This document shows, in pieces, positions 1 to 64,000 of a DNA stretch of 64,000 nucleotides (position 1 is its first letter; each line of letters opens with the position of its first letter). The notes beneath the pieces are model-generated. The model made no database searches. It had not been told where the DNA came from and saw nothing but the letters and a program-made list of their open reading frames with translations. Source of the stretch: Gammaproteobacteria bacterium. GTDB taxonomy: Bacteria; Pseudomonadota; Gammaproteobacteria; Eutrophobiales; Eutrophobiaceae. The stretch spans positions 258,520 through 322,519 of the forward strand of contig JBDNFW010000033.1 of NCBI GenBank assembly GCA_041689615.1, written 5' to 3'. The translations under genes and the position numbers were made by a program.

Positions 1-1326
1 CTTTTACGTCCACAAAACCAGAGTCGATCTTGTCCATCTAAATAACCAATATCACCCATACGATGATAAAAACTATCTTTTGTTCTAATTTTAGCCAGCC
101 CTGTTTCTTTATTGCGATTAAAATAAGTGCGCGTCACCTGTGGTCCTTTAACACAAATCTCACCAATCTGGTTTATAGGTAATTCAATCTCATCACTCCA
201 TTCAGAAATAATATCATCAGTAAGTTTAATGATTCTGATATCAAGATTTGCTACCGGTTGACCAACACAAACGCCCTTACCTGTGGCGGTCTCTTTAGCC
301 GTTTCATTTAAGACTTCATCACTACCAATCGAGCTTACCGGTAATGATTCGGTCGCACCATAAGGAGTGAATATCTGTACATCTTTATTCAATAATGCTT
401 TGAATTTTTTTAATACCAATGGGGAAACTGGAGCACCAGCAGATAACGCTCGTTTTAATGATGGTAATTTTATTTCTTTATTCTCAGCCCATTTACCGAC
501 ACGGTTAAGCAATGCAGGTGAACCAAACATATTAGTGCATTTATATTGCGTAATGGCATCAACGATACTTTTTGGATCTACAGAGCCTGGCTTGGTAAAG
601 TCCATTTCTGGAATAATGGATGTCATTCCCAATGCCGGCCCAAATAAAGCAAACAATGGAAAAGTAGCTAGATCAACTTCACTCGGTTGAATATTATATA
701 GTTCTTTTAAGGCCTTAACTTGTGCAGTGAAATTGGCATGCGTATAAACGACTCCTTTAGGAACACCAGTACTGCCACTTGTAAAAAGAATTGCGGCGAT
801 GTCTTCTGCTTTTGTTTCTTTTTTTATACGCTTTGATTTCTTTCCAATTGATTTTATCTTATTAAGATCGGTTAAGAAGTTATTGCTAAGAAAATTACCT
901 CCGACCAGAATATTTTTGTGTATTGTTTTTTTTGACCAGCCAAATGCAAAGCGAGCCAAATGCGCTGTTGTAACACCTATAAATGCCTCAGGCTCTGCTT
1001 CTTCCAAACACTTACCGAGATTTTTAATCCCCATACCTGGATCAACTGCAACAAGAACTGCGTCTAACTTAAACAAGGCAAAGACTAATGCAAAAAAATC
1101 CAGTCCAGGCTTGACCATCAGCACTGTTCTTGTTCCCTTCTTTATTCCATATACTTCTAAACCATTAGCAATAAGATCACTCACTTCATCTAATTGCTTA
1201 TAGGTATAGGCAACATCATAAGATGCTTTTTTTAATTTCTTTTTACTCTGTTTGACAACTGCATAAGTATTGGGTTGTTTTTTTGCCAACACCGGTAAAT
1301 AAGATGCAATATTTGCCGTAATCATG
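1..1326 (-). CDS. oleC: AMP-dependent synthetase/ligase, OleC-like (olefin beta-lactone synthetase). The C-terminus lies beyond the window start; the N-terminal Met is at 1324-1326.
   Basis: My translation of the minus strand gives MITANIASYLPVLAKKQPN... with the AMP-binding motif LFTSGSTGVPKGVVYTHAN. The gene lies immediately downstream of the oleA-like and oleB-like genes on the same strand. Confidence 0.7.
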
Positions 1327-1336
1327 AGAACTTATT

Positions 1337-2221
1337 CTAAAGAGGGTTGTTTTGAAGAAATGTTTGAATAATCGGAATCACTTCATCACCCGCGTCTTCA
1401 AGTAAATAATGTCCGGCATCAAATTCATGGAACTCAGCATTCGGCATGCGTTTTTTCCATTCATCTAAATAGTGAACATCGAAAACAAAATCATTCAATC
1501 CCCAACAAACTAGCATTGGTAATTTTGAAAAATTTTGTAAATTTTTATCGACTTGGTCAACTATTTCATAAGAAGGATGATCTTTTTCTAATGGAATATC
1601 CTCAACAAATCGTAAAACGGAAAAACGATGCACCCAGCTATCATAAGGTGCGAGATATGCATTCTTTACATCTTTACTCATTGCCTTTCTTGTAACGCAT
1701 TGGATAACACCACCTCGACAAAAAGCATTCAAGCCTTGGATTAATAAGGCTCCTATAATTGGCATACGACTTAGCTTTAATTGCCAGGGAATTTGCTTAC
1801 CTGTTGGTATATGAAAAGCTGCTGTATTAGAGATAACCAGGCGTTTTATCTTATCGGGAAACCGAGTGGCATATGCCATTCCAATCATTCCACCCCAATC
1901 ATGAACAATTAAGGTTAAATTATTATCAACACCTAGAGATGCCAGTAAAGTATCAAGATCATCAACTCGCTGCTTCAAAGTAAATTCATAATTACCCTTA
2001 GCCGGTTTATCCGACAAACCCATACCAATGTGATCAGGAACAATGCAATGGTATTTGTCGATTAATGCAGTAAAGAGATGTCGATAATAAAAGGACCAAC
2101 TTGGATTGCCATGTAACATAACAACAGTTTCAGAATGCTTTATACCTCCATCGAGATAATGCATTCGTTTACCATTAATTACTGCATAAGATGAACTATC
2201 AGGATAATCCGGAAAAGACAT
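1337..2221 (-). CDS. oleB: alpha/beta-hydrolase, haloalkane-dehalogenase-like, OleB-type
   Basis: 294 aa. HGNPSWSFYYRH motif and IVHDWGG nucleophile elbow region are typical of OleB/HLD-like hydrolases. It sits between the FabH-like and AMP-ligase genes. Confidence 0.72.
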   Translation of the reverse strand: MSFPDYPDSSSYAVINGKRMHYLDGGIKHSETVVMLHGNPSWSFYYRHLFTALIDKYHCIVPDHIGMGLSDKPAKGNYEFTLKQRVDDLDTLLASLGVDNNLTLIVHDWGGMIGMAYATRFPDKIKRLVISNTAAFHIPTGKQIPWQLKLSRMPIIGALLIQGLNAFCRGGVIQCVTRKAMSKDVKNAYLAPYDSWVHRFSVLRFVEDIPLEKDHPSYEIVDQVDKNLQNFSKLPMLVCWGLNDFVFDVHYLDEWKKRMPNAEFHEFDAGHYLLEDAGDEVIPIIQTFLQNNPL

Positions 2222-2258
2222 AAAAAATTATTGCGGCAAAAGTTGTGTTAAATGGTAA

Positions 2259-3458
2259 TTACCATTCCCAACCAAGCATCAGGCAATTAAGACCACTACC
2301 TATACCAAGAAAGCTGACGCGGTCACCTTTCTTAAGGAATTGTCTTTGTTCAGCAATTGCTGCAGTTAAAGGAACAGAAACTGTACCAATATTGCCGAGA
2401 TATTTATAAGTACTAAAGTCTTTTTCAGGGGCAATACCCAGTTCTTTTAATATCGTATCGCGATGACCTTGGCCCACCTGATGACATATCACTTTATCGA
2501 CCTGATCTCTGGCCCAGCCCATCCTGCTAAGAAAGGAACCCCATGTTTTAACGCCCAACTTGGCACCATGTTTTAGTACAGCAACTGAATCAGTCGACAT
2601 GAACTCGGATAAAGCTGCTGGTAAAGTTTCCGATGGCATAATACCCGCCAAGGCTGGTGGTAATTTGTTACTCGTCATGACGTCTTTGATTGCTGAAGGT
2701 AGCACTTCCGGATGCATCACCTGATCAATTGCAGCAAGCAATTTGTCAGGAGAAAACATCAATTCACCAAGTGCCACTGGAGATAAAGTGACACCCCAAC
2801 GACAGAGTTTATGATGCTCTGGCGCAGATTGATTAGCGCCTCCAAGTAAGCGATGTGTTTCTTTATTATCAAAAGAACCATCCGTCAGTAATACTGCCGC
2901 CGCACCAGAACCACCGGTTAGTGTTGCTAATGATCTGGAAAACATATCCATCGTTCTGTCATTCAACATACGATCTATCATGATTTCGACGATTTCACGT
3001 GAAGTCTCGCAGGAAACGACCATACCAGCACGAATCTGCTTTAATTCAATCCGGTTAGCAATATCAATAATGCCATTCATGACGCCCAAACAGGCATTTG
3101 AAATATCATAAATATTGGCATCGTTACTAATACCCAATTGAGCCGCAACAGCGCAAGCCGTTGCCGGTTCAAAGTTTTCCCGACAAACACCAGTATAAAT
3201 AAGTGCCTCAACATCTTTTGCTACAACATTAGATTGTTCCAGAGCTTTGCGAGCTGCTGCTGCTGCGCCATCAGAAAGTACATGCCCTTCTTCCCACCAG
3301 CGACGCTCACTAATACCGGTCAAAGCCTGTAATTGACCAGGAGCAATATGTAGCGTGTCATACATAGGCATGAGGCGTTCTTCTAAATCTTCGGAAGTAA
3401 TGACTACAGGGGGTAATTCGTAGCCAATCGACTCCATTTGTACGCGAGTATATTTCAT
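2259..3458 (-). CDS. oleA: FabH-like thiolase-superfamily condensing enzyme, OleA-type (head-to-head Claisen condensation)
   Basis: 399 aa. FabH-like N-terminus (SIGYELPPVVITSEDLEERL), active-site Cys context SNACLGVMNGI, C-terminal GIGSGLNCLMLGWEW. It is the first gene of an oleA-B-C order. Confidence 0.68.
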   Translation of the reverse strand: MKYTRVQMESIGYELPPVVITSEDLEERLMPMYDTLHIAPGQLQALTGISERRWWEEGHVLSDGAAAAARKALEQSNVVAKDVEALIYTGVCRENFEPATACAVAAQLGISNDANIYDISNACLGVMNGIIDIANRIELKQIRAGMVVSCETSREIVEIMIDRMLNDRTMDMFSRSLATLTGGSGAAAVLLTDGSFDNKETHRLLGGANQSAPEHHKLCRWGVTLSPVALGELMFSPDKLLAAIDQVMHPEVLPSAIKDVMTSNKLPPALAGIMPSETLPAALSEFMSTDSVAVLKHGAKLGVKTWGSFLSRMGWARDQVDKVICHQVGQGHRDTILKELGIAPEKDFSTYKYLGNIGTVSVPLTAAIAEQRQFLKKGDRVSFLGIGSGLNCLMLGWEW

Positions 3459-3467
3459 CGGTGCATT

Positions 3468-6400
3468 CTATGTGATTCGGAGCGCAAAATCTTTCATCTG
3501 ATAGATAATTCTTCCATCAACGGTCAAAAATCCATCTGCTTTGATAGTTTCCTCAGCATCATCAATTTCAGTAATAACTGCCTGTATTGTTACTTTTTCA
3601 TCTACAGGCAAGATTTGCCCCCGATATACCCATTTATGAACCTGATTTAAAGCCATACTCTCAAAAGCAAACTCGCCTATATTCAGCTCATCCTGCCAAC
3701 GTTCCCAGGCAAATACTTTCAATAATTGCATAAATGATTCTAGCCCTAACGATCCTGGCCAAACCGGATCTTCATAAAAATGCGCCTTAAAAAACCATGC
3801 TTCTTCTTTAACTTTAGCAGTTCCTTCGATAAATCCGAGATTATTTGGCCCACCTTCAGGATCATACAAACTAATATCATCAACCATTCGCATCATATCT
3901 GCAGGCATTGGCGCATCGATCGGATACACAAAGGATTTACCTCGAGATCTTTCTAATTCTGTTGGAACATAAAGTTTAGCATCGCGAATACCGATTTGGT
4001 CAGCCAGAGCTTGTTTAGAAAAAAAGCCAAAATTGGTATCGCCTTTATAGACTAATCCCTGATCAGATGTCATTTCATAATCGTAAGTCTGAATAATCAT
4101 ACCACCCGATTGTGAAACGCTGGTCATCTTTACTTTAGTAGTAAGCGTTCCTATTTCTGGTGTTACTTTTATATATTGTGTTGCCGTGCCACCCAGGTTT
4201 CTAAAGGAAATATCGACTTCGCTAGTCAAGGCAGATCCCAAATACGCAGCTAACCAACCACATGGCTGCAATGCCACTTCTAGCAATACTGCAAAAGGCA
4301 TATAGGGCTGATTGTCTTCCGTGAAATACCATTCATCCACAGGCACGTCATATTTAGCTTCGATAATTCCTCCTGCTTTTAAGACCCATTGTTCACAATC
4401 TTTAATAGAGGTTATTCGATCGAGAAATTTATATGGTGGACCAGGTAAACGTGCAATCTTACGTTCGCTATCGAATATTTTATATCTATCACCAAAAGCT
4501 TCTGAAGGTTTACCAATAGCAAAAGCAAGTATCGATTCGTTATCAAATAGAACTTGTTTTGTTTCTGCCGTATTTTTGTGTTCCCAAAGTGCTTCCAGTC
4601 TTTCTCGTTTCAAACCAGTCAATTGAACAGACATATTCTTCATCTGCACAATGGCACGATGATCGCCATACATTAAGGCATCTGCCAATACATAAGGTGT
4701 ACCATCATCACGATAACCAATTTCCTTCAAGGTAATTTCATATTGAACTGCTTTCGTTTCTTCAGTGACCTGACCTCGACATTTCAATTGACTAACTTCA
4801 CCAATGATTGGTTCGTAAACAAATTCATCTTCTTCGCCAATCCAGCCCATGCGTAACAAATAAACACGTAAAGTATGTAAACAACATTCGTACATTAATG
4901 TACCGGGCATCACTCGATCATCAACAAAGTGACATGTTAGAAACCAGTCATCAGGATGAATATCTGCTTCGCCAGTAATCTGACCTATGCCAAAACGACC
5001 CGCATTTGGATCAAGCTTGAGTATGCGATGAACCAACGTCATACGTCCGCTTGGTAAACCAACTGGATTATTTAAATCAATATTATTAAATGACTCACCA
5101 AAACAAGCTGCTAAATTACCTTCTCGTAATACAGCTAATTGTTCATCGCTATAACTCTCAACTTGCATAGCAACAAGTTGTTTCCAATCTTCAGTAAATA
5201 CGCCTTGTTGTTGCTGTTTCTCCATATTGGTTAGCACTATGCCTTTACCCGCATCTAACTCCTGTTGCGTAAAGAAACCGGCACAACCTTGTGTCATCGT
5301 TAATAACGGCTCTCCATTAACGCTCCCTTCAAAGTTAAAACGAAATAGATAGGTATCATCCTGACGAAAGAATTCTTCTATGCGAATATCGTAATGAATA
5401 GTTTCCCCTGCCTTTGGCAAAGGGCCATGAAAAGTAATTTTTGCATCTAATAATCTGTAAACAGCCAAACCTTTCGCAATATGATCAATGCCTAAATAAC
5501 CTGACAAAAATAAATCAGCTTGCCCTGCTTCTACGGCAATACAAGTTGGTATACGTCCAAGATCCAGATACCATGCGTCGTACAAAACATCATGCTCCGT
5601 TATAACGCGACCATTGGTGTTTGGATTGTCTTTCAACGAATCTGCTACACCTTCAACACTTAATATTCGGTCAGCAAGCATTAAAGGTTCATCAGGTAAA
5701 CGCACTCGCGTGGGATACTGATCAATATCGGCAAATTCAGAACCAAGCATCTTACCAATCGAGCCCACCGCAAATTCCATACATTGTTCACGATCAAATA
5801 AACAATCTATTTTATTAGGCATCTCTTGTCTTACAGTTACTTGCGATAAATCATCATCTGTATTATTTAATAAATGCATTTGCATACTGATTGCTTGCGT
5901 GATGGTTTCTGTCATTCCCTGACTAACGCGTAAAAATGTTTCTTGCGCTTCTGAACGTGCTTGTTCAGCTAATTGCATTTGTTGAATCATCGGTTGAAAG
6001 TCACCATTCGCTGTCATAGGTAATGATGTAACACTGGAAGATGTATTAATCGTTTCAACTGAACTCTGTTTTACTTTAGGTTGTATATGCTCAATAACAT
6101 CAGGTTTTGCAGGTGGTGCTGACACTTTGAAAGGCTCACCCCCCGTTTTAACACTGATAAAGTTTTTATATTCTGTTTTTTGTTTTTCCTTATTAATATT
6201 CAACTTTGAAAAATTGACATCCACACCTTCAACATAAAGTCTGGCAAGTATCTGCAATAGGTTATCAACACTGTTTTGCCCTTTAACACAAACTGCTTTT
6301 GCGTAATGTGCTTTATCTTCAAGAATTTGATCAATCATTCTAGTACATGAACCACCCGGCCCCATTTCAACAAAAAAACGTACGCCGTCTTCATAAGCAC

Positions 6401-9400
6401 TATTAATCACCTTGGTATAATCAAACGGCGCTAAAGCTTGGTCTAAAATTGAATCAGCAGCAGAATCCTGTGTTACTTCATAAGCACCACCACGTATACC
6501 ACTATAAAAAGTAACGTCTTCCGGTGGTGTAGTTTCAAAGATATGCAGATCGCGATAAGCCTTTTCAACAGGTCTAGCAACTTCACAATGCACCGTCGTC
6601 ACACCCGACAAAGGATGATACTGAGCATTAAGCTCTTTAATTGCATTATTTAATTCAGTTTTATCGCCACCAATAACGCATTCATTTGGTGTATTAATAA
6701 TCAATAGATAAACATGTTTAAACTTTTCTAAAACAACTTTGACTTTGTCTTCACTGGTATTAATCACACCTAGTGCCCAATCAATAGGCTGTTCTGTTCC
6801 CCATGCCGTTTGTACAGAAGTACAGGGACCAGCAAGTTCTTCTGTAAACAAACTGCTTTGTTGAATTCGTTTCAACATTTCATCACGCGCTGTCCATGTT
6901 CGCGTTGAGAAAAAACCGGCAGTCTCGCCAAGACTATAACCAATCACAGCATCAGGTTTAACAGCAAAACTGGCAACCACATCACTGATAAACGTTCCTA
7001 GCCACACTTGTCCAAAAATAACTTCCTCATGACTGAGCTCTTTGCCATCGTCTTTTTGCCAGAAACGTCCTTGTGCAAACTGAGATGCAAGTGTTTCATT
7101 TTCATTATTTAATTTTTCTAATACGCCAGGAAAAGCAATTCCCAATTCCTGTCCCATACCAAAGAAATGATTGCCTGAACCCGGATAGACAAAAGCAACT
7201 TTGCCATTTTCAGTCAATGGAGAAACTGAAAAATAACAGCGCCCATTATCAATGGAATTATTACTTTTTATTGCAGCAAGCGTTTCTTCGCGGGCTAGAT
7301 TAAATTCTTTCTCATCATTAATTAATAAGACAACGCGATACTTCTCTTTTTTATCTTCGACAACTTCATCAAAAGATAAACTTTGAATCTTACTAATTAA
7401 TGAGTCTTTATCATCAGCAGAAAGAGAAAATAATTTGGCCGTAATATTTTTAACATCAATATTAACCTGTGTTTGCTTTTGGGCTTGCTCTAAAACCACA
7501 CTGATACAATTACCATCAATACTCGTGCTATTAACTAAAGCCCGTCTTGCCCCTTTAACACTATCCTTTAACCAATAGCGGGCCTGCCCACTATTTTCAG
7601 CTGGCAAAATACAATGATGCAAGGCACTTACTGAACTAGCGACACTCATTAATCCATTTGCAGCACCGGAATGTCCGAGAGGAAATGCGTTTGTTACAGC
7701 ATGTTGTAAAGCAGGAATATTAATTACATCATCGCCGGCAGATTGACTAATATAATCAATTGCATCTAAATGACATTGTGCATCTGAACAGGCATTTTGA
7801 ATTGCAGTTATCATCGCAGACTGTTCAGGTTTTATATCGCAACCGCCCGCAGAGGCAACGCCAATACCTTTAATCAAGGCATAAACATTATCACCATCAC
7901 GTATCGCATCTTCATGGCGTTTTAAAACAAAAGCAGTTGCAGCATCGGCAATATTATTAATCTGTTCGACACTTCCTTTAACTGCTCTAAGATCACTAGC
8001 AATATCTACAGCACCAACAATAACTTGATCGAGTTCTTTTAGTTGTAGGGCGCGTACACCGGACTCAAGCGCACGTAAGCCTGAAGTTTCTTCAGAAGAA
8101 ACCGTAAAAGCCGGACCACCGATATGAAAAGCGCGAGCAATACGACTGGCAACAATGCCGCCTAGCGCACCCATTGTGCGATTTGCAGTTAATGCAGGAC
8201 CAAACGCTTGCTTAAGGTTTTCTATCCATTCGAATAAATCATTTCCACTTAAATGAACACCCAGTTTTTTTAGCCATTCACTTGCATATTTTTTTTGCAT
8301 CCAGCGAAAATGAAAATTCGTTGTATTTAAATCAAGTGCAATTCCAATAAACACTCCCGTTCTACATTGTTGTTCTGCATTCAGTTCTGATAACCCTGCA
8401 TCTTCTAAAGCATTTGCTGCAACTTCGAGCATTAATAATTGTTGTGGCAACATTTCTTTTAACTCTGCCGGCGGAATTCGATAGCGTCCTAACGGAACAT
8501 TAACCTCTTCAATTAAATTTCCCTGACATTCTTTACTGTCTGCTCCCCACCAATTATTAGGAGGCATTAACTTCATATCAGAACCAAACAATACTGCTTG
8601 ATCAAATTCCTGTTGATTGCTCCATGGACCTAGACGTGACTCCATGCCGACTATGGCAATATCAGTTTGTGTAGAGTTAGACTGCGTAGAAACAGGAGTC
8701 ACTTTCTCTTTCGGTTTGTACTCTTGTAAAAGTACATGTGCATTAATTCCACCAAAACCAAAACCACTTATCGCTGCGCGTCGAGGCGTATTATCTTCAA
8801 TAGTCCATGACTCTGCTTTATTTAGTACTTTAAATGGGCTGTTAGCTAAATCAATTTTATTCGAAGGAGATTCGTAATTTGCAGTTGGCGGCAATACGCC
8901 ATGTTTCATAGCCAACAAAGTTTTCATTAATGCCGCAGCACCAGCTGCTGTTAATAAATGGCCAACGTTACTTTTGACTGAACCAATAACACATTCACCA
9001 TCAACATTATGGTTTTGCCAAAGATTTTTTAATGACGTGAATTCAACACCATCACCAACCGGTGTACCGGTACCATGACATTCAATATGTTGTACCTGAT
9101 TTGGCTTCCAATCTGCCATTTCATAAGCCGATTGCATGGCACGGCCTTGTCCTTCTGAATCCGGTGACATGATATTGCCTTCAATATCATTCGAAAGACC
9201 TATGCCTTCAATCGTCGCGTAGATATGATCATCTTGCTCTATCGCGTCACTTAAACGCTTAAGCACAAAAATACCTGCTCCCTCACCGACAACAAGACCA
9301 TCAGCTTTACTATCAAACGGCGAACATCGACCTGATTTTGAAATAGCATTAAGTTGGGAAAAACCCATTTGCGTATACAAACAATCCGGCCGAGATAAGC

Positions 9401-10040
9401 CACCTGCCAACATAACGTCAGTACGTCCTGCAATTAGTTCATCAACTGCATATTTCAGGGAATAGAGAGAAGAAGAACAAGCCGCATCTAATGTGTAAGC
9501 GCCTGCTCCTAAGCCTAAAGCTTTTGCCAACAAACCACCCGGCAATCCGGCAACGTATCGATTTAATGGTTCTATCTTTTCTTTTCCATCATCCGAGTCG
9601 ATATTTAACTGTGCTTCAAAAAGGTGTTTAAATATTTCGTCACTAAAGAGAGATGATGACTCTGTGGGAAGCGCAATATTGCCAATGACAATACCAACAC
9701 GTTCTTTATTAATAGCATTAGTCTTCGCATCTGCCCAGGCATCCCGACCTGCATGTAATAAAATTTGATACATCGGATCCAGACGTTGAAGCAAAGAAGC
9801 ATCAACATTAAATCCAGCAGGATTAAATTCAAAATTTTGAATTAAACAAGCGCGACGTGAATTTACTTTATCCGGAGCTAATTCTTCAGAATACAATTCA
9901 TCAGCTTCTAGTCGCCAGCGATCTGCACCAACATTAATGGCAGTGTCCTTTGCATCAAGAATATTTTTCCAGAATTCATCAAGATCACTAGAACCAGGAA
10001 AAACGCCACCAATACCAACAATTGCTATTCGTTCTGCCAT
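3468..10040 (-). CDS. pfaC: PUFA synthase subunit with fused PfaB/PfaC architecture: KS, CLF, acyltransferase (GYSLGE) and two FabA-like DH domains
   Basis: 2190 aa. KS Cys context DAACSSSLYSL. A second KS-like (CLF) domain lacks the active-site Cys. AT motif VIGYSLGETAGF. Two FabA-type hotdog domains (HFVDDRVMPGTLM; AHFYEDPVWPGSLG). Confidence 0.9.
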   Translation of the reverse strand: MAERIAIVGIGGVFPGSSDLDEFWKNILDAKDTAINVGADRWRLEADELYSEELAPDKVNSRRACLIQNFEFNPAGFNVDASLLQRLDPMYQILLHAGRDAWADAKTNAINKERVGIVIGNIALPTESSSLFSDEIFKHLFEAQLNIDSDDGKEKIEPLNRYVAGLPGGLLAKALGLGAGAYTLDAACSSSLYSLKYAVDELIAGRTDVMLAGGLSRPDCLYTQMGFSQLNAISKSGRCSPFDSKADGLVVGEGAGIFVLKRLSDAIEQDDHIYATIEGIGLSNDIEGNIMSPDSEGQGRAMQSAYEMADWKPNQVQHIECHGTGTPVGDGVEFTSLKNLWQNHNVDGECVIGSVKSNVGHLLTAAGAAALMKTLLAMKHGVLPPTANYESPSNKIDLANSPFKVLNKAESWTIEDNTPRRAAISGFGFGGINAHVLLQEYKPKEKVTPVSTQSNSTQTDIAIVGMESRLGPWSNQQEFDQAVLFGSDMKLMPPNNWWGADSKECQGNLIEEVNVPLGRYRIPPAELKEMLPQQLLMLEVAANALEDAGLSELNAEQQCRTGVFIGIALDLNTTNFHFRWMQKKYASEWLKKLGVHLSGNDLFEWIENLKQAFGPALTANRTMGALGGIVASRIARAFHIGGPAFTVSSEETSGLRALESGVRALQLKELDQVIVGAVDIASDLRAVKGSVEQINNIADAATAFVLKRHEDAIRDGDNVYALIKGIGVASAGGCDIKPEQSAMITAIQNACSDAQCHLDAIDYISQSAGDDVINIPALQHAVTNAFPLGHSGAANGLMSVASSVSALHHCILPAENSGQARYWLKDSVKGARRALVNSTSIDGNCISVVLEQAQKQTQVNIDVKNITAKLFSLSADDKDSLISKIQSLSFDEVVEDKKEKYRVVLLINDEKEFNLAREETLAAIKSNNSIDNGRCYFSVSPLTENGKVAFVYPGSGNHFFGMGQELGIAFPGVLEKLNNENETLASQFAQGRFWQKDDGKELSHEEVIFGQVWLGTFISDVVASFAVKPDAVIGYSLGETAGFFSTRTWTARDEMLKRIQQSSLFTEELAGPCTSVQTAWGTEQPIDWALGVINTSEDKVKVVLEKFKHVYLLIINTPNECVIGGDKTELNNAIKELNAQYHPLSGVTTVHCEVARPVEKAYRDLHIFETTPPEDVTFYSGIRGGAYEVTQDSAADSILDQALAPFDYTKVINSAYEDGVRFFVEMGPGGSCTRMIDQILEDKAHYAKAVCVKGQNSVDNLLQILARLYVEGVDVNFSKLNINKEKQKTEYKNFISVKTGGEPFKVSAPPAKPDVIEHIQPKVKQSSVETINTSSSVTSLPMTANGDFQPMIQQMQLAEQARSEAQETFLRVSQGMTETITQAISMQMHLLNNTDDDLSQVTVRQEMPNKIDCLFDREQCMEFAVGSIGKMLGSEFADIDQYPTRVRLPDEPLMLADRILSVEGVADSLKDNPNTNGRVITEHDVLYDAWYLDLGRIPTCIAVEAGQADLFLSGYLGIDHIAKGLAVYRLLDAKITFHGPLPKAGETIHYDIRIEEFFRQDDTYLFRFNFEGSVNGEPLLTMTQGCAGFFTQQELDAGKGIVLTNMEKQQQQGVFTEDWKQLVAMQVESYSDEQLAVLREGNLAACFGESFNNIDLNNPVGLPSGRMTLVHRILKLDPNAGRFGIGQITGEADIHPDDWFLTCHFVDDRVMPGTLMYECCLHTLRVYLLRMGWIGEEDEFVYEPIIGEVSQLKCRGQVTEETKAVQYEITLKEIGYRDDGTPYVLADALMYGDHRAIVQMKNMSVQLTGLKRERLEALWEHKNTAETKQVLFDNESILAFAIGKPSEAFGDRYKIFDSERKIARLPGPPYKFLDRITSIKDCEQWVLKAGGIIEAKYDVPVDEWYFTEDNQPYMPFAVLLEVALQPCGWLAAYLGSALTSEVDISFRNLGGTATQYIKVTPEIGTLTTKVKMTSVSQSGGMIIQTYDYEMTSDQGLVYKGDTNFGFFSKQALADQIGIRDAKLYVPTELERSRGKSFVYPIDAPMPADMMRMVDDISLYDPEGGPNNLGFIEGTAKVKEEAWFFKAHFYEDPVWPGSLGLESFMQLLKVFAWERWQDELNIGEFAFESMALNQVHKWVYRGQILPVDEKVTIQAVITEIDDAEETIKADGFLTVDGRIIYQMKDFALRIT

Positions 10041-10078
10041 AACTTTATTACTCGTTCAGATTTATAAGATCTAAACTT

Positions 10079-13000
10079 CTATATTGCTTCAAGACTTAAT
10101 TGATTTTTCTCAAATGCCATTTGCAAAGAACTGTCACGTACGCATTCATAACAATCGATCAATGCTATCAACTGCCCTTTACTATCGATGAACTCTATTG
10201 ATGCATTAGCCCTATGATCAGTTTTCTCATTAACTACAGTAATAATTCTTGCTCCATCTTTTGGATAGTTGCGTTGATATTGACGGTAACTGGAAATGGC
10301 CGTCGGCAAAGAAGCAATACCTCTCTCTTCAAAACTCCAGAGGATCATCATCTGGAAGGCAGAATCAAGAATTAAAGGATCAGTTAACCAACTCGAACGT
10401 ATCGGTTGGTTCATCCACGTTGATGGTTGCGGTGCTGCGTTTACATTGGCAGCAATACCTTTATCACTACAGTGAGTTACTTCTTTAATACCTTGTAGAT
10501 CTTGCCCGTGAAACAACTGTCCATTTTTATAATATTCACCTTGAGTTTTATTGTATTTCTTATTTACCACTTTTAATTGCGGTAACACATTCGTTTCATA
10601 ACTATCAGCCAAAATCATTATTGCACTGGCATGCAATAAGTCATCAGAACGTAATTCAACTGGCACTAAAGAAACATCACCTTTATGAATAATGTTGCCC
10701 GCAAGAATTCTCAAACGAATAGTTTCGTCAGCTTTTAAAGTAACACCTTTTAATACACGAAAATCGTCAAAGCCCTGAAACTGCATGCCCGGATTTAAAT
10801 GTAATGCACCATGTGCAAACCATTCGATAATAATAGCCACAGGCAAAACAGCCTGACCATTCATTACATGTGATTTTAGAAACGCATGTGTATTAACTGA
10901 AAGCTCACGTTCAAAAGCTAAAGACAGCTCGCTGTTTTCGACTGACAATGCTGAATAATTCTTTAAAGGTATTTTTTGTAAAATATTATCTGATTCACCG
11001 AGTACAACTGTCTCCACAGGTCCATCAGATTCTATCTCATTTATTAAATACTCAGCACCGGCTCTGAGTCCAATAACACCAACGCCTTCTTCTGCAAATA
11101 ATTTTTTTAATGCAGGAGTCACCATGCCACCATCCCAGGGACCCCAGTTAACTGATAAGACTTTGCAATCCTTTCTATTGTGATTTTCTTGTACTGCTTG
11201 CTTATTTAAGATTTCATTTGCCGCAGCGTAGTCAACCTGGCCTTTACGCCCCAATCTAGCTGTCGTCGATGAAAATAAAACTATCAGTTTTAATGTGTCA
11301 TTATTAGTTGCTGTCAATAAATTATCTAAACCATCTACCTTGGTAGAATAAACAGTATTGAATTGTTCTTCTGTTTTATCTTCTATCAAACGATCCGCAA
11401 GCACACCAGCAGCATGTATTATTCCAGTAACATTACCTAACTCAGCACGTGCTAAATCAATTGTATTTGTAACCGCATCAACATCAGTAACATCAACTGA
11501 GCTGTACTGAACTTTTGTACCCGTCTGTTCGATGCGTTCCAGCGTTGCTTTAATTTCACGATTAGCCAAAATGGATTGATATTGTTTTTCAAGTTCAGCA
11601 GGACGCAAATTTTTTTCTGCTTCATCCATAATCGCTTTCTTGATACTTGCCGCATCGGACAAAGATGATAACCATTCTGGTTCGTTCTTCGGTTCTGGAC
11701 TGCGGCCTAATAGTAACAAACTACATTGATATGTTTCGGCTAACTTAACCGCTACTTCAGCAGTCACGCCGCGCGCACCTCCGGAAATAACAATAAGATC
11801 GTCTTGATTTAAAGCTGTTCGTTCTTGTTTACTATCAGAGAGCGCCTCTTCTTCTAATAATAACTGACTTGCTTTTTCATCTGACAAACCGACTTCTAAA
11901 GGCCCATCGAGAAAGAGTTCATTTTGAATTAAATCAACTGATGCTGAAGCTTGATTAATATCAATCGATTTGCAATTAACATCAGACCATTCTTTATCTG
12001 CCGTTTTAATAATGCCATACAGCCCAGCCTGAACAGGATTAGTTTCAATACTGCCATTAAATCCAAAACTTCCGCCCAATGATGTTATTGAAGCAAGTAT
12101 GCCTTTTGATTTTTTTAGACTATCAGCACAACGCTGCACCAATGAAAATGTATCAAGCAAATATTGTTTATCCGCTTCTACTTTGGCGCAAATAATTAAA
12201 GCACCTAATTCATCAATTGCTGCTTGACCATTATTAATAAGCTTTGTTTTATATCCTTTTTCTTTTAATGTCGTTGCTAACTGATCAGCCAGTTCACCAC
12301 CCTCTTTCGTAATCCAGATTTCTTTATCTTTATTAAAGTCTATCTGTTGGCGAGACCCTGTTTCATCAAGTTCAGCAAGGTGAACAACACTGCGGACAAT
12401 TCTTGATTCTTTTTTGCTTTCAACGACTGCTTCTTTGACTGCTGCAACTGTTACTACTTTATTACCAGTAACAACTTGCTCGTTCATATAATCAATGATT
12501 TGTTGCAAGGTCTGTAAAGCAGCTAAATCATCCGCTGATACAGTCGGCAAGTCTGGCATTTTGTCTTGTAATGCCGATAAGATTTCCACACGTTTAATTG
12601 AGTCGATACCAAGATCACTATCCAGATTCATTTCCAGATTTAACATATCCACTGGATAACCGGTTTTATCTGCCACAACCTCTAATAATACTTCTGATAA
12701 ATTCGAATCACTTACTGGGAGTGACTGTTCTTGTTGATCAGAAGGTAATGCTTCAGAAATATTAAAAACATCAACAATCGATTGCAATGTTTGTAAGGTG
12801 GCCATGTCATCAGGACTAACTGAAGGTAATTCAGGTATGCGTTCTTGTATTGCAGATAAAATTTCAACGCGCTTAATCGAATCAATACCGAGATCGCTAT
12901 CCAGATTCATTTCCAGATTTAACATATCTACCGGATAACCGGTTTTGTCTGCCACAACTTCAAGTAGAGTATCTGCAAAACCGTTAATAACACTTGTCGT

Positions 13001-16000
13001 ATTAACAGCAACTACAACAGGTGCAGATTCCGTTTGTTCAGTGATAAATAATTCTGTTATAGATCGTAAGGTTTGCAATTGCCCCAATTCATCTGGACTG
13101 ATTGTTGGTAATTCTGGCATTGCTTCTTGCAATGCCGATAAAATCTCAACACGTTTGATCGAATCGATACCGAGGTCGCTATCAAGATTCATATCCAGTT
13201 CCAACATATCTATTGGATAACCGGTTTTTTCTGAAACGATTTCTAATAAAACTTTAGCGAAGTTGTCATCAACTTGAGTCGCTGCTGCCACAGTTTTTGT
13301 TGTAGTACTTGCGGCAATCCCCACCGGTCTACCGGCAGCAATAAATTCAACAATATGTTGCAAGAACTGGAAGGTGCCTAATTCTTCCGGATTAACAGCT
13401 TGCGACCAGGGTAATTGTTCTTGCAAGGCAGAAAGAATTTCAACACGCTTAATTGAATCAATTCCCAAATCAGTATCCAGACTCATATCGAGACTTAACA
13501 TTTCTAATGGATAACCCGTTTTTTCTGAGACGACTTTTAATAACAAATTATTTATATCAATATCCGTTGTTTCAATTGAAACTGGAGCAGACTGAATGGT
13601 TTCTTCTCTCTCTTTAACAAGCGGCGCTTTGATTAGATTATTTTTTTTTGGCTCAGATTTTATTGATTCTGTTTTTTGTGCCGGCGCACTGACTTGTGTT
13701 AGCTGTTGTACAGCTAAAGGTTGTCCTGACATTAATCGAAATTGCTGATCTAACAATGATTGAATTGATTTTTGTGCTGTCTCCTGTCCTTCAAGATACT
13801 GCTGATGTAAACGCGCGGTTTGTTCCTGCATTTTTTGTAAGGCAATAATGCTTTCCTGCGTAGCTTGTAATAAACCGCTGCTTGCAACAGTGCTAACTGA
13901 TGTTGTTACTTGTTCAGTTTCTTTAGAAGAAATATTTTTTACATCATTCGTCATGGCATTAACATTAATTACTGGTTTAGATTTTGGTTTACTTGCTGGA
14001 CGCGGCTTACGCGGCATTGTGTAATTCGCACCACTTATTGCTATGGTCATTACAGGTTTTACATCTTTAGCCGGTCTTTCCATGGTTGAACATGATGCAT
14101 CCCATTTATTAAGTTCAACTTGTTGTCCATTAACTGCTAACGTTGCTAACACAAGAGCCAAATCATATTGACCTTGCTTCTTGCCGACTGAGGCATCAAT
14201 AGCAATAGTAGTAATAGGTTTGTCTGCAAGAATTGAATTAATTAATCCGGTTAATATTTTTCCCGGGCCTACTTCAACAAAAGTCGTAATACCTTCTGCA
14301 TATAGTTTTTCAACCTGTTCGACAAAACGAACAGGCGATGCTAATTGATATGCTAATAGTTGTTTCGCTGCGTCAACATCTTTTGGATAAGTGTCAGTCG
14401 TTGTATTGGATAAAACCTGATAATTGTTTTTTTCGAACTTAAATGGCGCCAGTGCTTCAGCAAATGGTTTCGCAGCATCAGCAACAAATGAACTGTGAAA
14501 TGCTGCTGCTACAGGTAATTTAATTGCACGTATTTTTTCAGCTTTAGCAACTTTTGCAAAAGCATCCACTTGATCTGTTGAACCTGATAACACAACCTGT
14601 GTTGGTGAGTTATGATTTGCAATAACCAGTTCTAACTTATTTTTTTTCAATAAGGACTCTACTTGTTCATAAGGCGCAACGACTGCCAGCATAGAACCTC
14701 TATCACCTTCACCTGTAGCCATTAACTCACCACGAATTCGTGATAAGCGATGCAATGTTTCAGCGTTATACATGCCTGCTGCCGATAGTGCAGTTAATTC
14801 ACCATAACTATGACCAATCGCAGCTTTTGGCTTAACAGAAAAATAATTTAATACTTCAAGCGCACCAAGACTTACAGCACCAATGGCAGGCTGTGCATTT
14901 TGCGTTTGTCGTAAAGTTTCTTCCTGATGTTTTTGATCAGCTTTGGAAAAAACAGGAATAGGATAAAGCACATCACCCAAGCTTTCTTTTCCTAGGCTTT
15001 CTTTACCCGTCGCTTCTATGAAAATATTGTTTGCTTGTTCTAATACATTTAAAAACTGAGGAAACTGACAGGCTAGATCACGACACATGCCAGTGTATTG
15101 CGAACCTTGTCCCGGGAAAACAAAAGCAATGTTGTCGTTGTTTCTTTCAGAACTGTATGCAACACCATCAGGTCTTTGCCATGCTGATTCAGATGAAGAT
15201 GTTAATTGCTTTTTAATATCAGCAATAAACTTTTGTCTATCTTCATTTGATTTTTCAATGACTATCGTTAAACGATGAGCTGCATCGCTTTTAAAACTTT
15301 GACATGAATCATAAGCAAAAAACCTGAGTTCATTCCATGAATCAAGAATGGTAGACTCTGGTAACTGTTTTATTAATTCTTCTTTTGAATCTACGCTTAA
15401 AGCAATAATTAAAACAGTACCATCCCATTCAATTTCGGTTTTCGTTTCTTCAGCTTCTTCAAGTACACAATGAAAATTGCTGCCGCCAAAACCAAACGAA
15501 CTTAATCCCGCACGACGCGGAGTAGATTGTGTTTTTAACCATGGACGTTTCACGGTATTGAGATAAACAGGTGAAGTACCGGGATTAATAATTTCTAATG
15601 GTTCATCTACTTTAATACTCGGTGGTAAAACTTTATATTTTAAAGCCATGGCCGTTTTAATCAGTCCGGCAACACCGGCTGCAGCTTTGGTATGTCCGAT
15701 CATCGATTTTACTGATCCAATCGCACACCATGTTTCACCATCATTATCTTGTCCATAAACACCGGACAACGCAGTTGCTTCAACAGCATCACCAACTGAT
15801 GTACCTGTACCATGCGCTTCAACTAACTCAATGCTTCTTGGAGTAACATCCGCTTCACGATAGGCATTCCATAATGCTTTGGTTTGACCTGTAGCACTCG
15901 GTGCATAAATGGCATTACCTCTACCATCAGACGAAGAACCGATACCACGTAATACCGCATAGATTTTATCGTTGTCACGTTTAGCATCGTCAAGTCGTTT

Positions 16001-16843
16001 TAATACAACGGCACCAATGCCTTCACCTAAAATTGTTCCATCGCCTTCTTTAGCAAACGGACGACTATTACCTGTTGGCGATAAGGCCGGTGTTTTACTA
16101 AAACACATATACATAAAAATATCGTTAAAGGTATCGACACCACCGGTAATAGCCATATCAACTCTGCCGGCACTCAGTTCCATTGAAGCAAGGTGTAATG
16201 CACTTAATGAACTCGCACAAGCTGCATCAACAACACAATTGGTGCCACCAAAATCAAATCTATTAGCAATACGACCGGCTGCAACATTACCTAATAAACC
16301 AGGGAATGAATTCTCTTGCCAGGGCACATAACCATCAGCAATGCGTTGTACGACATCTTCTGCTGTTTCAGGATCTATTCCAGCATCGGCTAATGCTTTT
16401 CGCCATATTGGATGACCGAGTCGAGCACCTAACGGAATCACTAATTCTAATGTACCGGTCACACCCATAATGACGCTGGTGCGATCACGATCAAATTCAC
16501 GACCATCACCTGCATCTTTAGCAGTGGAATAATTCGCATCTAATAATGCCTGACGCGTAACCACCATACCTAATAATTGTGTGGTATCCGTCGCTTCAAT
16601 ATTGTTCGGACTTAGTCCGTATAACAGTGGGTTAAATTCTTGCGCATTAATAAAACCACCACGTTTAGCATAAGTCATATCTGGTGCAGTTTTATCCGCA
16701 TCAAAATAATCTTCCGGTTTCCAATGCGTATCAGGTATATCAGTTATCGCATCAACGCCTTCACGAATATTGGTCCAATACTCTTGAGGATTATCTGCTT
16801 TAGGAAATAGACAACCAATACCAACAATAGCAAGAGGCTTCAT
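10079..16843 (-). CDS. pfaA: PUFA synthase PfaA: KS-MAT-4xACP-KR-DH
   Basis: 2254 aa. KS motif VVDAACASSLSALH. MAT motif GHSYGE. Four ACP repeats (LGIDSIKRVEILSAL). KR Rossmann motif ISGGARGVTAEVA. PKS-type DH domain at the C-terminus. Confidence 0.92.
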   Translation of the reverse strand: MKPLAIVGIGCLFPKADNPQEYWTNIREGVDAITDIPDTHWKPEDYFDADKTAPDMTYAKRGGFINAQEFNPLLYGLSPNNIEATDTTQLLGMVVTRQALLDANYSTAKDAGDGREFDRDRTSVIMGVTGTLELVIPLGARLGHPIWRKALADAGIDPETAEDVVQRIADGYVPWQENSFPGLLGNVAAGRIANRFDFGGTNCVVDAACASSLSALHLASMELSAGRVDMAITGGVDTFNDIFMYMCFSKTPALSPTGNSRPFAKEGDGTILGEGIGAVVLKRLDDAKRDNDKIYAVLRGIGSSSDGRGNAIYAPSATGQTKALWNAYREADVTPRSIELVEAHGTGTSVGDAVEATALSGVYGQDNDGETWCAIGSVKSMIGHTKAAAGVAGLIKTAMALKYKVLPPSIKVDEPLEIINPGTSPVYLNTVKRPWLKTQSTPRRAGLSSFGFGGSNFHCVLEEAEETKTEIEWDGTVLIIALSVDSKEELIKQLPESTILDSWNELRFFAYDSCQSFKSDAAHRLTIVIEKSNEDRQKFIADIKKQLTSSSESAWQRPDGVAYSSERNNDNIAFVFPGQGSQYTGMCRDLACQFPQFLNVLEQANNIFIEATGKESLGKESLGDVLYPIPVFSKADQKHQEETLRQTQNAQPAIGAVSLGALEVLNYFSVKPKAAIGHSYGELTALSAAGMYNAETLHRLSRIRGELMATGEGDRGSMLAVVAPYEQVESLLKKNKLELVIANHNSPTQVVLSGSTDQVDAFAKVAKAEKIRAIKLPVAAAFHSSFVADAAKPFAEALAPFKFEKNNYQVLSNTTTDTYPKDVDAAKQLLAYQLASPVRFVEQVEKLYAEGITTFVEVGPGKILTGLINSILADKPITTIAIDASVGKKQGQYDLALVLATLAVNGQQVELNKWDASCSTMERPAKDVKPVMTIAISGANYTMPRKPRPASKPKSKPVINVNAMTNDVKNISSKETEQVTTSVSTVASSGLLQATQESIIALQKMQEQTARLHQQYLEGQETAQKSIQSLLDQQFRLMSGQPLAVQQLTQVSAPAQKTESIKSEPKKNNLIKAPLVKEREETIQSAPVSIETTDIDINNLLLKVVSEKTGYPLEMLSLDMSLDTDLGIDSIKRVEILSALQEQLPWSQAVNPEELGTFQFLQHIVEFIAAGRPVGIAASTTTKTVAAATQVDDNFAKVLLEIVSEKTGYPIDMLELDMNLDSDLGIDSIKRVEILSALQEAMPELPTISPDELGQLQTLRSITELFITEQTESAPVVVAVNTTSVINGFADTLLEVVADKTGYPVDMLNLEMNLDSDLGIDSIKRVEILSAIQERIPELPSVSPDDMATLQTLQSIVDVFNISEALPSDQQEQSLPVSDSNLSEVLLEVVADKTGYPVDMLNLEMNLDSDLGIDSIKRVEILSALQDKMPDLPTVSADDLAALQTLQQIIDYMNEQVVTGNKVVTVAAVKEAVVESKKESRIVRSVVHLAELDETGSRQQIDFNKDKEIWITKEGGELADQLATTLKEKGYKTKLINNGQAAIDELGALIICAKVEADKQYLLDTFSLVQRCADSLKKSKGILASITSLGGSFGFNGSIETNPVQAGLYGIIKTADKEWSDVNCKSIDINQASASVDLIQNELFLDGPLEVGLSDEKASQLLLEEEALSDSKQERTALNQDDLIVISGGARGVTAEVAVKLAETYQCSLLLLGRSPEPKNEPEWLSSLSDAASIKKAIMDEAEKNLRPAELEKQYQSILANREIKATLERIEQTGTKVQYSSVDVTDVDAVTNTIDLARAELGNVTGIIHAAGVLADRLIEDKTEEQFNTVYSTKVDGLDNLLTATNNDTLKLIVLFSSTTARLGRKGQVDYAAANEILNKQAVQENHNRKDCKVLSVNWGPWDGGMVTPALKKLFAEEGVGVIGLRAGAEYLINEIESDGPVETVVLGESDNILQKIPLKNYSALSVENSELSLAFERELSVNTHAFLKSHVMNGQAVLPVAIIIEWFAHGALHLNPGMQFQGFDDFRVLKGVTLKADETIRLRILAGNIIHKGDVSLVPVELRSDDLLHASAIMILADSYETNVLPQLKVVNKKYNKTQGEYYKNGQLFHGQDLQGIKEVTHCSDKGIAANVNAAPQPSTWMNQPIRSSWLTDPLILDSAFQMMILWSFEERGIASLPTAISSYRQYQRNYPKDGARIITVVNEKTDHRANASIEFIDSKGQLIALIDCYECVRDSSLQMAFEKNQLSLEAI
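12560..13560 (-). repeat. four tandem ~280-bp intragenic repeats encoding the ACP domains of pfaA
   Basis: Near-identical DNA blocks recur at about 12600, 12880, 13160 and 13445 (gaatcgataccgag.tcgctatc.agattcat...ggataaccggtttt). Confidence 0.85.
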
Positions 16844-16854
16844 CTGAGTACCTC

Positions 16855-17090
16855 CAAAAATGCACTTTTCCCGCGATCGCCGCGTCGGCTCCGTACTTGA
16901 ATACTCACAGAGTACGATGTTCTCATGTATGTTTTATACATTGCGATTCTCGGCAATTGCTCCCGGCATTGCTCTACCTCCTGCATCCATGCAGTCGTCC
17001 GCGTATGCATCCTTGCACTTATGTACAGGGATGTACTGTATACCGGTTTTGCAGGAGCAAAAACCGGACACGAAAAAATCACTATTTCTT
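16855..17090. repeat. intercistronic repeat element copy A (pfaD/pfaA spacer), flanked by 11-bp inverted repeats CTGAGTACCTC (16844-16854) and GAGGTACTCAG (17091-17101)
   Basis: Shares the core aaaaatgcactttt...atactcacagagtacgatgt.ctcatgtat with the copies at 49991-50120 and 32480-32592. The flanking inverted repeat contains the pfaA SD (GGAGG). Confidence 0.6.
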
Positions 17091-17128
17091 GAGGTACTCA
17101 GTTTTTTAATGTGTTTCTTTGACATAAC

Positions 17129-18817
17129 TTACTCAGATAAATAACTCTTAATTGTTTCTTGTTGCATAGGATGGAATTGCGTTAATGCAACAGGAAGTTC
17201 AACACCTTGCTTAAGCAAACCATTAATTCGATATAAAACAGCAGCACCAAATAAAATATTCATTGCCACAGTCACTGCATTTCTATTATTTGTTTCAGAT
17301 AAAAAAGTTTCGCGCGTCCATTCATTAAACGCTCCCATTGCTGGGCCACACCAAACTTGATAATCAACTTGGCGATCTTCAACGCCGGCATTTGCCCAAC
17401 GTGAAGACAGTCCTAAATACCATCGAAAAATTAATGCCATTTTATGTTTTGCATCTTTATGCGCTTTTTCAACTTGACGCGGATCTCGTTCAGTAAAAAA
17501 TTCTTCTGTCTTTTGCCATACTTCAGCTAATGACATTTTAAAAATTGTTTTTTCCAGATTCGCTTTTTCTGTTTCAGAAATTTCTTCTATCGATCCGTAT
17601 TTTTTATAAATGTCATAAAGCTTATTACCGCGCATCGCAAACATGGTGCCGCGTTTTAATACTTGTAACTTCACACCCATTTCAAACATATCTACTGCTG
17701 GTGCCATAGTGACGTCAGCTTGTTCTGCATTGGCTAACATTTCTCTAACAATGTCAGAGGAACCTGATTCTTTGCAGGCTTGATTAACAGTACCGGTAAC
17801 AATGTAAGCCGCACCCATAGCAAACGCACCTAATGCTGAAGCAGGTATTGCAATCCCTCCGGCAGCACCAACACGCAGTGGTTTTTCATAATTATGTTTT
17901 GCCTGATATTGATCGCGTAGTGATAACATCGTTGGTAATAATGTAATAGCAGGTCGATTGTCTGTATGACCACCCGAGTCAGCTTCGACCGTTAAGTCTT
18001 GCGCCATCGGAATATGTTTGGCCAAGTCTGCTTCTTCTTTTGTTATCGAACCCTGCTCTAATAATTTTTCCAATAATTTTTCAGGTGGAGGACTAAACCA
18101 TTTGCTTGCAAGCTCTACCCTCGATGCCTTAGCTATGATCCTATTAGGAACAATAATATTACCCTGCTTATCTTTATGAATTCCTTTCACTCGATAACGT
18201 ACAACTGGCAAAGTCAGTTTCATATAAGCAGATGTTTCAACCAGTGTAACTCCGTATTTTAAATAGAGATCAACAACCGCATCTTCATGTCCTATTTCAT
18301 TCGGGCTATAAATAAGGTTAAAGCAAAATGTTTTATCGCCTAAGGAAGTTTGCAGACGTTTAATTGCTGTTTCTATTTCAGTTAAAGACAAACCCGCTGC
18401 ACCGAATGATGCCAACATGCCTTCGCTTGCTAACGCTTCAACCAATTCAACAGAAGCAATGCCATTTGCCATTGAGCCTGCCATATAAGGATAATCAATT
18501 TGATAATCCTGACAAAAATTCTGATCACCTAAGGCTTTAATGGTTTGTGCCGAAGCAATGCCACGTAAACGATACTGTTTGTCGTCTTTTTGATAGTCAT
18601 CACCCTGACTATCAAACTGAATAGATCCACCCAAGGCAATTGCAGATCTGGATTTATTTTCAACTATACAAAATGGCACATCTAACTGATAAAGCTGTTC
18701 AGGCAATTTTTCCAAATCAGATAGACTAGCGCGACTATCCGATTGCCAAACATTTTGAGAATGACGCTTTGTTTCCGTCGAACGAGACGGACTAATAATT
18801 TCTGGTATGGAACTCAC
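17129..18817 (-). CDS. pfaD: PUFA synthase enoyl reductase PfaD (nitronate monooxygenase-like fold)
   Basis: 562 aa. YPYMAGSMANGIASVELVEALASEGMLASFGAAGL region is typical of PfaD-type ER. It lies upstream of and co-directional with pfaA. Confidence 0.85.
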   Translation of the reverse strand: MSSIPEIISPSRSTETKRHSQNVWQSDSRASLSDLEKLPEQLYQLDVPFCIVENKSRSAIALGGSIQFDSQGDDYQKDDKQYRLRGIASAQTIKALGDQNFCQDYQIDYPYMAGSMANGIASVELVEALASEGMLASFGAAGLSLTEIETAIKRLQTSLGDKTFCFNLIYSPNEIGHEDAVVDLYLKYGVTLVETSAYMKLTLPVVRYRVKGIHKDKQGNIIVPNRIIAKASRVELASKWFSPPPEKLLEKLLEQGSITKEEADLAKHIPMAQDLTVEADSGGHTDNRPAITLLPTMLSLRDQYQAKHNYEKPLRVGAAGGIAIPASALGAFAMGAAYIVTGTVNQACKESGSSDIVREMLANAEQADVTMAPAVDMFEMGVKLQVLKRGTMFAMRGNKLYDIYKKYGSIEEISETEKANLEKTIFKMSLAEVWQKTEEFFTERDPRQVEKAHKDAKHKMALIFRWYLGLSSRWANAGVEDRQVDYQVWCGPAMGAFNEWTRETFLSETNNRNAVTVAMNILFGAAVLYRINGLLKQGVELPVALTQFHPMQQETIKSYLSE

Positions 18818-19107
18818 TGTATTTAATCAATAAACTCTTCTGAATATGTAATGGCGGAAAGGACAATGCTTATTTATTTACATCCATCTGTTCTGATTGT
18901 AATGTGCGCGTCCTGAACAGCCCTAATTATTGAATAATATCATTTTTTTCGGGCAAAACCTTGTAGCATCGATGCTCTAAACGATTAAGATTTAGTGACT
19001 ACTTGTTCAAAATGAATGCTGAATTTAGTTATTTTGATGTGATTAACTAAAAAATAAAACCACAAAACATACTAAACCATTGTTTTTATAAGAGATATTT
19101 ATTTTTC

Positions 19108-20175
19108 ATGAAATCCAGAGAAGAATTTCAAACCAAACTTGATGACCTTGCCTATCAAAACAAGATTTTGCAGCATGTCTCTCGAACTTTTGCCTTAACT
19201 ATTCCGCAATTGCCTGAACCATTAAGCACGGTCGTAGCAAATGCCTACCTTTTGTGTCGTATTGCCGACACGATCGAAGATGATAAGAGCATGTCGGCTG
19301 AACAAAAAAAGGAATCTGCCGAGCTTTTTATCAAAGTTGTTAAGGAAAATGCTGAAGCTGAAGCATTTGCCGAAACCCTGTTTCCATTATTGTCACCGAC
19401 AGCAACTGAAGCTGAACATGATCTGATTTCCAATACGTCTCCTGTAATTAGAATTACTCACAGTTTCAATCAACGCCAACGCGCTGCTCTAGAACGTTGT
19501 GTCAAAATCATGGCCGATGGCATGGTAATGTATCAGGATGCTGAAACCCTTGATGGCGTTTCCGATCAGAGGGATATGGATCAATACTGTTATTACGTTG
19601 CGGGCGTTGTTGGCGAAATGTTGACTGAACTTTTCTGCGATCATTCGCCTGAAATCGATGCACATCGTGATGAGATGATGAAATTGGGAGTGTCATTTGG
19701 TCAGGGTTTGCAAATGACCAATATATTGAAAGATATCTGGGAAGATCATGAGCGCGGAGCTTGCTGGTTACCTCGCGATGTATTCGAAAAATACGGTATC
19801 GATATTCGTCATAAAGTACCAGGTAAAATGGGTGAAGGTTTTAATGAAGCTTTAATAGAATTGCTCGGTGTTGCCCATGCACATGTCTATAACGCTTTGC
19901 GCTATACTTTAATGATTCCCGAAAAAGAAAAAGGATTACGAAAATTCTGTTTGTGGGCCTTGGGTATGGCGGTATTAACTCTAGAAAAGATCAGACGACA
20001 GCCTGATTTCACGGAAGGTCAGCAAGTCAAAATCAGTCGTCGCAGTGTTAAAGTCACCCTCTTTTTGACAAGTCTTTTCGTTGGCCAAAATAGAATATTA
20101 AGTTATCTTTTCCAATTCAGTGGACGTCGTTTGCCTATGGCAAATATTCATGCGAAACTCTGCCAAAATCAGTGA
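19108..20175 (+). CDS. sqs: squalene synthase, single-enzyme eukaryote-like type
   Basis: 355 aa. SRTFALTIPQL...YLLCRIADTIEDD and YCYYVAGVVGEMLT match squalene/phytoene synthase motifs. It is the first gene of the hopanoid operon. Confidence 0.8.
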   Translation: MKSREEFQTKLDDLAYQNKILQHVSRTFALTIPQLPEPLSTVVANAYLLCRIADTIEDDKSMSAEQKKESAELFIKVVKENAEAEAFAETLFPLLSPTATEAEHDLISNTSPVIRITHSFNQRQRAALERCVKIMADGMVMYQDAETLDGVSDQRDMDQYCYYVAGVVGEMLTELFCDHSPEIDAHRDEMMKLGVSFGQGLQMTNILKDIWEDHERGACWLPRDVFEKYGIDIRHKVPGKMGEGFNEALIELLGVAHAHVYNALRYTLMIPEKEKGLRKFCLWALGMAVLTLEKIRRQPDFTEGQQVKISRRSVKVTLFLTSLFVGQNRILSYLFQFSGRRLPMANIHAKLCQNQ

Positions 20176-20274
20176 TATACATGACTATAACGCTGAAACA
20201 ACAAGGAGAATAAGGCGGCTTTCGACAGGGCAGTATGGTCTATCTGACTTCTTGCCCCACCTGTATTAAATAAC

Positions 20275-22221
20275 ATGACTTTTGAAACTAATAACGATAA
20301 TACGCCCAATCCAACGCTCGGAGAGTCGAACTCGAAGAAGCCTGCGATTAATTTAGACGAAGCGATTCAATCTGCTAAAAATAAATTACTCGAGCAACAA
20401 CAAGATGATGGGCATTGGGTCTATGAACTCGAAGCTGATTGCACTATTCCTGCTGAATATATATTAATGAATCATTTCGTCGATGAAGTCGATGATGATA
20501 CAGAACAAAAAATTGCCCAATACTTGCGTGACCAACAAAATGAAGATGGTGGTTGGTCGCTTTATACCGCTGGTGATTTTGATATTAGTTGTGCGGTAAA
20601 AAGCTACTACGCATTAAAAATCGTTGGTGATAATCCTCAAGAAGAACATATGGTCCGCGCAAGGAATATCATTTTAAATCATGGTGGCGCTGCTCGTAGT
20701 AATGTCTTTACCCGAATTTTGATGGCTCTGTTTCAACAAGTACCGTGGCGTGCGACACCTTTTATTCCGGCTGAAGTAATCATTCTTCCAAAGTGGTTTC
20801 CGTTTCATATCGACAAAGTATCTTATTGGTCACGTACAGTCATGGTGCCATTGTTTATTTTGTGCACCATAAAACCAAAAGCTGTAAACCCACGTGGTGT
20901 TGATATAAGAGAACTTTTTATAATACCGCCTGAAGATGAACAAAATTATTTTAAAGTAACAACTCCGCTGACTCGAGCGTTTCTAATACTCGACCACTTA
21001 GGTCGTTTAGCAGAAAAGATCGTACCTAAATTTGTACGACAATATTCTATTGATAAATGCGAACAATGGTCTCTTGCTCGAATGAACGAAGAATTTGGTA
21101 TCGGCGGTATTTTTCCTGCCATGGTTAATGTGTTTGAATCTTTAGTTATTCTTGGTTATAAAAAAGATCACCCGGCACGAATACAGGCACGACAAGCTAT
21201 TGATGCTTTACTAGTCAAGCGCGGTAACACGATGTATTGCCAACCTTGTGTTTCTCCTGTTTGGGATACTTGTTTAGCGGCGCAATCTCTTATCGAAACA
21301 GAAAATCAAAACGTCAGTACAGAAATAGAACATTCACTTGACTGGCTTAAGGATAGACAACTTAGCGATGAACCCGGTGACTGGCGCATCCCCAGAGCCA
21401 ATCTTGCTGGCGGCGGCTGGGCCTTTCAATATAGTAATTACTACTTCCCTGACCTCGATGATACTTCCATGGTGGCCTGGGCGATGCACAGAACTGGAAA
21501 TGATAAATATTCAGAACCGATTCAACGTGCAGCAAACTGGGTTGCCGGTATGCAATCGAATGGTGGTGGTTTCGGATCGTTTGAAGTAAATAACACGCAG
21601 TATTATTTAAACGCGATTCCTTTTGCGGATCATGGTGCTTTATTAGATCCACCCACAGCCGATGTGACCGGACGTGTTATTGCATTACTTAGTCTTGCCG
21701 ATAAAGAAAAATATAGCTCTGTTATTAAAGATGCGATTAATTTTATAAAATCTGATCAGGAAGAAGACGGTTCCTGGTTTGGTCGTTGGGGTACGAATTA
21801 TATATACGGCACCTGGTCGGTGCTAACCGCACTTGAACTTGCTGATGAAGATCTACAACAAGACTATATAAGAAAAGCTGTCTCGTATTTACAAGGCATG
21901 CAAAATGAAGATGGTGGTTGGGGCGAAAGTAATGATAGCTATTATCCTCCAAAACATTATCGTCCTTTTGAAAGCACCGCATACCAAACAGCATGGGCAT
22001 TACTTGCTTTATTGGCGGTTGGAGAAGCTGAAACAGAAACGGTTAGAAAAGGGATTGATTATTTGATCTCTAATCAATCCAATGATGGTCATTGGTATAA
22101 TGATAGTTATACTGCTCCAGGTTTTCCTCGCGTTTTCTATTTAAAATATCACGGCTACACAAAATATTTTCCGCTTTGGGCGTTAGCTCGTTACAGAAAC
22201 CTGTTGCACAATAAGGTTTGA
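20275..22221 (+). CDS. shc: squalene-hopene cyclase
   Basis: 648 aa. Multiple QxxxGxW (QW) repeats (QNEDGGW x3). DLDDTSMV matches the DxDDTA catalytic motif. Confidence 0.9.
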   Translation: MTFETNNDNTPNPTLGESNSKKPAINLDEAIQSAKNKLLEQQQDDGHWVYELEADCTIPAEYILMNHFVDEVDDDTEQKIAQYLRDQQNEDGGWSLYTAGDFDISCAVKSYYALKIVGDNPQEEHMVRARNIILNHGGAARSNVFTRILMALFQQVPWRATPFIPAEVIILPKWFPFHIDKVSYWSRTVMVPLFILCTIKPKAVNPRGVDIRELFIIPPEDEQNYFKVTTPLTRAFLILDHLGRLAEKIVPKFVRQYSIDKCEQWSLARMNEEFGIGGIFPAMVNVFESLVILGYKKDHPARIQARQAIDALLVKRGNTMYCQPCVSPVWDTCLAAQSLIETENQNVSTEIEHSLDWLKDRQLSDEPGDWRIPRANLAGGGWAFQYSNYYFPDLDDTSMVAWAMHRTGNDKYSEPIQRAANWVAGMQSNGGGFGSFEVNNTQYYLNAIPFADHGALLDPPTADVTGRVIALLSLADKEKYSSVIKDAINFIKSDQEEDGSWFGRWGTNYIYGTWSVLTALELADEDLQQDYIRKAVSYLQGMQNEDGGWGESNDSYYPPKHYRPFESTAYQTAWALLALLAVGEAETETVRKGIDYLISNQSNDGHWYNDSYTAPGFPRVFYLKYHGYTKYFPLWALARYRNLLHNKV

Positions 22222-22931
22222 GTAAGCTTGGTATTATTGCAGCCCTACCTGCTGAAGCAGCTTGTCTATATAATAAAAAACTAACTGTTCTTTCACCCAT
22301 AGAAATTCAGAAAGATGTCTTTTTGTGTTTATCAGGTATGGGGTATGAAGCAGCTTGTGGAGCTGCAAAAAAGTGTCTGGATTTCAAAGTAGATGCCTTA
22401 ATCAGTTGGGGGGTTGCTGGCGCAATAGAGTCTTCACTTAACTCGGGTGATTTAATTTTCGCTGATTCGATAATTGCTCAAGATAAAACTTTTCAAACAT
22501 CGACTGAATGGAAAAATAAATTACTGGCACACTTTCAGAAAACCCATACTAATGTGTTAAGTAGCGATATTGCTTCAAGTAAAGAGATATGTGCCTTAAC
22601 AACCGATAAAAATAATTTATTACATAAAACAGGCGCTGGCGCTGTCGATATGGAAAGTGCGGCTATTGCAGAAATAGCCATTAATAATCATCTCGATTTT
22701 TTGGTCATTCGTGCCATTGCTGACAAGGCTAATACCGTTATTCCAGAAGCGGTGTTAAAACACACAGATAATCTGGGCAATCCTGAAATATTAAAATTTG
22801 TATTGTCGTGTATTTTTAAGCCAGCACAAATTCGGGAGATTTTTATATTGGCAAAAAGCTACAAAATAGCTTTAAAAACATTAAGCAATATCGCCTCAGA
22901 TTTAAAAAAACAGAATTTCTTTTATACATAA
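22218..22931 (+). CDS. hpnG: hopanoid-associated phosphorylase (PNP/MTA nucleosidase family), HpnG-like
   Basis: 237 aa, N-terminus MSKLGIIAALPAEA. The TTG start overlaps the shc stop (gtTTGA). Hopanoid cluster context. Confidence 0.65.
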   Translation: MSKLGIIAALPAEAACLYNKKLTVLSPIEIQKDVFLCLSGMGYEAACGAAKKCLDFKVDALISWGVAGAIESSLNSGDLIFADSIIAQDKTFQTSTEWKNKLLAHFQKTHTNVLSSDIASSKEICALTTDKNNLLHKTGAGAVDMESAAIAEIAINNHLDFLVIRAIADKANTVIPEAVLKHTDNLGNPEILKFVLSCIFKPAQIREIFILAKSYKIALKTLSNIASDLKKQNFFYT

Positions 22932-23001
22932 CCTGGCCGCTTGTTATAAAATCTAAGCTGGTTTATAAGGAAACATAATCCCCCACTAGAAAGATATTAA
23001 T

Positions 23002-23748
23002 ATGAAAATAAGCAAAGAACAAATTGAAGAGTTTAAATCCACCGGCTTTCTCGTTATTCGTAAGTTGTACGATACGGAAAGAATGAAGGAAATTATTACC
23101 TGGACAGAAGAAGTACGCAATTATCCTGAAGTCCCTGGCAACGTCATGATGTATTTTGAACAGAGTAAATTAGAACCGGGAAAAAGAATTATATCCCGTA
23201 TAGAAGATGTCGAACCTTTCCATCAAGGATTCAGTGAGCTTTTTATGCGCGGTGAGATACAGCAAATTACATCTCAATTATTCGATGATAAGGCAATTTT
23301 GTTTAAGGATAAAATAAATTTCAAGATGCCGGGTGCAGATGGTTTCAAAGCGCATCAGGATGTACAGGCCGGCTGGGATCGTTATTCCAAGTTACATATC
23401 ACTGCTTTAGTAAGCGTTGATCCTTCCACCATTGAAAATGGCTGTCTGGAAGTGGCTAATGGTTATAATAATAAAGGACTTATAGGAGAACAGTGGGCAC
23501 CATTAGAAGAAGATGGCCTAGACTATATCGCACTACCAACAGAACCGGGTGATGCTGTTTTCTTTGATTCTTATGCCCCTCACCGTTCAAAAGCAAACCT
23601 GAGTAATGGTCAACGCCGCGTTCTGTATGTCACATACAACGCTGCGGCCGAAGGTGACCATCGTAGAAAATATTATGATGACAAACGTCTTAGCTATCCA
23701 CCAGACATTGAACGGGACACGGACAAAGAATACATATTCAGAGTTTAA
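23002..23748 (+). CDS. PhyH-family Fe(II)/2-oxoglutarate dioxygenase, uncharacterised, embedded in the hopanoid operon
   Basis: 248 aa. HQD (HxD) followed by a downstream His (APHRS) and an Arg, the typical phytanoyl-CoA dioxygenase facial triad arrangement. Confidence 0.6.
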   Translation: MKISKEQIEEFKSTGFLVIRKLYDTERMKEIITWTEEVRNYPEVPGNVMMYFEQSKLEPGKRIISRIEDVEPFHQGFSELFMRGEIQQITSQLFDDKAILFKDKINFKMPGADGFKAHQDVQAGWDRYSKLHITALVSVDPSTIENGCLEVANGYNNKGLIGEQWAPLEEDGLDYIALPTEPGDAVFFDSYAPHRSKANLSNGQRRVLYVTYNAAAEGDHRRKYYDDKRLSYPPDIERDTDKEYIFRV

Positions 23749-23763
23749 TCGATATAACTAAAA

Positions 23764-26388
23764 ATGAGTAAATCTCATTCATCATATCTAGATCGCTGGA
23801 TAATTAACTGGGTGCAATTCGTTGAGCGCTATCGAATTGCGATCATCATCAGCTTTGTCGCTCTCACTATTTTTTCAATTTTTTATATAAAAGATAACCT
23901 CGGTGTAAGTACAGATACAACCGACATGTTGTCGGAAGAACTGGCTTGGCGAAAACTTGATATTGAATACGAAAAACAATTTCCTCAATTTAATGACAAT
24001 GTTCTTGTTGTTATCGAATCAAACACGCCGGACCAAGCTACTGATACAGCAATAAAATTACATTCTGCTTTAAAAGAAAATCCTACATTAATTAGTAATA
24101 TTTATTATCCAAATTTATTACCTTATTTTCGTCAATCTGCTTTTTTATTTTTTGATGATGAAGAGTTACAAGATCTGGCAGATCAATTAGCAACCATACA
24201 AGCCTTTCTAGGAACCTTATTACAAGATAAAAATTTACGTGGCTTATTCACTATGTTGACTGATGCACTTCAGTACAAAGTGGATGGCGAAAAGATTGAA
24301 TTGAAACCACTATTACTAGAAATCAATCATGCATTAGAAAATGAAAAATATAATGTCTCATGGCAACATTTGATGAGTTCAGATAAAAGTCTAAAACCTG
24401 TTTATCGAGAATTTATCGTGTTACAAACGCTAGAGTCTGAAGAAGAACTTTTGCCCGGCCAAGATGTCCTCGCGCATATAAGAACCGTTATCAATTCACT
24501 TTCTTTGAATAATGAATCTGTACGGATACGTTTAACCGGTGGTACCGCACTGTCCTATGAAGAATTAAAAAGTGTTTCCGAAGCAAATATTCAAGCTATT
24601 GTTATTTCATTCATTCTGGTCGCCATTATTTTACTGATTGGTCTAGGCTCAGTCTGGCTGGTAGTGGCATCACTCATCACACTAATTTTCGGCTTAACTG
24701 CAACTACGGCTTTCGCGGCAGCAACTGTAGGCGAACTTAATCTTATTTCCGTTGCCTTTGCTGTGTTGTACATCGGTCTTGGTATTGATTTCACCATACA
24801 TTTGATATTACGTTATCGTGAACAAGTTATTTTATCGGGAGAACCTAATAATGCATTGAAAATATCAATGTCTTATATTTTTCGCTCTTTAATACTCTGC
24901 TCCATCACAACCGCGATTGGTTTTTATTCATTTATACCAACGGACTATCAAGGTGTAGCTGAACTCGGCTGGATTGCAGGCAGCGGCATGTTCATCAGTA
25001 TTCTTTTCACATTGACCTTATTACCTGCTTTATTAAGTTTAAAGCCTTACAAAGAAAGAGAAAAAACGAATAACCGTGGAAATCATTTAATTACTTTTTT
25101 AACCACCCTGCCCTACAAATATTCAAAACAGATATTAATATTTACACTCATTATTTTAATTGGGTTTATTAGCCAACTCTATAGAGTTAGTTTTGATATA
25201 AATACGCTTAACTTGCAAGATCCTGAAAATGAATCGGTGCAAACCTATCGTGATTTATTAAAAGACAGTGATTCTTCGCCTTGGAGCAGTGTTTTATTAA
25301 AAGAAAGTAGAAGTGAGGCTATCGCCGCGATAAAAGAAATTGAACAACTTGATTTGGTTGACAAGGTTATATGGTATGAAGATTTACTTCCTGAAGATCA
25401 AGAAGATAAATTATTCATTATTGATGAAATAAATCTATTTATGGGAATACTCTCTACAGACGAGACAAACGCAGAGATAAATAACAGCGATAGAATAAAT
25501 GCCATACAAAAACTTATAACAAAATTAGATTATTTTTCCAGTCATGAATTAGAGTCGAATCCTGAGCTATATAGCGAAATTAGAACACTAAAAACATATT
25601 TATCTATAATTCTAGATAACTCTTCTGATAACAAAAATTTATTGTCACTAGAAAAACAATTACTATCTAATCTTGATGGTCGAATTCATTCGTTGAACGA
25701 TGCTTTAAACGCCGAACAAGTCGAACTCAGTGATATCCCTGCGATTGTTCATGATAGATGGGTAAGTCATAAACACTATAAAATAGAAATTTTTCCAAGA
25801 GAAGATTTGAACGATAACGCAGCAATGGAACGTTTCGTTAACCAACTACAAGCCTATGATAATACCGTTATTGGTTCTCCTATTATTAATATTGAAGCGG
25901 GTAGTGCCGTCATCACTGCCTTCAAAACTGCACTCACTTATGCCTTAATTGCTATTGCATTATTGCTACTTGTTTTAATAAAACGGAAATCGGATGCGGT
26001 AATTATCCTAATCTCAGTACTCGTTGGCGCTGTTTTTACATTTGGCTTTATGTTGATATTTAATATCCCGCTTAACTTTGCCAATATTATTGGGCTCCCT
26101 TTATTACTTGGTATCGGCGTAGACAGTGGTATTCATATTGCTGATCGATTTCGTCAGGAACAAGGAACCAATAAAAATATTTTTATGACCAGCTCTTCTC
26201 GTGGCGTCATTGTCAGTTCTTTAACAACTATTTGCAGCATTGGCAACCTCGCTTTTTCTTCTCATACGGGTACGGCCAGCATGGGATTGCTATTAACTTT
26301 AGGTCTTGCCTCAATGATGATATCAACTATGATGATCCTTCCTGCCTTTCTTATATGGCAAAATTTATTGAAAAAAATAGCTTTATGA
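23764..26388 (+). CDS. hpnN: RND-superfamily (MMPL-like) hopanoid transporter, HpnN-like
   Basis: 874 aa. Two 6-TM bundles with large periplasmic loops. Hopanoid cluster context. Confidence 0.75.
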   Translation: MSKSHSSYLDRWIINWVQFVERYRIAIIISFVALTIFSIFYIKDNLGVSTDTTDMLSEELAWRKLDIEYEKQFPQFNDNVLVVIESNTPDQATDTAIKLHSALKENPTLISNIYYPNLLPYFRQSAFLFFDDEELQDLADQLATIQAFLGTLLQDKNLRGLFTMLTDALQYKVDGEKIELKPLLLEINHALENEKYNVSWQHLMSSDKSLKPVYREFIVLQTLESEEELLPGQDVLAHIRTVINSLSLNNESVRIRLTGGTALSYEELKSVSEANIQAIVISFILVAIILLIGLGSVWLVVASLITLIFGLTATTAFAAATVGELNLISVAFAVLYIGLGIDFTIHLILRYREQVILSGEPNNALKISMSYIFRSLILCSITTAIGFYSFIPTDYQGVAELGWIAGSGMFISILFTLTLLPALLSLKPYKEREKTNNRGNHLITFLTTLPYKYSKQILIFTLIILIGFISQLYRVSFDINTLNLQDPENESVQTYRDLLKDSDSSPWSSVLLKESRSEAIAAIKEIEQLDLVDKVIWYEDLLPEDQEDKLFIIDEINLFMGILSTDETNAEINNSDRINAIQKLITKLDYFSSHELESNPELYSEIRTLKTYLSIILDNSSDNKNLLSLEKQLLSNLDGRIHSLNDALNAEQVELSDIPAIVHDRWVSHKHYKIEIFPREDLNDNAAMERFVNQLQAYDNTVIGSPIINIEAGSAVITAFKTALTYALIAIALLLLVLIKRKSDAVIILISVLVGAVFTFGFMLIFNIPLNFANIIGLPLLLGIGVDSGIHIADRFRQEQGTNKNIFMTSSSRGVIVSSLTTICSIGNLAFSSHTGTASMGLLLTLGLASMMISTMMILPAFLIWQNLLKKIAL

Positions 26389-27371
26389 AGACATTAGTCA
26401 CAGGCGCAAATGGATTCATTGGCTCTGCTGTCGCACGCTTATTATTAGATAAAGGTCATGACGTACGCGTATTAGTTCGCCCTAACTCAGACAAGCGTAA
26501 CTTTGAAGGACTTGAGCTCGAAATAATTGAAGGTGATTTAAACGATAATGAATCCTTAAAACGTGCTGTTTCTGGCTGTAACACACTCTTTCATCTCGCT
26601 GCTGATTATCGTTTATGGATACCTGATCCAGATAACATGTACAAAACAAATGTTGATGGTACACGTAACCTTATTATTGCCGCAACTGAAGCTAACGTAG
26701 ATAAAATTGTTTATACCAGCAGTGTTGCTACTCTGGGAATAAATAAAGATGGGACGGCTTCTGATGAAACAACACCTGTTTCACTTGAAGAGATGACCGG
26801 TCATTACAAGCGCTCTAAATTTTTAGCAGAACAAGAAGTCAATAAACTCATAAAAGAACAATCTTGTCCTGTCACCATTGTGAATCCTTCGACGCCAGTT
26901 GGTCCACGAGATATTAAACCGACACCAACGGGAAAGATCGTGCTCGACACGATTCGCCATCGCATGCCGGCTTATGTCGACACCGGTTTGAATATCGTTC
27001 ACGTAGATGATGTTGCAAAAGGACATCTACTGGCGATGGATAAAGGCGAAATTGGAGAGCGATATATTCTCGGCGGCGATAATATGACCTTGGCATCGAT
27101 ACTGGAATATATCTGCGTCAGTCAGGGTATGTCTCCACCAACAATTAAATTACCGCATAATCTGGTATTACCCATTGCCTGGTTTATGGAACGTATTGCT
27201 AATATCACACATAAAGAACCTAGAGCCACGGTTGATAGTGTCAAAATGTCGAAAAAAATGATGTTCTTTTCAAGTGAAAAAGCAAAAGAAAAACTGGGAT
27301 ACCAATCACGTCCAGGTATTGAAGGTTTTAAGGATGCTATCGATTGGTTTAATGCAGAAAACTACTCTTAA
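26385..27371 (+). CDS. hpnA: NAD-dependent epimerase/dehydratase, HpnA-like
   Basis: N-terminus MKTLVTGANGFIGSAVARLL (Rossmann fold). The ATG overlaps the hpnN stop (ATGA). The 26232 start in the ORF track is an over-extension. Confidence 0.75.
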   Translation: MKTLVTGANGFIGSAVARLLLDKGHDVRVLVRPNSDKRNFEGLELEIIEGDLNDNESLKRAVSGCNTLFHLAADYRLWIPDPDNMYKTNVDGTRNLIIAATEANVDKIVYTSSVATLGINKDGTASDETTPVSLEEMTGHYKRSKFLAEQEVNKLIKEQSCPVTIVNPSTPVGPRDIKPTPTGKIVLDTIRHRMPAYVDTGLNIVHVDDVAKGHLLAMDKGEIGERYILGGDNMTLASILEYICVSQGMSPPTIKLPHNLVLPIAWFMERIANITHKEPRATVDSVKMSKKMMFFSSEKAKEKLGYQSRPGIEGFKDAIDWFNAENYS

Positions 27372-27410
27372 GACTCAAATAAAAATGCACTATTTTAAAA
27401 AGACTCTTTT

Positions 27411-27453
27411 AAAAAAAGCCTTTCCTAAAAACACAACGTATTTTTAGGAAAGG
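27411..27453 (-). terminator. rho-independent terminator hairpin (13-bp perfect stem cctttcctaaaaa/tttttaggaaagg), followed by a T-run on the minus strand and preceded by an A-run
   Basis: Perfect inverted repeat at 27419-27453 in the convergent spacer between hpnA and the minus-strand MnhD-like gene. Confidence 0.5.
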
Positions 27454-27622
27454 TGCGCCATCCATTGCGCGGGTTCATCCGTGACTGTTTCCATACAAGA
27501 ATATACGTCCTTGTGAGTAGAACTATAAATGTATTAATCGCGAATAGATATTATCGCAAAAGAGGACATGCAGTGAGTTAGGGTCTACTCACAAATAGGG
27601 AGAGCTAAAGATGAGCCTTTGT

Positions 27623-29293
27623 TTAAAGCAGAAAATAAGATAAGGAAATAATAAATACCACCATGATTAATCCCATACCCATTGCCAGAGAAAACTGAAT
27701 ATTTAATTTATTATCAACATAGTGACCAAGTTTCAAACCTGAATATTTATGACTTATGCCACTTTGAAGCAGACAAAGCTTCTTCAAAATACAATCTGAG
27801 ATTGTTTTGCCAAACTTTCTGTAAAACCAATCAAAATCAAGACTGATGGTTAATGTTCTTTTCATTAATGGCAACATGACAAAGAAAGCTAGACCTGAAA
27901 ACAAAAGCAACTGTAGTTGTGTCAATGTATGTGCTGCAGTGTATGGTACATAATTCACTTCATAAGGTAGCATTGCATATAACAAATTTGGAAAAACACC
28001 CAACAAAATACAGATGACCGCAAAAAATATCATACCCATCTGCATATTAAGCGGAGGATCATCTGGTCTCAAACCACTGTCTTTCTGAAAGAAAACAAAC
28101 CACGGAAATTTAATACCTGCATGTAAAAACACACCGGCGGAAGCTGCTTGCAACAGTAACCACACCCATAATAAATGTTCATCAACAGAAGCCTGCGTCA
28201 CCATAGACTTACTAACAAAGCCGGAGGTAAGAGGAAAAGAAGAAATCGCTAACGCACCGATAATCCCACAGACAGCAGTAACGGGCATAGTCTGAATTAA
28301 GCCGCCTAAATCAGTACATTTACGTTTACCGGTCATATATAAAACAGATCCGGCAGACATTAATAATAAAGCTTTATATATAATGTGTGTAAATGCATGA
28401 GCTGCAGCACCATTTAATGCCATCTCGGTACCAATGCCGATACCACAAAGCATGAACCCCACCTGATTAATAATGCTATAGGCAAGAATTCGACGCATAT
28501 CATTTTCAAGTAAGGCGTAAATGATCCCGTAAAAAATCATAAATAAACCGATATACACTAATAACTCTGTTCCGGGAAAACCTCTCAACAAAACATACAC
28601 TGCAGTTTTCGTCGTAAAGGCACTTAGAAACACAGTGCCACTAAATGAAGCTTCAGGATAAGCATCGGCCAACCATGCTGTTAATGGTGGTGCGCCTGCA
28701 TTTAATAAAAAGCCGCAAAGGATTAGCCACGTCGCAATACTATTAGGTTGCATCGCTGTAAATAATATTGAACCAGTTTCATTAACGTAGGCTGATATAC
28801 CGCACATCAATATGACACCACCTAATAAATGAATAACGATATAACGCATACCCGCTCGTCGAGAATTTTCATTCTGTGCCGACCAGATAACCAGTGTTGA
28901 AGATAATGCCATCAATTCCCAGAAAATAAACAACGTCAGAAGATCGCCTGCAAGTACGACAGACATCGCACCACCGGCATAAATAAAAGCTGCAGCTAAT
29001 TCTTTTGAACTAGCTTGCTTACAGCAAAACAAGCTTCCGGTGAAAACAGTAATAGAAAATACTGTAATAAATAATCGACTCAGTGCATCAAGATTAATAA
29101 GTGTTAATTCGAATCCAAGATATTGAATCGAACAAGCCGAACCAAATGACATATCCCAGACACTGGCTAAAGCTAGACAGGGAATTAATAAAACGAAGAG
29201 TGTTCTTTTTGTTCCATGTAAAAAAGGAATTAATAAGCCTGATAAGATTAGTAACAAACCTGGATGAAATAAACTACATGTCATAGTAATCAT
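27623..29293 (-). CDS. MnhD/NuoN-family proton-pumping antiporter-like membrane subunit
   Basis: 556 aa polytopic protein. WLADAYPEAS and TKTAVYVLLR resemble MrpD/NuoN motifs. Confidence 0.65.
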   Translation of the reverse strand: MITMTCSLFHPGLLLILSGLLIPFLHGTKRTLFVLLIPCLALASVWDMSFGSACSIQYLGFELTLINLDALSRLFITVFSITVFTGSLFCCKQASSKELAAAFIYAGGAMSVVLAGDLLTLFIFWELMALSSTLVIWSAQNENSRRAGMRYIVIHLLGGVILMCGISAYVNETGSILFTAMQPNSIATWLILCGFLLNAGAPPLTAWLADAYPEASFSGTVFLSAFTTKTAVYVLLRGFPGTELLVYIGLFMIFYGIIYALLENDMRRILAYSIINQVGFMLCGIGIGTEMALNGAAAHAFTHIIYKALLLMSAGSVLYMTGKRKCTDLGGLIQTMPVTAVCGIIGALAISSFPLTSGFVSKSMVTQASVDEHLLWVWLLLQAASAGVFLHAGIKFPWFVFFQKDSGLRPDDPPLNMQMGMIFFAVICILLGVFPNLLYAMLPYEVNYVPYTAAHTLTQLQLLLFSGLAFFVMLPLMKRTLTISLDFDWFYRKFGKTISDCILKKLCLLQSGISHKYSGLKLGHYVDNKLNIQFSLAMGMGLIMVVFIISLSYFLL

Positions 29294-29513
29294 CCTTACG
29301 CTTAATCAAGAAACCTAATACTTTTGCAAAAATGACCATTGCGACACAAGTTAGAAAACCATAGATCGCATGAAATACAAAAAAACCTTCTACTTTAAAA
29401 TGTGGATGCAACACCACGAAAACTTCGGCCAACACAGTTAATGCCAGAATAACAATGGCACCTATCCATAATTTTTTAATTGATGACTTTCTATAGAACC
29501 AGTTTTGATTCAT
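29274..29513 (-). CDS. small 2-TM membrane protein (possible Mrp accessory subunit)
   Basis: 79 aa, hydrophobic. Overlaps its neighbours by 4 and 20 nt, which suggests translational coupling. Confidence 0.35.
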   Translation of the reverse strand: MNQNWFYRKSSIKKLWIGAIVILALTVLAEVFVVLHPHFKVEGFFVFHAIYGFLTCVAMVIFAKVLGFLIKRKDDYYDM

Positions 29514-30976
29514 ATCATATTACCTGCCAGCAGTTGAACCAGTTGTAATGGAACTTCAGGAAATAAAAATAATAATACTGTCATTATTGCTGTAAATGTT
29601 AAGGCAAAAACAATAGCTAATGGTGCTTCACTGTAACTAAGTTCTTTGCCATCAACTGGTTTTTTAAAAAATGCAGCATAAATTATTGGCAAAAAATATC
29701 CTGCGTTTAATAAGGTACTGATGACAATAACTGTTATTGCAAAATAGGACTCAACTTCGAATGCGCCCTGTAGAATATACCATTTACTTAAAAAACCTGC
29801 TGTAGGCGGGACACCTATCATCGATAAACTGGCAATAGCAAAAGCACCCATCGTCCAGGGCATTGCTTTTCCTATACCATTAAGTTCACTCACAGCAGTT
29901 TTTTTCGTTGCCGTATAGATTGATCCGGCGGCAAAGAACAAAGTAATTTTACCAAACGCATGAGCAAGAATATGAAGTGCTGCACCCATTATAGATATCG
30001 GTGCCAGTAATGCCGTTGCTAATATGACATAAGATAATTGACTAATGGTTGAATAAGCCAAGCGACGTTTTAGATTGTCCGCTTGTAAGGCAATAATCGA
30101 AGCAACAATAATAGTCATGCCAGCTAGATAAAGCAGAACATTCACTTCAATCATTTCGGCCAATAAAGCAGGACTAAATATATAAGTCACAATCTTAACA
30201 ATACTAAAGACACCCGCTTTCACGACCGCAACCGCATGCAATAAAGCACTTACCGGGGTGGGAGCCACCATTGCCGCCGGTAACCAACGGTGCATAGGCA
30301 TTAATGCCGCTTTACCTATTCCGTAAGCAAACAACATTAATAAAATTAATATCACACAATGCCCAATATCATTATTCAAAATACCACCGTTGGTAAATTC
30401 GGTCGTGCCAGCCAACACATTCGTCCAGATAATAGCTGGCAGAAAAAAACAGATTGATGTTGAAAGAAGAACGCCTAAATAAACGCGGCCAGCACGCATC
30501 GCATCTTCACTACCTTTATGCGTTACCAGTGGATAAGTTGACAGCGTTAACGCTTCATAAAAAACAAATAATGTAATTAAGTTTGCCGAGAATGCAATCC
30601 CTATCGTGCTGGCAATGGCTATAGCAAAACAAATATAAAAGCGAGTTTGATGCTTTTCCTTATTACCACGCATATAACCGATAGAATAAATTGAGTTTAT
30701 TAACCATAAAAATGAAGCGATACAGGCGAACAACATGCCTAATGGTTCAATCTTGAAATGAATTGCAAGACCAGGCAAAAACTCTAATAAATGTAATTGT
30801 GGTTGTTCACCATTCAATACTTTTTGCAATAATGCATAAACGACGAAGATTAAACAAACAGAGCTAATTAATGTAACTGCTTCTCTGAGATTAATACTAT
30901 TATGAGTAGCCACAATAAAAACCGTCGCTATAACAGGAATACATAAAGCCAGTGTGATTAATAATTGATCGCTCAT
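29510..30976 (-). CDS. MnhD/NuoM-family antiporter-like subunit
   Basis: 488 aa. WLPAAMVAPTPVSALLHAVAVVKAG is an MrpD/NuoM hallmark. Confidence 0.7.
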   Translation of the reverse strand: MSDQLLITLALCIPVIATVFIVATHNSINLREAVTLISSVCLIFVVYALLQKVLNGEQPQLHLLEFLPGLAIHFKIEPLGMLFACIASFLWLINSIYSIGYMRGNKEKHQTRFYICFAIAIASTIGIAFSANLITLFVFYEALTLSTYPLVTHKGSEDAMRAGRVYLGVLLSTSICFFLPAIIWTNVLAGTTEFTNGGILNNDIGHCVILILLMLFAYGIGKAALMPMHRWLPAAMVAPTPVSALLHAVAVVKAGVFSIVKIVTYIFSPALLAEMIEVNVLLYLAGMTIIVASIIALQADNLKRRLAYSTISQLSYVILATALLAPISIMGAALHILAHAFGKITLFFAAGSIYTATKKTAVSELNGIGKAMPWTMGAFAIASLSMIGVPPTAGFLSKWYILQGAFEVESYFAITVIVISTLLNAGYFLPIIYAAFFKKPVDGKELSYSEAPLAIVFALTFTAIMTVLLFLFPEVPLQLVQLLAGNMI

Positions 30977-30978
30977 GA

Positions 30979-32463
30979 TTATTTAGTAAATAAATCTTTA
31001 GCGATGGCATTAGCCATATCAACATTAAAAGAAGAATCAAGTCCAAAATAAATATTGGCAACAACAAATAGAGATAATGCAAAAAATAATAAGTATGGCG
31101 TTTTCTGATCTTTATCTAATACGATAATTTCTTTTTCAGATGTTTTAAAATAAGCAACCTCAACAAACTTCCAGATATACATAATGGCTAACACAGATGA
31201 AAAAACAATAACTATCACGAGACCCCAGTAACCCGCTTCAAATGATGCTTTAATCAAGTACCATTTACTAACAAAACCAGCTGTCATGGGTACGCCGATC
31301 AAACTTAATCCGGAAATGAGAAAAGAAAGCATCAGTAAAGGCATTTTTTTAGCCAAACCTGCAAGCTGAGAAATTGAATCCGTCTTGCTATAAAAGATGA
31401 TTGTGACTACCGATAAAAACAGGGTTACTTTAATAATGGCATGATTAAAAATATGAATCAGGCCAGCAGCAAGTCCTGCTTCGGTTGCCAATGAAATACC
31501 TAATAACATATAGCCCAATTGCGCAATACTGGAATAAGCTAATAAACGTTTCAAACTATCTTGTTTAATTGCCAAATAAGAGCCATATAAAATTCCAGCA
31601 CAGGCTAATATCATTAATAAATAATTCAATGTCTCCTGAAAAAAGACATAGTCATGGCCAAATGTTGAATAAATAAATCTTATAAGAACATAGATAAAAA
31701 CTTTGGTCGTCGTGCCTGCAAGAAAAGTAGAGACTATTGACGGCGAATAGCTATAAGCATCGGGCAACCATAAATGCAGAGGAAAAATAGCAGCTTTTAT
31801 TCCAATACCTATGACAAAAAATACCAACGCTATCGTTAATGTCTTCGTATTTTCAACATCTGGCAAACGTTGAAATATATCCGCCATATTTAATGTGCCG
31901 GTAACAACATAAAGTAACCCAACAGCGATCAAAATAAAACTGGCGCCAATCGTTCCATAGATAAGATATTTAAAAGCAGCATATAAACAACGCTTATCTT
32001 TGCCAATACTAATCATAGCGTAAGATGATAGTGAAGCTATTTCTATAAAGACAAATAAATTAAACGCATCACCAGTCATAATGACGCCCAATAAACCGGT
32101 CAAATTTAACAAGAACGCCGTGTAAAATAAATAAAGACGATCAGATGAAATTTCATTCGCAATACTCGCTTTTGCACCGAGCAAAACAATTGCGGCGACA
32201 CCATTAACAATGAGCAACATAAATACCGTCAGCTTATCTAGCCGATATTCAATCCCCCAGGGACTAAGCCAACCACCAAGCGCATATGAAATAACACCTT
32301 CAGTTAAAACTTGGTCAAATAAAATGCAAGAGATAACAAAGGATAAGACACTAACCAGTGCTGTTAACAACCAACTTAATGTACCTTGACGTAAAATGAC
32401 ACATAAGGGTGCAGCTATTAAAGGTACAATTACTTGTAATACAGGCAAATGAGAACTAATCAC
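30979..32463 (-). CDS. MnhD/NuoM-family antiporter-like subunit (GTG start)
   Basis: 494 aa. WLPDAYSYSPSIVSTFLAGTTTKV is an MrpD/NuoM hallmark. Confidence 0.7.
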   Translation of the reverse strand: MISSHLPVLQVIVPLIAAPLCVILRQGTLSWLLTALVSVLSFVISCILFDQVLTEGVISYALGGWLSPWGIEYRLDKLTVFMLLIVNGVAAIVLLGAKASIANEISSDRLYLFYTAFLLNLTGLLGVIMTGDAFNLFVFIEIASLSSYAMISIGKDKRCLYAAFKYLIYGTIGASFILIAVGLLYVVTGTLNMADIFQRLPDVENTKTLTIALVFFVIGIGIKAAIFPLHLWLPDAYSYSPSIVSTFLAGTTTKVFIYVLIRFIYSTFGHDYVFFQETLNYLLMILACAGILYGSYLAIKQDSLKRLLAYSSIAQLGYMLLGISLATEAGLAAGLIHIFNHAIIKVTLFLSVVTIIFYSKTDSISQLAGLAKKMPLLMLSFLISGLSLIGVPMTAGFVSKWYLIKASFEAGYWGLVIVIVFSSVLAIMYIWKFVEVAYFKTSEKEIIVLDKDQKTPYLLFFALSLFVVANIYFGLDSSFNVDMANAIAKDLFTK

Positions 32464-32479
32464 CCAGGACTCCTCTGAA

Positions 32480-32592
32480 AATGTCTTTTATTCGCGATAG
32501 CGGCGTCAGCACTGTGCTCGAATCCTCATGTATTACATATACACTGCGGTTCTGTGCGCAGTGCTTCCTTACTCTCACAAAAAAATCCTATC
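32480..32592. repeat. intercistronic repeat element copy B (mnhC/mnhD spacer), flanked by 14-bp inverted repeats AGGACTCCTCTGAA (32466-32479) and TTCAGAGGAGTCCT (32593-32606)
   Basis: Core cgcgatagcggcgtcagcactgtgctcgaat.ctcatgtat...ccttactc.cacaaaaaaa is shared with copies A and C. It lacks the 18-bp acTCacaGAgtacgatgt hairpin segment. Confidence 0.6.
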
Positions 32593-32952
32593 TTCAGAGG
32601 AGTCCTTAAACTCCTGTTGTATTTCATCATCTTCAACTGAACCAAAGGCATGATAAAGCCGAATAACGATGGCGAGCCCTAATGCGGTCGTTGATATGCC
32701 CACGACAATCGCAGTCAGAATTAACACATGTGGTAAGGGACTCGAATAAAGCGTATTTGATTCATTTAGAATCGGGGCTGTACCACCCGTAATTTTTCCC
32801 ATTGAGATAAATAGAATAAAAATGGATGTTTGAAAGATATTGATGCCTATTAATTTCTTTACCAGATTCTTATGCGCAATAACAATATACAGCCCTATCA
32901 TCATTAATATGACGACGACCCAGTAATTAAACGCCCCCAGAATATCCATCAA
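32575..32952 (-). CDS. MnhC/NuoK-like small antiporter subunit
   Basis: 125 aa, 3 TM, NuoK/MrpC-like profile. Confidence 0.6.
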   Translation of the reverse strand: MMDILGAFNYWVVVILMMIGLYIVIAHKNLVKKLIGINIFQTSIFILFISMGKITGGTAPILNESNTLYSSPLPHVLILTAIVVGISTTALGLAIVIRLYHAFGSVEDDEIQQEFKDSSEDRIFL

Positions 32953-33036
32953 AGTTAAAACCTGTTTTATTTTTTATTTAACTGAAAAAGCTCGTAGTAA
33001 AAAGAGCTTAATTTTAGAGGATATTATATAGAAAAA

Positions 33037-33062
33037 AACCGGACGCGTCGGCATCCGGTTTT
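33037..33062 (-). terminator. bidirectional rho-independent terminator (stem aaccgga/tccggtt flanked by A7 and T4)
   Basis: Hairpin about 45 nt downstream of the NhaD-like stop. It separates that gene from the mnhC-D cluster. Confidence 0.55.
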
Positions 33063-33106
33063 CATTATTAAATACTTATAAGAATTATGTTGCCATGGCT
33101 AATAAC

Positions 33107-34558
33107 TTAGCCATTAACAAGAAAATGCACCCAAATGCTTGCCGCATAACCCAGGGCAATGGCCCAGGTCCACTTAAGATGACCAAAAAAAGTATAGATC
33201 CCTCTAGCCTGTCCCATTACAGCGACGCCTGCAGCCGATCCAACAGACAACATAGACCCACCTGTACCTGCAGTTAAAGTCACTAACAACCATTGCGTCG
33301 TATCCATATCAGGTAACATAGTCAATACAGCAAACATTACCGGGATATTGTCAATAATCGCAGAGAGGATTCCAACCAGCACGTTCGCTGTCGTTGGCCC
33401 TAAATCGACATACATAAATTCTGATAATGCAGCGAGATATCCCATCGTCCCCAAGCCACCAACACAGAGAATAACACCATAGAAAAACATTAATGTGTCC
33501 CACTCTGCTCGAGCTAATTTTTTGAAGATATTAAACTCTTCTTCCTGCTTTCCTTCATTATTATTATCGCCAAATGATTCTACACCCAACGCACCGGCAC
33601 CATTGTCGACAACAGTTACTTTATTTTGACGTTTGATTTTCATTTTTAGAAAATAGCCAAATATTTTAAGAAACGCTAAACCGGTCATCATGCCTAGTAC
33701 TGGAGGCATATGAAGGAAATTGTGTGCGCATACGGCCATAATAATTGTCACAATAAATAATATGACAACAACGACAGCACCATCTTTTAACTCCACTTTC
33801 TCATCAATTGCATCGGGTTTCTCACTCGATACAAAACATGACATGATTGCCGCAGGTATTAGCCAGTTAACTAATGAAGGAACAAACAAAACAAAGAACT
33901 GTTGAAAATCAAGAATTCCTTTTTGCCATACCATTAATGTGGTGATATCTCCAAACGGACTAAATGCGCCACCTGCATTTGCAGCAACAACGATATTGAT
34001 ACACGCTATTGAAACAAACTTAATGTTCGTTCCGCCTACTGCCATAACCACAGTCGACATTAATAACGCCGTTGTCAGGTTATCGGCTATGGGCGATAAA
34101 ACAAATGAGATAGCACCGGTAATCCAGAAAATCGTGCGTAATGAAAAACCTTGCGACACAAGCCATGAACGTAATTTGTCAAAAACATTACGATCTTCCA
34201 TGGTATTGATATAGGTCATTGCAGCGAGTAAAAATAAAAATAACTCGCTAAACTCAAGCAAATTATGTCTTACCATGATTTCAGCCGTATGCTGATCACC
34301 ATGTTGCCCATAGACAATGGCAACTATCATCCAGATGATACCGGCAGCAAGCATTACCGGCTTGGATTTACGCATATGAATTTGTTCTTCTACAATAACC
34401 AGGCTATACGCCAAACAGAAAACAATGACGCATATTATGCCGCCCCAATGAGCAGTGAAATCCTGCAAATGTGCTTCTCCAGAAGCAAAAACAGACATTG
34501 GCAAGAGCAATAAAACTGATAGCACATATATAAAGAATTGCTTTCCACGTATTTGCAT
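33107..34558 (-). CDS. NhaD/ArsB-superfamily ion transporter (likely NhaD-type Na+/H+ antiporter)
   Basis: 483 aa polytopic protein with signal-like N-terminus and SPFGDITTLMVWQ motif. Confidence 0.5.
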   Translation of the reverse strand: MQIRGKQFFIYVLSVLLLLPMSVFASGEAHLQDFTAHWGGIICVIVFCLAYSLVIVEEQIHMRKSKPVMLAAGIIWMIVAIVYGQHGDQHTAEIMVRHNLLEFSELFLFLLAAMTYINTMEDRNVFDKLRSWLVSQGFSLRTIFWITGAISFVLSPIADNLTTALLMSTVVMAVGGTNIKFVSIACINIVVAANAGGAFSPFGDITTLMVWQKGILDFQQFFVLFVPSLVNWLIPAAIMSCFVSSEKPDAIDEKVELKDGAVVVVILFIVTIIMAVCAHNFLHMPPVLGMMTGLAFLKIFGYFLKMKIKRQNKVTVVDNGAGALGVESFGDNNNEGKQEEEFNIFKKLARAEWDTLMFFYGVILCVGGLGTMGYLAALSEFMYVDLGPTTANVLVGILSAIIDNIPVMFAVLTMLPDMDTTQWLLVTLTAGTGGSMLSVGSAAGVAVMGQARGIYTFFGHLKWTWAIALGYAASIWVHFLVNG

Positions 34559-34643
34559 CGACTTACTCCCGTCCTAAATATCCTTTAAATTATCTAATAA
34601 ACCTACCAATCGGCAATTGTTGTTCGATACTATGCAGCAAAAA

Positions 34644-36407
34644 TCAAGCCACATTTGCCACACGTTCAAGCTGCCATTCATATTCAACATTCAATGTACG
34701 GCCACCATCACTGTATTCACATTTTCGACATAAATCATATAGTAGAGCGATTCCCCTGCCACTTTTCATTGTGTTTTTTGAAAGTTCAGCCATAACCTGA
34801 GTATGATCGAAACCTATGCCATTATCTTTCATCGTAAAAGAAACAATGCCTTTTTCGTTTTCAACATAGTGATTAATTTCAATCAAAATATTTCCATCAG
34901 TCAATGAATTAAGCTTCGTCTGACGTAAATCATAATATTTAACAAAGCCATTTTCTTCTTCTTTAATAGATGAATCTAAATTTAAAATACCATGCTCTAC
35001 CGCATTTGAGTACATTTCGGTCAAGATTAAAAATATTTTTTCACGGTGACCACCAAAACCTTGCATCTCTACTATCGCCTGAATTAGACCGGGTATAGGA
35101 TTTGTTTTGCTAATAACATCCGTTTTTAAATCAAATTTAACATGCCAATCCATTGGCTTTATTTCATTAGTATGAATTTTATTTTTTCCACGCTTTTTAA
35201 TGAGTTTTTTATCACAATTAATTTCCAGCAATAAAACATCATCTGTTACGGAGGCATTGTTGCTAAATTTTTTAGTCTGATTAACAATAGCATCAACCCT
35301 CTGTTCTAAAGTGCAACTGGACCTAATTGCTTTCAGCAAACCTTCCTCACCAAACATCTCACCCCTTGCATTAAAAACTTCAATTAGCCCATCAGTATAA
35401 GCATAGATACGATCATTTTCTTCAAGGTTGACACTAATAGGAACAACATCTTTTTTATCAAACAATATTATACCTAAAGGCATGTGCATGGAATTCAAGG
35501 TTGTTTTTAATGCCCCATTAGAATTAATGACTAGTACATTAGGCATTCCGGCAATCCATAATTTCATTGATTTATAATCAAAATTGAATTCAATGATAGT
35601 TGCAGCAAGAAAACGGTCCGTAGGCAATAAGAAAAAAATCTTTTTGTTAATTGCTTCTATGATAACCTGGATATCAAAACCTTTGTTGACCATAGAATAA
35701 AATGTTTCACAGGTAATAATTGAACCTATCGCAGCAGGCAAACCATGGCCAGTATTGTCACCAATTAATACAACATGATTTCCGGAAGGTGTTTCTGCTG
35801 AACAGACAATATCACCGCTTAATATATTTTGCGCAACATAAGACCATTCAATATTTCCTGAATTATGAAAACGTGGTTTATGTATATTATAAATAATACT
35901 TTTTGCATCATACAAATCTTTTAATTGCTCATCGCTATGGCTTGCTAAGACTTTTTTTTCATCATACATATCATCATGTATTTTTTTTATACGCAGCAAA
36001 GAGTTTATTTTTGCGTTCAGCAAACCCTCTCTTATTGGTTTTACAAAAAAATCATCTCCGCCAGAGTCAAAACATCTCCCTAAAAATTCATCATCACTTG
36101 CTCCGGTAACGAATACGATTGGTATATATTTATCTGTCGACAACCTTTTCAGTATTCTTGTTAAATCATAACCACTAATATCAGGCAAATTTAAATGCAT
36201 GAAAACAATATCTGGTTTATATTCATTAAATTTATGAATTGCTGCATCACCATTCGGAGCAATGCAAACATCAAAATTATTATTAATGAGCAACCTGCTC
36301 AAAATAATTTGATCCATTCTTGATTCGCCAACAATAAGCGCTTTTACAGAATTATTATCTTCAGAATTAGTTGTATGCTGTACTATTGCAAAAGGGTTTG
36401 TGACCAT
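34644..36407 (-). CDS. three-domain partner-switching regulator: REC (apparently degenerate) - PP2C/SpoIIE phosphatase - RsbW-like HATPase serine kinase
   Basis: 587 aa. REC fold from residue ~20. PP2C metal-binding motif IGDNTGHGLPAA. Kinase N-box LTEMYSNAVEHG and G-box DNGIGFD. Confidence 0.8.
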   Translation of the reverse strand: MVTNPFAIVQHTTNSEDNNSVKALIVGESRMDQIILSRLLINNNFDVCIAPNGDAAIHKFNEYKPDIVFMHLNLPDISGYDLTRILKRLSTDKYIPIVFVTGASDDEFLGRCFDSGGDDFFVKPIREGLLNAKINSLLRIKKIHDDMYDEKKVLASHSDEQLKDLYDAKSIIYNIHKPRFHNSGNIEWSYVAQNILSGDIVCSAETPSGNHVVLIGDNTGHGLPAAIGSIITCETFYSMVNKGFDIQVIIEAINKKIFFLLPTDRFLAATIIEFNFDYKSMKLWIAGMPNVLVINSNGALKTTLNSMHMPLGIILFDKKDVVPISVNLEENDRIYAYTDGLIEVFNARGEMFGEEGLLKAIRSSCTLEQRVDAIVNQTKKFSNNASVTDDVLLLEINCDKKLIKKRGKNKIHTNEIKPMDWHVKFDLKTDVISKTNPIPGLIQAIVEMQGFGGHREKIFLILTEMYSNAVEHGILNLDSSIKEEENGFVKYYDLRQTKLNSLTDGNILIEINHYVENEKGIVSFTMKDNGIGFDHTQVMAELSKNTMKSGRGIALLYDLCRKCEYSDGGRTLNVEYEWQLERVANVA

Positions 36408-36410
36408 GAA

Positions 36411-36710
36411 TCAGGTCACAGTGAACAATTTATCAAAATGTGCGATCTGTATTATTTGCATAACGTTTTTGCTGGCATTTTTTATACTGATTTTGCCATT
36501 GTTTTTATCAGTATATTCCTTAAGCTGTAATAACATTCCAAGTGCAGAACTATCCATATACTGCGTTTTATTCATATCTAACACGAGTGATTTAGCGGAG
36601 GCTTCTTCATAAGCTTGTCTAAACTCTTTATGTAATTGAAAATCAAATTTTTCAGGCAAAGAAATTGTTATTTCATTACCATCGCTAGATTTATTTTTTA
36701 GTAGTCTCAT
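36411..36710 (-). CDS. STAS-domain anti-sigma-factor antagonist (RsbV/SpoIIAA/SypA-like)
   Basis: 99 aa. DSSALGMLL serine-containing STAS motif. Confidence 0.75.
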   Translation of the reverse strand: MRLLKNKSSDGNEITISLPEKFDFQLHKEFRQAYEEASAKSLVLDMNKTQYMDSSALGMLLQLKEYTDKNNGKISIKNASKNVMQIIQIAHFDKLFTVT

Positions 36711-36731
36711 AGTTATTTACCTGGTTTATTA

Positions 36732-37991
36732 TTAAAATAAGTCAATTTCACCTTCAGCCATCGAATTTTGAACTGCAGGTCTTTTATTAGGAAGACTGGT
36801 CAATTCTTCAGCGATTTGATTAATTCTTGATTGCACGTCATTAATCATCTGTTCTGCACGAACGGCATCTTCACATTCTTCTATTTCACACACACCTTCA
36901 GTAAATTTTTGCATAAACTCTGAAAGCACGTTTATTTTTTCGTCGGCATGAATAACAACTTGCCTGACAATATCTTCAAACTGAAGGTTCCTGATAGCGA
37001 CACTTGTTTTGTCTGATATCTCTGTATTAATAACGCCTGCCTGCTCGATTGACTCATCAATAAACGTTTCGAGTAGAGAGAGTGACCCCATCATCGTATC
37101 CACACTCTTTGTGCTTAACATAACCTGTGTCACATCCTCACTAGCAGTATCACCTACCATTTTACTGGCTGTCTGTAGTTTTGATTGAGCTGATGTAACA
37201 CAGCTTTTAATTTCATTATTTAAAATGTTCGACGTTATTGAAAGATTTCTAACTTCATCAGCAACGACAGCAAAACCACGACCTGCTTCTCCAGCTCTTG
37301 CAGCTTCAATAGCGGCATTAAGTGCTAATAAATTTGTTTGATCAGCAATTTGTTTAACTTCATCCAGAAATTTAAATATGGTTGCCATCTCAGTAGATAA
37401 ATCATCTATTGATAAAACAACGTCCATGCTGTGTTTACTGTTCTGGATCATTGTATTAACAAATTCCTCAAGAATTCCTGATGTTTTAGATATAAAACTA
37501 CCGATACTAACTATCTCTTCTTCAAGCTCTTTCTCACCTTCCGAATGTTTTTTTCCCACCACATGTAATCGGCCTGAAAGTTTACTAATCAACTCACCTT
37601 GTGATGACACATCACCACTAATCCCGTAAAAACTTTCATTCAAGTTCATTACTGAATTTGAAATAAGATCCCTGACTTGCCCAAGTTCAGTTTTAATTGA
37701 AGTCATGGACTCACCAATGATGTCATTGACTTTTCCTATCAAATTATGAACGGAGTCTTTTGTTTCTTTTTTATTCGAGCTATTGCCGGAACCCACAGCA
37801 ACATCACCGATTTGACCCTGTATTTGTTTTTCACGACGCATCACCGTCGATACCCAGGAAACAAGAATAAAAATAGAAATCAGCGACTCATGACTCGTAT
37901 TATCAACTATAGAAAAATAGACCAAAGCACCCCCACTCACTAAAAGAGGAAATATATAATTCTTAAGAGATTTGCTACTCTTAATGATCAT
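36732..37991 (-). CDS. methyl-accepting chemotaxis protein, membrane-anchored, without a periplasmic sensor domain
   Basis: 419 aa. Two N-terminal TM helices. Highly conserved MCP tip [32 protein letters not shown]. Confidence 0.85.
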
Positions 37992-38188
37992 TAAAAAGCT
38001 CCATTACATTACATTACATTGTCGTTCCATAAAATAATATCGACACAACTCATTAAAACTTTAAGGAACTTCGACGTTATTTATACTTTTTATAGTCCGC
38101 CATCACTTATCTTATAATGGTTATTTCACAAACAAACTAAATTTCTATCTTATTGATAAAAATAGATTTATTAGCTATTAATCAGAAA

Positions 38189-39298
38189 TTAAGCCGCCAT
38201 GGAAGCGCTTAAAGAAACCAGTCTGTCAACAATCTTATTAAGCGGTAATATGATATCTACAGCGTCGCGTTTTACAGCTTCACCCGGCATTCCCCAAACA
38301 ACACTGCTACGCTCATCCTGAGCAATAGTCACTGCGCCTGCTTGTTTCATTTCCAGCATACCTTCGGCACCATCGTCACCCATACCCGTTAAAATAACAC
38401 CCATGGCATTTTGCCCAAGTTGATTAGCAACAGAGCGAAACAAAACATTAACCGAAGGCCTATGCCGATTAACAGTCGGACCATCGTTTAAACGACAAAT
38501 ATAACGAGCACCGCTTTTTTCAACTAACAAGTGTCTGTTTCCAGGTGCAATATAAGCATGTCCTGCTAGTATCTGTTGTCCATCTGTCGCTTCACAAACT
38601 TTCATTGCCGATAAGCTATCCATTCTCAGAGCAAAGCTAGTGCTAAATTTTTCTGGAATATGCTGTGTAATAACAATACCCGGAGAAGTTGCAGGCATGT
38701 CTTCAAGAAGTTCCCTGATAGCTTCAGTGCCACCGGTAGATGCACCGATAGCAATGATTGAATCTGTTAATTTATAGTTTCGTTTTTTATTATTAAGCTG
38801 CAATACCACATCAGCATTATTCTTTCTGGTAACTTCATGCTTTTTAACCCCCTTATTACTCTTCTTCCGTTTTTCAGAACTTGATTTAACTTGTGCTACC
38901 GATGCAACTTTAACTTTTTCGATTAACTCTGTTGCATAGTCCTGTATAGAGTTACCAAAATTTATTTTTGGCTTAGCTATAAAATCGACGGCGCCCAATT
39001 CCAATGCATCCAGCGTTATCTCTGCTCCCGCTTCAGTTAATGTTGAAACCATTACCACTGGCATCGGTCGTAAACGCATCAAATTAGCAAGAAAGGTAAT
39101 ACCGTCCATATTAGGCATTTCCACATCCAACGTTAATACATCCGGCTTTAACTGCTTAATCTTATCTCTTGCCATTATTGGATCAGCCGCAGTACCAACA
39201 ACGTCTATTCCCTTGTCTGAATTGAGGATCTCAGTCAACATTTTTCTAACCAGTGCTGAGTCATCGATTATTAATACTTTAATTTTTTCAATTGACAT
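38189..39298 (-). CDS. cheB: chemotaxis methylesterase CheB (REC + methylesterase)
   Basis: 369 aa. REC motifs DDSALVRKML and DVEMPNMDG. C-terminal CheB_methylest domain. Confidence 0.9.
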   Translation of the reverse strand: MSIEKIKVLIIDDSALVRKMLTEILNSDKGIDVVGTAADPIMARDKIKQLKPDVLTLDVEMPNMDGITFLANLMRLRPMPVVMVSTLTEAGAEITLDALELGAVDFIAKPKINFGNSIQDYATELIEKVKVASVAQVKSSSEKRKKSNKGVKKHEVTRKNNADVVLQLNNKKRNYKLTDSIIAIGASTGGTEAIRELLEDMPATSPGIVITQHIPEKFSTSFALRMDSLSAMKVCEATDGQQILAGHAYIAPGNRHLLVEKSGARYICRLNDGPTVNRHRPSVNVLFRSVANQLGQNAMGVILTGMGDDGAEGMLEMKQAGAVTIAQDERSSVVWGMPGEAVKRDAVDIILPLNKIVDRLVSLSASMAA

Positions 39299-39318
39299 GT
39301 TTACCTACATTGAGTTTA

Positions 39319-39987
39319 TTAAAATAATTCTACATCACCTTCAATCTTGTCTTCTTCTAAATGTTTCTTATAGTCTTGCTCACGCATGACCACAGTATCA
39401 TTATTCATGGATCGTAATTTTTTAACCTGAAGTTTTCCTGTTTTTGGAAAATAACGCACTTTGCGTGGACAAACATCACCGACATCCTCACTCGCAATAT
39501 CGTAACCTTCCATTTCCAAATATTTTTTTATGAATGAAATGTTCTTACCACCAATATCATTCATTTTTGCCATGATCCTGCCTCCGCCAGTAATCTTAAT
39601 TTCAAAATTATTTTTCCTGCCACCATTTTTTAATAAGTCGTTAACAAGATGTTCCATCGCATCTGAACCATAACGTGCTGCTTTATCTATTTTGTTATAT
39701 TTCCAGCTGTCATCACCTTTCATATTATTCTCCGGCAACATAAAATGGTTCATACCACCGATACCCAATTTAGCATCACGAATACAAACTGAAATACAAG
39801 AACCCAATACGGTCGCAATTATTTCATTTGAACTTGTAACATAGAATTCACCAGGAAGAATTTTGACCATCTCCATATTCATCTGTCGACACCAAAAACG
39901 GTTTATGTTTTCAAAACCCGGTAAGACTTGATTAGATTGATTATTTATTGAATGTATTCCATTCGTTTTTGAAGAAGATTTATTCAT
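39319..39987 (-). CDS. cheD: chemoreceptor glutamine deamidase CheD
   Basis: 222 aa. LGSCISVCIRD...GGMNHFMLP matches the CheD catalytic Cys/His region. Confidence 0.75.
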   Translation of the reverse strand: MNKSSSKTNGIHSINNQSNQVLPGFENINRFWCRQMNMEMVKILPGEFYVTSSNEIIATVLGSCISVCIRDAKLGIGGMNHFMLPENNMKGDDSWKYNKIDKAARYGSDAMEHLVNDLLKNGGRKNNFEIKITGGGRIMAKMNDIGGKNISFIKKYLEMEGYDIASEDVGDVCPRKVRYFPKTGKLQVKKLRSMNNDTVVMREQDYKKHLEEDKIEGDVELF

Positions 39988-40005
39988 AAATAATATCTCT
40001 TTAAA

Positions 40006-40857
40006 TCAGGCTGCCTTCTGGTGTATGGTCTTTCCTATCAGCGTAAATCTATCAGTTACTTTATAAAGGCTTTCTGAATGACCAATAAACATATGTGCGT
40101 CTTCTTTAAGTTTGTTTGCAAATTTCTCAAACAAAACACGTTGTGTATCTTTATTAAAGTAAATCACTACGTTTCGACAAAACAAAACATCAAATTGGCC
40201 TTGCATTGGCCAATCTCCCATCAAATTTAACTCTTTAAAAGTGATTAATTCTCTGAGTTTCGGACTAACTTTTACTTCACTAGATTCACATTCAATTCCT
40301 GGTTTTGAGAACCATTTATTAAAACGCTCCTTACTTACACCGCTAATTTTATCTTTTAGATAGATACCTTGACTGGCTTTAGAAAGAACATTGGTATCGA
40401 TATCGGTTGCCAATATTTTAACGTCCCAACTATTAATATTTGGAATGGATTCGAGCAAGGTCATCGCAATCGTGTAAGGCTCTTCACCGGTAGAACAACC
40501 GGCAGACCATATTCGTATTTGTTTTTCTCGTTTTCGCTGTTGTAATAAATATTTAACGACGGTATCGCCTAAATATTCAAAATGATGTGCCTCACGATAA
40601 AAACTGGTTAAGTTGGTGGTAATTGAATTAACAAACTCAACCAGCTCACCTTCCGGATTATTTTTAAGTAAATGACAATATTGATCAAAATTATCAAGAT
40701 CGAGTTTCCTTACACGTCGCGCCAATCGACCATAGACAAGATCTCTTTTCTTTTCGGTAAGAGCAATACCCGTTTTTTCCAAAACCATTTTAATAAGCCA
40801 GTTAAAATGCTTATCAGTAAACTTAAATTCACGTCTGGATTCCATCTTTATCCCCAA
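40006..40857 (-). CDS. cheR: chemotaxis methyltransferase CheR
   Basis: 283 aa. FFREAHHFEYL and IWSAGCSTGEEPYTIAM SAM-binding motif. Confidence 0.9.
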   Translation of the reverse strand: MGIKMESRREFKFTDKHFNWLIKMVLEKTGIALTEKKRDLVYGRLARRVRKLDLDNFDQYCHLLKNNPEGELVEFVNSITTNLTSFYREAHHFEYLGDTVVKYLLQQRKREKQIRIWSAGCSTGEEPYTIAMTLLESIPNINSWDVKILATDIDTNVLSKASQGIYLKDKISGVSKERFNKWFSKPGIECESSEVKVSPKLRELITFKELNLMGDWPMQGQFDVLFCRNVVIYFNKDTQRVLFEKFANKLKEDAHMFIGHSESLYKVTDRFTLIGKTIHQKAA

Positions 40858-40883
40858 GAGGAAGATGTGTTAAACAATCTTTC

Positions 40884-41342
40884 TTATGCTGCTATCGAAG
40901 GAAGGTTTACAATATCTTTCATACCTAGTAATTCTACTGCGTGACAAAAAGCCTCACTGGGTTTATCCCAGATAACCTTTTTGCCTCCCTCTATAGCGAA
41001 CAAATAGAACCCCAATAATAATTGCAAGGCTGCTGTATCAACTTTCTCTACCTGATCTGATTCGAATACCAACTCAGTTTCATCAGGACTAATATTATTT
41101 AACTCCTCCATTAATTCTGCGATGTCTCTAATAGTAATGGAGCTTTGCAGCTTAATTAAATAGGGAGCATTTCCTTTCTCTTCAACAACACTATCTCCTG
41201 TTGTCACCGCCTCTATATTCTCATTAAGCACTGAGATTTTTTCTTCTTCGCTTAACCATGCAAGAGGATCAACACCAATCAAATTCGTTTTATCTTTTGT
41301 TTTATCATTCATAGTTTTATCCTGTTTATATCGTTCGTCCAT
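40884..41342 (-). CDS. STAS-domain protein (anti-sigma antagonist-like) inside the che operon
   Basis: 152 aa. The C-terminal half has the STAS pattern (VDTAALQLLLGF). Confidence 0.5.
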   Translation of the reverse strand: MDERYKQDKTMNDKTKDKTNLIGVDPLAWLSEEEKISVLNENIEAVTTGDSVVEEKGNAPYLIKLQSSITIRDIAELMEELNNISPDETELVFESDQVEKVDTAALQLLLGFYLFAIEGGKKVIWDKPSEAFCHAVELLGMKDIVNLPSIAA

Positions 41343-42078
41343 GTGCTAAATCCAGCGCTAATGATCCATAATCAGCAGCACCATTACTATTTTTCCTGTA
41401 TTCAAATATAGTCTTTCCAAAACTGGGACATTCAGCAAGAGCCGCCGCTTCACGTATCCGGGTAGCGAGAACCTGTTTAGGGAAATATTGTTTCAACGTA
41501 TCCATCACTTGTTGTGGTAATCGACGGCGTGTATTAAATCGTGTCATAACAAACGATTCATGGATCTTATGCCCAAGTTTTTCAAAATTTTTGAATGTCC
41601 CTATCAGGTAAGATAAACCTTGCAAGGAGAGGTAATCACCCGCTACCGGAATCAAAGCTTCGTTAGTGGAGAAAAGTGCATTTATGACAAGCAAACCAGA
41701 AGCAGGTGGACAATCAATCAACACATAATCCTGATCCTGAAAACGACCTTTCATGGCATCTCGTAATAAAGTACCGCGTTTAATACCTCGCATCGCTTTA
41801 TATTCAAGACTTCCTAACTCAGGCCCTGAAGGTATGAGTGATAAACCAGGCCGTACTTGTTTGACACAGTCCTCGATCGGATATTCATCCAGCAACACTG
41901 AGTCGAGCCCAGGATTTTGCAAATAATCTTCACCCAAACTCGTCGTCAAATGTCCCTGTGGGTCAAGATCGATGACTGTGACCTTGTGTTGGTTCAAAAC
42001 AAGAGCGTGAGCTAAATTCGCTGTCGTCGTTGTTTTACCAACACCGCCCTTTTGGTTGATAACTGCTATTGTGCGCAT
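41326..42078 (-). CDS. ParA/MinD-family ATPase associated with the chemosensory cluster
   Basis: 250 aa. Deviant Walker A motif NQKGGVGKTTT. Confidence 0.8.
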   Translation of the reverse strand: MRTIAVINQKGGVGKTTTTANLAHALVLNQHKVTVIDLDPQGHLTTSLGEDYLQNPGLDSVLLDEYPIEDCVKQVRPGLSLIPSGPELGSLEYKAMRGIKRGTLLRDAMKGRFQDQDYVLIDCPPASGLLVINALFSTNEALIPVAGDYLSLQGLSYLIGTFKNFEKLGHKIHESFVMTRFNTRRRLPQQVMDTLKQYFPKQVLATRIREAAALAECPSFGKTIFEYRKNSNGAADYGSLALDLAHGRTI

Positions 42079-42153
42079 AAGTTCCCTCCATGCTGTTGTC
42101 CACTAAAGACAAACCTCTACCCAAAGCTTCTAGGGAAATTTCCAGAAACTATC

Positions 42154-45100
42154 CTAGAACTCATCCCACTCACTATCGCTACCAGCACCGGCGGCTTTGG
42201 ATTGTACTTTAGCCGCTGATTTCTTAGGTTGTGATTTTTCTGGAGTCCATGGTCGTTCATCTCTACTACGGCGTTCACCTGCAGCTGCTGTGCTACCGCC
42301 TGTTGAATTATTTCCTGTATTGAAAAATGATATCAACTCAGTTAAACCTTTGGCCTGCTCATCCATGGATTCACTAGCCGCTGCCGCTTCTTCAACCAAT
42401 GATGCGTTTTGTTGCGTCATCTCGTCCATTTGCGCTATGGCTTTATTAATCTGGTCTATACCGGTTGATTGCTCACTACTGGCTGCAGCTATCTCGGCAA
42501 TGATATCGTTAACTTTTTGCACTGAATCAACAATTTGTCCTAAGTTGGTACCGGATTCATTAACAAGTTTTGAACCTTCTTCAACTTTCTGTACGCTATC
42601 ATTAATCAGTGTCTTGATTTCCTTAGCAGCTCCGGCACTACGTTGAGCCAGATTTCGAACTTCGGCAGCAACAACCGCAAAGCCTCGACCCTGTTCACCT
42701 GCTCGGGCTGCTTCAACTGCGGCATTTAAAGCCAACAAATTAGTCTGGAAAGCAATCTCATCAATAACACCTATGATATCTGCAATCTTCTTGCTCGCCT
42801 GATTGATTTCACTCATTGCGGCAATCGCATCAGTCACTACAGCTCCACCTTTTTCAGCTTCAGTTCGTGCGCCCGCAGCCAATTGATTTGCCTGCTGTGC
42901 ATTGTCTGCATTTTGTTTCACTGTGCCAGTTAGCTCTTCAATACTGGAGGCTGTTTCTTCTAACGAAGACGCCTGCTCTTCAGTACGTTGACTTAGATCC
43001 AGGTTGCCCTGTGCAATTTCATTCGCAGAAGTATTAATAGAGCTTGCACTTTCACGAATCTCACCTACCATTTTCATTAGATTGGAAATTGAAGTATTCA
43101 CCGCACCTTGCATCGTCAAGAACTGACCTTCGAATTCACCATTCATCGTCTGTGTTAAATCACCATCAGACAAACTTTCAATAACACGAGTTGACTCATT
43201 GATAGGCACAACAACTGCATCCATCAAATTGTTAATCGATGAAGCCAATCTCTTTGTAAAACCGGAAAAGTCATCGACTTCAAGTCGAGTACCCAATTCA
43301 CCATTAGTTGCAGCATTGATAAGATTTTCTATTTGTCGCTCTGCATTTTTTTCCTCAGTAATATCACGCCATTCAACCATGTTGCCCATGTAGTTGCCTT
43401 CGGGATCTGTAATGGCAGTGGCATTCAATCCAAACTCCATGCCACCTACTTTTATTTCAGCATTGGCAGGCAAACTAGCCACATCACCTAACAAACGTCG
43501 TTGATGTGCCGGATTTTTATGAAACTGATCTATACATTCGCCTACCAACTTATCAACATTCAGACTAGGCCAGATAGAACGTAATTCAGTTTGTCGATTT
43601 CTTAACATTTCAACAACAGCAGGGTTAACATAAGTGATATTCAAATCCTCATCACAAAGCATCAAGTTAGCCTGTGCGCCATCAACAGCCGATTGCAAAC
43701 GTGCCACTTCAAGATCACGTTGACGCATTGCAGTCACGTCTTCCCATTCCAGTGTTGTACCGATGTAAGTACCGTTCAGATCCATTTGTGCTGAAACCAC
43801 CAGTTTGAACTTGAGATCAAGAATTTCAATATCGGTTGTGTAAGGTAGGTTCTTTGGATCATCTAATAATTTACGTTGATGCGCTGGGTTTTTATGAAAC
43901 ACATCGATACACGTACCCATAACATTGTTTGCATCAAAACCAGGCCAATTCTCAGCGAATTTAGCCTGATGTTTTGCCAATAATGCGTTAGTTGATTCAT
44001 TAACATAAGTAATGATGAAATCACGGTCGATCATGATCATTGGTGATTGCGCACCATCAACAGCGACTTGTAAGCGAGCTGAGGCTATTTGTTGTTGACG
44101 TAATGCGGTACCATCAGTTGCATATTTGACAACTTTAAAAGTATTTCCATTCATATCAAAAACGGCGTTGTAACTTGCATTGAGCCAAAGCTCTTCACCT
44201 TTCTTATTTAAACGTTTGAATTGACCGCTCTGTGATTCGCCGTTACTTAACTTTTTCCAAAAATCCTTGTATTCCTGACTTCCTGCATAGGTAGCATCAA
44301 CAAACATACTGTGATGTTTTCCTTTGATCTCTTCTAACGTGTAACCAACTGCATTAGTAAAATTTTCATTCGCAGTAATAATCGTACCATCGAGATTAAA
44401 CTCGATCGCTGCTTGAGTTTTACTTATAGCGTCCAACTTTCCTGAAAAATCGGCATACTCAAGTTTTTGAGCGGTCACGTCAGTCGCAAACTTCACAACT
44501 TTATAAGCCTTTCCATCTTTAAAGACTGGGTTGTAAGAGGCATTAATCCAGATTTCTTTACCACCCTTTCCGATACGTTTGTATTCACCGGCATCGAACT
44601 CACCACGATTCAGTTTTTCCCAGAATTGTTTGTATTCCGGACTTGCTGCATAAGTAGGCTCAACAAACATACTGTGATGCTTACCTTGAATCTCTTCCAA
44701 ACTATAATCTATGACATTTAGAAAATTTTCATTCGCTGTGATGACTGTACCATCCAGATTGAATTCAATCGTTCCCTGTACCTTATCTATTGCGGTAATC
44801 TTGCCCAACAACTCTTCATGTTGTTTTTTAAGACTATCCAATTCTTGTTTCAATGTTTCGTTGTTATCTAAATTATCCATTTTTTGATCCTCTTCTTTCA
44901 TTTCTTCATTTCCCGAATTTTCGTATGCACCCAACATTGCTGATGCGACCGTGTTTAAAGCATTTGTCCAGGCCTGTTTAACATCATCGGTCCACAGGTC
45001 TCCTGCAAATTCACTCATTACTTCAAGTAATACTTCTGCTACTGCCGGATACTGCTCGGCAACAACACCATATTTCTGATGATTCTTTCCCAGATTACTT

Positions 45101-45336
45101 AGGGCTGGCCCTAATACATCGGGCTTACGAATGTTATTAACTACCAGCGCCAATCCGGACAAGAGTTTCTTTTCTTGCTCTTTCTGATCAACATTGGCAA
45201 ACATCGGTTTCACATCCGGGTAGCGTGAAAACAATTCACTGTAGAATTTTTCTACCAATGCCTCACCCTGAGGTGCAAGTTTGGCAAAGGTGTCTTCGAC
45301 TAATTTAATCTGTCTTTGGGTCAGCTTTTTGCTCAT
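42154..45336 (-). CDS. soluble chemoreceptor: N-terminal Vgb/Hmp-type globin, 4 PAS domains (two tandem pairs), MCP signalling domain
   Basis: 1060 aa. Globin domain (KNHQKYGVVAEQYPAVAEVLLEVM, proximal His context). PAS repeats (GTIEFNLDGT.ITANENF; FHKNPAHQR). MCP tip [32 protein letters not shown]. No TM segments are evident. Confidence 0.85.
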   Translation of the reverse strand: MSKKLTQRQIKLVEDTFAKLAPQGEALVEKFYSELFSRYPDVKPMFANVDQKEQEKKLLSGLALVVNNIRKPDVLGPALSNLGKNHQKYGVVAEQYPAVAEVLLEVMSEFAGDLWTDDVKQAWTNALNTVASAMLGAYENSGNEEMKEEDQKMDNLDNNETLKQELDSLKKQHEELLGKITAIDKVQGTIEFNLDGTVITANENFLNVIDYSLEEIQGKHHSMFVEPTYAASPEYKQFWEKLNRGEFDAGEYKRIGKGGKEIWINASYNPVFKDGKAYKVVKFATDVTAQKLEYADFSGKLDAISKTQAAIEFNLDGTIITANENFTNAVGYTLEEIKGKHHSMFVDATYAGSQEYKDFWKKLSNGESQSGQFKRLNKKGEELWLNASYNAVFDMNGNTFKVVKYATDGTALRQQQIASARLQVAVDGAQSPMIMIDRDFIITYVNESTNALLAKHQAKFAENWPGFDANNVMGTCIDVFHKNPAHQRKLLDDPKNLPYTTDIEILDLKFKLVVSAQMDLNGTYIGTTLEWEDVTAMRQRDLEVARLQSAVDGAQANLMLCDEDLNITYVNPAVVEMLRNRQTELRSIWPSLNVDKLVGECIDQFHKNPAHQRRLLGDVASLPANAEIKVGGMEFGLNATAITDPEGNYMGNMVEWRDITEEKNAERQIENLINAATNGELGTRLEVDDFSGFTKRLASSINNLMDAVVVPINESTRVIESLSDGDLTQTMNGEFEGQFLTMQGAVNTSISNLMKMVGEIRESASSINTSANEIAQGNLDLSQRTEEQASSLEETASSIEELTGTVKQNADNAQQANQLAAGARTEAEKGGAVVTDAIAAMSEINQASKKIADIIGVIDEIAFQTNLLALNAAVEAARAGEQGRGFAVVAAEVRNLAQRSAGAAKEIKTLINDSVQKVEEGSKLVNESGTNLGQIVDSVQKVNDIIAEIAAASSEQSTGIDQINKAIAQMDEMTQQNASLVEEAAAASESMDEQAKGLTELISFFNTGNNSTGGSTAAAGERRSRDERPWTPEKSQPKKSAAKVQSKAAGAGSDSEWDEF

Positions 45337-45380
45337 ATCAATATCCTTGGCATACTATAAAATAACCATTTTTAAATTAA

Positions 45381-45824
45381 TTAAACTGCAATTTTATGTT
45401 CAATTTCATCATAGGCCGCCAGCATTATTTCGGCGACGGTGTTCAGTGCATTGGTCCAGGCTTGTTTAACGTCATCCGTCCATAAGTCACCCGCCATGTC
45501 GCTCATGACACTCAGTAATGTCTCTGCCACTACCGGATAATGTGCGGCAACTGCACCGTAGCCTTGATGTTTTTTACCGAGATTACTCAAGGCAGGGCCT
45601 AAGTCCTCTGGTTTACGTAAGTTATTAATCACTAGCACCAGACCCGACAGAAGCTTCTTTTCTTGTTCCTTTTGATTAACATTCTTAAACATCGGCTTCA
45701 CTTCAGGATGACGAGAAAATAATTCACTGTAAAATTTTTCAACCAGAACCGCACCCTGAGGCGCAAGTTTACCGAACGTTTCTTCGAGTAGTTCTATTTG
45801 TGTCTCGTTTAGTGGTTCGTTCAT
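45381..45824 (-). CDS. single-domain haemoglobin (Vitreoscilla Vgb / flavohaemoglobin N-domain type)
   Basis: 147 aa. About 75 % identical to the globin domain of the adjacent MCP. KKHQGYGAVAAHYPVVAETLL aligns with Vgb [20 protein letters not shown]. Confidence 0.8.
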   Translation of the reverse strand: MNEPLNETQIELLEETFGKLAPQGAVLVEKFYSELFSRHPEVKPMFKNVNQKEQEKKLLSGLVLVINNLRKPEDLGPALSNLGKKHQGYGAVAAHYPVVAETLLSVMSDMAGDLWTDDVKQAWTNALNTVAEIMLAAYDEIEHKIAV

Positions 45825-45868
45825 TTTTTTGCTCTCTGATTCGACTAAATTATTATTCTGATTAATGT

Positions 45869-46411
45869 TTAGTGTGTTGTTGGACTTTTTTTTTGAGCAT
45901 TAGCTGAATTAACAACTTGAGTAATATCAATATCTGCATCAATAAGATGATCAATATCCAGCAAGATCAACATCTTTTCATCAACCGTTGCCAGTCCTTT
46001 GACAAACTTTGTATTAACGGCTTTACCAAAATCTGGCGATGGTTTTAATTGTTCTTCGGTCAAGTTATAAACATCGGATACGGCATCAACAATAAAACCG
46101 ATAGTTTTTTCCTTTTTCTCGGTTTTTGTCTTTAAGACGATAACAACTGTCGTATTGCTATATTCAACTTGTTCAAGTTCAAATCGACTTCGAAGATCGA
46201 CAATTGGCACTATCGTGCCACGCAGGTTCATAACGCCTTGTATATATTTAGGCGTATTTGGAATTTCTGTAGCACTTTCCCAACCTTTGATTTCCTGAAC
46301 CCTTAAAATATCCACACCATATTCTTCACCCGCTAACATAAACGTCAGAAATTGATTGGCATTATCTGAATCTAATTCAACAACACTTTCTTCTCTAACT
46401 TCAGCGTTCAT
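45869..46411 (-). CDS. cheW: CheW coupling protein
   Basis: 180 aa. GVMNLRGTIVPIVDLR CheW motif. Confidence 0.85.
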   Translation of the reverse strand: MNAEVREESVVELDSDNANQFLTFMLAGEEYGVDILRVQEIKGWESATEIPNTPKYIQGVMNLRGTIVPIVDLRSRFELEQVEYSNTTVVIVLKTKTEKKEKTIGFIVDAVSDVYNLTEEQLKPSPDFGKAVNTKFVKGLATVDEKMLILLDIDHLIDADIDITQVVNSANAQKKSPTTH

Positions 46412-46423
46412 AATTCCTTACTC

Positions 46424-48493
46424 CTATGCTGCTTGGTTATTCATAACAGATGATGTTTTATATTCTTCTTGCTTACGATAGAGACCTAATAGACTTGTTA
46501 CATCTAGAATCATTGCGACGGTACCATCACCTAAAATAGTCGCACCAGATACGCCTTCTACCTTTTGGAAATTTGTTTCCAGACTTTTTATAACAACTTG
46601 TTGCTGAGCAAGTAAGTCGTCAATAAACAAACCTACTTTTTGACCTTCTGATTCAACAACAACTAATAGACCATTTACAAGTTCTGTATTATTACTAGCG
46701 ACATTAAATATTTCATGTAAACGTAATATAGGTAGATAATCTTCACGTAACCTATAAACCTCTGCATCACCTGTAATCGATTTAGTGTGCTCTTCTTTTA
46801 TTTGTATTGATTCGATAATTGAAACTAAAGGAATAATGTAAGTTTGAGTACCTACTTTAATGAGTTGTCCATCGAGTATTGCCAGTGTTAATGGTAAGCG
46901 TATTGTAAAGACTGAACCTTTACCTTCTTCTGATTTAACTTCGACAGTTCCACCAAGGTCATGAATATTACGTTTGACAACATCCATACCGACGCCGCGA
47001 CCGGATACATCACTAACTACTTCAGCGGTTGAAAAACCGGCATGGAAAATAAGTTCATTAATTCTTCTATCCGATAGTGTTTCGCCTTCCTTAACGAGTC
47101 CACGTTCAATTGCTTTACTTAGAATTCGTTCTCTATTAAGGCCAGCGCCGTCATCTTCAATATCAATAACGATATTGCCACCCTCATGATAAGCATTAAG
47201 ATGTATTGTGCCTGTTTCCGGCTTACCTGCAGCAAGACGAACTTCAGGCATTTCGATGCCATGATCGAGTGAATTTCTTACCAGATGAACAAGTGGATCA
47301 CCAATCTTCTCCATGACTGTCTTATCAAGTTCTGTTCCTTCACCTGACAATTTAAGCTCGATTTTTTTATTCAACTTGCTACTTAAATCATGAACCAGTC
47401 GAGGAAATCGGTTAAACGAAAAACTGATTGGCAACATACGAATTTGCATCACATTTTCTTGTAGTTCACGCGTATTTCGTTCCAACTGTTTTAGACCATC
47501 GCTTAACTTCTCAACATCTTTCATATCAAAGTCTTCACCAAATTGTCCTAGCATCGATTGAGTGATAACCAGTTCGCCGACCATATTAATCAATGTATCA
47601 ATTTTATCTGTATTAACTCGTATAGAAGATGATTCGCTACTAGCACCATGGCGGTCAGTACTTCTTCTATCTCCTGCTCTTCTATCTCCTGCTCTTCTAT
47701 CTTCTGCTGATGCTACTTCTTTTACTTGATTATCAGTTGATGGCTTATTGTCATTATTTGTTTCAATTGAATCACTAGAACTAATTTGAGTGATAATTAA
47801 CTCGCAATCATCTTCTACCCATTCAAAGACTTCTTTCACTTTATCTTCGTCAACATCCGTCGTAAGAGTTAGATCCCATGACAAATAACATTCTTCAGTA
47901 TCGTATTTATCAAAGGGAGGCAGATTATCAATATGAAGCTCGGTGGATAATTCACCAAACTCTTCCAGTTCGCGGAACATGCGTAAAGGGTCATTGCCTG
48001 TCTGGAACATATGATGATGAGGTACAAAATTAATATGCCAACCAGAACCGGCTAGACTACTGTCACTACTTTCACCAGCGTCCACTTCAGTCTGAGAATT
48101 TGATTCAACTCCCAATGCCTTTTCTAGTTCACTCTGGACTGACTTGATATGCTCTTCGTCTATTTCTGTTTTATCTCGTGCTGCTGATAGCATCTCACGT
48201 AAGCAATCAACTGAAGTTAGTAATAAATTGACCTCTTCCTGATTCAGCTCATGTTTCCCTGAACGAACATCATCAAGTAGCGTTTCAAGAACATGCGTAA
48301 AACCGGTTATCTCATTAAAACCAAAACTACCACTACCACCTTTGATAGAATGCGCGGCACGAAATATTTTGTTTATTTCTTCATCACCAGGATCTTTATA
48401 ATCGAGCTCAAGAAGCTCGGTTTCCATAATTTCCAAGCCTTCAAAACTTTCTTCAAAGAAGACACCGTGAAACTGAGTTAGGTCAATCGACAT
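46424..48493 (-). CDS. cheA: CheA histidine kinase (Hpt-linker-dimerisation-HATPase-CheW)
   Basis: 689 aa. Hpt motif FRAAHSIKGGSGSFGF. HATPase G-boxes. C-terminal CheW-like domain. RRAGDRRAGDRRSTDR low-complexity linker. Confidence 0.9.
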   Translation of the reverse strand: MSIDLTQFHGVFFEESFEGLEIMETELLELDYKDPGDEEINKIFRAAHSIKGGSGSFGFNEITGFTHVLETLLDDVRSGKHELNQEEVNLLLTSVDCLREMLSAARDKTEIDEEHIKSVQSELEKALGVESNSQTEVDAGESSDSSLAGSGWHINFVPHHHMFQTGNDPLRMFRELEEFGELSTELHIDNLPPFDKYDTEECYLSWDLTLTTDVDEDKVKEVFEWVEDDCELIITQISSSDSIETNNDNKPSTDNQVKEVASAEDRRAGDRRAGDRRSTDRHGASSESSSIRVNTDKIDTLINMVGELVITQSMLGQFGEDFDMKDVEKLSDGLKQLERNTRELQENVMQIRMLPISFSFNRFPRLVHDLSSKLNKKIELKLSGEGTELDKTVMEKIGDPLVHLVRNSLDHGIEMPEVRLAAGKPETGTIHLNAYHEGGNIVIDIEDDGAGLNRERILSKAIERGLVKEGETLSDRRINELIFHAGFSTAEVVSDVSGRGVGMDVVKRNIHDLGGTVEVKSEEGKGSVFTIRLPLTLAILDGQLIKVGTQTYIIPLVSIIESIQIKEEHTKSITGDAEVYRLREDYLPILRLHEIFNVASNNTELVNGLLVVVESEGQKVGLFIDDLLAQQQVVIKSLETNFQKVEGVSGATILGDGTVAMILDVTSLLGLYRKQEEYKTSSVMNNQAA
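47637..47702 (-). repeat. 15-bp tandem repeat (ctcctgctcttctat, about 2.5 copies) encoding the RRAGD repeats in the CheA linker
   Basis: Direct tandem copies are visible in the DNA. Confidence 0.7.
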
Positions 48494-48551
48494 TATTTCT
48501 CTTCCTTAATGTATTCTTCATTTAAAATTCTTCCCTTAATAATTTTTCTAA

Positions 48552-48932
48552 TCAGGCAATAACTTTTTTAATGGTTGCGAGCAATTGATCTGGATTAAAT
48601 GGTTTAACTAACCAGCCTGTCGCTCCAGCAGTCTTTCCTTTGCCTTTCATATCGGCTGATGATTCAGTAGTTAACATCAACATAGGCGTATGTTTATAAT
48701 TAGGTAACTTACGTAACTCCTGTATTAATGTGATGCCATCCATATTCGGCATATTGACATCCGTCAATACTGCGTCAGAATTACTAGCTTTCGCTTTGTT
48801 TAGAGCATCCACTCCATCCACAGCTTCTATCACATCGTAACCTGCTCCTTTTAATGTGAATGCCACCATTTGGCGCATTGAAGCTGAATCATCTACTGTA
48901 AGAATTGTTGCCATAATAATTGATATCCTCAA
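48552..48932 (-). CDS. cheY: CheY response regulator
   Basis: 126 aa. Intact DD (TVDDSASM), phospho-Asp context LTDVNMPNMDG and KP. Confidence 0.9.
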   Translation of the reverse strand: MRISIIMATILTVDDSASMRQMVAFTLKGAGYDVIEAVDGVDALNKAKASNSDAVLTDVNMPNMDGITLIQELRKLPNYKHTPMLMLTTESSADMKGKGKTAGATGWLVKPFNPDQLLATIKKVIA

Positions 48933-49321
48933 TAATCAATTTAAATCCATTAAAAAACGTTGCATTTTACAGCGCTACATTCTTTATCGGCATTCAGTTT
49001 CTTTTCTTTAACGCTTGAATCAACAAAATTAAGAAAAATAAATAATCCTGCTTTTGAATGTACCTGCATAAAGTTTGCCAATTAGAGTCAAGATTAATCC
49101 TTTTCAAATGTACTTATAATTCATGTGCTTACGAATACAGGATGTAGAAGGTGAAATCTAACTTTGAGAAGATGTCAAATAGACGTCACCATCGGGAAAA
49201 TACTTACCGGCTTTGTCTATCAATAATGCTAAATGTTTTAGCAAAGCTCTGTGCGTATTACCGAACATGGAATGATGAATATAGAGTAATCACCTAAAGA
49301 GATTTCTGATAGAATGGGCGC

Positions 49322-49987
49322 ATGCTTAAAGTACTCAGTAACAGTAAATTTTTAATCCCAGCGATGGTCATCCTCGCCGTATTAGCGGCAAGCAGTGGCT
49401 TTTATATCTCGTTAAAGCAATCACAAAATCAACAGCAACCAGACTTTGGATCGTCGCCAAATATCGAAGGCTTATTCTGGCCAAACCCGAAACAAATACT
49501 CGATTTCAATACACTGGATCAAACAGGTAATACATTTGGACTTGAACAGGTAAAAGGCAAATGGTCGTTTGTTTTCTTCGGCTACACACACTGTCCCGAT
49601 GTCTGTCCTGTTACTATGTCAGTCATGAGCGAAACATATAAGCAACTTTCAGTTGATTACGATGACTTACAAATTCTCTTTGTCAGTGTTGATCCTGAAC
49701 GCGATACCACAGAAAAGCTGGCTCAATATGTTTCCTATTTTAATGAAGATTTTATTGGCTTGGGTGGTGATACTGAAAAAGTTGACAGCTTAACGAAACA
49801 AATTGGCGTAGCGTACTATCTAAATAATGAGGAACAAGAAGATGGGTATTTAGTTGATCATTCAGCATCAATTTTTGTCTTTGATCCTAAAGCGCGCTTA
49901 GTTGGAAAACTATCAGCACCACATGAGTCAGCAAAGGTTATCGAGCAGTTCACTAATATAAAAAACTTCATTGACGGAACCCTATAA
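49322..49987 (+). CDS. sco1: SCO1/SenC copper chaperone (thioredoxin-like)
   Basis: 221 aa. N-terminal TM helix. FFGYTHCPDVCP Cu-binding CxxxC motif. Confidence 0.8.
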   Translation: MLKVLSNSKFLIPAMVILAVLAASSGFYISLKQSQNQQQPDFGSSPNIEGLFWPNPKQILDFNTLDQTGNTFGLEQVKGKWSFVFFGYTHCPDVCPVTMSVMSETYKQLSVDYDDLQILFVSVDPERDTTEKLAQYVSYFNEDFIGLGGDTEKVDSLTKQIGVAYYLNNEEQEDGYLVDHSASIFVFDPKARLVGKLSAPHESAKVIEQFTNIKNFIDGTL

Positions 49988-49990
49988 AAA

Positions 49991-50120
49991 TGCACTTTTT
50001 TCACAATAGCTGTGTCAGTGTCGTGCTCAAATACTCACAGAGTACGATGTCCTCATTTATTATTAATACACTCCGGTTTTCCGCGCGCGCCTTCCTTACT
50101 CGTGCAAAAAAAATTACTAT
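49991..50120. repeat. intercistronic repeat element copy C (sco1/pcuAC spacer), flanked by inverted repeats GGAACCCTATAAAAA (49976-49990, contains the sco1 stop) and TTTTTATAAGGTTCC (50121-50135, contains the pcuAC SD)
   Basis: aaaaatgcactttttt...gtgctcaaatactcacagagtacgatgtcctcat...ccttccttactcgtgcaaaaaaaa matches copies A and B. Confidence 0.6.
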
Positions 50121-50135
50121 TTTTATAAGGTTCCT

Positions 50136-50600
50136 ATGCACAAAATTAAACAGCTCTTATTAGTATCTACCCTATTCTTTTCCTGTTTTGTATCTGCTGA
50201 TGAAAATATTAACATCACAGATGTATGGATTAGTGAAGCGCCACCGACTGTGTCTGTACTGGCTGCTTATGCAACGATTCAGAATACATCGAATGAAGAA
50301 CAAATCTTAACATCGGCAACAAGTCCGATATTTTCAAAAATAGAACTTCATTTAAGTAAAGTCATTGATGAAATGGCAACAATGGAAAAACAAGACTCTC
50401 TGAGAATACCAGCACAAAATTCTATCGAACTATCACCCGGCGCTTTTCATCTCATGTTATTTTATCCAAAAGCCCCATTAAAAGTTGGCGATACAACAAC
50501 AATCACCTTTACCTTTGCCGATGGTACTTCAAACACTGTAGAAGCAACCGTAAAAAAACGAAACAATGATGGCCATGAACACCATGATGGTCATCACTAG
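50136..50600 (+). CDS. periplasmic copper chaperone PCu(A)C (DUF461)
   Basis: 154 aa. Signal peptide. H/M-rich Cu motif region (HLSKVIDEMATM). His-rich C-terminal tail. Confidence 0.65.
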   Translation: MHKIKQLLLVSTLFFSCFVSADENINITDVWISEAPPTVSVLAAYATIQNTSNEEQILTSATSPIFSKIELHLSKVIDEMATMEKQDSLRIPAQNSIELSPGAFHLMLFYPKAPLKVGDTTTITFTFADGTSNTVEATVKKRNNDGHEHHDGHH

Positions 50601-50614
50601 GGCGCTCATTAATT

Positions 50615-51502
50615 ATGTCTTTACTATCATCAATGGCAACTCGACTGCTCGACTACATCAAAGTATTGCCGCTATATTGCATGCCGCAACATGGCTTAAC
50701 CTCGATTGTTTATAAACTAACCAGAATTGAAAATAAACGCTGGAAGAATTTTTTAATCAAGACATTCGTTAAGTACTTTAAAGTCGATATGAGTCAGGCT
50801 ATTTGGCCTAGCGAAGAAGATTATTCTACTTTCAATGCTTTCTTTACCCGACATTTAAAACCCGATGCAAGAAGCTTGAAAAAAGATAAGAGCGTAATCC
50901 TGTCTCCTGTCGATGGTGCCGTCAGTCAAATTGGCATTATTAATAGTGACAAATTAATACAAGCCAAAGGCATTGATTACAGTCTGACACAACTACTAGC
51001 CAATGATGTCGAAGCCGTTAAAACATTTCATGACGGCAATTTCACCACACTCTATCTATCCCCACGCGACTATCACCGAATACACATGCCAGTCAGAGGT
51101 AAATTAATAAAAACCATCTTCGTCCCCGGCGATCTATTCCCCGTTAATAGCGCCAGCGTTAGAACAGTAGATCAACTATTCGCAAGAAACGAACGCTTCA
51201 TCAGCCTATTTGAAACTGAACTAGGACTAGTAGCACAAATCATGGTTGGGGCAACTTTCGTCGGCAGTATGGAAACCGTCTTCGCCGGACAAATCACCCC
51301 AACAAAACACCGGGAAATCAGTATTAAAGAATACGAAGAAGAAGAAAAAACAATCCAACTAAACCAAGCCGAAGAATTCGGCCACTTCAACATGGGCTCA
51401 ACTGTGATTCTATTATTTGAGAAAGATAAAATAACTTGGGAAGAAAAACTAAAAGAAAACGATCCAATCCAAGTTGGGCAAGTAATAGGGAAAAGTAAAT
51501 AG
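50615..51502 (+). CDS. psd: phosphatidylserine decarboxylase proenzyme
   Basis: 295 aa. Self-cleavage motif FNMGST (LGST-type) near the C-terminus. PSD family N-terminus. Confidence 0.85.
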   Translation: MSLLSSMATRLLDYIKVLPLYCMPQHGLTSIVYKLTRIENKRWKNFLIKTFVKYFKVDMSQAIWPSEEDYSTFNAFFTRHLKPDARSLKKDKSVILSPVDGAVSQIGIINSDKLIQAKGIDYSLTQLLANDVEAVKTFHDGNFTTLYLSPRDYHRIHMPVRGKLIKTIFVPGDLFPVNSASVRTVDQLFARNERFISLFETELGLVAQIMVGATFVGSMETVFAGQITPTKHREISIKEYEEEEKTIQLNQAEEFGHFNMGSTVILLFEKDKITWEEKLKENDPIQVGQVIGKSK

Positions 51503-51526
51503 TTAAAAATAGATTCTATAACAATC

Positions 51527-51685
51527 GTTATGCAGCTATTTCAACATAGGATGAACCGCTTATTGGCTCAAGAATCTCATAACCCTCCTTAAGTCCATCA
51601 ATATGAAATGCCATAGCTTCACGCATATTTTTTTCAGTATCCGTGAGAGTGATCCCGGTTGAGACATAACCGTGAAAATACAGAA
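51527..51685 (-). pseudogene. start-less gene remnant (52 codons with no ATG at the frame start; partial product ...GYVSTGITLTDTEKNMREAMAFHIDGLKEGYEILEPISGSSYVEIAA)
   Basis: Open frame with protein-like composition but no start codon, sitting in the psd/DUF454 spacer. I could not identify its family. Confidence 0.25.
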
Positions 51686-51858
51686 ATTATAAGCTGATTA
51701 TTTAGAAAATAACTCGGACAAATCTCGAACTGTAGAATAATAATTCTAGGATAGAACATATATCTTTTTTAATAATCACTAAAGGTTGCACAACTACAGC
51801 CGATAAAATGACCATCGGAAAATAAGATATTTATAAAAAACAAACGGGCGGCAAGTCG

Positions 51859-52302
51859 ATGAATATAATAAATGAAAAAATGAAAACATATTTCTTCTCG
51901 ATTATCGGTTTTATGGCCACGACATTAGGTATTATAGGCTTGTTTTTGCCATTAATGCCTACGACATGTTTCCTAATAGTTGCTGTTTGGGCATTTTCCA
52001 AGTCTAATCCTGAATTAAGTAAAAAAATCCTTCAACATCCACGATTCGGCTCCACTATTAGTAACTGGATGAAATATAAATCGATCGATAGAAAAACGAA
52101 GTGTACGATTAGCTTGTCGATTGTAGTTGGATTTTCAATAACACTATTGATATCAACACCATCATTAATAATAAGTGCACTTCTTATTTCCAGCATGCTA
52201 CTGCTATTGGGATATATAAATACACGACCCCAGTATAACAACAATAGCAATCAGAAACATTTGCATACAATAAGACTATCAACTAAAAAAGTACTAACTT
52301 GA
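51859..52302 (+). CDS. DUF454/YbaN-family inner-membrane protein
   Basis: 147 aa. GLFLPLMPTTCFLIVAVWAFSKSNPEL resembles YbaN. Confidence 0.55.
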   Translation: MNIINEKMKTYFFSIIGFMATTLGIIGLFLPLMPTTCFLIVAVWAFSKSNPELSKKILQHPRFGSTISNWMKYKSIDRKTKCTISLSIVVGFSITLLISTPSLIISALLISSMLLLLGYINTRPQYNNNSNQKHLHTIRLSTKKVLT

Positions 52303-52332
52303 TACAGATAATGAATATATCTGTTAACCTAA

Positions 52333-52462
52333 TAATGCCGACAAACACAAAGCCATCAACGCATTAGGCGCCAATCCCAATAACACTAAATCAAGCCGAA
52401 GAATTCGGCCACTTCAACATGGGCTCAACCGTCATCCTATTATTCGAGAAAGATAAAATAAG
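52333..52462. other. chimeric duplication scar: about 54 bp copy of the nuoN 3' end (matches 53180-53233) joined to about 76 bp copy of the psd 3' end (matches 51364-51439)
   Basis: Alignment by eye gives about 53/54 and about 70/76 identities. The junction lies at cccaataaca|ctaaatcaagcc. Confidence 0.8.
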
Positions 52463-52505
52463 CAAGGACAGGAAGACTAATTATCCAATATAAAATAAAC
52501 AAACT

Positions 52506-52805
52506 TTATGCTGCATGAGGAACAACTTCTTTATCCAACCGTTTACTTAAATCCACTTCAGCTTTCTGTAAATCAAAACGAGATTGCAGATTCAACCAAA
52601 ATTGCGCTTCCATTTTAAAGTATCGGCCTAATCGAAGTGCCGTATCTGCTGTAATAGAACGCTTTCCCTGGGTAATTTCACTAATACGGCGTTGAGGTAC
52701 ACTTATGTTTTTCGCTAAACGGTATTGAGATATTTCCATAGGCTGTAAAAATTCTTCAAGCAGAATTTCGCCGGGATGAATAGGTTGAAAGTCTCTTTTA
52801 GTCAT
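52506..52805 (-). CDS. higA: HigA antitoxin (XRE-family HTH)
   Basis: 99 aa. YRLAKNISVPQRRISEITQGKRSITADTALRLGRYF HTH motif. Confidence 0.8.
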   Translation of the reverse strand: MTKRDFQPIHPGEILLEEFLQPMEISQYRLAKNISVPQRRISEITQGKRSITADTALRLGRYFKMEAQFWLNLQSRFDLQKAEVDLSKRLDKEVVPHAA

Positions 52806-52814
52806 TTTACACCT

Positions 52815-53096
52815 CTAATGATAATCAATTATTTCCAAATCGTAAGCATCACCATTCTTCCATGTAAAGCATAGACGCCATTGGTCATTAATACGAATGC
52901 TATGTTGCCCGGATCGCTTACCTTTAAGTTTCTCAAGTCGGTTAGCCGGTGGTATTTTCAATGATTTCAATTGGCTAGCTGCATGCAACATTTCAAGTTT
53001 TCTTGCTGCAATTCGTTGTAGATTATTCGGCAGTCTTCTAAAAAATAAACCATTGAATATGCGCTCAGTTTCTCGACATTTGAATGACTTAATCAC
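52815..53096 (-). CDS. higB: HigB toxin (RelE/ParE superfamily, plasmid-maintenance killer)
   Basis: 93 aa. IKSFKC...PPANRLEKLKGKRSGQHSIRINDQWRLCFTW...EIIDYH matches the HigB family consensus. Confidence 0.85.
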   Translation of the reverse strand: MIKSFKCRETERIFNGLFFRRLPNNLQRIAARKLEMLHAASQLKSLKIPPANRLEKLKGKRSGQHSIRINDQWRLCFTWKNGDAYDLEIIDYH

Positions 53097-53170
53097 TCTA
53101 TAATACTAACGTTTCTCGTTAGTATTATCAAGTGATAGTACTATGAATAAAAATGAAGTAGAAAGAAATA

Positions 53171-54601
53171 TTAACCAGCTAATGCCGACAAACACAAAGC
53201 CATCAACGCATTAGGCGCCAAGCCCAATAACAAGATCAACAATCCATTAACACTTAATACCATTCGCATTTGCTTAGATGCTTTAATCGCTGTCATCGAA
53301 TCTGCTTTATCAAAATACATCAGCTTAACTATACGCAAGTAGTAGTAAGCCCCGATAATAGAAAAGACTACGGCAACGGCAGCTAGGGTTACAAAACCCG
53401 ATGCCACCAGTTCTTTTAAGACAAACCATTTTGACCAGAAGCCAAGAAACGGTGGAACACCTGCCATTGAAAACATTAGACACAACATAATAAAAGCAAA
53501 CCAGGGACTACGGTCTGACAGGCCTTTAAAGTCATCCAGCATTTCAGCTTCAAAACTATTTCGACTTAACAGGATAATCATACCAAACGCACCCATGCTC
53601 ATTAGCGCATAGCTGATAATATAAAACATCGAACCGGAAAAACCGGTACCTGTTCCTGCAATAAGGCCGAGGAATAAAAATCCAACATGTGCAATCGTTG
53701 AATAAGCCAACATGCGTTTTATATTTGTCTGGGCTATAGCAATGATGTTACCGAGGCCCATTGATAGAACAGCAAGTATCATTAAGATTGACTGCCAGTC
53801 AGAAATTAATGGAAACAAACCATCAACCAATACACGCATTGCCATAGCAAAGGCCGCAAGTTTTGGAGCGGTACTAATGAACAAGGTTACTGAGGTTGGC
53901 GCACCTTGATAAACATCGGGTACCCACATATGAAATGGTGCAGCACCTAATTTGAATGCTATTCCAATAATCATAAAGATCATGCCAAAGACAAGATAGG
54001 AACGATTAATAGAATCACTGCTTGCCGCTTCAGCGATACTAGCTAATTGTAAATGTCCGGTAAGTCCATAAATCATTGAAATACCATATAACAACATACC
54101 CGATGCCAAGGCACCGAGAATAAAATATTTCATCGCCGCTTCAGAGGCTGATTCGGAATCACGTTGCATGGCAACCATGGCATACAAAGACAGTGATAAT
54201 AATTCCAGACCAAGATACACAGATAAAAGACTCGCAGCAGAAGCCATAATCATCATGCCAAGTACCGCAAATAATCCCAGGACAAAGTATTCGCCTTTTA
54301 GAGATCGTTGTTCTTTCAGGTATTCATAGGAATAAAGAAAAACAAAGAAGGTAATACCACACATAAAGGCTTTGAGCGTCGCACTCATGGCATCACTAAT
54401 AAAACCATTATTAAATGCATATGCAACATCAGTTGGAAAGTTATTCAACACTAATACTAGTGTGATTAACAAAGTTGCCTGAGTAACCCAGTATGTTAAT
54501 GAATGTAGTGGGTCTTTATTAAAGGCATCGACAATCAATACCAGACACGCTAAAGCAAATAAGGTGATTTCGGGTATAGCCAGTATTAAGTCAGCATTCA
54601 T
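53171..54601 (-). CDS. nuoN: NADH-quinone oxidoreductase subunit N
   Basis: 476 aa. Last gene of the nuo operon. Confidence 0.9.
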   Translation of the reverse strand: MNADLILAIPEITLFALACLVLIVDAFNKDPLHSLTYWVTQATLLITLVLVLNNFPTDVAYAFNNGFISDAMSATLKAFMCGITFFVFLYSYEYLKEQRSLKGEYFVLGLFAVLGMMIMASAASLLSVYLGLELLSLSLYAMVAMQRDSESASEAAMKYFILGALASGMLLYGISMIYGLTGHLQLASIAEAASSDSINRSYLVFGMIFMIIGIAFKLGAAPFHMWVPDVYQGAPTSVTLFISTAPKLAAFAMAMRVLVDGLFPLISDWQSILMILAVLSMGLGNIIAIAQTNIKRMLAYSTIAHVGFLFLGLIAGTGTGFSGSMFYIISYALMSMGAFGMIILLSRNSFEAEMLDDFKGLSDRSPWFAFIMLCLMFSMAGVPPFLGFWSKWFVLKELVASGFVTLAAVAVVFSIIGAYYYLRIVKLMYFDKADSMTAIKASKQMRMVLSVNGLLILLLGLAPNALMALCLSALAG

Positions 54602-56118
54602 AAAATTTTACTCTGCAATACATGTTTAATCAGTTCTTCTACAGTCACATGCATAACATCAAAGATAGGTGCAGGCCAAACACCGAACATTATGACAACA
54701 ATAGCTAACATAAAGAGAATAAAACCTTCTCTACTGTTAATGTCTTTTAACTCAGCGACGTCTTCTTTGGTAACATCGCCGAAGATCACCCGTTTGTACA
54801 TCCATAAACTATAAGCTGCACCAAGGATTAATGTTAATGCCGCAGTAAAGGCAATCCAGAAACTGGCTTTGAAACTACTCAGTATCACCAGAAATTCGCC
54901 AACAAAACCTGAAGTTCCGGGCAATCCTGAATTAGCCAGAACAAAGAGCATCATAAAAGCCGCGAAGTAAGGCATGCTATTAACCACACCACCATAGTCT
55001 TTAATCATTCGGCTGTGTAAACGATCGTACATCACACCAACGCAAAGAAACATGGCGGCTGAAATAAAACCATGAGAAATCATTTGCATCATGGCGCCTT
55101 CCATCCCCATGATTGCACCTGAATCTGACCCTGTAGCTGCAACAATCGCGAAAGGAATAAAGAAACCCAGTGTGACAAAACCCATATGTGATATTGATGA
55201 GTAAGCAATTAACTTTTTCATATCTTCCTGAACCAGTGCCACAAAGCCGATATAAACAATTGCTATTAATGAAAGAACAATCATTGCATCACTAAAAAAT
55301 AAACTGGCATCTGGTGTAATCGGCAAACTAAATCTGAGAAAACCATAACCACCCATCTTCAACATAATGGCAGCAAGCACCACTGAACCACCGGTTGGTG
55401 CTTCAACATGCGCATCCGGCAACCAGGTATGTACTGGCCACATGGGGATCTTCACAGCAAAGGCCAGAAAGAACGCAATAAAGATAAGTTTTTGAGCTGA
55501 TAAACTTAGCGGAACATCATGTAAAGCTTCAATATTAAAACTACCTGCTACGGAATACAGATAGAGAAAAGCGACTAGCATAAAGACCGAACCCAGGAAG
55601 GTATAAAGAAAAAACTTTATTGTAGCGTAAACTCGGTTTGGCCCACCCCAAATACCAATGATTAAAAACATCGGTATCAACATTGCTTCCCAGAACACAT
55701 AAAACAAGATGACATCGAGTGCGATAAAAACCGCATTCATTAATCCAGTAAGAATTAAAAAGGCACACATATAATAAGAAATGCGTTTCTCTATCACTTC
55801 CCATGAAGCCAGAATAACAAGTATTGTAGTGAACGTGGTCAGCAAGATTAATGGCAAGGCAATACCATCAACACCAAGATGATATTTAATATTAAATGCA
55901 CTTATCCATTCCGTCTCTTCAACAAACTGCATACCGGAATAAGAGATATCAAATTGACAATACAACATAATAGAAAAAACAAAGGTAATAATAGAAACAG
56001 CAAGCGAAAAGTATTTCACCGTTTCTTCCTGACGATCACCCGCAATCAAAACCCAGATGCCACCGAGTATCGGTGTCCAGATAAGCATACTTAATAAAGG
56101 TAAATTACTTAATGTCAT
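54598..56118 (-). CDS. nuoM: NADH-quinone oxidoreductase subunit M
   Basis: 506 aa. WLPDAHVEAPTGGS motif. Confidence 0.9.
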   Translation of the reverse strand: MTLSNLPLLSMLIWTPILGGIWVLIAGDRQEETVKYFSLAVSIITFVFSIMLYCQFDISYSGMQFVEETEWISAFNIKYHLGVDGIALPLILLTTFTTILVILASWEVIEKRISYYMCAFLILTGLMNAVFIALDVILFYVFWEAMLIPMFLIIGIWGGPNRVYATIKFFLYTFLGSVFMLVAFLYLYSVAGSFNIEALHDVPLSLSAQKLIFIAFFLAFAVKIPMWPVHTWLPDAHVEAPTGGSVVLAAIMLKMGGYGFLRFSLPITPDASLFFSDAMIVLSLIAIVYIGFVALVQEDMKKLIAYSSISHMGFVTLGFFIPFAIVAATGSDSGAIMGMEGAMMQMISHGFISAAMFLCVGVMYDRLHSRMIKDYGGVVNSMPYFAAFMMLFVLANSGLPGTSGFVGEFLVILSSFKASFWIAFTAALTLILGAAYSLWMYKRVIFGDVTKEDVAELKDINSREGFILFMLAIVVIMFGVWPAPIFDVMHVTVEELIKHVLQSKIL

Positions 56119-56140
56119 GTGTTTATTCTTTAATAAATAA

Positions 56141-58117
56141 TTAGTTCAATATTCCATGTACAAATACGCCAAGCAGTACAAGCAAACCGATAATGATGGC
56201 AAAGGCATAATCATAGAGATAACCCGTCTGTATCTTGCGGACAACACTTGAAATAATTCCGACACTTCGTGCAGTACCGTTAACAAACAAACCATCAATA
56301 ATTTTCTCATCACCAATTTTCCAAAGCAGCTGCCCTATTTCTCTTGTACCTCTGGCAAAAACCAGTTGATTAAAATCATCAAAACCATATTTGTTGAGTA
56401 AAATTTTATGAATAAATCCGGTCTTACTCACGATCTTGGCTGGCAGTTCCGGAAACTTGATGTAACAAAGCCATGCAACGAATATTCCTGAGGACATTAA
56501 AATAAGAACCAGAGGATGTTGAATAGAATGCATCAAAAATCCGCCTATACCATGATAGTTGTGCCCCATTTCTGCCAACACATCATGTTCGGAAGCTACA
56601 TAAATAGCGTCGCCAAAATAGCCACCGAATAACATCGGACCAATTAAAAATGCACCTAATATTAATGAAGGTATTGCCAGGATTGATAAAGGCACGGTAA
56701 CGACAGCTGGTGCTTCATGCAAATGCTTCCATGTTTCGATATCCATTCTTTGCTCGCCATGAAAGGTCATAAAAAGTAAACGAAAGCTATATAAGGCCGT
56801 GATGAATACACCAATCAGAACAGAGTAGTAAGCGAACTGCGCGCCATATAATGAAGAGTGATGAACTGCTTCAATAATCGCATCTTTGGAAAAGAAACCC
56901 GAAGTACCGGGAAAACCAATCAATGCCAGAGTACCAAAGAAGCAGGTTATCCAGGTAATCGGCATGGCTTTATATAAGCCACCCATTTTTCGCATATCCT
57001 GTTCGTGATGCATAACAATAATCACTGCACCTGCGGCCAGGAATAATAATGCTTTAAAGAAAGCATGTGTCACTAGATGAAACATTGCTGCCGCATAAGC
57101 TGAAGCACCTAAAGCAACCGTCATATAACCGAGTTGCGACAAGGTTGAGTAAGCAACAACACGTTTAATATCGTTTTGCACCAGACCAAGAAAGCCCATA
57201 AACAGCGCAGTAATCGAGCCAATGATTAAAATAAAACTGAGTGCGGTTTCTGATAATTCAAATAACGGTGACATCCTCGATACCATAAAGATACCAGCAG
57301 TCACCATAGTTGCGGCATGGATTAATGCAGAGATAGGTGTTGGACCTTCCATTGAATCAGGTAGCCAAACATGTAATGGGACTTGTGCTGATTTACCCAT
57401 CGCACCGATAAATAGACAGATACATATTACTGTCATTAATGACCAGGGCTCGTTACCAAAAATTGTTATTGTTGTTTCTGCATGTCGTCCAACATCGGCA
57501 AAGACAGTCGCATAATCTAATGAATTGAAATACATTAGTACTGCGGCAATACCCAGTAGAAAACCAAAGTCACCTACTCTGTTCACTAAAAAGGCTTTCA
57601 TATTAGCGAAGATGGCTGTTTCTTTTTTGTACCAGAAACCAATCAATAAATATGAAATAACCCCCACTGCTTCCCAACCGAAAAATAACTGTAGGAAGTT
57701 ATTCGACATCACCAGCATCAACATGGCAAAGGTAAACATGGAGATATAACTAAAAAAACGTTGATAGCCCGGATCATCATGCATGTAACCAATGGTATAT
57801 ATATGGATCATCCAGGAAACAAAGGTCACAACAACCATCATCGTTACAGAAAGTGGATCAATCAAAAATCCAATTTGAAAATCAATGCCGCCACTACTTA
57901 ACCATGTGTATAGCGCCTGATTGTACACGGCAGCTCCATCAAACATATGATGTTTATAAGCCACCATAGAAAGAATACTAGAGACTGCCACACCAATGAT
58001 AGTGACCCAATGCGCGCCACTTCTTCCAATCACTTTGCCAAACAAACCCGCGATCAAAGAACCAACTAACGGTGCTAGCACAATGATTAAATAAATTGTT
58101 TCCATGTTCTCAAACAT
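56141..58117 (-). CDS. nuoL: NADH-quinone oxidoreductase subunit L
   Basis: 658 aa. WLPDSMEGPTPISALIHAATMVTAG motif. Confidence 0.9.
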   Translation of the reverse strand: MFENMETIYLIIVLAPLVGSLIAGLFGKVIGRSGAHWVTIIGVAVSSILSMVAYKHHMFDGAAVYNQALYTWLSSGGIDFQIGFLIDPLSVTMMVVVTFVSWMIHIYTIGYMHDDPGYQRFFSYISMFTFAMLMLVMSNNFLQLFFGWEAVGVISYLLIGFWYKKETAIFANMKAFLVNRVGDFGFLLGIAAVLMYFNSLDYATVFADVGRHAETTITIFGNEPWSLMTVICICLFIGAMGKSAQVPLHVWLPDSMEGPTPISALIHAATMVTAGIFMVSRMSPLFELSETALSFILIIGSITALFMGFLGLVQNDIKRVVAYSTLSQLGYMTVALGASAYAAAMFHLVTHAFFKALLFLAAGAVIIVMHHEQDMRKMGGLYKAMPITWITCFFGTLALIGFPGTSGFFSKDAIIEAVHHSSLYGAQFAYYSVLIGVFITALYSFRLLFMTFHGEQRMDIETWKHLHEAPAVVTVPLSILAIPSLILGAFLIGPMLFGGYFGDAIYVASEHDVLAEMGHNYHGIGGFLMHSIQHPLVLILMSSGIFVAWLCYIKFPELPAKIVSKTGFIHKILLNKYGFDDFNQLVFARGTREIGQLLWKIGDEKIIDGLFVNGTARSVGIISSVVRKIQTGYLYDYAFAIIIGLLVLLGVFVHGILN

Positions 58118-58363
58118 GAGTAACCCGTAAATTGTATAAGTTGCCGAAATGATAGCGCTGTGTTGGTGCGAACATGAGCGTGCTCACGACCGTAATCATA
58201 GCAGTAGCTATGGTGAAGGGAGTATGTGCGCTCATGGCGTGCCAAAACAAGCTAGCACTCGGCAAACATAATTTCCTGCCATTTCGATTTTCACCATATT
58301 TATAAAATATTAGATTCATAATTTTTTAAAAATTGTTCATATGTACTTGTGCAATTTACGGGT
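58118..58363. mobile_element. MITE-like element of about 246 bp inserted exactly between the nuoK stop and the nuoL start, with about 20-bp terminal inverted repeats (AACCCGTAAATTGtAtAAGT / ACTTgTgCAATTTACGGGTT)
   Basis: The terminal inverted repeats match 19/21. There is an internal 8-bp stem (CATGAGCG/CGCTCATG). nuoK-nuoL are normally adjacent, and the 69-aa ORF inside is not credible. Confidence 0.55.
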
Positions 58364-58669
58364 TTAACCCTTCATTGTTCCAAGATCATCAACATTGATA
58401 GAATTTTTCTTACGGAATAAAACGATGAGAATAGCCAAACCAATCGCAGATTCAGCTGCAGCCACCGTCAATATAAAAAAGACAAATACTTGTCCATGAA
58501 TATCGCCAAGAAAATGAGAAAAAGCGATAAAGTTCATGTTCACGGAAAGCAACATCAATTCAACACACATTAGTAATATAAGAATGTTTTTTCTATTTAG
58601 AAAAATACCTGCAACACTGATACAAAATAACAGTGCTGCTAATGATAAGACTTCAGGTAAAGTAATCAT
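58364..58669 (-). CDS. nuoK: NADH-quinone oxidoreductase subunit K
   Basis: 101 aa, 3 TM. Confidence 0.9.
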
Positions 58670-59289
58670 GCATCTGATTCCCCATTCTTTGCCTTAGGCT
58701 CTGATTGCATTTTGATGATACGTAAACGATCCTTCTTTTTAACAAACACTTGCTTATTCGGATTGATTGATTTGTTTATTTTCAATTTACTCATGCCCAA
58801 GGTAATTGCCGCAATAATTGCCACTAACAAAATGGCGCCGGCAATCTCAAACTGAAAAAGATATTGCGTATAAATCGCTATACCCAGTTCTCGTGCATTA
58901 CTGTAATTCGGGTCAAGTTGTGGTGTTGCTGTATAACGTTCAGATAAAAAGTAATCCGAACCAACAACCAATCCCATTGAGATCACCATTAATACCGCGA
59001 CGATAATACCGGCCGGCAAATAGCGTGCGAATCCTTCCTTCACAGTCACCTGATTAATATCCAGCATCATGACAACAAAAATAAACAACACCATTACCGC
59101 ACCGACATAAACCAGCACCAATGTTATTGCCAAAAATTCTGCTTCTAATAACAACCAGATTGCAGATGATGCAAAAAACGAAAGAATAAGAAACAAAGCA
59201 GCATGAATCGGATTACGCACAACCACGACCATTGATGCTGAGAAGATCAACATACCCGCAAAAAGATAAAAAATAATTTGCTCAATCAT
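58666..59289 (-). CDS. nuoJ: NADH-quinone oxidoreductase subunit J
   Basis: 207 aa. Confidence 0.85.
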
Positions 59290-59344
59290 TCGCTATATCT
59301 CTTTTTTTCTTTAAACATTTTTCTATCATAATCACACTTTATAT

Positions 59345-59836
59345 TTATCGATAAAAAGCATCTCTGGCACGGTCTTCGGCAATCTGTTTTTCTTCCCTAT
59401 CACCTACTGCTAACAACTTTTCTTTGGTCATCAATAAGTCATCGCGATTTTCACCGTGGTATTCGAATATTCTTGTTTCAACGATGGCATCAACCGGACA
59501 TGATTCTTCACAAAAACCACAAAAGATACATTTAGCCAGATCAATATCGTATTTCGTTGTACGTCGACTTCCATCATCACGTGCTTCAGATTCAATCGTA
59601 ATGGCTACAGCCGGACAAACAGCTTCACATAACTTGCAAGCAATACAACGTTCTTCACCATTAGGATAACGACGTAAAGCATGTAATCCACGGAAACGAT
59701 GTGACTGTGGTGTTTTTTCTTCCGGGTATTGCACGGTAACTTTTCGTTTAAACATATACCGTCCGGTAAGCTGTAAACCTTTTAACAGTTCCCAAAGAAA
59801 CAAGCTTTGAATGTAATTTTTAATATTATTCATCAT
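59345..59836 (-). CDS. nuoI: NADH-quinone oxidoreductase subunit I (2x[4Fe-4S] ferredoxin)
   Basis: 163 aa. Two CxxCxxCxxxCP motifs. Confidence 0.9.
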
Positions 59837-59838
59837 AA

Positions 59839-60954
59839 TTAATCAAACCAGGGCGGTACATCTGCTACGACCATTGCTGACACCACAACTAACCAGACTA
59901 TGGTTAAAGGAATAAATACTTTCCAGCCTAAACGCATGATTTGATCATAACGGTATCGCGGGAAAGTAGCTCTGAACCATAAAAATAAAAACATGAAAAA
60001 GGATGTCTTAGCTAACAACCAAAGTATTGGTGGCACCCATGCAAACAAATCTTCGAGAACAGGTATTCCCTGAACGGGCGATAACCAACCACCACAAAAT
60101 AGTATTGCTGATAATATAGCAATCAAAATCATATTGGCGTATTCCGCCATAAAAAAGACCGAGAATGCCATGCCACCGTATTCAACGTGAAACCCAGCAA
60201 CGATTTCAGATTCACCTTCGGCAACATCGAACGGGGCTCGGTTTGTTTCAGCGAGACCTGAAATAAAGTAAATAACAAATAAAGGAAACAAAGGTAGCCA
60301 GTACCAGTGAATAACACTGCCCGCTTGAGAATCAACAATGTCGCCCAGATTCAAACTACCGGCGGCAACCAAAACGCCAACCAAGGCAAAGCCCATGGCA
60401 ATTTCATAAGACACAATTTGAGCAGCCGATCGCATAGCACCTAAAAATGCATATTTTGAATTCGATGCCCAACCGGCAATGATGACGCCGTAAACCGCCA
60501 ACGATGTCAGCGCTAATACATATAATAAACCAGCATTAATATCAGCTAGAACTTTCGTGTCATCAAAAGGAATTACGGCCCATGCTGCAACTGAAGGTGC
60601 TAAAGATAATATCGGCGCGATAACAAATAAGGAACGATTTGATCCTGTTGGAATAACAATTTCTTTAAACATTAATTTGACTGCATCCGCGATAGGTTGA
60701 CCAAGACCCCACAAACTAAAACCAAAGAAGCCAACCCGGTTTGGTCCAATACGACCTTGAATATAACCAATCACCTTGCGTTCGGCATAAGTAAAATACG
60801 CAACCGTTATCAATACAGGAACTAATATAGATAGAATTTTTATGATTGTTTGCAATACAGTCAGCGCTTGAGCTTGATAATCAATCGGAACAATCAGTGT
60901 GGTTATAGGTAACAACACATGTTGACTGATAAATTGGTAGAGTATATCCAACAT
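59839..60954 (-). CDS. nuoH: NADH-quinone oxidoreductase subunit H
   Basis: 371 aa. [19 protein letters not shown] motif. Confidence 0.9.
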
Positions 60955-63335
60955 TAGCTCTTCGCAATCCTTATAGCACCAAATGATGCGCCCAGATTTA
61001 TTTGATCAGGATGTGCCGAATGAATTAATACACAATCATCTGCTACACGCTCATCAATAATCACTTTCAAAATAACACTACTTTCATCCTGCTCAACTTT
61101 TGCATTGTCATCGTTAGCTAATTTATGCTTCGCTGCTAACACAGAGTTAATATGAATTGCGCCATCAGAAACATCTTTTGTTTTTTGTAGGGAAACTGCT
61201 CGGCGGCTTATCGAATCAATCATATTCATCGGTGTTTCAGTAATTCGCTGCACACCATTAGAACTGGTGTTTATTGAAACTAATACTTTCCATTTTTCCG
61301 AATTATCACCTTTGATATCACCTGTCTCTTTCATTACTTCATCAAGTACATCAGTTGAAGACTGATAGTCAAATCCATCAAGCTCAAAATAATTACCTAA
61401 CACTCTTAATACTTTCCAGGCGGGTCTTGCTTCAGATAAAGGAGCAACAACGCCAGCAAAACTCTGGCTAGTTCCTTCATTATTAATATAAGTGCCGGAC
61501 GTTTCAGTAAACACAGAGATTGGTAATAGGACATCTGCATATTCGTTCATTTCATCACTGCGGAACGACGTTAAAGAAACAACAAAATCAGCATTCTTCA
61601 TTGCTTCACGAGCTAAACGACTGTCATAACAATCCAGTTCAGGTTCAACACCCATTAATACATAAGCTTTTAATTTTTCTTGCAGCATTTCCAGTGTATT
61701 CATGCCTGCATTTGTTTGTTGTTTAACTCCCGCTAAACGATGAGGCACTGCACCTGCTAACCATGCGCCGGATGTATTTGCATTCTCTGATAAATAACCC
61801 AGTTTTGAATTACTTAATTTAGTAATCCATCCAGCAAGTGAGCGTAGTATTGAAAACTGTGGATGCGCCATTGCCAGATTACCTAACATGACAATCGCAT
61901 TGTCCGCATTAACAAGATTAGCTGCTATGGTTTTATGAACGTCATTAACAACTGCTTTATCAACACTCTGTTTTACCAGTAGATCTACATCCTTATCAGA
62001 AGACTCAACAAGCGCTTTCAATATAGAAGCTAACTCCATCGCCATCATGTCAGGAGCAACAATACTTTTTGCTGCCACTGGAAAATTAAAATCGTAATCA
62101 ACCGGATTCAAGGCCATAACTGTTGCGCCATGTAATACTGCTTTACGAATTCGATGATTAATAATCGGTTGATCTTTTCGGACATTACTACCTATGAGCA
62201 ATACTGATTGCAAGGTATCAAACTCAGCAATACTTTGACCTAAATAAGGAAAGCTTGGCGCAGTATCTTGATCTGAAAAATCAGATTGCTTTAAACGGCT
62301 ATCGATATTGCTTGAACCAATACCACGTATGAATTTTTGTAACAGGTATAATTCTTCGAGTGTCGATGACGCAGAAGCAATCGCACCTATTTGGTTTGAC
62401 TCTTCTGAATCAATAAGCACTTTCAAACTATTTTTAACAACATCCAATGCTGTTTCCCAATCTACTTCATGCCATGTTCCCTTTTCTTTAACCATTGGCA
62501 TTTGTAATCGGTCGTCACTATAAACCGCTTCATAACTAAAACGATCACGATCGGATAACCATACTTCATTAATAGCTTCATTGTTTGCCGGAACAACACG
62601 TTTAACCTGATTGCCTTTTACGTGAACATGAATATTTGAACCGACAGAATCATGCGGAGCAATAGCATCTTTTTGTACTAGCTCCCATGTTCTTGCAGAA
62701 TAACGGAAAGGCTTGGAAGTTAATGCACCAACAGGACAGAGATCAATAATATTGCCTGACATTTCAGAACTGACACTTTTTTCAATGTAGGTTCCGATTT
62801 GCATGTTCTCGCCACGACCGGTTGCACCCATTTCTCGTAGACCAGCGATTTCTTCACCAAAACGAACACAGCGCGTGCAATGAATACAACGTGTTAAATC
62901 TGTCTGGATTAATGGACCAATATTTTTATCTTCAACTACACGTTTCTTTTCTTGATAACGTGATACATCCTGACCATAGCCCATGGCCAAATCCTGTAAT
63001 TCACATTCACCACCCTGATCACAAATAGGACAATCTAAAGGATGGTTAATCAGTAAAAATTCCATAACTGATTTTTGTGCATTAATAGCTGCTTTAGATC
63101 GGGTTTTAACTTTCATCCCTTCCATAACTGGCGTTGCACAAGCCGGTAACACTTTTGGTGCTTTTTCAACTTCAACCAAACACATTCTGCAACTTGCAGC
63201 GATAGTTAATTTGTTGTGATAACAAAAGCGAGGCACATAGATATCATTGGCATCCGTTACCTCAATCAGCATTTGTCCCTTATTAGCTGTTAAGGTTTGG
63301 CCATCAACTTCAATTGTTATTTTATCTTCTGACAT
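60954..63335 (-). CDS. nuoG: NADH-quinone oxidoreductase subunit G
   Basis: 793 aa. N-terminal 2Fe-2S and 4Fe-4S cysteine clusters. Confidence 0.9.
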
Positions 63336-63352
63336 AATTTTTTATTCATATC

Positions 63353-64000
63353 TCAAGCCGCTTCATCGTCTTTAGATTTACTCGTATCCACCATGCAACG
63401 CTTATGGTCGATGTGATACTGAAATTCATCTCTGAATTGCTTAACGAAACTTCTTACTGGCCACGCTGCTGCATCACCAAAAGCACAAATCGTACGTCCT
63501 TCAATCTTGCTGGCAACATCATCAAGCTTATCCAAGTCACCTTGCTCACCTTTGCCTTCTTCAATGCGTTTTACAACACGATACAACCAACCGGTGCCTT
63601 CGCGACAAGGCGTACATTGACCACAAGATTCGGAATAATAAAAACGTGAAAGACGTTCTAAAGCTTTAACCATACAAGTTGTATCATCCATTACGATAAC
63701 AGCACCAGAACCTAACATTGAACCGGATTTAGAAACGGAATCGTAATCCAGATTTGTTTCCAACATCACATCACCATGTACAACCGGCATAGAACAGCCA
63801 CCCGGAATAACCGCTTTCAAACCGCGACCATTACGTACACCACCGGCCATCTCAAGCAATTTTGAAAAAGGTGTTCCTAAAGGTATTTCAAAGTTACCGG
63901 GATTGTTAACGTGTCCGCTAACAGAAAAACATTTCATGCCACCACTGTTCGGCACACCTTTATCAGCAAACCAGGTTCCACCATTTTTAAGTATGCTAGG
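63353..64000 (-). CDS. nuoF: NADH-quinone oxidoreductase subunit F, C-terminal part (the 5' end is beyond the window)
   Basis: 4Fe-4S motif ESCGQCTPCREGTGW. The open frame runs to the window edge. Confidence 0.85.
   Translation of the reverse strand, partial: PSILKNGGTWFADKGVPNSGGMKCFSVSGHVNNPGNFEIPLGTPFSKLLEMAGGVRNGRGLKAVIPGGCSMPVVHGDVMLETNLDYDSVSKSGSMLGSGAVIVMDDTTCMVKALERLSRFYYSESCGQCTPCREGTGWLYRVVKRIEEGKGEQGDLDKLDDVASKIEGRTICAFGDAAAWPVRSFVKQFRDEFQYHIDHKRCMVDTSKSKDDEAA

Follow-up and report, generated by a model that had tools for sequence, protein, structure and literature searches.

A PhnY*-related oxygenase gene conserved in proteobacterial hopanoid clusters hints at a link between hopanoid and phosphonate lipid synthesis

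Introduction

Phosphonate hydroxylases of the PhnY* type, namely 2-aminoethylphosphonate dioxygenase (EC 1.14.11.46) and the methylphosphonate hydroxylase of Gimesia maris, have a PhyH-type Fe(II)/2-oxoglutarate (2OG) fold and are catabolic: 2-aminoethylphosphonate (AEP) is converted to 1-hydroxy-AEP, from which PhnZ yields glycine and phosphate in the scavenging of phosphorus. Biosynthetic hydroxylation at the alpha-carbon of a phosphonate is represented by FzmG, a PhnY* homologue of the fosfazinomycin pathway, which is part of a diffusible actinomycete natural-product pathway and oxidises phosphonoacetaldehyde too. Solved PhyH-type structures include those of proline hydroxylase H11, GriE, MysH, EctD, PHYHD1 and human PHYH.

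The described enzymes of the hpn toolkit (HpnP, HpnR, HpnO, HpnI/J/K and HpnH/G) are radical SAM enzymes, an aminotransferase, glycosyltransferases and a nucleosidase, with no Fe/2OG oxygenase among them. A preliminary description of the locus studied here had stated that a PhyH-type enzyme is foreign to this toolkit, and the literature that we searched on hopanoids together with PhyH or dioxygenase is consistent with that, for nothing relevant was found in it; a Burkholderia paper in which AEP and hopanoids both figure has no bearing on the matter.

PEP mutase (PepM) clusters of a "Group 1 phosphonolipid" type, for which Yu et al. 2013 is reportedly a source as well, constitute a third relevant system. 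Under the names "Group 1 phosphonolipid" or "Burkholderiales_CDP-OH", a PepM cluster containing an alpha-KG/Fe(II) oxygenase makes up 36% of the PepM neighbourhoods surveyed by Li & Horsman 2022 (PMC8942020); 1-hydroxy-AEP is predicted for this cluster type, and the lipid that it makes has yet to be observed. A Nostoc version of the cluster is also on record (PMC5987646). The core consists of a PepM-PntC fusion, Ppd, AEPT, PntC, a CDP-alcohol phosphatidyltransferase (PT), HpnL and the oxygenase, whereas the oxygenase analysed in this study stands alone in a hopanoid operon, with the other six genes missing from the window (by which we mean the whole 64-kb stretch of DNA analysed).

Results

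The target gene at 23002..23748 on the + strand is an ATG-started open reading frame of 248 amino acids, and its coordinates agree exactly with those of the preliminary description. It lies in a run of genes on one strand, sqs-shc-hpnG-X-hpnN-hpnA, in which X is the target. The run is opened by sqs (19108..20175, +; squalene synthase, Pfam SQS_PSY 198 bits), whose position upstream of shc is conserved in loci L001-L047, and continues with shc (20275..22221, +; squalene-hopene cyclase, TIGR01507 789 bits vs a cutoff of 431) and an HpnG-like nucleoside phosphorylase/nucleosidase (22218..22931, +; Pfam PNP_UDP_1) that falls slightly short of the TIGR03468 HpnG cutoff (166 vs 187 bits). Downstream of the target are hpnN (23764..26388, +; hopanoid RND transporter, TIGR03480 842 bits vs a cutoff of 752) and hpnA (26385..27371, +; hopanoid-associated SDR/sugar-epimerase-like protein, TIGR03466 504 bits). 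The mechanical open reading frame of hpnA begins at 26232 and the TIGR03466 match only at its residue 52; the start is likely the ATG at 26385, overlapping the hpnN stop (ATGA). The tight packing inside the operon that had been noted for the target was borne out, with gaps of 70 nt to hpnG and 15 nt to hpnN, and 4-nt overlaps join shc to hpnG and hpnN to hpnA. No terminator-like site is found on the + strand between sqs and hpnA. The sole strong one in 18700-27700, a 16-bp hairpin at 27419..27453 (reported on the − strand) between the end of hpnA and a convergent gene at 27623-29293, likely marks the end of the transcription unit.

Judged by its sequence, the target is an intact PhyH-family Fe(II)/2OG oxygenase. 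The Pfam PhyH profile PF05721 is matched over its full length by residues 11-207 (E=2.6e-17, 64.2 bits vs a gathering score of 22). The iron triad comprises H118 and D120 of an H118-Q119-D120 motif together with H194, and R205 is the 2OG-binding arginine; all four align with the HxD, distal histidine and arginine of proline hydroxylase H11 and are unchanged across sets of 50 and 81 homologues, so that the facial triad described earlier is upheld. Conservation reaches 97% or more at about 57 positions in the alignment of 81 homologues. The AF2 model (pLDDT 84.5, pTM 0.84) shows a PhyH-type fold with a double-stranded beta-helix, and Foldseek relates it to 7dt0, 9c9n, 3obz, 5nci and 2a1x (E ~1e-14, TM ~0.7). 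Fold, metal triad and 2OG arginine are as in the PhyH-type structures named above; these share 15-23% identity with the target and act on other substrates, none of them a phosphonate binder, and the enzymes nearest in fold hydroxylate small free molecules, namely proline, leucine, ectoine and a mycosporine-like compound. A search of PDB sequences returned no PhnY* structure. Within the window's subclade the dN/dS of the target is ~0.03-0.06 (dS being saturated), similar to that of shc (0.02-0.07 vs close relatives), which indicates strong purifying selection and leads us to reject a decaying remnant. An annotation artefact is likewise dismissed because the homologues agree in length and N-terminus.

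The nearest named family is PhnY*, with a full-length match to NF052437 (methylphosphonate hydroxylase; 177 bits, E=5e-52). The identity of the substrate is not fixed by this homology, since the score of 176.9 bits lies far under the equivalog cutoff of 500. Close homologues carry the automatic IMG name "2-aminoethylphosphonate dioxygenase", and AEP is a common phosphorus source in the marine setting (PMC8316502), both of which, along with the kinship itself, would suit a catabolic PhnY* working in a pair with PhnZ. Such a role is nevertheless very improbable and we reject it because PhnZ is absent: tblastn with the HD-domain protein of locus L082, run over the window, 80 genome loci and the PepM-derived loci, matched only L082 itself. 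The sole PhnY*-PhnZ pair found is a Rhodococcus plasmid reference with 35% identity to the target. This PhnZ-paired homologue has R62, R66, E68, H74, K102, K104, N106 and K108 in common with the target, and it differs at the otherwise invariant Q122, W125, W165, D184 and S190. Of the residues in common, R62, R66, H74, K102, K104 and K108 are candidates for binding the phosphonate. The 64-kb window is also devoid of a phosphonate transporter, and the target is placed in a lipid operon. Its setting is thus biosynthetic (lipid, head group) and never involves pairing with PhnZ, in contrast to the catabolic PhnY*.

Hopanoid genes are present at 61 of the 77 genome loci with target homologues (51-92% identity), comprising 58 loci with shc, hpnG, hpnH or hpnN and three (L050, L052, L059) recognised through HpnC or HpnD. 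The co-occurrence with hpn genes that had been proposed as a check is therefore strongly positive. Among gammaproteobacterial loci (L001-L046), hpnN directly follows the target in 46/46 and hpnG directly precedes it in 43, the other three being contig edges. At least three hopanoid-linked arrangements exist, which differ among the gamma, beta and two alpha lineages; in one alphaproteobacterial clade the homologue adjoins dxs-hpnCDE-shc. These observations are strong evidence that hopanoid clusters of Gamma-, Beta- and Alphaproteobacteria contain the gene as a conserved component. Like the genes of the described hpn enzymes, it resides in an operon and is co-inherited with shc, hpnG and hpnN.

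One reading of this linkage, put forward in the preliminary description, is direct tailoring of the hopanoid, with hydroxylation or desaturation of the ring or the C5 side chain leading, for example, to pentol/hexol-type or unsaturated bacteriohopanepolyols (BHPs). To our knowledge, several known BHP oxidations are without an assigned enzyme. The position between the two genes hpnG and hpnN, which never varies among gammaproteobacterial loci with sufficient flank, the proximity to dxs-hpnCDE-shc in the alphaproteobacterial clade, a constraint equal to that on shc and the lack of nearby AEP genes in the window and its closest relatives all speak for it. The kinship with PhnY* is against it, as are the compact size of the 248-aa protein and the small free zwitterions on which the enzymes of closest fold act. 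In what is accessible of two broad hopanoid gene surveys, no dioxygenase candidate is named. The evidence from AEP genes, given next, weighs in the same direction, and direct tailoring appears unlikely to us.

At 13 loci the orthologue is found beside PEP mutase, phosphonopyruvate decarboxylase (Ppd) and AEP transaminase (AEPT). Homologues of 51-64% identity to the target, as found in the Group 1 module, adjoin genes for a PepM-nucleotidyltransferase (NTase) protein (TIGR02320 393 bits), Ppd (TIGR03297 425), AEPT (TIGR03301 355) and HpnL (TIGR03476 311), with genes for an NTase and a CDP-alcohol PT likewise next to them. Clustering of the orthologue with the AEP module is present in L041, L047, L048, L051, L055, L068, L069, L073, L075, L087 and L091. 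Judged by 51-64% identity over the full length and by the lack of fixed clade differences, the target is orthologous to the AEP-module oxygenase: when the gammaproteobacterial hopanoid clade (n=45) is compared with the remaining homologues (n=33), no site carries a fixed difference. The same orthologous group is found in AEP-only loci lacking shc (L048, L051, L068 and L069), which speaks against a hopanoid ring or side chain as the substrate. Fusions of orthologues to a nucleotidyltransferase (NTP_transf_3 and PhyH in one open reading frame in L055 and L059) oppose direct tailoring further. On a plasmid of R. rhizogenes the homologue is flanked by LicC-like and LicD genes. L021 has an NTase-like match at its edge as well, but generic sugar-nucleotide genes surround it and it is not informative.

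Several metagenome-assembled genomes (MAGs) have the AEP genes inside the hopanoid cluster. Locus L041 reads sqs-shc-hpnG-X-hpnN-hpnA-hpnL-NTase-PepM-Ppd-AEPT on one strand, and L087 repeats this order and continues with dxs-ispH-hpnH-GT2-MlaC-MlaA; further hybrid clusters are L047 and, with a true HpnN (931 bits), L055, L073 and L075. Some clusters of Group 1 type (L088, L092, L096 and L097) carry an unrelated HalD-like 2OG oxygenase in the same slot instead, and the slot is empty in L090. The replacement and the absence would fit an optional step of head-group tailoring, and the fact that the substitution occurs specifically within PT-NTase-PepM cassettes argues once more against direct tailoring. 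The ring or side-chain modification envisaged at the outset is accordingly not favoured, given the PhnY* kinship, the NTase and AEP fusions and neighbours and the small-zwitterion folds. The alternative of a head group, raised at the same time, is compatible with the evidence, with the qualification that this head group would be a phosphonate, a kind of group that hopanoids are not known to carry.

The window itself presents a reduced situation. Over its 64 kb there is no PepM, Ppd, AEPT, NTase of the AEP-module type, PT, HpnL or HpnH, and in the window's subclade (L001-L004) none of these genes occurs within 10 kb. No PepM or PT was matched on large contigs of that subclade, a weak test in that the top 120 PepM-NTase matches were all at least 66% identical and the L004 contig is apparently missing from the protein collection; in the PT comparison, equally weak, matches coincide with contigs of several PhyH homologues, none in the window's subclade. 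In a neighbour-joining tree (no support values) the hybrid cluster L041 forms the basal branch of the gammaproteobacterial hopanoid clade, and in that tree PT and hpnL vanish stepwise toward the window's subclade.

These features accommodate an enzyme whose substrate is a small non-phosphonate head group, either an amine or a zwitterion (such as a BHP terminus that bears ethanolamine or an amino group, or a group of phospho-ethanolamine type), the connection to AEP having been lost in the window's lineage. Neither the window nor L001-L004 contains AEP, PT or HpnL genes, the stepwise loss of PT and hpnL left a target that is still strongly constrained, and nitrogen-containing composite BHPs such as ethenolamine-BHT exist whose biosynthesis is not worked out. 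A change of substrate normally leaves some clade-specific substitutions at conserved positions, however, and none is seen. AEP genes are moreover carried on a separate contig by the related MAG CAYZJI01, whose hopanoid-only locus resembles that of the window: contig 9 (L037) reads hpnL-sqs-shc-hpnG-X-hpnN-PT-hpnA, and contig 8 (L094) has NTase-PepM-Ppd-AEPT adjoining dxs-hpnH-GT2-MlaC, with no oxygenase. The AEP module is thereby divided between two hopanoid loci of this MAG, the assignment of both to one genome depending on metagenomic binning. We therefore hold a non-phosphonate head group to be improbable.

Discussion

Based on the collective evidence, the target is probably a biosynthetic AEP 1-hydroxylase, that is, the oxygenase of the Group 1 phosphonolipid module placed in a hopanoid operon. 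The chemistry predicted from sequence kinship is that of PhnY*: with Fe(II), 2-oxoglutarate and O2, the enzyme would hydroxylate AEP at the alpha-carbon, which is bonded to phosphorus, and 1-hydroxy-AEP would be the product. The form that is bound could be AEP itself, either free or CMP-activated, or AEP that has been attached to its acceptor. The substrate and the site of hydroxylation are what we infer, and so is a supply of AEP in the window's organism, by synthesis or by acquisition. Biosynthetic hydroxylation at a phosphonate alpha-carbon would be shared with FzmG.

The oxygenase would belong to a seven-gene module that comprises, besides itself, the PepM-cytidylyltransferase fusion, Ppd, AEPT, a second cytidylyltransferase, the CDP-alcohol phosphatidyltransferase and HpnL, and that is interleaved with hopanoid genes in many Proteobacteria. 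In the window's lineage the oxygenase would be the one member of this module left in the operon sqs-shc-hpnG-X-hpnN-hpnA, and this place implies that it would be co-expressed with hopanoid synthesis and export. The arrangement is a hint that hopanoids and phosphonate lipids are connected in a way not yet described. Carried one step further, the Group 1 phosphonolipid could itself be a hopanoid conjugate, a phosphono-hopanoid representing a new lipid class. CMP-(1-hydroxy-)AEP would be transferred to a hydroxyl of a bacteriohopanepolyol by the CDP-alcohol transferase and/or HpnL, the 1-hydroxyl would be introduced by the target, and HpnN would export the product. We offer this extension tentatively and regard it as possible rather than probable. 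If true, it would give a role to the orphan hpn gene HpnL and perhaps also to HpnA.

Lastly, the study has importance in that two orphans meet in these loci: the Group 1 PepM clusters, whose lipid product has not been seen, and HpnL, HpnA and the frequent CDP-alcohol transferase neighbour, which are without a function. AEP and hopanoid gene sets are interleaved, split and co-inherited in Alpha-, Beta- and Gammaproteobacteria, and the target oxygenase is the most persistent connector between them. A vague earlier suggestion of a "terpene-phosphonate" thus gives way to a prediction that can be tested, in which the genes are defined and candidate masses and culturable carriers can be named. The masses calculated are [M+H]+ 654.4857 for BHT-AEP (C37H68NO6P, BHT+107.0136) and 670.4806 for BHT-hydroxy-AEP (C37H68NO7P, BHT+123.0085), and culturable carriers of hybrid or AEP-HpnN clusters are Rhodopila, Roseomonas and Nostoc. 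Should only the conservative reading be true, the gene would still extend the PhnY* family by a biosynthetic member that is new and well supported. If the prediction is confirmed, the biology of the bacterial outer membrane would gain a hopanoid that contains phosphorus, or else a co-regulated phosphonolipid, with a bearing on marine phosphonate cycling and on the interpretation of hopanoid biomarkers.

A conserved oxygenase gene within hopanoid operons

The preliminary description had placed an intact PhyH-family Fe(II)/2-oxoglutarate (2OG) oxygenase gene tightly inside a hopanoid operon, and coordinates, Pfam, alignment and neighbours bear this out in full. The ORF (23002–23748, + strand, ATG start, 248 amino acids) spans the entire Pfam PhyH profile at 64.2 bits (threshold 22). 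Aligned with the catalytic residues of proline hydroxylase H11, whose structure is solved, the protein shows H118/D120/H194 as the HxD...H triad and R205 as the 2OG-binding arginine, all four invariant in 50 close homologues and 81 broader ones. The AlphaFold2 model (pLDDT 84.5, pTM 0.84) matches PhyH-type oxygenases in Foldseek (E ~1e-14, TM ~0.7).

Upstream lie sqs (19108–20175, Pfam SQS_PSY), shc (20275–22221, 789 bits) and an hpnG-like gene (22218–22931; 166 bits, slightly under the TIGR03468 cutoff of 187), downstream hpnN (23764–26388, 842 bits) and hpnA (likely start 26385, 504 bits). Gaps of 70 and 15 nt flank the oxygenase gene, and the shc/hpnG and hpnN/hpnA pairs each overlap by 4 nt. 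The probable hpnA start lies over the hpnN stop (ATGA, 26385–26388), as the hpnG start does over that of shc, and overlaps of this type suggest translational coupling along the operon. On the + strand no terminator-like site was found to break the run from sqs to hpnA, the sole strong hairpin (27419–27453) being situated past hpnA. The HpnG-like protein shares only 26–35% identity with alphaproteobacterial HpnG.

Directly upstream of the operon, and divergent from it, is a PUFA-synthase-type gene set (1337–18817, − strand) for an alpha/beta hydrolase, a KASIII-like protein, a PfaD-like enoyl reductase, a PfaC-like protein (KS, FabA x3; 2190 aa) and a PfaA-like protein (KS-AT-4xACP-KR-DH; 2254 aa). 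A PfaD homologue is found at this position in some 17 related loci (L001–L021, L026). The whole appears to form a conserved membrane-lipid island. A trio of SCO1/SenC, PCuAC copper chaperone and phosphatidylserine decarboxylase genes, found here about 22 kb downstream (49322–51502), follows hpnA by about 2 kb in some ten related loci (L008 and nine others). Elsewhere in the window, a 1060-aa chemoreceptor with globin, several PAS, HAMP and MCP signalling domains (42154–45336, − strand) is surrounded by a complete chemotaxis cluster (CheA, CheB, CheD, CheR, ParA-like).

Scanning a single genome for each species yielded 80 loci bearing homologues (51–92% identity). In all 46 gammaproteobacterial MAG loci (L001–L046) hpnN is directly downstream, and in 43 hpnG is directly upstream, the other three being contig-edge truncations. 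An alphaproteobacterial clade (~53% identity) has another order, oxygenase-dxs-hpnC/D/E-shc-hpnG with hpnH and ispH placed opposite; in further alphaproteobacterial loci the homologue adjoins hpnC or hpnD, and one betaproteobacterial locus reads hpnH-sqs-shc-oxygenase. Of the 77 full-length loci, 58 contain at least one of shc, hpnG, hpnH and hpnN, and another three have hpnC or hpnD. Hopanoid and phosphonate markers are both lacking in just three informative loci, of Rokubacteria type (L060, L063, L078), and in two very small contigs. Co-occurrence with hpn genes, which the preliminary description had proposed to check, is thus found; homologous hpn operons do carry the gene, contrary to the absence named there as refuting the idea, and the oxygenase is a genuine, broadly conserved hpn-cluster member. 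The L060 contig (DASRWT010000101.1) is binned as the archaeon 'Candidatus Nitrosocosmicus'; its PhyH homologue is nearly identical in the tree to that of Rokubacteria L078, and the archaeal assignment is probably a binning error.

Kinship with phosphonate hydroxylases

The best NCBIfam match of the protein is not the generic PhyH model but methylphosphonate hydroxylase PhnY* (NF052437; E=5e-52, full length), at a score far under the equivalog cutoff (177 vs 500 bits), and the IMG pipeline labels close homologues '2-aminoethylphosphonate dioxygenase'. Neighbouring ORFs of all 80 loci were clustered and the recurrent unnamed clusters then annotated. In loci lacking shc, the recurrent neighbours are PEP mutase (PepM) fused to an NTP-transferase (NTase; TIGR02320, 393 bits), phosphonopyruvate decarboxylase (Ppd; TIGR03297, 425 bits), 2-aminoethylphosphonate (AEP) transaminase (AEPT; TIGR03301, 355 bits), a second NTase, a small CDP-alcohol phosphatidyltransferase (PT) and HpnL (TIGR03476, 311 bits). 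Two ORFs unite NTP_transf_3 nucleotidyltransferase and PhyH domains (L055:9191-10720, L059:9104-10744); in L063, the first 300 aa of a comparable 546-aa ORF have no Pfam hit. A homologue with 43% identity, on an R. rhizogenes plasmid, is flanked by LicC-type and LicD-type head-group transfer genes.

This seven-gene neighbour set corresponds to the 'Group 1 phosphonolipid' or 'Burkholderiales_CDP-OH' family of the literature, the former name reportedly going back to Yu et al. in 2013. The family comprises Ppm(-PntC), Ppd, AEPT, a second PntC, an alpha-KG/Fe(II) oxygenase and two phospholipid-type genes, and its predicted product, a 1-hydroxy-AEP lipid, was never isolated (Li & Horsman 2022, PMC8942020). 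For the Nostoc version of the cluster, hpnL is named explicitly (PMC5987646).

Among solved structures, the nearest folds belong to enzymes that hydroxylate free proline, leucine, ectoine and a mycosporine-like compound; as a lead rather than a test, this would fit a small polar substrate. Direct oxidation of the hopanoid, a role that the preliminary description had put forward, is considered unlikely; action on another small amine head group is judged equally improbable. The catabolic PhnY*-PhnZ arrangement is seen on a Rhodococcus plasmid, where a 35%-identical homologue overlaps an HD-domain gene. Apart from that plasmid, the window and all the other loci lack a PhnZ-like gene, and a catabolic PhnY* role is judged very improbable.

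Conservation reaches 97% or more at some 57 positions of the 81-sequence alignment, among them a basic/polar set (R62, R66, E68, H74, K102, K104, N106, K108) together with Q119, Q122, W125, W165, D184, S190 and R206. No fixed residue differences separate the gammaproteobacterial hopanoid clade (n=45) from the rest (n=33), which is largely AEP-linked. In the PhnZ-paired outgroup the basic residues are retained, but Q122, W125, W165, D184 and S190 are replaced. With this outgroup as root, a neighbour-joining tree drawn without support values has NTase/PepM/PT contexts as basal; the hybrid locus L041 takes a basal position in the gammaproteobacterial hopanoid clade, and nearby hpnL, then PT, is lost stepwise toward the window's subclade. 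There, approximate dN/dS ratios (dS saturated) are 0.03–0.06 for the oxygenase, 0.02–0.07 for shc, 0.08–0.14 for hpnN and 0.11–0.21 for hpnG, the fastest evolver in the operon. The oxygenase is under strong purifying selection, and its ratio led us to reject the idea of a relic.

Interleaving of hopanoid and phosphonate genes

Locus L041 carries, on a single strand, sqs-shc-hpnG-oxygenase-hpnN-hpnA-hpnL-NTase-PepM-Ppd-AEPT. L087 has the same order and continues it with dxs, ispH, hpnH, GT2, MlaC (hpnM-like) and MlaA (hpnS-like), placing the AEP genes within the hopanoid cluster. In three loci (L055, L073, L075; Acetobacteraceae, Rhodopila) the AEP module adjoins an HpnN-like RND transporter, that of L075 being a true HpnN (931 bits vs the 752 cutoff). 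The most telling case of integration, resting on metagenomic binning for its same-genome pairing, is MAG CAYZJI01: contig 9 (L037) reads hpnL-sqs-shc-hpnG-oxygenase-hpnN-PT-hpnA, and contig 8 (L094) has NTase-PepM-Ppd-AEPT adjoining dxs-hpnH-GT2-MlaC, with oxygenase, PT and hpnL absent there. The phosphonate module is thus in two halves, each within one half of the hopanoid set, and a hopanoid-only locus need not mean that AEP genes are absent from the genome.

The oxygenase itself varies. In L090 (JAXMMZ010540318.1, 4398–21656), shc, hpnG, hpnN, hpnA, hpnH and an HpnP/R-like B12 radical SAM methylase gene surround PT-NTase-PepM-Ppd-AEPT without any oxygenase, so that a phosphonate head group would stay unhydroxylated. 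Otherwise equivalent AEP clusters carry, between PT and NTase, an unrelated 2OG oxygenase (weak HalD/2OG-FeII_Oxy_3 matches, no BLAST relation to the PhyH protein) at L088:3872-4618, L092:1970-2686, L096:2345-3076 and L097:9490-10209, in what appears to be non-orthologous replacement.

Proposed function and biological meaning

The oxygenase would belong to a known enzyme type, the phosphonate alpha-hydroxylases exemplified by PhnY*/FzmG, and an oxygenase of its type is already a predicted component of Group 1 phosphonolipid clusters. We propose a biosynthetic PhnY*-type hydroxylase that would convert an AEP-type head group to the 1-hydroxy form with Fe(II), 2OG and O2. Fusion to, or adjacency with, cytidylyltransferases suggests action near the CMP-activation step, on free AEP, CMP-AEP or lipid-bound AEP as candidate substrates. 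Hydroxylation would be an optional tailoring step, given the oxygenase-free L090 and the HalD-like enzyme occupying the same slot in four clusters.

For the window's own enzyme we regard the AEP assignment as somewhat probable and hold it there because AEP-pathway genes, an NTase of this type, PT, HpnL and HpnH are absent from the 64-kb window and from within 10 kb in the closest relatives L001–L004. Despite hpnG, hpnH (for adenosylhopane synthase) is likewise absent from the 10 kb on either side of the oxygenase gene in L001–L046, which are marine gammaproteobacterial loci; L087, L088, L092 and L094 have it in a second block, together with dxs, GT2, MlaC and MlaA. If HpnG has its substrate, hpnH must be elsewhere, and we predict another hpn locus, in which the AEP genes may lie as well.

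We entertain only tentatively the idea of the Group 1 'phosphonolipid' as a hopanoid conjugate; to our knowledge, no bacteriohopanepolyol containing phosphorus has been described. The two gene sets could just as well lie together because they serve co-regulated lipids of the outer membrane with common HpnN-type export. The literature gives independent hints of a link between the sets: Guzman et al. 2021 described shc-PepM linkage for Roseomonas and raised the possibility of an 'undiscovered terpene-phosphonate'. Within GTDB Gammaproteobacteria, shc-correlated annotations include PepM (phi 0.43, p=3e-58) and Ppd (phi 0.38; preprint 10.1101/2025.07.29.667474, Table S7), a correlation probably driven by Burkholderiales, and its Table S8 lists a CDP-alcohol phosphatidyltransferase among the commonest unnamed shc neighbours. 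Neither that preprint nor a 2025 survey of hopanoid genes in Alphaproteobacteria speaks of a dioxygenase or of phosphonates in its main text. The constant placement of the oxygenase inside hopanoid operons is essentially undescribed, and so is the wider pattern of AEP-module genes interleaved with hpn genes.

What the first reader, a model, noticed from the sequence alone, without database searches (positions are those of the whole stretch)
34644..48932. Thirteen-gene chemosensory operon whose output appears to be a SypE/RsbUW-like partner-switching module rather than the flagellar motor
All thirteen genes are co-directional. Both receptors lack periplasmic sensor domains, and one has no TM segments. 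Together with the ParA-like ATPase this suggests a cytoplasmic array. The terminal REC-PP2C-HATPase plus STAS pair has the same domain repertoire as Vibrio fischeri SypE/SypA and Bordetella BtrU/W/V, which control biofilm and secretion. The implied route is gas or redox sensing by haem-globin and PAS, then CheA, then a Ser/Thr phospho-switch. No sigma factor is nearby, so the switch target is unknown.
Basis: partly seen in the sequence, partly recalled or inferred. Interest (0 to 1): 0.7.

Follow-up and report, generated by a model that had tools for sequence, protein, structure and literature searches.

The report
Haem-sensing F7 chemosensory cluster with partner switch
This is a variant of an already described, ancient "chemotaxis-like" gene cluster that senses oxygen through haem proteins and sits next to a protein switch which in related bacteria controls stress and flagellar sigma factors. 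This copy adds a positioning ATPase with a portable docking peptide, and its switch protein has lost its phosphorylation site.

Summary
The 13 co-directional genes exist as described. The architecture is not new. It is the "stage 1" F7 chemosensory cluster of Gammaproteobacteria (Ortega 2020), and its terminal STAS plus REC-PP2C-kinase pair corresponds to Shewanella CrsA/CrsR and Pseudomonas HsbA/HsbR, which control RpoS (and FlgM). SypE has a different domain order. The receptor is a soluble 36H Aer2-type MCP with two haem-PAS domains and an added Vitreoscilla-type globin.

Four things differ here:
- The REC domain of the three-domain protein lacks the phospho-acceptor Asp (H71) and the acidic pocket. 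The Asp was lost at least 4 times in this clade and never in 82 homologues outside it. CheA-to-REC phosphotransfer is therefore excluded in this organism.
- A conserved sigma-28-type promoter lies in the 197-bp gap before the last three genes.
- The ParA-like ATPase belongs to a subfamily found only inside F7 clusters.
- The gene immediately 3' of that ParA usually starts with a basic-GxDPLAW(L/M)-acidic peptide, carried on a STAS protein, on the Aer2-like receptor or on a globin-STAS fusion. This points to a dedicated array-positioning module.

Verdict: new variant of a known kind.

The parts
48552..48932 (-). CheY (single REC). The ORF runs from a TTG at 48932; the probable start is the ATG at 48914. 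Acidic pocket, acceptor Asp, Thr and Lys are all intact.
   Evidence: Pfam Response_reg 1.1e-27; sequence; alignment
46424..48493 (-). CheA (Hpt, dimerisation, HATPase and CheW-like domains).
   Evidence: Pfam. Full-length match to the E. coli-type CheA model NF007835, 653 bits
45869..46411 (-). CheW.
   Evidence: Pfam CheW 1e-37
45381..45824 (-). Stand-alone single-domain globin of the Vitreoscilla/flavohaemoglobin type. It is 75% identical to the receptor's N-terminal globin, so it is a recent duplicate. It is absent from the five relatives examined.
   Evidence: Pfam Globin. Best PDB match 1vhb, with Tyr-B10, Gln-E7, His-F8 and Tyr-G5 aligned. BLASTP 75% identity. Relatives:
42154..45336 (-). 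Soluble Aer2-type receptor of 1060 aa. Order of parts: globin (about 44902-45336), two PAS_3 domains, two Aer2-type haem-PAS domains (about 43342-44064; each has FHKNPAHQR and the Trp), HAMP, a 36H signalling domain (42316-43218), and the C-terminal pentapeptide EWDEF (42157-42171).
   Evidence: Pfam. NCBIfam Vibrio Aer2 NF041847, 857 bits over residues 384-1060. Gapless 301-residue alignment to Tsr 217-517. Alignment to P. aeruginosa and V. cholerae Aer2 PAS structures. No hydrophobic segment; conserved EW[DE]EF C-terminus
41326..42078 (-). ParA-like ATPase with a deviant Walker A (K10-GGVGK15-T) and an invariant basic patch (R180, R184-186). It belongs to a subfamily found only inside F7 che clusters.
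   Evidence: Pfam AAA_31/CbiA/ParA; alignment. All 12 metagenomic relatives at 46% identity or more are inside che clusters; none of 68 at 43% or less are
40884..41342 (-). STAS protein of 152 aa, proposed to be the ParA adaptor. [quoted passage not shown]
   Evidence: Pfam STAS_2. Homologues lie upstream of cheY or before cheR in other F7 loci. Alignment
41238..41282 (-). N-terminal peptide LIGVDPLAWLSEEEK (residues 21-35 of the 152-aa STAS), the candidate ParA-interaction motif.
   Evidence: Invariant in six clade proteins. The motif was found only at the N-terminus of the gene 3' of the che-type ParA, on STAS, on the Aer2-like MCP or on a globin-STAS fusion
40006..40857 (-). CheR methyltransferase (probable start at 40845).
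   Evidence: Pfam CheR/CheR_N; called gene of 279 aa
39319..39987 (-). CheD deamidase.
   Evidence: Pfam CheD; NCBIfam NF010013, 245 bits, above cut-off
38189..39298 (-). CheB methylesterase with an intact REC.
   Evidence: Pfam; NCBIfam CheB 453 bits; alignment
38037..38063 (-). Sigma-28 (FliA)-type promoter motif TAAAGTTT-N11-GTCGATAT, 46 nt upstream of the 419-aa MCP start codon.
   Evidence: 2 matches in the window against 0.08 expected by chance. Conserved at the same place in L002 and L083-L086
36732..37991 (-). McpA-like receptor of 419 aa: a membrane hairpin without a periplasmic domain, and a conserved C-terminus EGE[IV]DLF.
   Evidence: Pfam MCPsignal; hydropathy and relatives. Homologues occupy the same position in other F7 loci and in Magnetococcales loci
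36411..36710 (-). STAS anti-sigma-factor antagonist of 99 aa (CrsA/HsbA-like). The phosphorylatable Ser motif D53-S54-S55 is at 36546-36554.
   Evidence: Pfam STAS; TIGR00377. 'DSS' is invariant in 82 of 82 homologues
34644..36407 (-). Three-domain CrsR/HsbR-like protein. Asp-less receiver at 35988-36347 (H71 codon 36195-36197). PP2C at 35208-35822. GHKL Ser-kinase/anti-sigma domain at 34668-35087.
   Evidence: Pfam. Homologues are named HsbR by JGI. PP2C and kinase catalytic residues are invariant, whereas positions 27, 28 and 71 read G, E, H. Alignment with the window's CheY and CheB and with Pseudomonas HsbR

Best explanation
This locus is a lineage-specific variant of the ancestral 'stage 1' F7 chemosensory cluster of Gammaproteobacteria. 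That class also includes V. cholerae cluster III, P. aeruginosa Che2 and S. oneidensis Che1.

Shown from sequence:
- A soluble 36H Aer2-type receptor carries two haem-PAS domains plus an extra Vitreoscilla-type globin. It is encoded with CheA, CheW, CheY, CheR, CheD and CheB.
- The last three genes are an McpA-like receptor, a CrsA/HsbA-like STAS with an invariant phospho-Ser motif, and a CrsR/HsbR-like REC-PP2C-kinase with intact phosphatase and kinase motifs.
- The REC of that protein has no acceptor Asp.

Inferred mechanism:
1. O2, NO or redox state is read by the haem domains and sets CheA activity. CheA can phosphorylate only CheY and CheB.
2. The array is positioned or partitioned by the che-specific ParA-like ATPase. 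That ATPase docks onto the basic-GVDPLAWL-acidic peptide at the N-terminus of the 152-aa STAS protein, whose STAS domain is proposed to sit on the array. This parallels PpfA and the N-terminus of TlpT.
3. The three-gene switch module can be transcribed from its own sigma-28-type promoter.
4. The kinase domain phosphorylates, and the PP2C domain dephosphorylates, Ser54/55 of the 99-aa STAS. By analogy with CrsR/CrsA and HsbR/HsbA, this decides whether RpoS is held by the kinase domain and whether the STAS is free to bind another partner such as FlgM.
5. Any coupling from the Che array to the switch must go through protein-protein contact (for example CheY-P or the array-bound STAS acting on the pseudo-receiver). 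It cannot go through Asp phosphorylation of the REC.
For: - Gene content and order match the published stage-1 F7 description and the S. oneidensis che1 locus with CrsR/CrsA.
- Receptor: Aer2 model 857 bits; 36H by gapless alignment to Tsr; His and Trp of both haem-PAS domains conserved; globin with the VHb haem-pocket residues.
- Switch protein: close homologues are named HsbR by JGI. It is 30-35% identical over its full length to Pseudomonas hsbA-hsbR-hptB loci and to many F7-linked loci. PP2C residues D199/D217/D339/D389-390 and kinase residues E464/N468/G530/G550-552 are invariant. STAS 'DSS' is found in 82 of 82 homologues.
- Asp-less REC. At least 4 independent losses in the clade and none in 82 outside homologues.
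- ParA: the che-restricted subfamily and the docking peptide that follows ParA onto three different carrier proteins. General precedent that ParA/MinD ATPases bind an N-terminal region of the partner, and the PpfA-TlpT case.
- Sigma-28 motif.
- Roles of CrsR/HsbR towards RpoS and of HsbA towards FlgM.
Against: - No experiment exists for this organism, which is an uncultured gammaproteobacterium.
- RpoS or FlgM as targets rests on 30-35% identity to HsbR-type proteins. CrsR itself could not be retrieved for direct comparison.
- A link between CheA or CheY and CrsR has not been demonstrated in any organism. The papers say only 'could be involved'.
- Ortega et al. describe two cheW-like genes in stage 1, but only one is present here.
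- The ParA-peptide interaction and the array association of the 152-aa STAS are comparative inferences only.
- The sigma-28 motif in the window has two mismatches in the -10 element.
- Read-through from cheB is not excluded, because no terminator was predicted in the gap.
Confidence: 0.55

Rival explanations
1. CheA phosphorylates the REC domain of the three-domain protein. This toggles phosphatase against kinase activity, so the partner switch is the direct phospho-output of the Che pathway.
For: In HsbR, phosphorylation of the REC (by HptB) switches the protein from kinase to phosphatase mode. The REC-PP2C-kinase gene is linked to che genes in many lineages, and there the Asp is present. CheA's P1 domain is the only Hpt domain encoded nearby.
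Against: In this protein the acceptor Asp is His71 and the Asp-Asp pocket is Gly27-Glu28, whereas the window's own CheY and CheB are canonical. 12 of 35 clade members lack the Asp, through at least 4 independent losses, while PP2C and kinase motifs stay invariant. Phospho-acceptance is therefore dispensable in this lineage.
Confidence: 0.05
2. The last three genes (McpA-like receptor, STAS, REC-PP2C-kinase) form an independent module of the flagellar sigma-28 regulon. It merely neighbours the F7 genes and acts like HsbR/HsbA on FlgM/FliA and RpoS, without input from the F7 CheA.
For: A conserved sigma-28-type promoter lies directly upstream. The three genes move as a unit relative to the che genes (stage 2; divergent orientation in L018, L044, L088, L089, L093). 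S. oneidensis McpA signals to the motility system Che3, not to Che1. Non-phosphorylated HsbA binds FlgM. Pseudomonas hsbAR lies between fliJ and fliK without che genes. The Asp-less REC removes the obvious Che input.
Against: The module remains adjacent to F7 che genes over large evolutionary distances, and in Magnetococcales it is embedded in the middle of a different che operon. This argues for functional coupling. In several other lineages sigma-28-like motifs also precede the whole F7 cluster, so sigma-28 control does not separate the two parts. S. oneidensis RT-PCR shows co-transcription across the locus.
Confidence: 0.3
3. The cluster is an ordinary aerotaxis system whose CheY controls the flagellar motor. 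The STAS and phosphatase genes would be incidental neighbours.
For: A complete Che set with an intact CheY. Haem-based oxygen receptors mediate aerotaxis in other bacteria. There is a sigma-28-type promoter inside the locus.
Against: Stage 1 and 2 F7 systems coexist with an F6 system that runs the motor, and they lack cheZ. No cheZ or cheV is present in the locus. The native role of Aer2 receptors in aerotaxis is unproven. The tight, conserved linkage to the partner switch argues against incidental neighbours.
Confidence: 0.1

Closest known systems
Stage-1 F7 chemosensory clusters of Gammaproteobacteria (Ortega et al. [quoted passage not shown]
   Same: [quoted passage not shown] The receptor is 36H with PAS-haem domains.
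   Different: Only one cheW is present. The 5' STAS has moved to sit between the receptor and cheR, and it carries an N-terminal extension. A ParA-like ATPase has been inserted. A globin is fused to the receptor and a free globin paralogue is present. The phosphatase protein has an Asp-less REC. There is an internal sigma-28-type promoter.
Shewanella oneidensis che1 locus with CrsR/CrsA (Bouillet 2016/2017; Fortier 2022)
   Same: A three-domain REC-PP2C-kinase/anti-sigma protein plus a STAS antagonist are encoded in an F7 che locus with Aer2 and McpA receptors. The proposed role is post-translational control of RpoS.
   Different: The S. oneidensis locus has 10 genes, with no ParA and no globin. 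The CrsR sequence could not be retrieved, so orthology is inferred through HsbR-type homologues and synteny. The REC acceptor is missing here.
Pseudomonas HptB-HsbR-HsbA pathway
   Same: Same REC-PP2C-kinase order with an upstream STAS gene. 30-31% identity over the full length to Pseudomonas loci with hsbA-hsbR-hptB order. JGI names the close homologues HsbR.
   Different: No hptB gene follows here. The REC cannot be phosphorylated. The Pseudomonas locus is not next to che genes. HsbA partners (FlgM, HsbD) are untested here.
Vibrio fischeri SypE/SypA and Bordetella BtrU/W/V
   Same: The same domain repertoire: RsbW-like Ser kinase, PP2C phosphatase, REC and a STAS substrate.
   Different: SypE is kinase-REC-PP2C, not REC-PP2C-kinase. 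The Bordetella Btr proteins are, as I recall, separate polypeptides; this was not checked. Neither is che-linked as far as I know (not checked). They resemble this system in how they work, but it is not a member of their families.
Rhodobacter sphaeroides PpfA-TlpT and Vibrio ParC-ParP array-positioning systems
   Same: A ParA-like ATPase is encoded inside a che cluster next to a soluble receptor. The partner is recognised through an N-terminal region.
   Different: This is a different che class (F7). The docking peptide sits on a STAS protein here, and on the Aer2-like receptor or a globin-STAS fusion in relatives. Sequence relationship to PpfA or ParC was not tested. The DPLAW motif was not found in the searched literature.
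Haem-based gas receptors: Aer2 (PAS-haem) and HemAT-type globin-coupled sensors; Vitreoscilla haemoglobin and flavohaemoglobins
   Same: The Aer2 part is canonical. The globin has the Tyr-B10, Gln-E7, His-F8 and Tyr-G5 pocket of VHb/FHb.
   Different: The globin belongs to Pfam Globin PF00042 (VHb/FHb lineage), not to the Protoglobin/sensor-globin family. It is combined with Aer2 haem-PAS domains in one receptor. A 2026 aerotaxis review treats the two receptor types as separate classes. Such fusions are nevertheless common in metagenomes: 10 of 10 long hits tested.

Membership tests
Stage-1 F7 chemosensory cluster (Ortega et al. 2020) | cheY-cheA-cheW ... cheR-cheD-cheB core in this order | tested here: met
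   Pfam and NCBIfam assignments and coordinates
Stage-1 F7 chemosensory cluster (Ortega et al. 2020) | Aer2-like receptor: no TM segment, PAS-haem, 36H signalling domain | tested here: met
Stage-1 F7 chemosensory cluster (Ortega et al. 2020) | mcpA-like receptor followed by a STAS and a serine phosphatase at the 3' end | tested here: met
   McpA likeness rests on position and 31-38% identity to receptors at the same position in other F7 loci. P. aeruginosa McpA itself was not compared.
Stage-1 F7 chemosensory cluster (Ortega et al. 2020) | An additional STAS (anti-sigma-factor antagonist) at the 5' end of the cluster | tested here: inconclusive
   A homologous STAS is present but relocated between the receptor and cheR. 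The same position occurs in L023, L051, L087 and L092.
Stage-1 F7 chemosensory cluster (Ortega et al. 2020) | Two cheW-like genes | tested here: not met
   Only one CheW-domain gene besides cheA
Stage-1 F7 chemosensory cluster (Ortega et al. 2020) | CheA/CheB/CheR classified as F7 by class-specific HMMs or phylogeny; an F6 system elsewhere in the genome | not testable with these tools
   No class HMMs are available and only a 64-kb window is given. Indirect support: the CheA match to the E. coli-type model is full length.
CrsR/HsbR three-domain partner-switch regulators | Domain order REC - PP2C phosphatase - GHKL Ser kinase/anti-sigma, with a STAS gene immediately upstream | tested here: met
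CrsR/HsbR three-domain partner-switch regulators | Catalytic residues of PP2C and kinase present; phosphorylatable Ser present in the STAS partner | tested here: met
CrsR/HsbR three-domain partner-switch regulators | Phosphorylatable receiver (acceptor Asp) that sets the phosphatase/kinase balance | tested here: not met
   H71, G27 and E28. All 82 homologues outside the clade have Asp.
CrsR/HsbR three-domain partner-switch regulators | The C-terminal domain binds RpoS; the STAS releases it | not testable with these tools
   Needs two-hybrid or pull-down assays. Known only for S. oneidensis and P. aeruginosa proteins.
SypE/SypA | N-terminal Ser kinase, central REC, C-terminal PP2C | tested here: not met
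   The order here is REC-PP2C-kinase.
Aer2 receptors | PAS domain with the haem-ligating His (FHKNPAHQR) and the O2-stabilising Trp; PAS-HAMP in line; C-terminal xWxxF pentapeptide | tested here: met
   Both PAS copies keep the His and the Trp. HAMP_2. C-terminus EWDEF, conserved in relatives.
Globin-coupled sensors of the HemAT/Protoglobin type | Sensor-globin (Pfam Protoglobin) domain directly coupled to the output | tested here: not met
   The globin matches PF00042 and VHb/FHb structures. There was no Protoglobin hit at E<=0.01.
che-associated ParA-like positioning ATPases (PpfA/ParC kind) | Deviant Walker A ATPase encoded within a che cluster, adjacent to its cargo or partner gene | tested here: met
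   KGGVGKT at residues 10-16. Exclusive che linkage of the subfamily.
che-associated ParA-like positioning ATPases (PpfA/ParC kind) | The partner's N-terminal region binds the ATPase and stimulates it; loss mis-positions the arrays | not testable with these tools
   Only comparative evidence: the motif co-travels with ParA.

The most novel reading that the evidence does not exclude
F7 (Aer2-type) chemosensory arrays in a set of marine gammaproteobacteria have their own ParA-like partitioning ATPase. Its cargo is specified by a short portable N-terminal tag (basic patch, then (I/L)GxDPLAW(L/M), then an acidic run). Evolution has placed this tag on the Aer2-like receptor, on a globin-STAS fusion, or on the formerly enigmatic '5' STAS' of stage-1 F7 clusters. 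That implies this STAS is a structural, array-bound adaptor rather than a phospho-switch substrate. In the same lineage the CrsR/HsbR-like switch protein has repeatedly lost its receiver Asp. Whatever couples the F7 array to the RpoS/FlgM partner switch would therefore work by protein contact rather than phosphotransfer.
Probability: 0.45. Interest if true: 0.6.

Novelty: new variant of a known kind. Interest (0 to 1): 0.45.

Why it matters
The output of ancestral F7 systems (P. aeruginosa Che2, V. cholerae cluster III, S. oneidensis Che1) is a long-standing open question. The favoured idea is that CheA talks to the CrsR/HsbR-type switch.

This clade offers a natural experiment. The che genes, the STAS Ser motif and the phosphatase and kinase motifs are all kept, yet the receiver Asp has been lost at least four times. 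This argues that phosphotransfer to that receiver is not essential for whatever keeps these genes together. It also points experiments towards CheY-P or STAS contacts.

The che-restricted ParA subfamily and its docking peptide give a directly testable handle on two further questions: how soluble F7 arrays are positioned, and what the unexplained first STAS gene of stage-1 clusters does.

The globin-Aer2 hybrid could bind up to three haems per receptor subunit, using two haem-protein folds. It is a candidate for multi-gas or wide-range O2 sensing.

Tried and rejected
- A profile search with the 43-57-residue N-terminal peptide alignment against the 5.8-billion-protein set returned one fragment only. 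The motif distribution was obtained instead by regex on fetched loci.
It returned neither the source genome nor Shewanella, so CrsR could not be compared directly.
- The two JBC CrsR papers and Roberts 2012 (PpfA) are not held in the library.
- The heptad class of the 419-aa MCP could not be decided. Only the hairpin-tip region aligns to Tsr, with one indel.
- Rfam found nothing in the window. The consensus scan found no terminator or sigma-70 promoter in any intergenic gap of the locus on the coding strand.
- No source gives the organism a name. The nearest labelled relatives are MAGs called Thiotrichaceae or Gammaproteobacteria.
- A literature search for the DPLAW motif found nothing relevant.
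- I considered that the 152-aa STAS is a second substrate of the kinase and rejected it. The putative phospho-site is Thr here, Ala in all five close relatives and variable elsewhere.
- I considered that the Lys-rich tail of the 152-aa STAS is the conserved element and rejected it. Only the GVDPLAWL-acidic core is invariant within the clade, although a short basic patch precedes the motif in most other lineages.
- Structure prediction was not run.

Full report
**1. Observation**

The window carries 13 consecutive minus-strand ORFs from 48932 to 34644. Pfam gives this order: CheY, CheA, CheW, a 147-aa globin, a 1060-aa Globin-PAS-PAS-PAS-PAS-HAMP-MCP, a ParA-like ATPase, a 152-aa STAS, CheR, CheD, CheB, a 419-aa MCP, a 99-aa STAS, and a 587-aa REC-PP2C(SpoIIE)-HATPase_c_2 protein.

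Gaps are -17 to 75 nt, except for 197 nt between cheB and the 419-aa MCP. The large receptor has no hydrophobic segment. The small one has a two-helix membrane hairpin with a loop of about 7 residues. The description is correct. Two small corrections apply: CheY probably starts at the ATG at 48914, and CheR probably starts at 40845.

The same locus, in the same neighbourhood (CitMHS transporter, then Mrp-type antiporter genes), occurs in five metagenomic relatives whose terminal protein is 45-64% identical. It is a conserved unit, not a chance run of genes.

The source is an uncultured gammaproteobacterium. No source names it, and the nearest labelled relatives are MAGs called Thiotrichaceae or Gammaproteobacteria.

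**2. What it is**

The architecture is already described. Ortega et al. [quoted passage not shown]

In Shewanella oneidensis the equivalent che1 locus ends with CrsA (STAS) and CrsR (receiver, phosphatase, kinase/anti-sigma). These form a partner switch that sequesters or releases RpoS. The P. aeruginosa homologues HsbR/HsbA do the same, and non-phosphorylated HsbA also binds FlgM.

The window's 587-aa protein has the CrsR/HsbR domain order. Its 63-65% identical homologues are named "HptB-dependent secretion and biofilm response regulator" (HsbR) by JGI. It is 30-35% identical over its full length to proteins in 80 genome loci. Those loci include Pseudomonas ones with fliJ-hsbA-hsbR-hptB-fliK order.

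It resembles this protein in repertoire but is not the family.

Linkage of the STAS plus REC-PP2C-kinase pair to F7-type che genes recurs in Thalassolituus, Bacterioplanoides, Oceanobacter, Cellvibrionaceae, Cycloclasticus, Thiotrichales and other MAGs. In Magnetococcales the pair is embedded in a different che operon.

**3. The receptor**

- Residues 384-1060 match the NCBIfam Vibrio Aer2 model (857 bits).
- The signalling domain aligns without gaps to Tsr 217-517, so it is 36H.
- Both C-terminal PAS domains keep the Aer2 FHKNPAHQR histidine motif and the Trp.
- The C-terminus is an EWDEF pentapeptide, conserved as EW[DE]EF in relatives.
- The N-terminal globin and the free globin are 75% identical to each other. 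They belong to the Vitreoscilla-haemoglobin/flavohaemoglobin lineage, with Tyr-B10, Gln-E7, His-F8 and Tyr-G5 aligned. They are not HemAT-type sensor globins.

A 2026 aerotaxis review treats Aer2 and globin-coupled receptors as separate classes. An exhaustive search nevertheless shows that Globin-PAS-MCP fusions are frequent in metagenomes: 10 of 10 long hits tested.

**4. The switch protein cannot accept phosphate on its receiver**

Aligned with the window's own CheY and CheB and with Pseudomonas HsbR, the 587-aa protein reads VGES and FMHLNLP where the others read (D/E)DS and (T/L/M)D. The Thr and Lys positions are kept.

In a 35-member clade, 12 proteins lack the Asp (N, H or S), while every PP2C metal ligand and every kinase N- and G-box residue is invariant. 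On a neighbour-joining tree this needs at least 4 independent losses. Among 82 homologues outside the clade the Asp is always present.

The partner STAS keeps an invariant D-S-S motif in 82 of 82 homologues.

**5. An internal promoter**

The 197-nt gap contains TAAAGTTT-N11-GTCGATAT at 38037-38063, 46 nt before the 419-aa MCP start. From my own knowledge (not from a tool result), the consensus for sigma-28/FliA promoters is TAAAGTTT-N11-GCCGATAA.

There are two matches in the window against 0.08 expected by chance. The motif is the only conserved block in the aligned intergenic regions of all five relatives. No terminator is predicted in the gap, so read-through remains possible.

This fits three published or observed facts. 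The last three genes move as a unit in other lineages (divergent orientation in L018, L044, L088, L089 and L093). S. oneidensis McpA signals to the motility system rather than to Che1. HsbA interacts with FlgM.

**6. The ParA-like ATPase and the 152-aa STAS**

The ATPase is the most conserved protein of the locus: 89-92% identity where the switch protein is 45-64% identical. A metagenome scan returned 80 ParA relatives. All 12 with at least 46% identity lie inside F7-type che clusters, and none of the 68 with 43% or less do.

The short STAS of other stage-1 clusters (about 95 aa, upstream of cheY) corresponds to the C-terminal half of the 152-aa protein. The window clade adds an N-terminal extension whose only invariant element is LIGVDPLAWLSEEEK.

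A regex for [DN]PL.W[LIVM] was run first over six-frame translations of the 86 loci held at that point plus the window. A slightly looser version, [DN]P[LIVM].W[LIVM], was then run over the 80 further metagenomic loci. In every che-linked case the hit was at the N-terminus of the gene immediately 3' of the che-type ParA. There was one unrelated hit, to the looser pattern. The carriers are:
- a STAS protein (window, L002, L083-L086, L087, L090, L092);
- the Aer2-like receptor itself (L044, L088, L089, L091, L093, L098);
- a globin-STAS fusion (L094).

L096 has a degenerate double copy of the motif behind a histone-like Lys-rich tail.

[quoted passage not shown] I therefore infer that the peptide is the ParA docking and activating tag, and that the 152-aa STAS is an array-bound adaptor. 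Its putative phospho-site is Thr here but Ala in all five close relatives, which argues against a phospho-switch role.

ParA presence correlates with a globin on the receptor: 12 loci have both, 3 have ParA only, 2 have a globin only, and 11 have neither. These counts are not phylogenetically independent.

**7. Mechanism and confidence**

- Identity as a stage-1-type F7 cluster with a CrsR/HsbR-like switch: about 0.9.
- Haem-based gas or redox sensing feeding CheA, CheY and CheB: likely, by homology.
- ParA-peptide positioning of the array: about 0.5.
- RpoS and/or FlgM as the targets of the switch: about 0.5, by family analogy only.
- Coupling between the Che array and the switch: unproven in any organism. 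Here it must be non-canonical, for example CheY-P or STAS contact with the pseudo-receiver. Alternatively it is absent, which is the main rival (0.3).

**8. Novelty and score**

The headline finding, a Che operon with a partner-switch output, is known (2016-2022 literature). The variant features were not found in the literature held here. They are: the che-restricted ParA subfamily with a portable docking peptide, the relocated STAS as adaptor, the VHb-type globin on an Aer2 receptor with a free paralogue, the repeatedly lost receiver Asp, and the conserved internal sigma-28 motif.

I rate this a new variant of a known kind, with interest 0.45.

Noticed in passing
window 1337-18817 (-): A PUFA-synthase-like (pfa) gene set: a 2254-aa KS-AT-4xACP-KR-DH protein, a 2190-aa KS/FabA-domain protein and an enoyl-reductase-like protein. 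A KSIII/thiolase-like gene and an alpha/beta-hydrolase gene lie downstream.
   Followed up: partly
window 19108-22221 (+): Squalene/phytoene synthase followed by squalene-hopene cyclase, which suggests hopanoid synthesis in this organism.
   Followed up: no
window 51780-51806 (+): A second sigma-28-type motif, TAAAGGTT-N11-GCCGATAA (1 mismatch), 53 nt upstream of a DUF454 ORF (51859-52302). Together with the site at 38037-38063 it is one of only two matches in the window, against 0.08 expected.
   Followed up: partly
L094 6747-7766: One 340-aa protein combines the ParA-docking peptide, a Lys-rich stretch, a VHb-type globin and a STAS domain. It is encoded between parA and a globin-Aer2-like receptor. 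This fusion links globin, STAS and receptor.
   Followed up: partly
L096 1538-2503: The STAS protein 3' of parA has a histone-H1-like Lys-rich tail of about 75 residues, two degenerate DP[LF]AMI motifs and a Pro-Glu repeat before the STAS domain.
   Followed up: no
L056 pos 3; L091 pos 640; L094 pos 2613: Sigma-28-like motifs also precede the first gene (STAS or cheY) of F7 clusters in other lineages. This hints that some stage-1 F7 clusters belong to the FliA regulon as a whole.
   Followed up: no
L003, L006-L008, L010, L015, L020, L027 (Magnetococcales): The STAS plus REC-PP2C-kinase pair is embedded in the middle of a different che operon: CheA-CheW-MCP-STAS-switch-CheB-CheR-CheY-CheY.
   Followed up: no
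L039 11174-11512: An Hpt-like ORF directly follows the HsbR-like gene in an F7-linked locus of an Enterobacterales MAG. That locus therefore combines che linkage with a possible HptB-type input.
   Followed up: no
proteins P0141, P0144, P0147, P0151, P0164: Giant proteins (1842-3690 aa) with 7-14 tandem globin domains of the same VHb-like family appeared at the top of the globin search.
   Followed up: no
window 49322-50600 (+): SCO1/SenC and PCuAC copper chaperones, which I know as cytochrome oxidase assembly factors, are divergently transcribed from the che cluster and share its 389-nt upstream region.
   Followed up: no
window 27623-34558 (-) and L002, L083-L086: A CitMHS-family transporter and a multi-subunit Mrp/Nuo-like antiporter set always follow the switch gene in the clade. 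This synteny is conserved across proteins of 45-64% identity.
   Followed up: no

Follow-up and report, generated by a model that had tools for sequence, protein, structure and literature searches.

The locus described here raises the question of how a regulator that joins a receiver to a phosphatase and a kinase can be controlled when the receiver has no aspartate to accept a phosphoryl group. The regulator is encoded in a 64,000-nucleotide stretch of a gammaproteobacterial contig (JBDNFW010000033.1), the whole of which we refer to as the window, and its parts are arranged as follows:

34644..36407, minus strand: regulator gene, 587 aa, receiver, PP2C phosphatase and RsbW-like kinase (open reading frame and translation, Pfam)
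about 35988..36347, minus strand: receiver domain, a pseudo-receiver, residues 21–140 (Pfam, AlphaFold2 model, Foldseek)
35871..35987, minus strand: helical linker, residues 141–179, running on from receiver helix alpha5 (AlphaFold2 model, one helix 127–179)
35214..35852, minus strand: PP2C/SpoIIE serine phosphatase domain, residues 186–398 (Pfam SpoIIE, 115 bits)
34674..35147, minus strand: RsbW/SpoIIAB-like kinase/anti-sigma domain, residues 421–578 (HATPase_c_2, Foldseek)

A partner-switching regulator encoded last in a chemosensory operon

Pfam resolves the domain order as Response_reg (residues 24–134), SpoIIE (208–396) and HATPase_c_2 (455–573). The Response_reg match scores 68.1 bits against a cut-off of 30.2 and spans positions 2–110 of the 111 in the PF00072 profile, and HATPase_c_2 scores 31.5 bits against 27.4; the NCBIfam search of the regulator returned no specific model, only receiver-domain matches far under their cut-offs. 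The AlphaFold2 model displays a (beta-alpha)5 receiver fold, five strands (residues 21–26, 45–50, 67–71, 97–101 and 119–122) alternating with five helices at a pLDDT of about 90, which superposes in Foldseek on solved canonical receivers with an rmsd of 1.2–1.6 Å and a TM score of about 0.9. The kinase part of the model matches the RsbU-RsbW structure of Rv1364c (PDB: 3ke6). All metal-binding Asp residues of the PP2C domain are present, and D199, D217, G220-H221-G222, D339-G340 and D389-D390 are invariant among 80 relatives, those without an acceptor Asp included; the same is true of E464, N468, H472, G530 and G552 in the kinase, where the N and G boxes are intact.

The regulator and an adjoining STAS gene are the most distal genes of a chemosensory operon, listed here in transcription order with the STAS gene last:

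36732..48932, minus strand: upstream chemosensory operon as a whole (open reading frames)
48552–48932, minus strand: CheY (Pfam)
46424–48493, minus strand: CheA (named from the Pfam annotation of its counterparts in orthologous loci)
45869–46411, minus strand: CheW (named in the same way)
45381–45824, minus strand: globin (NCBIfam)
42154–45336, minus strand: globin-PAS-MCP (Pfam)
41326–42078, minus strand: ParA-like protein (NCBIfam)
40884–41342, minus strand: STAS-like protein, 152 aa (Pfam)
40006–40857, minus strand: CheR (named as for CheA)
39319–39987, minus strand: CheD (named as for CheA)
38189–39298, minus strand: CheB (Pfam)
36732–37991, minus strand: MCP (Pfam)
36411..36710, minus strand: STAS anti-sigma-factor antagonist, 99 aa, presumed substrate of the regulator (Pfam STAS, 49.7 bits)

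The orthologous loci from which the names of CheA, CheW, CheR and CheD were transferred have an identical gene order, and in all six loci, the window's and five orthologous ones, the regulator and STAS genes end a CheY-CheA-CheW-MCP-CheR-CheD-CheB-MCP locus. The STAS stop codon precedes the ATG of the regulator by 3 nt. Against the NCBIfam anti-sigma factor antagonist model (TIGR00377) the STAS protein scores 50.4 bits, slightly below the cut-off of 53.45; it is 80–91% identical to its counterparts in orthologous loci. Across the six loci STAS identity is 75–95%, whether the regulator has Asp, Asn or His in the acceptor position, and the DSSALG phospho-serine motif is kept in all six. No rpoS gene was found within the window, and an Rfam scan of the window returned no rRNA or other RNA. 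A scan of 34300–38400 gave fewer promoter-like sites than shuffled sequence and no minus-strand terminator.

Judged by domain architecture and STAS partner, the regulator is of the CrsR/HsbR type. CrsR and CrsA of Shewanella oneidensis form an anti-sigma-S partner switch that ends the che1 locus (PMC9855816), and by gene order, set against the description in that paper, the location of our regulator corresponds to that in a CrsR-like, putatively F7-type chemosensory locus. CrsR and our regulator have in common the order of receiver, PP2C and GHKL kinase/anti-sigma domains and an adjoining STAS antagonist (PMC9855816, PMC6482189), and both loci include CheA, CheY, CheW, CheR, CheD and CheB together with a pair of MCPs, of which one is of a cytoplasmic haem/PAS type. 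Our operon has in addition the ParA-like/STAS-like pair and a stand-alone globin and, in a likeness drawn from architecture and locus description, its receiver differs from that of CrsR in having no acceptor Asp and only one residue of the acidic pair. HsbR, with its partner HsbA in Pseudomonas aeruginosa and P. putida, shares the three-domain architecture and a STAS partner with a phospho-serine when compared by description, and JGI gives the orthologues of our regulator its KEGG name, “HptB-dependent secretion and biofilm response regulator”. However, HptB phosphorylates the receiver of HsbR, whose gene is grouped with hptB, whereas ours is Asp-less and lies in a che operon.

Among solved structures, RssB of P. 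aeruginosa (PDB: 3f7a, 3eq2), a receiver-PP2C adaptor for sigma-S, best matches the receiver, linker and PP2C portion of the model (Foldseek E = 3e-23). Both proteins are tied to sigma-S control in this likeness, the sigma target of our regulator being putative. We rejected an identification with RssB, a two-domain ClpXP adaptor that is without a kinase domain and retains the acceptor Asp, because the third domain is present here and the regulator is no more than 12–18% identical to the RssB structures. The PP2C domain of E. coli RssB is catalytically dead.

Register and residues of the receiver active site

An earlier note on this DNA, made by eye, described the receiver as degenerate, with His in the acceptor position and Gly-Glu in place of the Mg-binding pair, and both substitutions stand in formal alignments:

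36324..36329, minus strand: Gly27-Glu28, codons GGC GAA, replacing the metal-binding pair (CheY D12, D13); orthologues GAT GAT or GAA GAT (alignments)
36195..36197, minus strand: His71, codon CAT, in the phospho-acceptor position (CheY D57); orthologues GAT, AAT/AAC or CAT (alignments)
36105..36107, minus strand: Thr101 (CheY T87), kept (alignment)
36039..36050, minus strand: Phe120 to Lys123 (CheY Y106, K109), kept, the K123 codon being 36039–36041 (alignment)

Four independent alignments and the AlphaFold model give one register. The Pfam Response_reg profile alignment places no Asp in the acceptor site. An ungapped phmmer alignment with PleD and 6zxc sets G27-E28 under the DD/ED pair and H71 under the acceptor Asp. 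BLASTP against E. coli CheY pairs VFMHLNLPDISG with VISDWNMPNMDG, the segment bearing D57, and against the window's own CheY it pairs LIVGES with LTVDDS and FMHLNLP with LTDVNMP, without gaps. With MAFFT, in alignments of up to 267 family members, PDIVFMHLNLPD of the regulator falls opposite PDIVFMDLNLPD of the syntenic orthologues. In the model, G27/E28, H71, T101 and K123 lie at the C-terminal ends of strands b1, b3, b4 and b5, respectively. A shifted register that would bring an Asp into the acceptor site appeared in no alignment, and the flanks PDIVFM and LNLPD match those of Asp-bearing orthologues exactly.

Of the residues on which a phosphorylatable receiver depends, the acceptor Asp is thus absent and the acidic pair is broken (Gly27 is non-acidic and is followed by Glu28), with T101 and K123 present, the two positions the earlier note had also taken to be retained; the range it gave, 36100–36407, covers only residues 1–102, and therefore takes in G27, E28, H71 and T101 and leaves K123 outside. 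P75 (D+4), G79 (D+8) and F120 (K-3) are kept as well. Each of the codons GGC, GAA and CAT is a single base from GAY. The CheY (48552..48932) and CheB (38189..39298) of the same operon retain the DD pair, the acceptor D, T/S and K, and are canonical as had been claimed for them.

On these residues the receiver fits the definition of a pseudo-receiver or aspartate-less receiver (ALR) given in two surveys (PMC12632262, PMC4395418). With the class, which includes RitR, FrzS, ChxR, the second domain of PleD and the pseudo-receivers of ShkA and CikA, it shares a PF00072 match and the lack of an acceptor Asp. Retention of the Thr, Lys and aromatic switch residue is found in about half of pseudo-receivers, which typically also have an altered acidic pair (PMC12632262, PMC4395418). 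Its His is rare in the class, Arg, Lys and His together making up 4% of ALRs (PMC4395418). It also differs from the known ALRs in its output, a PP2C-kinase partner-switch module, and in that the loss recurs among syntenic orthologues whose receivers are otherwise canonical. Neither survey (PMC12632262, PMC4395418) mentions a PP2C-type output, SpoIIE, HsbR or RssB as the output of a pseudo-receiver, and we found no literature report of an aspartate-less receiver in a receiver-PP2C-kinase architecture.

Acceptor residue and receiver erosion among orthologues

The Asp is absent from about 2% of PF00072 domains (PMC12632262), and a single Asp-less receiver is unremarkable by itself; the notable part is the enrichment among close orthologues. 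Here the acceptor Asp is missing in 13 of 37 sequences (10 Asn, 2 His, 1 Ser), set against 1/81 among more distant matches and 7/144, about 5%, among family representatives at 50% identity (13/37 vs. 7/144, Fisher p = 4e-6, for sequences that are not independent of one another). The same synteny, CheA to STAS-regulator-CitMHS-Mrp, surrounds regulators with Asp (locus L025), Asn (L024, L026, L029) and His (L028 and the window).

A neighbour-joining tree built without the receiver (300 bootstraps, moderate support) indicates that the Asp-less state arose by at least 3–5 independent losses among the close orthologues. P0008, which carries His, joins the Asp-bearing P0006 in 285/300 bootstraps and our regulator in none of the 300, and P0034 (Ser) joins P0018 (Asp) in 238/300; the position of our regulator relative to P0003, P0004 and P0005 is not fixed by this tree. 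As to whether orthologues conserve the His, which the earlier note had singled out as a check, Asp predominates among the syntenic orthologues, Asn is frequent, and His recurs in just one further lineage. A conserved His was rejected on the same grounds, since beyond our regulator it occurs only in P0008 and two near-identical members of its cluster, which never group with ours. P0008, P0121 and P0122 are near-identical, with 1–2 residue differences, all of them within the receiver. Because the orthologues have mostly Asp and often Asn, and the other His is independent, His71 is best read as one outcome of recurrent Asp loss and not as a conserved catalytic or sensing residue.

The nearest sampled relatives of the regulator are about 64–65% identical, with synonymous sites saturated, and a search of the genome contigs with the regulator returned only distant relatives (≤32% identity). 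Two assemblies, one an NCBI contig 331,706 bp long and the other a Logan assembly of SRR9199117, encode the identical 587-aa protein, and the reads behind the two may overlap. Overall the regulator is fast-evolving, with 55–65% identity between genomes in which squalene-hopene cyclase is 84–90% identical.

Within Asp-less pairs, divergence is faster in the receiver than in the remainder of the protein (dREC/dRest 1.2–1.4), in contrast to canonical pairs (0.92); between P0022 and P0026, for example, the receivers are 56% identical and the enzyme domains 83–89%. We masked the active-site columns in a profile built from canonical relatives and scored receivers against it. The receiver of our regulator reaches 124 bits, inside the canonical range of 114–142, and by this measure is, its three acidic residues aside, as well conserved as canonical ones. 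The older Asp-less group reaches 50–107 bits, with the PP2C and kinase scores unchanged, and its receivers have further lost G79, K123 (to T or R) and helices a2/a3. This erosion of the receiver only therefore points to a lost input rather than to a gained, conserved docking role. The intact receiver of our regulator fits a recent loss and a still-selected, regulated pseudo-receiver equally well.

Phospho-input and the remaining switch

We consider it probable that the regulator carries a phosphorylation-incompetent pseudo-receiver in a partner switch that is still active, and that phospho-input appears to have become dispensable in this lineage. Three single-base substitutions (D to G27, D to E28 and D to H71) have replaced all the acidic active-site residues and, as the receiver has no acceptor Asp, a phosphoryl group from CheA, an Hpt protein or acetyl phosphate has no site. 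The receiver fold and the conformational-switch residues T101, F120, K123, P75 and G79 are intact, and both enzyme domains and the STAS partner, encoded directly upstream and probably the substrate, are still strongly constrained. In the HsbR model the unphosphorylated protein is a kinase and phosphorylation of the receiver turns it into a phosphatase (PMC6482189; bioRxiv 10.1101/2024.11.25.625174), and CrsR differs from HsbR in the form of the STAS partner that it binds (PMC6482189). Our regulator keeps the CrsR/HsbR architecture but cannot share a mode switch by Asp phosphorylation, because the acceptor is absent. The kinase/phosphatase switch most likely still works, its balance no longer set by Asp phosphorylation. 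By analogy with HsbR, the default state would probably be kinase-dominant, with the STAS protein phosphorylated and the sigma factor held, and release would then come through inputs that bypass the receiver, such as the ATP level, the phosphatase cofactor, expression from the che operon or protein contacts. To speak of a loss of Che input presupposes that Che proteins are the phosphodonors of the canonical orthologues, which is an assumption.

The earlier note had proposed docking on the Che array in place of phosphotransfer. In this explanation, a regulated pseudo-receiver docks on the chemosensory machinery and the array sets the phosphatase/kinase balance stoichiometrically, driven by CheA P1/P2, a heterodimer with phospho-CheY or CheB, the ParA-like/STAS-like pair or a small ligand. 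It draws on the retention of T101, F120, K123, P75 and G79 with a masked profile score in the canonical range, on the place of the gene in the che operon in each orthologue examined, with intact Che genes even beside eroded receivers, and on published binding-competitor and heterodimer models for pseudo-receivers of two-component operons (PMC12632262, section 19). However, the older Asp-less lineages erode at G79, K123 and a2/a3, down to 50–107 bits, the opposite of a conserved docking surface, and no new conserved residue marks a new site, because the syntenic orthologues include some with Asp and others with Asn, His or Ser. We do not favour docking and hold it to be unlikely. Less likely still, to our mind, is a working non-covalent sensor, in which the Thr/Phe/Lys switch would be flipped by binding of a chemosensory component, or by protonation of or metal in a His71/Glu28/Lys123 pocket; its partners may be CheA P1/P2, or phospho-CheY or CheB as a heterodimer partner.

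That the gene is an artefact of assembly or sequencing errors, or a disused regulator in early pseudogenisation, is very improbable, although each of the three changes is single-base, the protein evolves fast (55–65% identity against 84–90% for squalene-hopene cyclase) and no sampled relative above 65% identity is at hand to confirm the state. Three errors on exactly the three acidic active-site codons are implausible, the identical 587-aa sequence occurs in two assemblies (possibly from shared reads), and equivalent losses are found across many independent contigs and samples; the open reading frame is unbroken and shows translational coupling with the STAS gene, and the catalytic residues of PP2C and kinase are complete. 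We give hardly any credence to a receiver that is still covalently modified, by phosphorylation of His71 (His-to-His from CheA or an Hpt protein) or of another acceptor residue. In Hpt and HisKA domains a His does carry the phosphoryl group, K123 and T101, the phosphoryl contacts of normal receivers, are kept, and the ALR survey considers alternative post-translational modification possible at substituted positions, yet it also states that only phosphorylation by histidine kinases has been described at the acceptor position so far (PMC4395418). The metal-binding pair is short of one member (G27), and phospho-His is not a conserved requirement, because close orthologues have Asn or Ser and the two His lineages are independent. 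CheY D57N is able to use Ser56, but the residue at D-1 here is Met70, and hence there is no Ser.

For the single gene of the window the significance is modest, in that it adds one more aspartate-less receiver. Were the non-covalent sensor true, a chemosensory array would repeatedly have exchanged phosphotransfer for binding in its output to a sigma-factor partner switch, with natural Asp/Asn/His orthologue pairs usable as controls. The lineage as a whole is of wider use. The regulation of bacterial pseudo-receivers was called “a mystery” in a 2025 review (PMC12632262), and their origin from working receivers is seldom observed. The lineage forms a comparative series of syntenic orthologues with Asp, Asn, His or Ser, with independent losses and varied stages of erosion, throughout which the attached enzymes and the STAS substrate are constant. 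Such a series could show how a CrsR/HsbR-type switch behaves without phospho-input, and whether the Che system feeds the switch at all, a feed that for CrsR in Shewanella is only presumed (PMC9855816).

Domain architecture and genomic context of the regulator

The 587-residue regulator (hereafter the query) follows a STAS gene on the minus strand, with 3 nt between the STAS stop codon and the regulator ATG. Pfam finds a Response_reg, a SpoIIE/PP2C, and a HATPase_c_2 domain in that order, the three-domain architecture of CrsR and of Pseudomonas HsbR (PMC6482189); orthologues of the regulator carry the HsbR name in the JGI annotation.

Features of the regulator and its STAS partner
34644..36407, minus strand: regulator, 587 codons, from the ORF and its translation; the segment read by eye in an earlier note falls in its 5′ part
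Regulator residues 24–134: Response_reg (Pfam, 68.1 bits; cut-off 30.2)
Regulator residues 208–396: SpoIIE/PP2C (Pfam, 115 bits)
Regulator residues 455–573: HATPase_c_2 (Pfam, 31.5 bits; cut-off 27.4)
36411..36710, minus strand: STAS protein, 99 aa, just upstream of the regulator

Further upstream on the same strand, in transcription order, lie genes for CheY, CheA, CheW, a globin, a globin-PAS-MCP, a ParA-like ATPase, a STAS-like protein, CheR, CheD, CheB, and a second MCP (CheA, CheW, CheR, and CheD were named via annotated counterparts in orthologous loci). The source organism is an uncultured proteobacterium of ~38% GC known from metagenomes only. The layout is shared with the che1 locus of Shewanella oneidensis, which has the CrsR/CrsA partner switch at its end but, as described, is without the ParA/MinD-like ATPase (41326..42078, minus strand) and 152-aa STAS_2-like protein (40884..41342, minus strand) seen here between MCP and CheR, inside the che operon (PMC9855816). 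This pair, which may be an array-positioning module, also occurs in the four orthologous loci covering the region (L024, L025, L026, and L029). In the same four loci, the MCP directly follows CheW without a separate globin gene. The stand-alone globin of the window (45381..45824, minus strand, 147 aa) adjoins the 1060-aa globin-PAS-MCP (42154..45336, minus strand) and shares 75% identity with its N-terminal globin domain over 139 residues, which suggests that the MCP sensor domain was duplicated specifically in this lineage.

Elsewhere in the window is a Pfa-type polyunsaturated fatty acid/polyketide synthase cluster (3468..18817, minus strand), with a 2254-aa ORF (KS-AT-4xACP-KR-DH), a 2190-aa ORF (KS, a weak AT match, FabA-like domains), an enoyl-reductase-like third ORF (17129..18817; NMO and FabD helical insert), and, downstream, a KAS III-like ORF and a hydrolase. 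Adjoining it are hopanoid biosynthesis genes (19108..22221, plus strand; squalene/phytoene synthase-like and squalene-hopene cyclase), whose closest named relatives come from “Proteobacteria bacterium” MAGs only.

Register of the receiver active site

The earlier note had placed a His at the phospho-acceptor position and Gly-Glu at the acidic pair, and every alignment we made upholds that register. With phmmer the query aligns without gaps to PleD and the 6zxc receiver, G27-E28 falling beneath their acidic pair and H71 beneath their acceptor Asp. BLASTP pairs VFMHLNLPDISG of the query with VISDWNMPNMDG of E. coli CheY, and over 115 residues without gaps pairs LIVGES and FMHLNLP with LTVDDS and LTDVNMP of the window's own CheY; PDIVFMHLNLPD of the query stands where syntenic orthologues have PDIVFMDLNLPD. 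In the AlphaFold2 model (mean pLDDT 86.6, ~90 in the receiver) the five active-site positions lie at the C-terminal ends of β1, β3, β4, and β5, as in every receiver. We looked for a profile alignment with an Asp at the acceptor position and found none. The codons of G27 (GGC), E28 (GAA), and H71 (CAT) are each one base from GAY. As the earlier note also held, the Thr and Lys equivalents are retained (T101, K123), and CheY and CheB of the operon have canonical active sites; the aromatic switch residue F120, the Pro at D+4, and the Gly at D+8 are likewise kept.

The isolated receiver of the model superposes on canonical receivers at 1.2–1.6 Å, and its helix α5 runs on as a single long helix (127–179) into the PP2C domain, which is followed by the kinase domain. 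Among solved structures, the model best matches P. aeruginosa RssB (3f7a, E = 3e-23) and the Rv1364c RsbU-RsbW domains (3ke6).

Loss of the acceptor Asp and erosion of the receiver

The acceptor Asp is absent from 13 of the 37 closest-clade sequences in which the position is present (42–65% identity; no sampled relative of the query exceeds 65%), being replaced by Asn in 10, His in two (the query and the relative P0008), and Ser in one. The His is thus not conserved among orthologues, which also have Asp, Asn, or Ser. Within the best 120 matches, 93 have the canonical DD-D-T-K set, and only 1/81 of the more distant sequences lacks the Asp. It is also missing in 7/144 representatives of the wider family (50%-identity clusters), so pseudo-receivers are sporadic across the REC-PP2C-kinase architecture and not confined to the lineage of the query. 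These seven (P0130 N, P0194 E, P0226 E, P0232 Y, P0250 N, P0261 T, P0268 R) often show further active-site changes.

Five orthologous loci share the gene order of the window (che genes, STAS, regulator, CitMHS transporter, Mrp genes), and their regulators are true orthologues; the acceptor is Asp in L025, Asn in L024, L026, and L029, and His in L028. The last, source of P0008, is a 7.6-kb contig (JAANSU011943637.1) of an assembly (GCA_024449705.1) in which contig numbers reach the millions, which suggests a bacterial sequence within a large eukaryotic or environmental assembly. P0121 and P0122 are near-identical to P0008 and differ from it within the receiver only.

A neighbor-joining tree (300 bootstraps) was built on residues 141–582, leaving the receiver out to keep convergence there from biasing it. 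P0008 groups with P0006 (Asp) in 285/300 bootstraps and with the query in 0/300, P0034 (Ser) with P0018 (Asp) in 238/300, and a seven-member Asn clade forms in 185/300; the tree does not fix the query among P0003 (Asp), P0004, and P0005 (both Asn). P0130 (Asn) is basal to the clade in the full-length tree. From these placements at least three independent losses of the Asp are well supported, and the likely number is five or more; His was acquired independently in the query and in P0008.

The enzyme domains are tightly constrained. In 80 relatives, Asp-less ones included, the PP2C metal-binding residues (D199, D217, GHG 220–222, DG 339–340, DD 389–390) and the N- and G-box residues of the kinase (E464, N468, H472, G530, G552) are invariant, and the STAS protein is 75–95% identical among six loci, DSSALG serine motif included, whatever the state of the receiver. 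The STAS antagonist is 80–91% identical to its orthologues and the squalene-hopene cyclase 84–90%, against 55–65% for the regulator in the same genomes; the regulator thus evolves unusually fast, whereas its substrate does not.

The ratio of receiver distance to that of the rest is 0.92 for canonical pairs and 1.2–1.4 for Asp-less pairs, and P0022 and P0026 share 56% identity in the receiver against 83–89% in the enzyme domains. We also built a profile from distant canonical relatives, masked its five active-site columns, and scored receivers with it. Asp-bearing orthologues reach 114–142 bits, while the Asn clade, P0034, and P0037 fall to 50–107 bits, with no change in their PP2C and kinase scores. 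The query (124 bits) and P0004, P0005, and P0008 (126–132 bits) stay within the canonical range, which points to two stages: young or conservative pseudo-receivers, the query among them, and eroded ones. Because the sequences share phylogeny, all of these comparisons show trends and are not formal tests. Even loci with eroded receivers keep their Che genes intact.

Interpretation of the aspartate-less receiver

Read directly from its sequence, the query receiver should not be phosphorylatable on Asp, and both enzyme domains and the STAS substrate look fully functional. We consider it likely that the pseudo-receiver is phosphorylation-incompetent and that the partner switch around it still works, its balance being set by something other than phospho-input. 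In HsbR, the protein with an unphosphorylated receiver acts as a kinase on the serine of its STAS partner, and phosphorylation of the receiver by HptB switches the phosphatase on (PMC6482189; 10.1101/2024.11.25.625174); by analogy, the default state of the query would probably be kinase-dominant.

Docking of the pseudo-receiver on Che components, as the earlier note proposed, is permitted by the well-kept switch residues of the query and belongs to a class of hypothesis discussed for pseudo-receivers of two-component operons (PMC12632262), yet erosion in the older Asp-less lineages counts against a conserved docking surface and makes it rather unlikely. That the gene as a whole is decaying, or that the substitutions are an artefact, is very improbable given that exactly the three acidic codons are affected, the ORF is intact and coupled, the catalytic motifs are invariant, and the sequence is identical in two assemblies. 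Phosphorylation on His71 or another residue we likewise regard as very improbable: orthologues have Asn and Ser there, Gly27 takes away part of the metal site, and phosphorylation by a histidine kinase is the only modification described at the acceptor position (PMC4395418).

Pseudo-receivers make up ~6% of bacterial receiver domains, ~2% being without the Asp (PMC12632262), and among Asp replacements Asn is common (16%) while Arg, Lys, and His add up to 4% (PMC4395418). The query has every architectural feature of the CrsR/HsbR family but departs from it in receiver-Asp phosphorylation, and it qualifies as an aspartate-less pseudo-receiver. HsbR, RssB, and SpoIIE are absent from both reviews (PP2C appears once, in a different context), and a literature text search found no paper combining HsbR or partner-switching with pseudo-receiver terms. 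What is new is therefore the combination, a CrsR/HsbR architecture carrying an aspartate-less pseudo-receiver, each kind being known already. As to the proposed partner switch working without phospho-input, the Asp was lost repeatedly and the later erosion affected the receiver only, which argues that the lineage can dispense with this input, and the intact Che genes beside eroded receivers indicate that the Che system has a role independent of phosphorylating the regulator.

Follow-up and report, generated by a model that had tools for sequence, protein, structure and literature searches.

Genes and features at the locus

The window, by which we mean the whole 64,000-nucleotide stretch analyzed (contig JBDNFW010000033.1), carries on its minus strand a chemosensory operon in which a small stand-alone globin gene precedes a chemoreceptor gene that itself begins with a globin domain. 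The features are listed below in the direction of transcription, with cheY, cheA, and cheW upstream of the free globin and the remaining genes downstream of the receptor; the accessory genes were assigned from Pfam.

48552-48932, minus strand: cheY (Response_reg)
46424-48493, minus strand: cheA (Hpt, H-kinase_dim, HATPase_c, CheW)
45869-46411, minus strand: cheW (CheW)
45381-45824, minus strand: stand-alone 147-aa F/M-family (flavohaemoglobin-like) globin (Pfam, PDB, AF2, NCBIfam)
45337-45380, minus strand: 44-nt spacer between free globin and receptor, read directly from the sequence
42154-45336, minus strand: soluble Aer2-type chemoreceptor, 1060 aa (ORF and domain matches)
44890-45336, minus strand: receptor N-terminal globin domain, aa 1-149 (Pfam Globin, 67 bits at aa 30-134)
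44092-44778, minus strand: two PAS_3-type PAS domains, aa ~187-291 and ~308-415 (Pfam PAS_3/PAS_9/PAS_4)
43351-44079, minus strand: two Aer2-type haem-PAS domains, aa ~420-540 and 544-662 (PDB matches and motifs)
42157-43269, minus strand: HAMP (aa 690-753), MCP signalling domain (aa 818-974), and EWDEF tail (Pfam HAMP_2, MCPsignal)
41326-42078, minus strand: ParA-like ATPase
40884-41342, minus strand: STAS protein
40006-40857, minus strand: cheR
39319-39987, minus strand: cheD
38189-39298, minus strand: cheB
36732-37991, minus strand: McpA-like MCP
34644-36407, minus strand: receiver-PP2C-HATPase_c_2 protein

As the first-pass annotation had described, a 147-aa globin lies beside a globin-fronted receptor: both open reading frames are present on the minus strand, with the free gene upstream. 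BLASTP aligned the free globin to receptor residues 1-149 without gaps (E = 5e-80), with 104 of 139 residues identical (75%, the value previously claimed); the claimed DNA identity of 75-80% over about 330 bp was slightly high, as the copies are 72.7% identical over 417 aligned nt and 75.2% identical in the best 330-nt window. The motif AAHYP.V..LL, attributed to both copies, is exact in the free globin (AAHYPVVAETLL) but differs in the receptor (AEQYPAVAEVLL).

The 44-nt spacer contains stops in all three frames, and within it a Shine-Dalgarno-like AAGGA precedes the receptor ATG. The free-globin gene, including its stop codon, was also present in identical form in an independent assembly (Logan SRR9199117). 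The stops in every frame and the second assembly together indicate that the free globin and receptor are truly separate genes. A scan of the cheW-globin-receptor interval detected no promoter- or terminator-like site above chance, so the two genes are likely co-transcribed. Rfam gave no match in the window.

The F7 "stage 1" set comprises STAS, cheY, cheA, two cheW, aer2-like, cheR, cheD, cheB, mcpA-like, STAS, and Ser phosphatase genes (PMC7184735). Every gene type of this set (Ortega et al., 2020) is present in the operon, which departs from it in having one cheW, a single STAS gene located elsewhere, and two additions, the ParA-like gene and the free globin. Gene set and gene order indicate that the operon is probably F7-type (Aer2-type), resembling the ancestral "stage 1" form. 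The order downstream of the receptor is kept across most of 45 related loci, and Pfam matches of the operon genes included no reductase.

The receptor belongs to the Aer2 family

The receptor had been described as a PAS-MCP, and PAS and MCP domains are indeed present, but it is not a generic protein of this kind. It is a soluble Aer2-family receptor with two Aer2-type haem-PAS domains, each of which carries the haem-His motif FHKNPAHQR (aa 480 and 605) and the Trp of an EW(E/R)D motif (EWED at aa 530, EWRD at aa 655). In Aer2 haem-PAS domains the conserved His coordinates haem and the Trp stabilises O2. PDB matches to this region, in which the motifs line up, were the PaAer2 PAS-HAMP structure 3vol (3.8e-42, aa 539-756), 4hi4 (7e-24), and VcAer2 6ceq (2e-23). 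The protein ends in the pentapeptide EWDEF (42157-42171, minus strand); VvAer2 ends in EWEEF (PMC10107281), and the Aer2 signalling-domain length class and xWxxF pentapeptide have been defined previously (PMC7184735, PMC10107281). Residues 707-1007 align over an equal length of 301 residues with residues 217-517 of E. coli Tsr; we infer from this equal length that the signalling domain falls in heptad class 36H, the Aer2/Tsr length class.

The NCBIfam Aer2 model NF041847 scored 857 bits over aa 384-1060 (model positions 129-804), which is under its 1200-bit cut-off; the globin and the two PAS_3 domains stand here in place of the N-terminal part. The PAS_3 pair is weakly similar to the FAD-PAS of MmoS (3ewk, 8e-13), the Aer PAS (8dik, 3e-9), and DosP, and is present in only 8 of 50 members of the globin family.

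Lineage and haem pocket of the two globins

Both globins matched Pfam Globin (PF00042; 58 bits for the free globin and 67 for the receptor domain, against a cut-off of 22 bits), and neither the free globin nor the receptor matched Protoglobin (PF11563) at E<=0.01. In PDB sequence searches, the best match of the free globin was Vgb (1vhb, 3.7e-21), with HGbI (3s1i) and FHP (7e-18) also found, while the receptor globin matched HGbI (7e-18), HGbRL, FHP, and Vgb (9e-16). The best NCBIfam match of the free globin was the globin domain of Hmp, the NO-inducible flavohaemoprotein (1.3e-27); the receptor copy matched this model at 9e-26. The fold was compared for the free globin alone, the receptor globin being placed by sequence. 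The AF2 model (pLDDT 76) matched HGbI in Foldseek at TM 0.80/0.89, and FHP, Vgb, thermoglobin, and Cgb all at TM >=0.77; sensor globins were absent from the top 50 matches. It is a 3-on-3 fold of ~140 aa, with no additional N-terminal helix, since the start of the chain aligns at Vgb residue 3.

Helix positions were taken from the alignment to Vgb (Y29, F43, Q53, H85, and Y95 of that protein). Invariant across 50 family members are F31, Y32 (B10), F46 (CD1), Q54 (E7), L58 (E11), H86 (F8), and Y96 (G5), so the proximal His at F8 is present in both globins of the window. Matches to Protoglobin in 18 of the 50 relatives were considered as a challenge to the F-family assignment and set aside, being weak and on the same residues as Globin; in one relative (L016), these residues score 66 bits with PF11563 and 241 bits with Globin. 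Together, these data support placement of both globins in the flavohaemoglobin/Vgb (F or M) lineage, outside the sensor-globin lineage. The Vgb/Hmp-type 3-on-3 assignment of the first-pass annotation is upheld by the PF00042 matches, by Vgb, HGbI, and FHP as nearest solved relatives, and by the structure-based grouping of the free globin with HGbI, FHP, Vgb, and Cgb rather than with sensor globins. As members of this lineage, both globins would be expected to bind haem b and O2, NO, or CO.

Age and history of the duplication

The duplication had been thought recent, a view that the data do not bear out. Synonymous sites between the free and receptor globins are saturated (pS 0.75), with dN/dS of 0.04-0.05. 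Moreover, one related locus from a second organism (L047) carries, in the same position, an orthologue 82% identical to the free globin, and there too the genes run in the order cheW, free globin, globin-bearing receptor. In a Kimura-distance NJ tree (200 bootstraps), the free copies of the window and L047 paired with 99% support, while paralogues from the same genome paired in 0-1% of replicates. These data show that the free gene is an old tandem paralogue of the receptor globin module, under strong purifying selection and with all haem-pocket residues kept. The node joining the free and fused clades had a bootstrap of 10-37%.

The four closest receptors (L001-L004) are without a free globin, indicating that it is dispensable for the system. 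It may have been lost in these four or gained in the window and L047, whose common CheW C-terminal tail hints that they are sisters. We also considered that the pair arose by splitting a di-globin receptor like that of L005, where 45 nt separate the two fused globin matches, a distance comparable to the 44-nt spacer here. This origin was rejected, as the first L005 globin is only 52-54% identical and is not specific to the free clade. Since it has no specific relationship to that clade, tandem duplication of the globin seems to have occurred repeatedly.

Distribution and fusion partners of the globin family

A word-index protein search returned 6 proteins and made the family appear rare, an impression overturned by an exhaustive profile search (254 protein clusters at E<1e-30) and a genome scan. 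The scan placed the design in no fewer than 45 species-level genomes, which belong to uncultured and mostly marine Gammaproteobacteria; all 45 related loci are MAGs. The Globin+PAS+HAMP+MCPsignal architecture accounts for 39 of 50 family ORFs. Fused receptors carry one to four globins, with two to four in tandem in L005, L016, L023, L033, and L041. Other components are fused as well: CheA carries a globin between its Hpt and dimerisation domains in L023 (5078-7603), L041, and L044, CheW-3xGlobin proteins occur in L019 and P0008, and L030 encodes a Globin-STAS protein. The globin is almost never alone in this family, and signalling fusions make up most of the ORFs in the 45 loci. In the openly accessible literature, no account was found of an MCP or Aer2 bearing a PF00042-type globin; closest was an in-silico report of an MCP with PAS and a truncated globin in Corallococcus (PMC6194562).

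Possible roles of the free globin

The finding that relatives fuse the same globin to MCP, CheA, CheW, and STAS proteins favors an array-integrated sensing role for the free globin over a buffer or decoy. For this F7-type operon with its globin-fronted Aer2 receptor, the account that we prefer, with some reserve, is that the free globin, an old paralogue of the receptor's globin module, serves the receptor or the array as a separately supplied sensing subunit. Each globin would hold haem and bind a diatomic gas (O2 or NO), so that the two sites of the Aer2-type haem-PAS domains would be joined by one or two more. The free protein would then do the work that additional globin domains do in frame in relatives, rather than act as a bulk buffer. 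By the simplest route, it would pair with the receptor's own globin domain and through this contact adjust the ligand range or cooperativity of the input to the PAS-HAMP-kinase control module, CheA, and CheY. There is precedent for a split sensor and MCP in CetA/CetB (PMC12442639). Several observations count against this account: in the CheW- and CheA-globin fusions, the globins would sit close to the baseplate and not at the receptor tip, an arrangement that would also suit local scavenging; the Tyr B10/Gln E7 pocket is that of NO-dioxygenating globins; and both the low bootstrap where the free and fused clades join and the missing free globin in the four closest relatives weaken it.

The same pocket and baseplate fusions bear on the strongest of the alternatives, in which the free globin does not signal but protects or conditions the haem sensors of the array, whether as an enzyme (an NO dioxygenase) or as a scavenger that traps O2 with high affinity. 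The NO-inducible flavohaemoprotein globin domain is its best NCBIfam match, its Tyr B10/Gln E7/Leu E11 pocket is like those of Vgb, Hmp, and Cgb, and tethering to CheW and CheA, as in relatives, would gather this activity at the baseplate. Nevertheless, the operon offers no reductase gene, the position of the gene within the che operon is conserved, and across the 45 loci family globins occur mostly in signalling fusions and almost never alone. We regard this role as unlikely, if worth keeping in mind.

Somewhat less likely still is a negative regulator: the decoy or competitor of the first-pass annotation, which would draw ligand away from the receptor, or a partner that locks the receptor globin in non-productive heterodimers. 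The 75% identity between the two would permit heterodimers, and the genes are probably co-transcribed; however, an equimolar soluble globin cannot long buffer a freely diffusing gas, and relatives build further globins into the same chain, with as many as four in one receptor, which suggests that extra copies add sensing rather than subtract from it. Finally, we give very little credence to the idea that the free gene is an assembly artefact, or what is left, in decay, of a di-globin receptor that was split: although relatives such as L005 have di-globin receptors with similar inter-globin spacing, the low dN/dS and intact haem pocket, the same split in L047, and the identical gene in the independent assembly all speak against it.

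Significance and comparison with known systems

In the standard globin classification, a chimeric 3-on-3 globin is either a flavohaemoglobin or an S-family globin-coupled sensor, with no third type (PMC1457004, PMC7475203), and aerotaxis receptors with haem-PAS domains (Aer2) are kept apart from those with globins (HemAT) in a 2026 review (PMC13401364). Here, an F-lineage globin and Aer2 haem-PAS domains are combined in one receptor. The biological role of F7 stage 1/2 systems has been stated to be unclear (PMC7184735), and a receptor for which three or four haem sites are predicted would be a useful handle on it; an E. coli assay of the kind used for other Aer2 proteins would probably work here as well, since the signalling domain has the length of Tsr. 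A broader reading, which we put forward only tentatively, is that F-lineage globins represent a second, independent origin of globin-coupled chemosensing and form a modular haem layer of ancestral F7 arrays, with the free globin docking on the receptor globin. The module would vary in copy number and be fused to receptor, CheA, CheW, or STAS or supplied in trans, and the free and receptor globins would together make a multi-haem, possibly cooperative or dual O2/NO sensor. If true, this would give the still function-less stage-1 F7 system a defined input.

Like Aer2 (McpB) of P. aeruginosa, V. cholerae, and V. vulnificus, the receptor is soluble, has FHKNPAHQR haem-PAS domains with the Trp followed by HAMP, and ends in a Tsr-length signalling domain with an xWxxF tail. 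Its operon shares with their F7 clusters the order cheY-cheA-cheW-receptor-cheR-cheD-cheB-mcpA-like-Ser phosphatase. Unlike in these systems, the receptor here begins with a flavohaemoglobin-type globin and has two additional PAS_3 domains, while its cluster includes genes for a free globin and a ParA-like ATPase and has a single cheW where theirs have two. With HemAT-type globin-coupled sensors it shares an N-terminal globin on an MCP and a presumed role in gas sensing, but the globin comes from the other 3-on-3 lineage (PF00042 with no Protoglobin match, whereas HemAT is S-family), and PAS and HAMP modules lie between globin and signalling domain.

The free globin resembles Vgb, Campylobacter Cgb, and Hell's Gate globin I in fold, length, His F8, Tyr B10, Gln E7, Phe CD1, and Tyr G5, at about 30-34% identity; those proteins are stand-alone O2/NO handlers, whereas this one lies inside a chemosensory operon and is paralogous to a receptor domain. 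HGbRL of Methylacidiphilum, a sequence match of the free globin at 5e-18, joins an F-type globin to Roadblock/LC7 as a putative sensor, with the free paralogue HGbI in the same genome (PMC4476040). We found no other solved case in which a putative sensor domain is an F-lineage globin and the genome also encodes a free paralogue. The output domain of HGbRL is a different one, and the protein is reported as confined to one genus, whereas the globin family here spans dozens of MAG species. In Treponema, the small sensor protein ODP is encoded separately beside a soluble MCP and works with it. In its proposed role, the free globin would resemble the sensor of the CetA/CetB pair (PMC12442639) as a separate small sensor encoded beside a chemoreceptor and working with it; in CetA/CetB and the Treponema system, however, the sensor is an FAD-PAS or di-iron protein and the receptor has no sensor copy of its own, while here both partners carry the same globin module.

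Arrangement of the globin gene pair

The two globins lie within a chemosensory operon on the minus strand, which runs cheY, cheA, cheW, free globin, receptor, ParA-like ATPase, STAS, cheR, cheD, cheB, McpA-like MCP and receiver-PP2C-HATPase_c_2. The members discussed individually are:

46424-48493, minus strand: CheA
45381-45824, minus strand: free globin ORF, 147 aa
42154-45336, minus strand: receptor ORF, 1060 aa, 44 nt downstream of the free globin
40884-41342, minus strand: STAS protein with a conserved motif at aa ~22-34
36732-37991, minus strand: McpA-like MCP, 419 aa
34644-36407, minus strand: receiver-PP2C phosphatase-HATPase_c_2 protein (anti-sigma-kinase-like), at the operon end

The globin pair reported in the first-pass annotation is real: both ORFs could be read, the free globin aligned with receptor residues 1-139 without gaps at 75% identity (E=5e-80), and the split arrangement was also present in an independent assembly. 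Every reading frame of the 44-nt spacer (all three) is interrupted by stop codons, and an AAGGA precedes the receptor ATG. Between cheW, the free globin and the receptor, no terminator- or promoter-like sites were found above chance, and from the sequence co-transcription of these three genes is probable. At the operon end, the PP2C-HATPase_c_2 protein and the McpA-like MCP, together with the STAS protein, suggest that the F7 system has an output by partner switching.

Globin lineage and age of the duplication

Both copies matched Pfam Globin (58 bits for the free globin, 67 bits for the receptor globin) and neither matched Protoglobin at E<=0.01. The closest solved relatives by sequence were Vitreoscilla Hb (Vgb, 3.7e-21), Hell's Gate globin I (HGbI), HGbRL, Ralstonia FHP, yeast FHb, thermoglobin, Cgb and Hmp, with no sensor globins among the 60 solved-structure matches listed. 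An AlphaFold2 model of the free globin (pLDDT 76) superposed best on HGbI (TM 0.80/0.89), followed by FHP, Vgb, thermoglobin and Cgb, and the top NCBIfam model for both copies was the globin domain of NO-inducible flavohaemoprotein. Alignment to Vgb placed the free-globin pocket at Y32 (B10), F46 (CD1), Q54 (E7), L58 (E11), H86 (F8) and Y96 (G5), all invariant across 50 family members. With the proximal histidine in place and no grouping with sensor globins, the original assignment to the Vgb/Hmp type stands.

The accompanying view that the duplication was recent does not hold. DNA identity between the copies was 72.7% across 417 nt (75% in the best 330-nt window), 71 of the 114 differences fell at third codon positions, and pS was saturated at 0.75 with a dN/dS of about 0.04. 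In L047, a locus from a different organism, cheW, a free globin and a globin receptor follow one another as they do here, and the free globin of L047 is 82% identical to that of the window (dN/dS 0.05). In NJ trees these two free globins paired in 99% of bootstraps, and same-genome paralogues in 0-1%. On these comparisons the duplication is old, with both copies under strong purifying selection. The loci of the four nearest receptors (L001-L004) have no free globin, indicating either loss there or gain in the ancestor of the window lineage and L047.

The receptor as a member of the Aer2 family

Pfam domains of the receptor were ordered Globin, two PAS_3-type PAS, two further PAS, HAMP and MCP signalling domain. 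No hydrophobic segment was found (maximum Kyte-Doolittle 19-residue mean 1.26), and the protein is therefore predicted to be soluble. The last PAS and HAMP (aa 539-756) matched P. aeruginosa Aer2 (3vol) at 3.8e-42, and the V. cholerae Aer2 PAS (6ceq) was also matched; the Aer2 haem motif FHKNPAHQR, and likewise the conserved Trp (EWED/EWRD), are found in each of the two distal PAS domains. The NCBIfam Aer2 model scored 857 bits over residues 384-1060, the signalling domain equals that of E. coli Tsr in length, residue for residue, and the C-terminus reads EWDEF, in agreement with the EWEEF/xWxxF tail that is reported to be typical of Aer2 (PMC10107281, PMC7184735). Together, these features identify the receptor as an Aer2-family protein to which a globin has been added at the N-terminus, along with a further two PAS domains in this sub-lineage.

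Relatives and other fusions of the globin

A genome-collection scan recovered 45 loci, all from MAGs and mostly from uncultured Gammaproteobacteria (Woeseiaceae, Thiohalobacter, Thioalkalispiraceae, Ectothiorhodospiraceae and others). Most share the order cheY-cheA-cheW-(parA)-globin receptor-cheR-cheD-cheB, and 39 of 50 globin-bearing ORFs had a Globin+PAS+HAMP+MCPsignal architecture. Among relatives, no structural class of array protein lacks a covalent fusion to this globin:

L005, L016, L023, L033, L041: 2-4 tandem globins on a single receptor
L023:5078-7603, L041:6719-9331, L044:261-2747, L042:4441-5520: CheA with a haem-type globin between Hpt (P1) and dimerisation (P3) domains, the usual place of P2
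L019:692-2512, P0008: CheW followed by three tandem globins
L030:8901-9926: Globin-STAS fusion built on an F-type, not a sensor-type, globin

The P1-P3 linker of the window's CheA (aa ~262-281) holds a short repeat, AEDRRAGDRRAGDRRSTDRH.

An exhaustive profile search gave 254 cluster representatives at E<1e-30; in the 70 scanned, MCP, PAS and CheW were the commonest partner domains, and six had pentapeptide repeats fused to globin. The top matches of the globin family profile were P0007, P0016, P0010 and P0018, poly-globin proteins with little else (14 globins in 2461 aa, 12 in 1842 aa, 9-10 in 2352 aa and 7 in 1208 aa, respectively, the last with a cytochrome b5 domain), some of which could be eukaryotic. 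A truly free globin was the exception, seen only in the window and L047.

Several of these proteins share a motif at the N-terminus, G-x-DPL(A/S)W(M/L), in most cases with a tract rich in Lys/Arg behind it. The motif occurs on the globin receptor where a ParA-like gene lies immediately upstream (L006, L009, L010, L012-L015, L018, L021, L023, L024, L030, L031, L033-L035, L041, L044, L045). The STAS protein has it instead in the window and in L001-L004, whose parA comes after the receptor; in L030 the Globin-STAS protein bears it. The motif may serve to position the cytoplasmic array, as a ParA-partner or nucleoid-tethering peptide.

The wider window (GC about 38%) holds a pfa-type polyunsaturated fatty-acid synthase cluster (KS-AT-ACPx4-KR-DH, KS-CLF-FabA x2, enoyl reductase) adjoined by a hopanoid cluster (squalene synthase-like, squalene-hopene cyclase, MMPL/HpnN-like):

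1337-18817, minus strand, and 19108-27371, plus strand: pfa-type and adjoining hopanoid clusters
27623-32952 and 53171-58117: Complex I/Mrp-type antiporter subunits

Possible roles of the free globin

The sequences show that the haem pocket is conserved in both globins and that the receptor has two Aer2-type haem-PAS domains and an Aer2-type signalling core with its adaptation tail. In the model we lean toward, and hold to be somewhat better than an even prospect as a whole, both globins would be haem proteins that bind O2 or NO, the receptor would combine the inputs of its globin haem and its PAS haems by way of the PAS-HAMP relay known from Aer2, and the free globin would act in trans as a copy of the extra globins found in cis in relatives, probably by pairing with the receptor's own globin. 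Local scavenging of NO or O2 is the main rival; an NO dioxygenase-type pocket and baseplate-tethered fusions both fit it, but the operon contains no reductase partner, and we consider it unlikely. The decoy role proposed in the first-pass annotation is rather improbable and hard to square with lineages in which as many as four globins have been added in cis. A remnant or artefact origin of the free globin is all but ruled out.

Comparison with known systems

In its genes the operon resembles the F7 cluster that Ortega et al. (2020; PMC7184735) call 'stage 1', from which it differs by the globin, the ParA-like gene, having one cheW only and the place of STAS; that study makes no mention of globins and describes the function of 'stage 1' systems as still unclear. 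Reviews recognize only FHbs and S-family globin-coupled sensors as chimeric 3-on-3 globins (PMC1457004, PMC7475203) and treat Aer2 and globin receptors as separate classes (PMC13401364), and our full-text literature search found no description of an F-lineage globin on an Aer2-type receptor. Having no Protoglobin match, the receptor is not a HemAT-type globin-coupled sensor; it has the structural hallmarks of Aer2, but a different N-terminus keeps its score below the NCBIfam equivalog threshold. In the way it works it would resemble both Aer2 and globin-coupled sensors. CetA/CetB offers a known split sensor/receptor pair (PMC12442639), and the only solved precedent found is HGbRL of Methylacidiphilum, an F-type globin fused to Roadblock/LC7 in a putative sensor, with HGbI as its free paralogue (PMC4476040).
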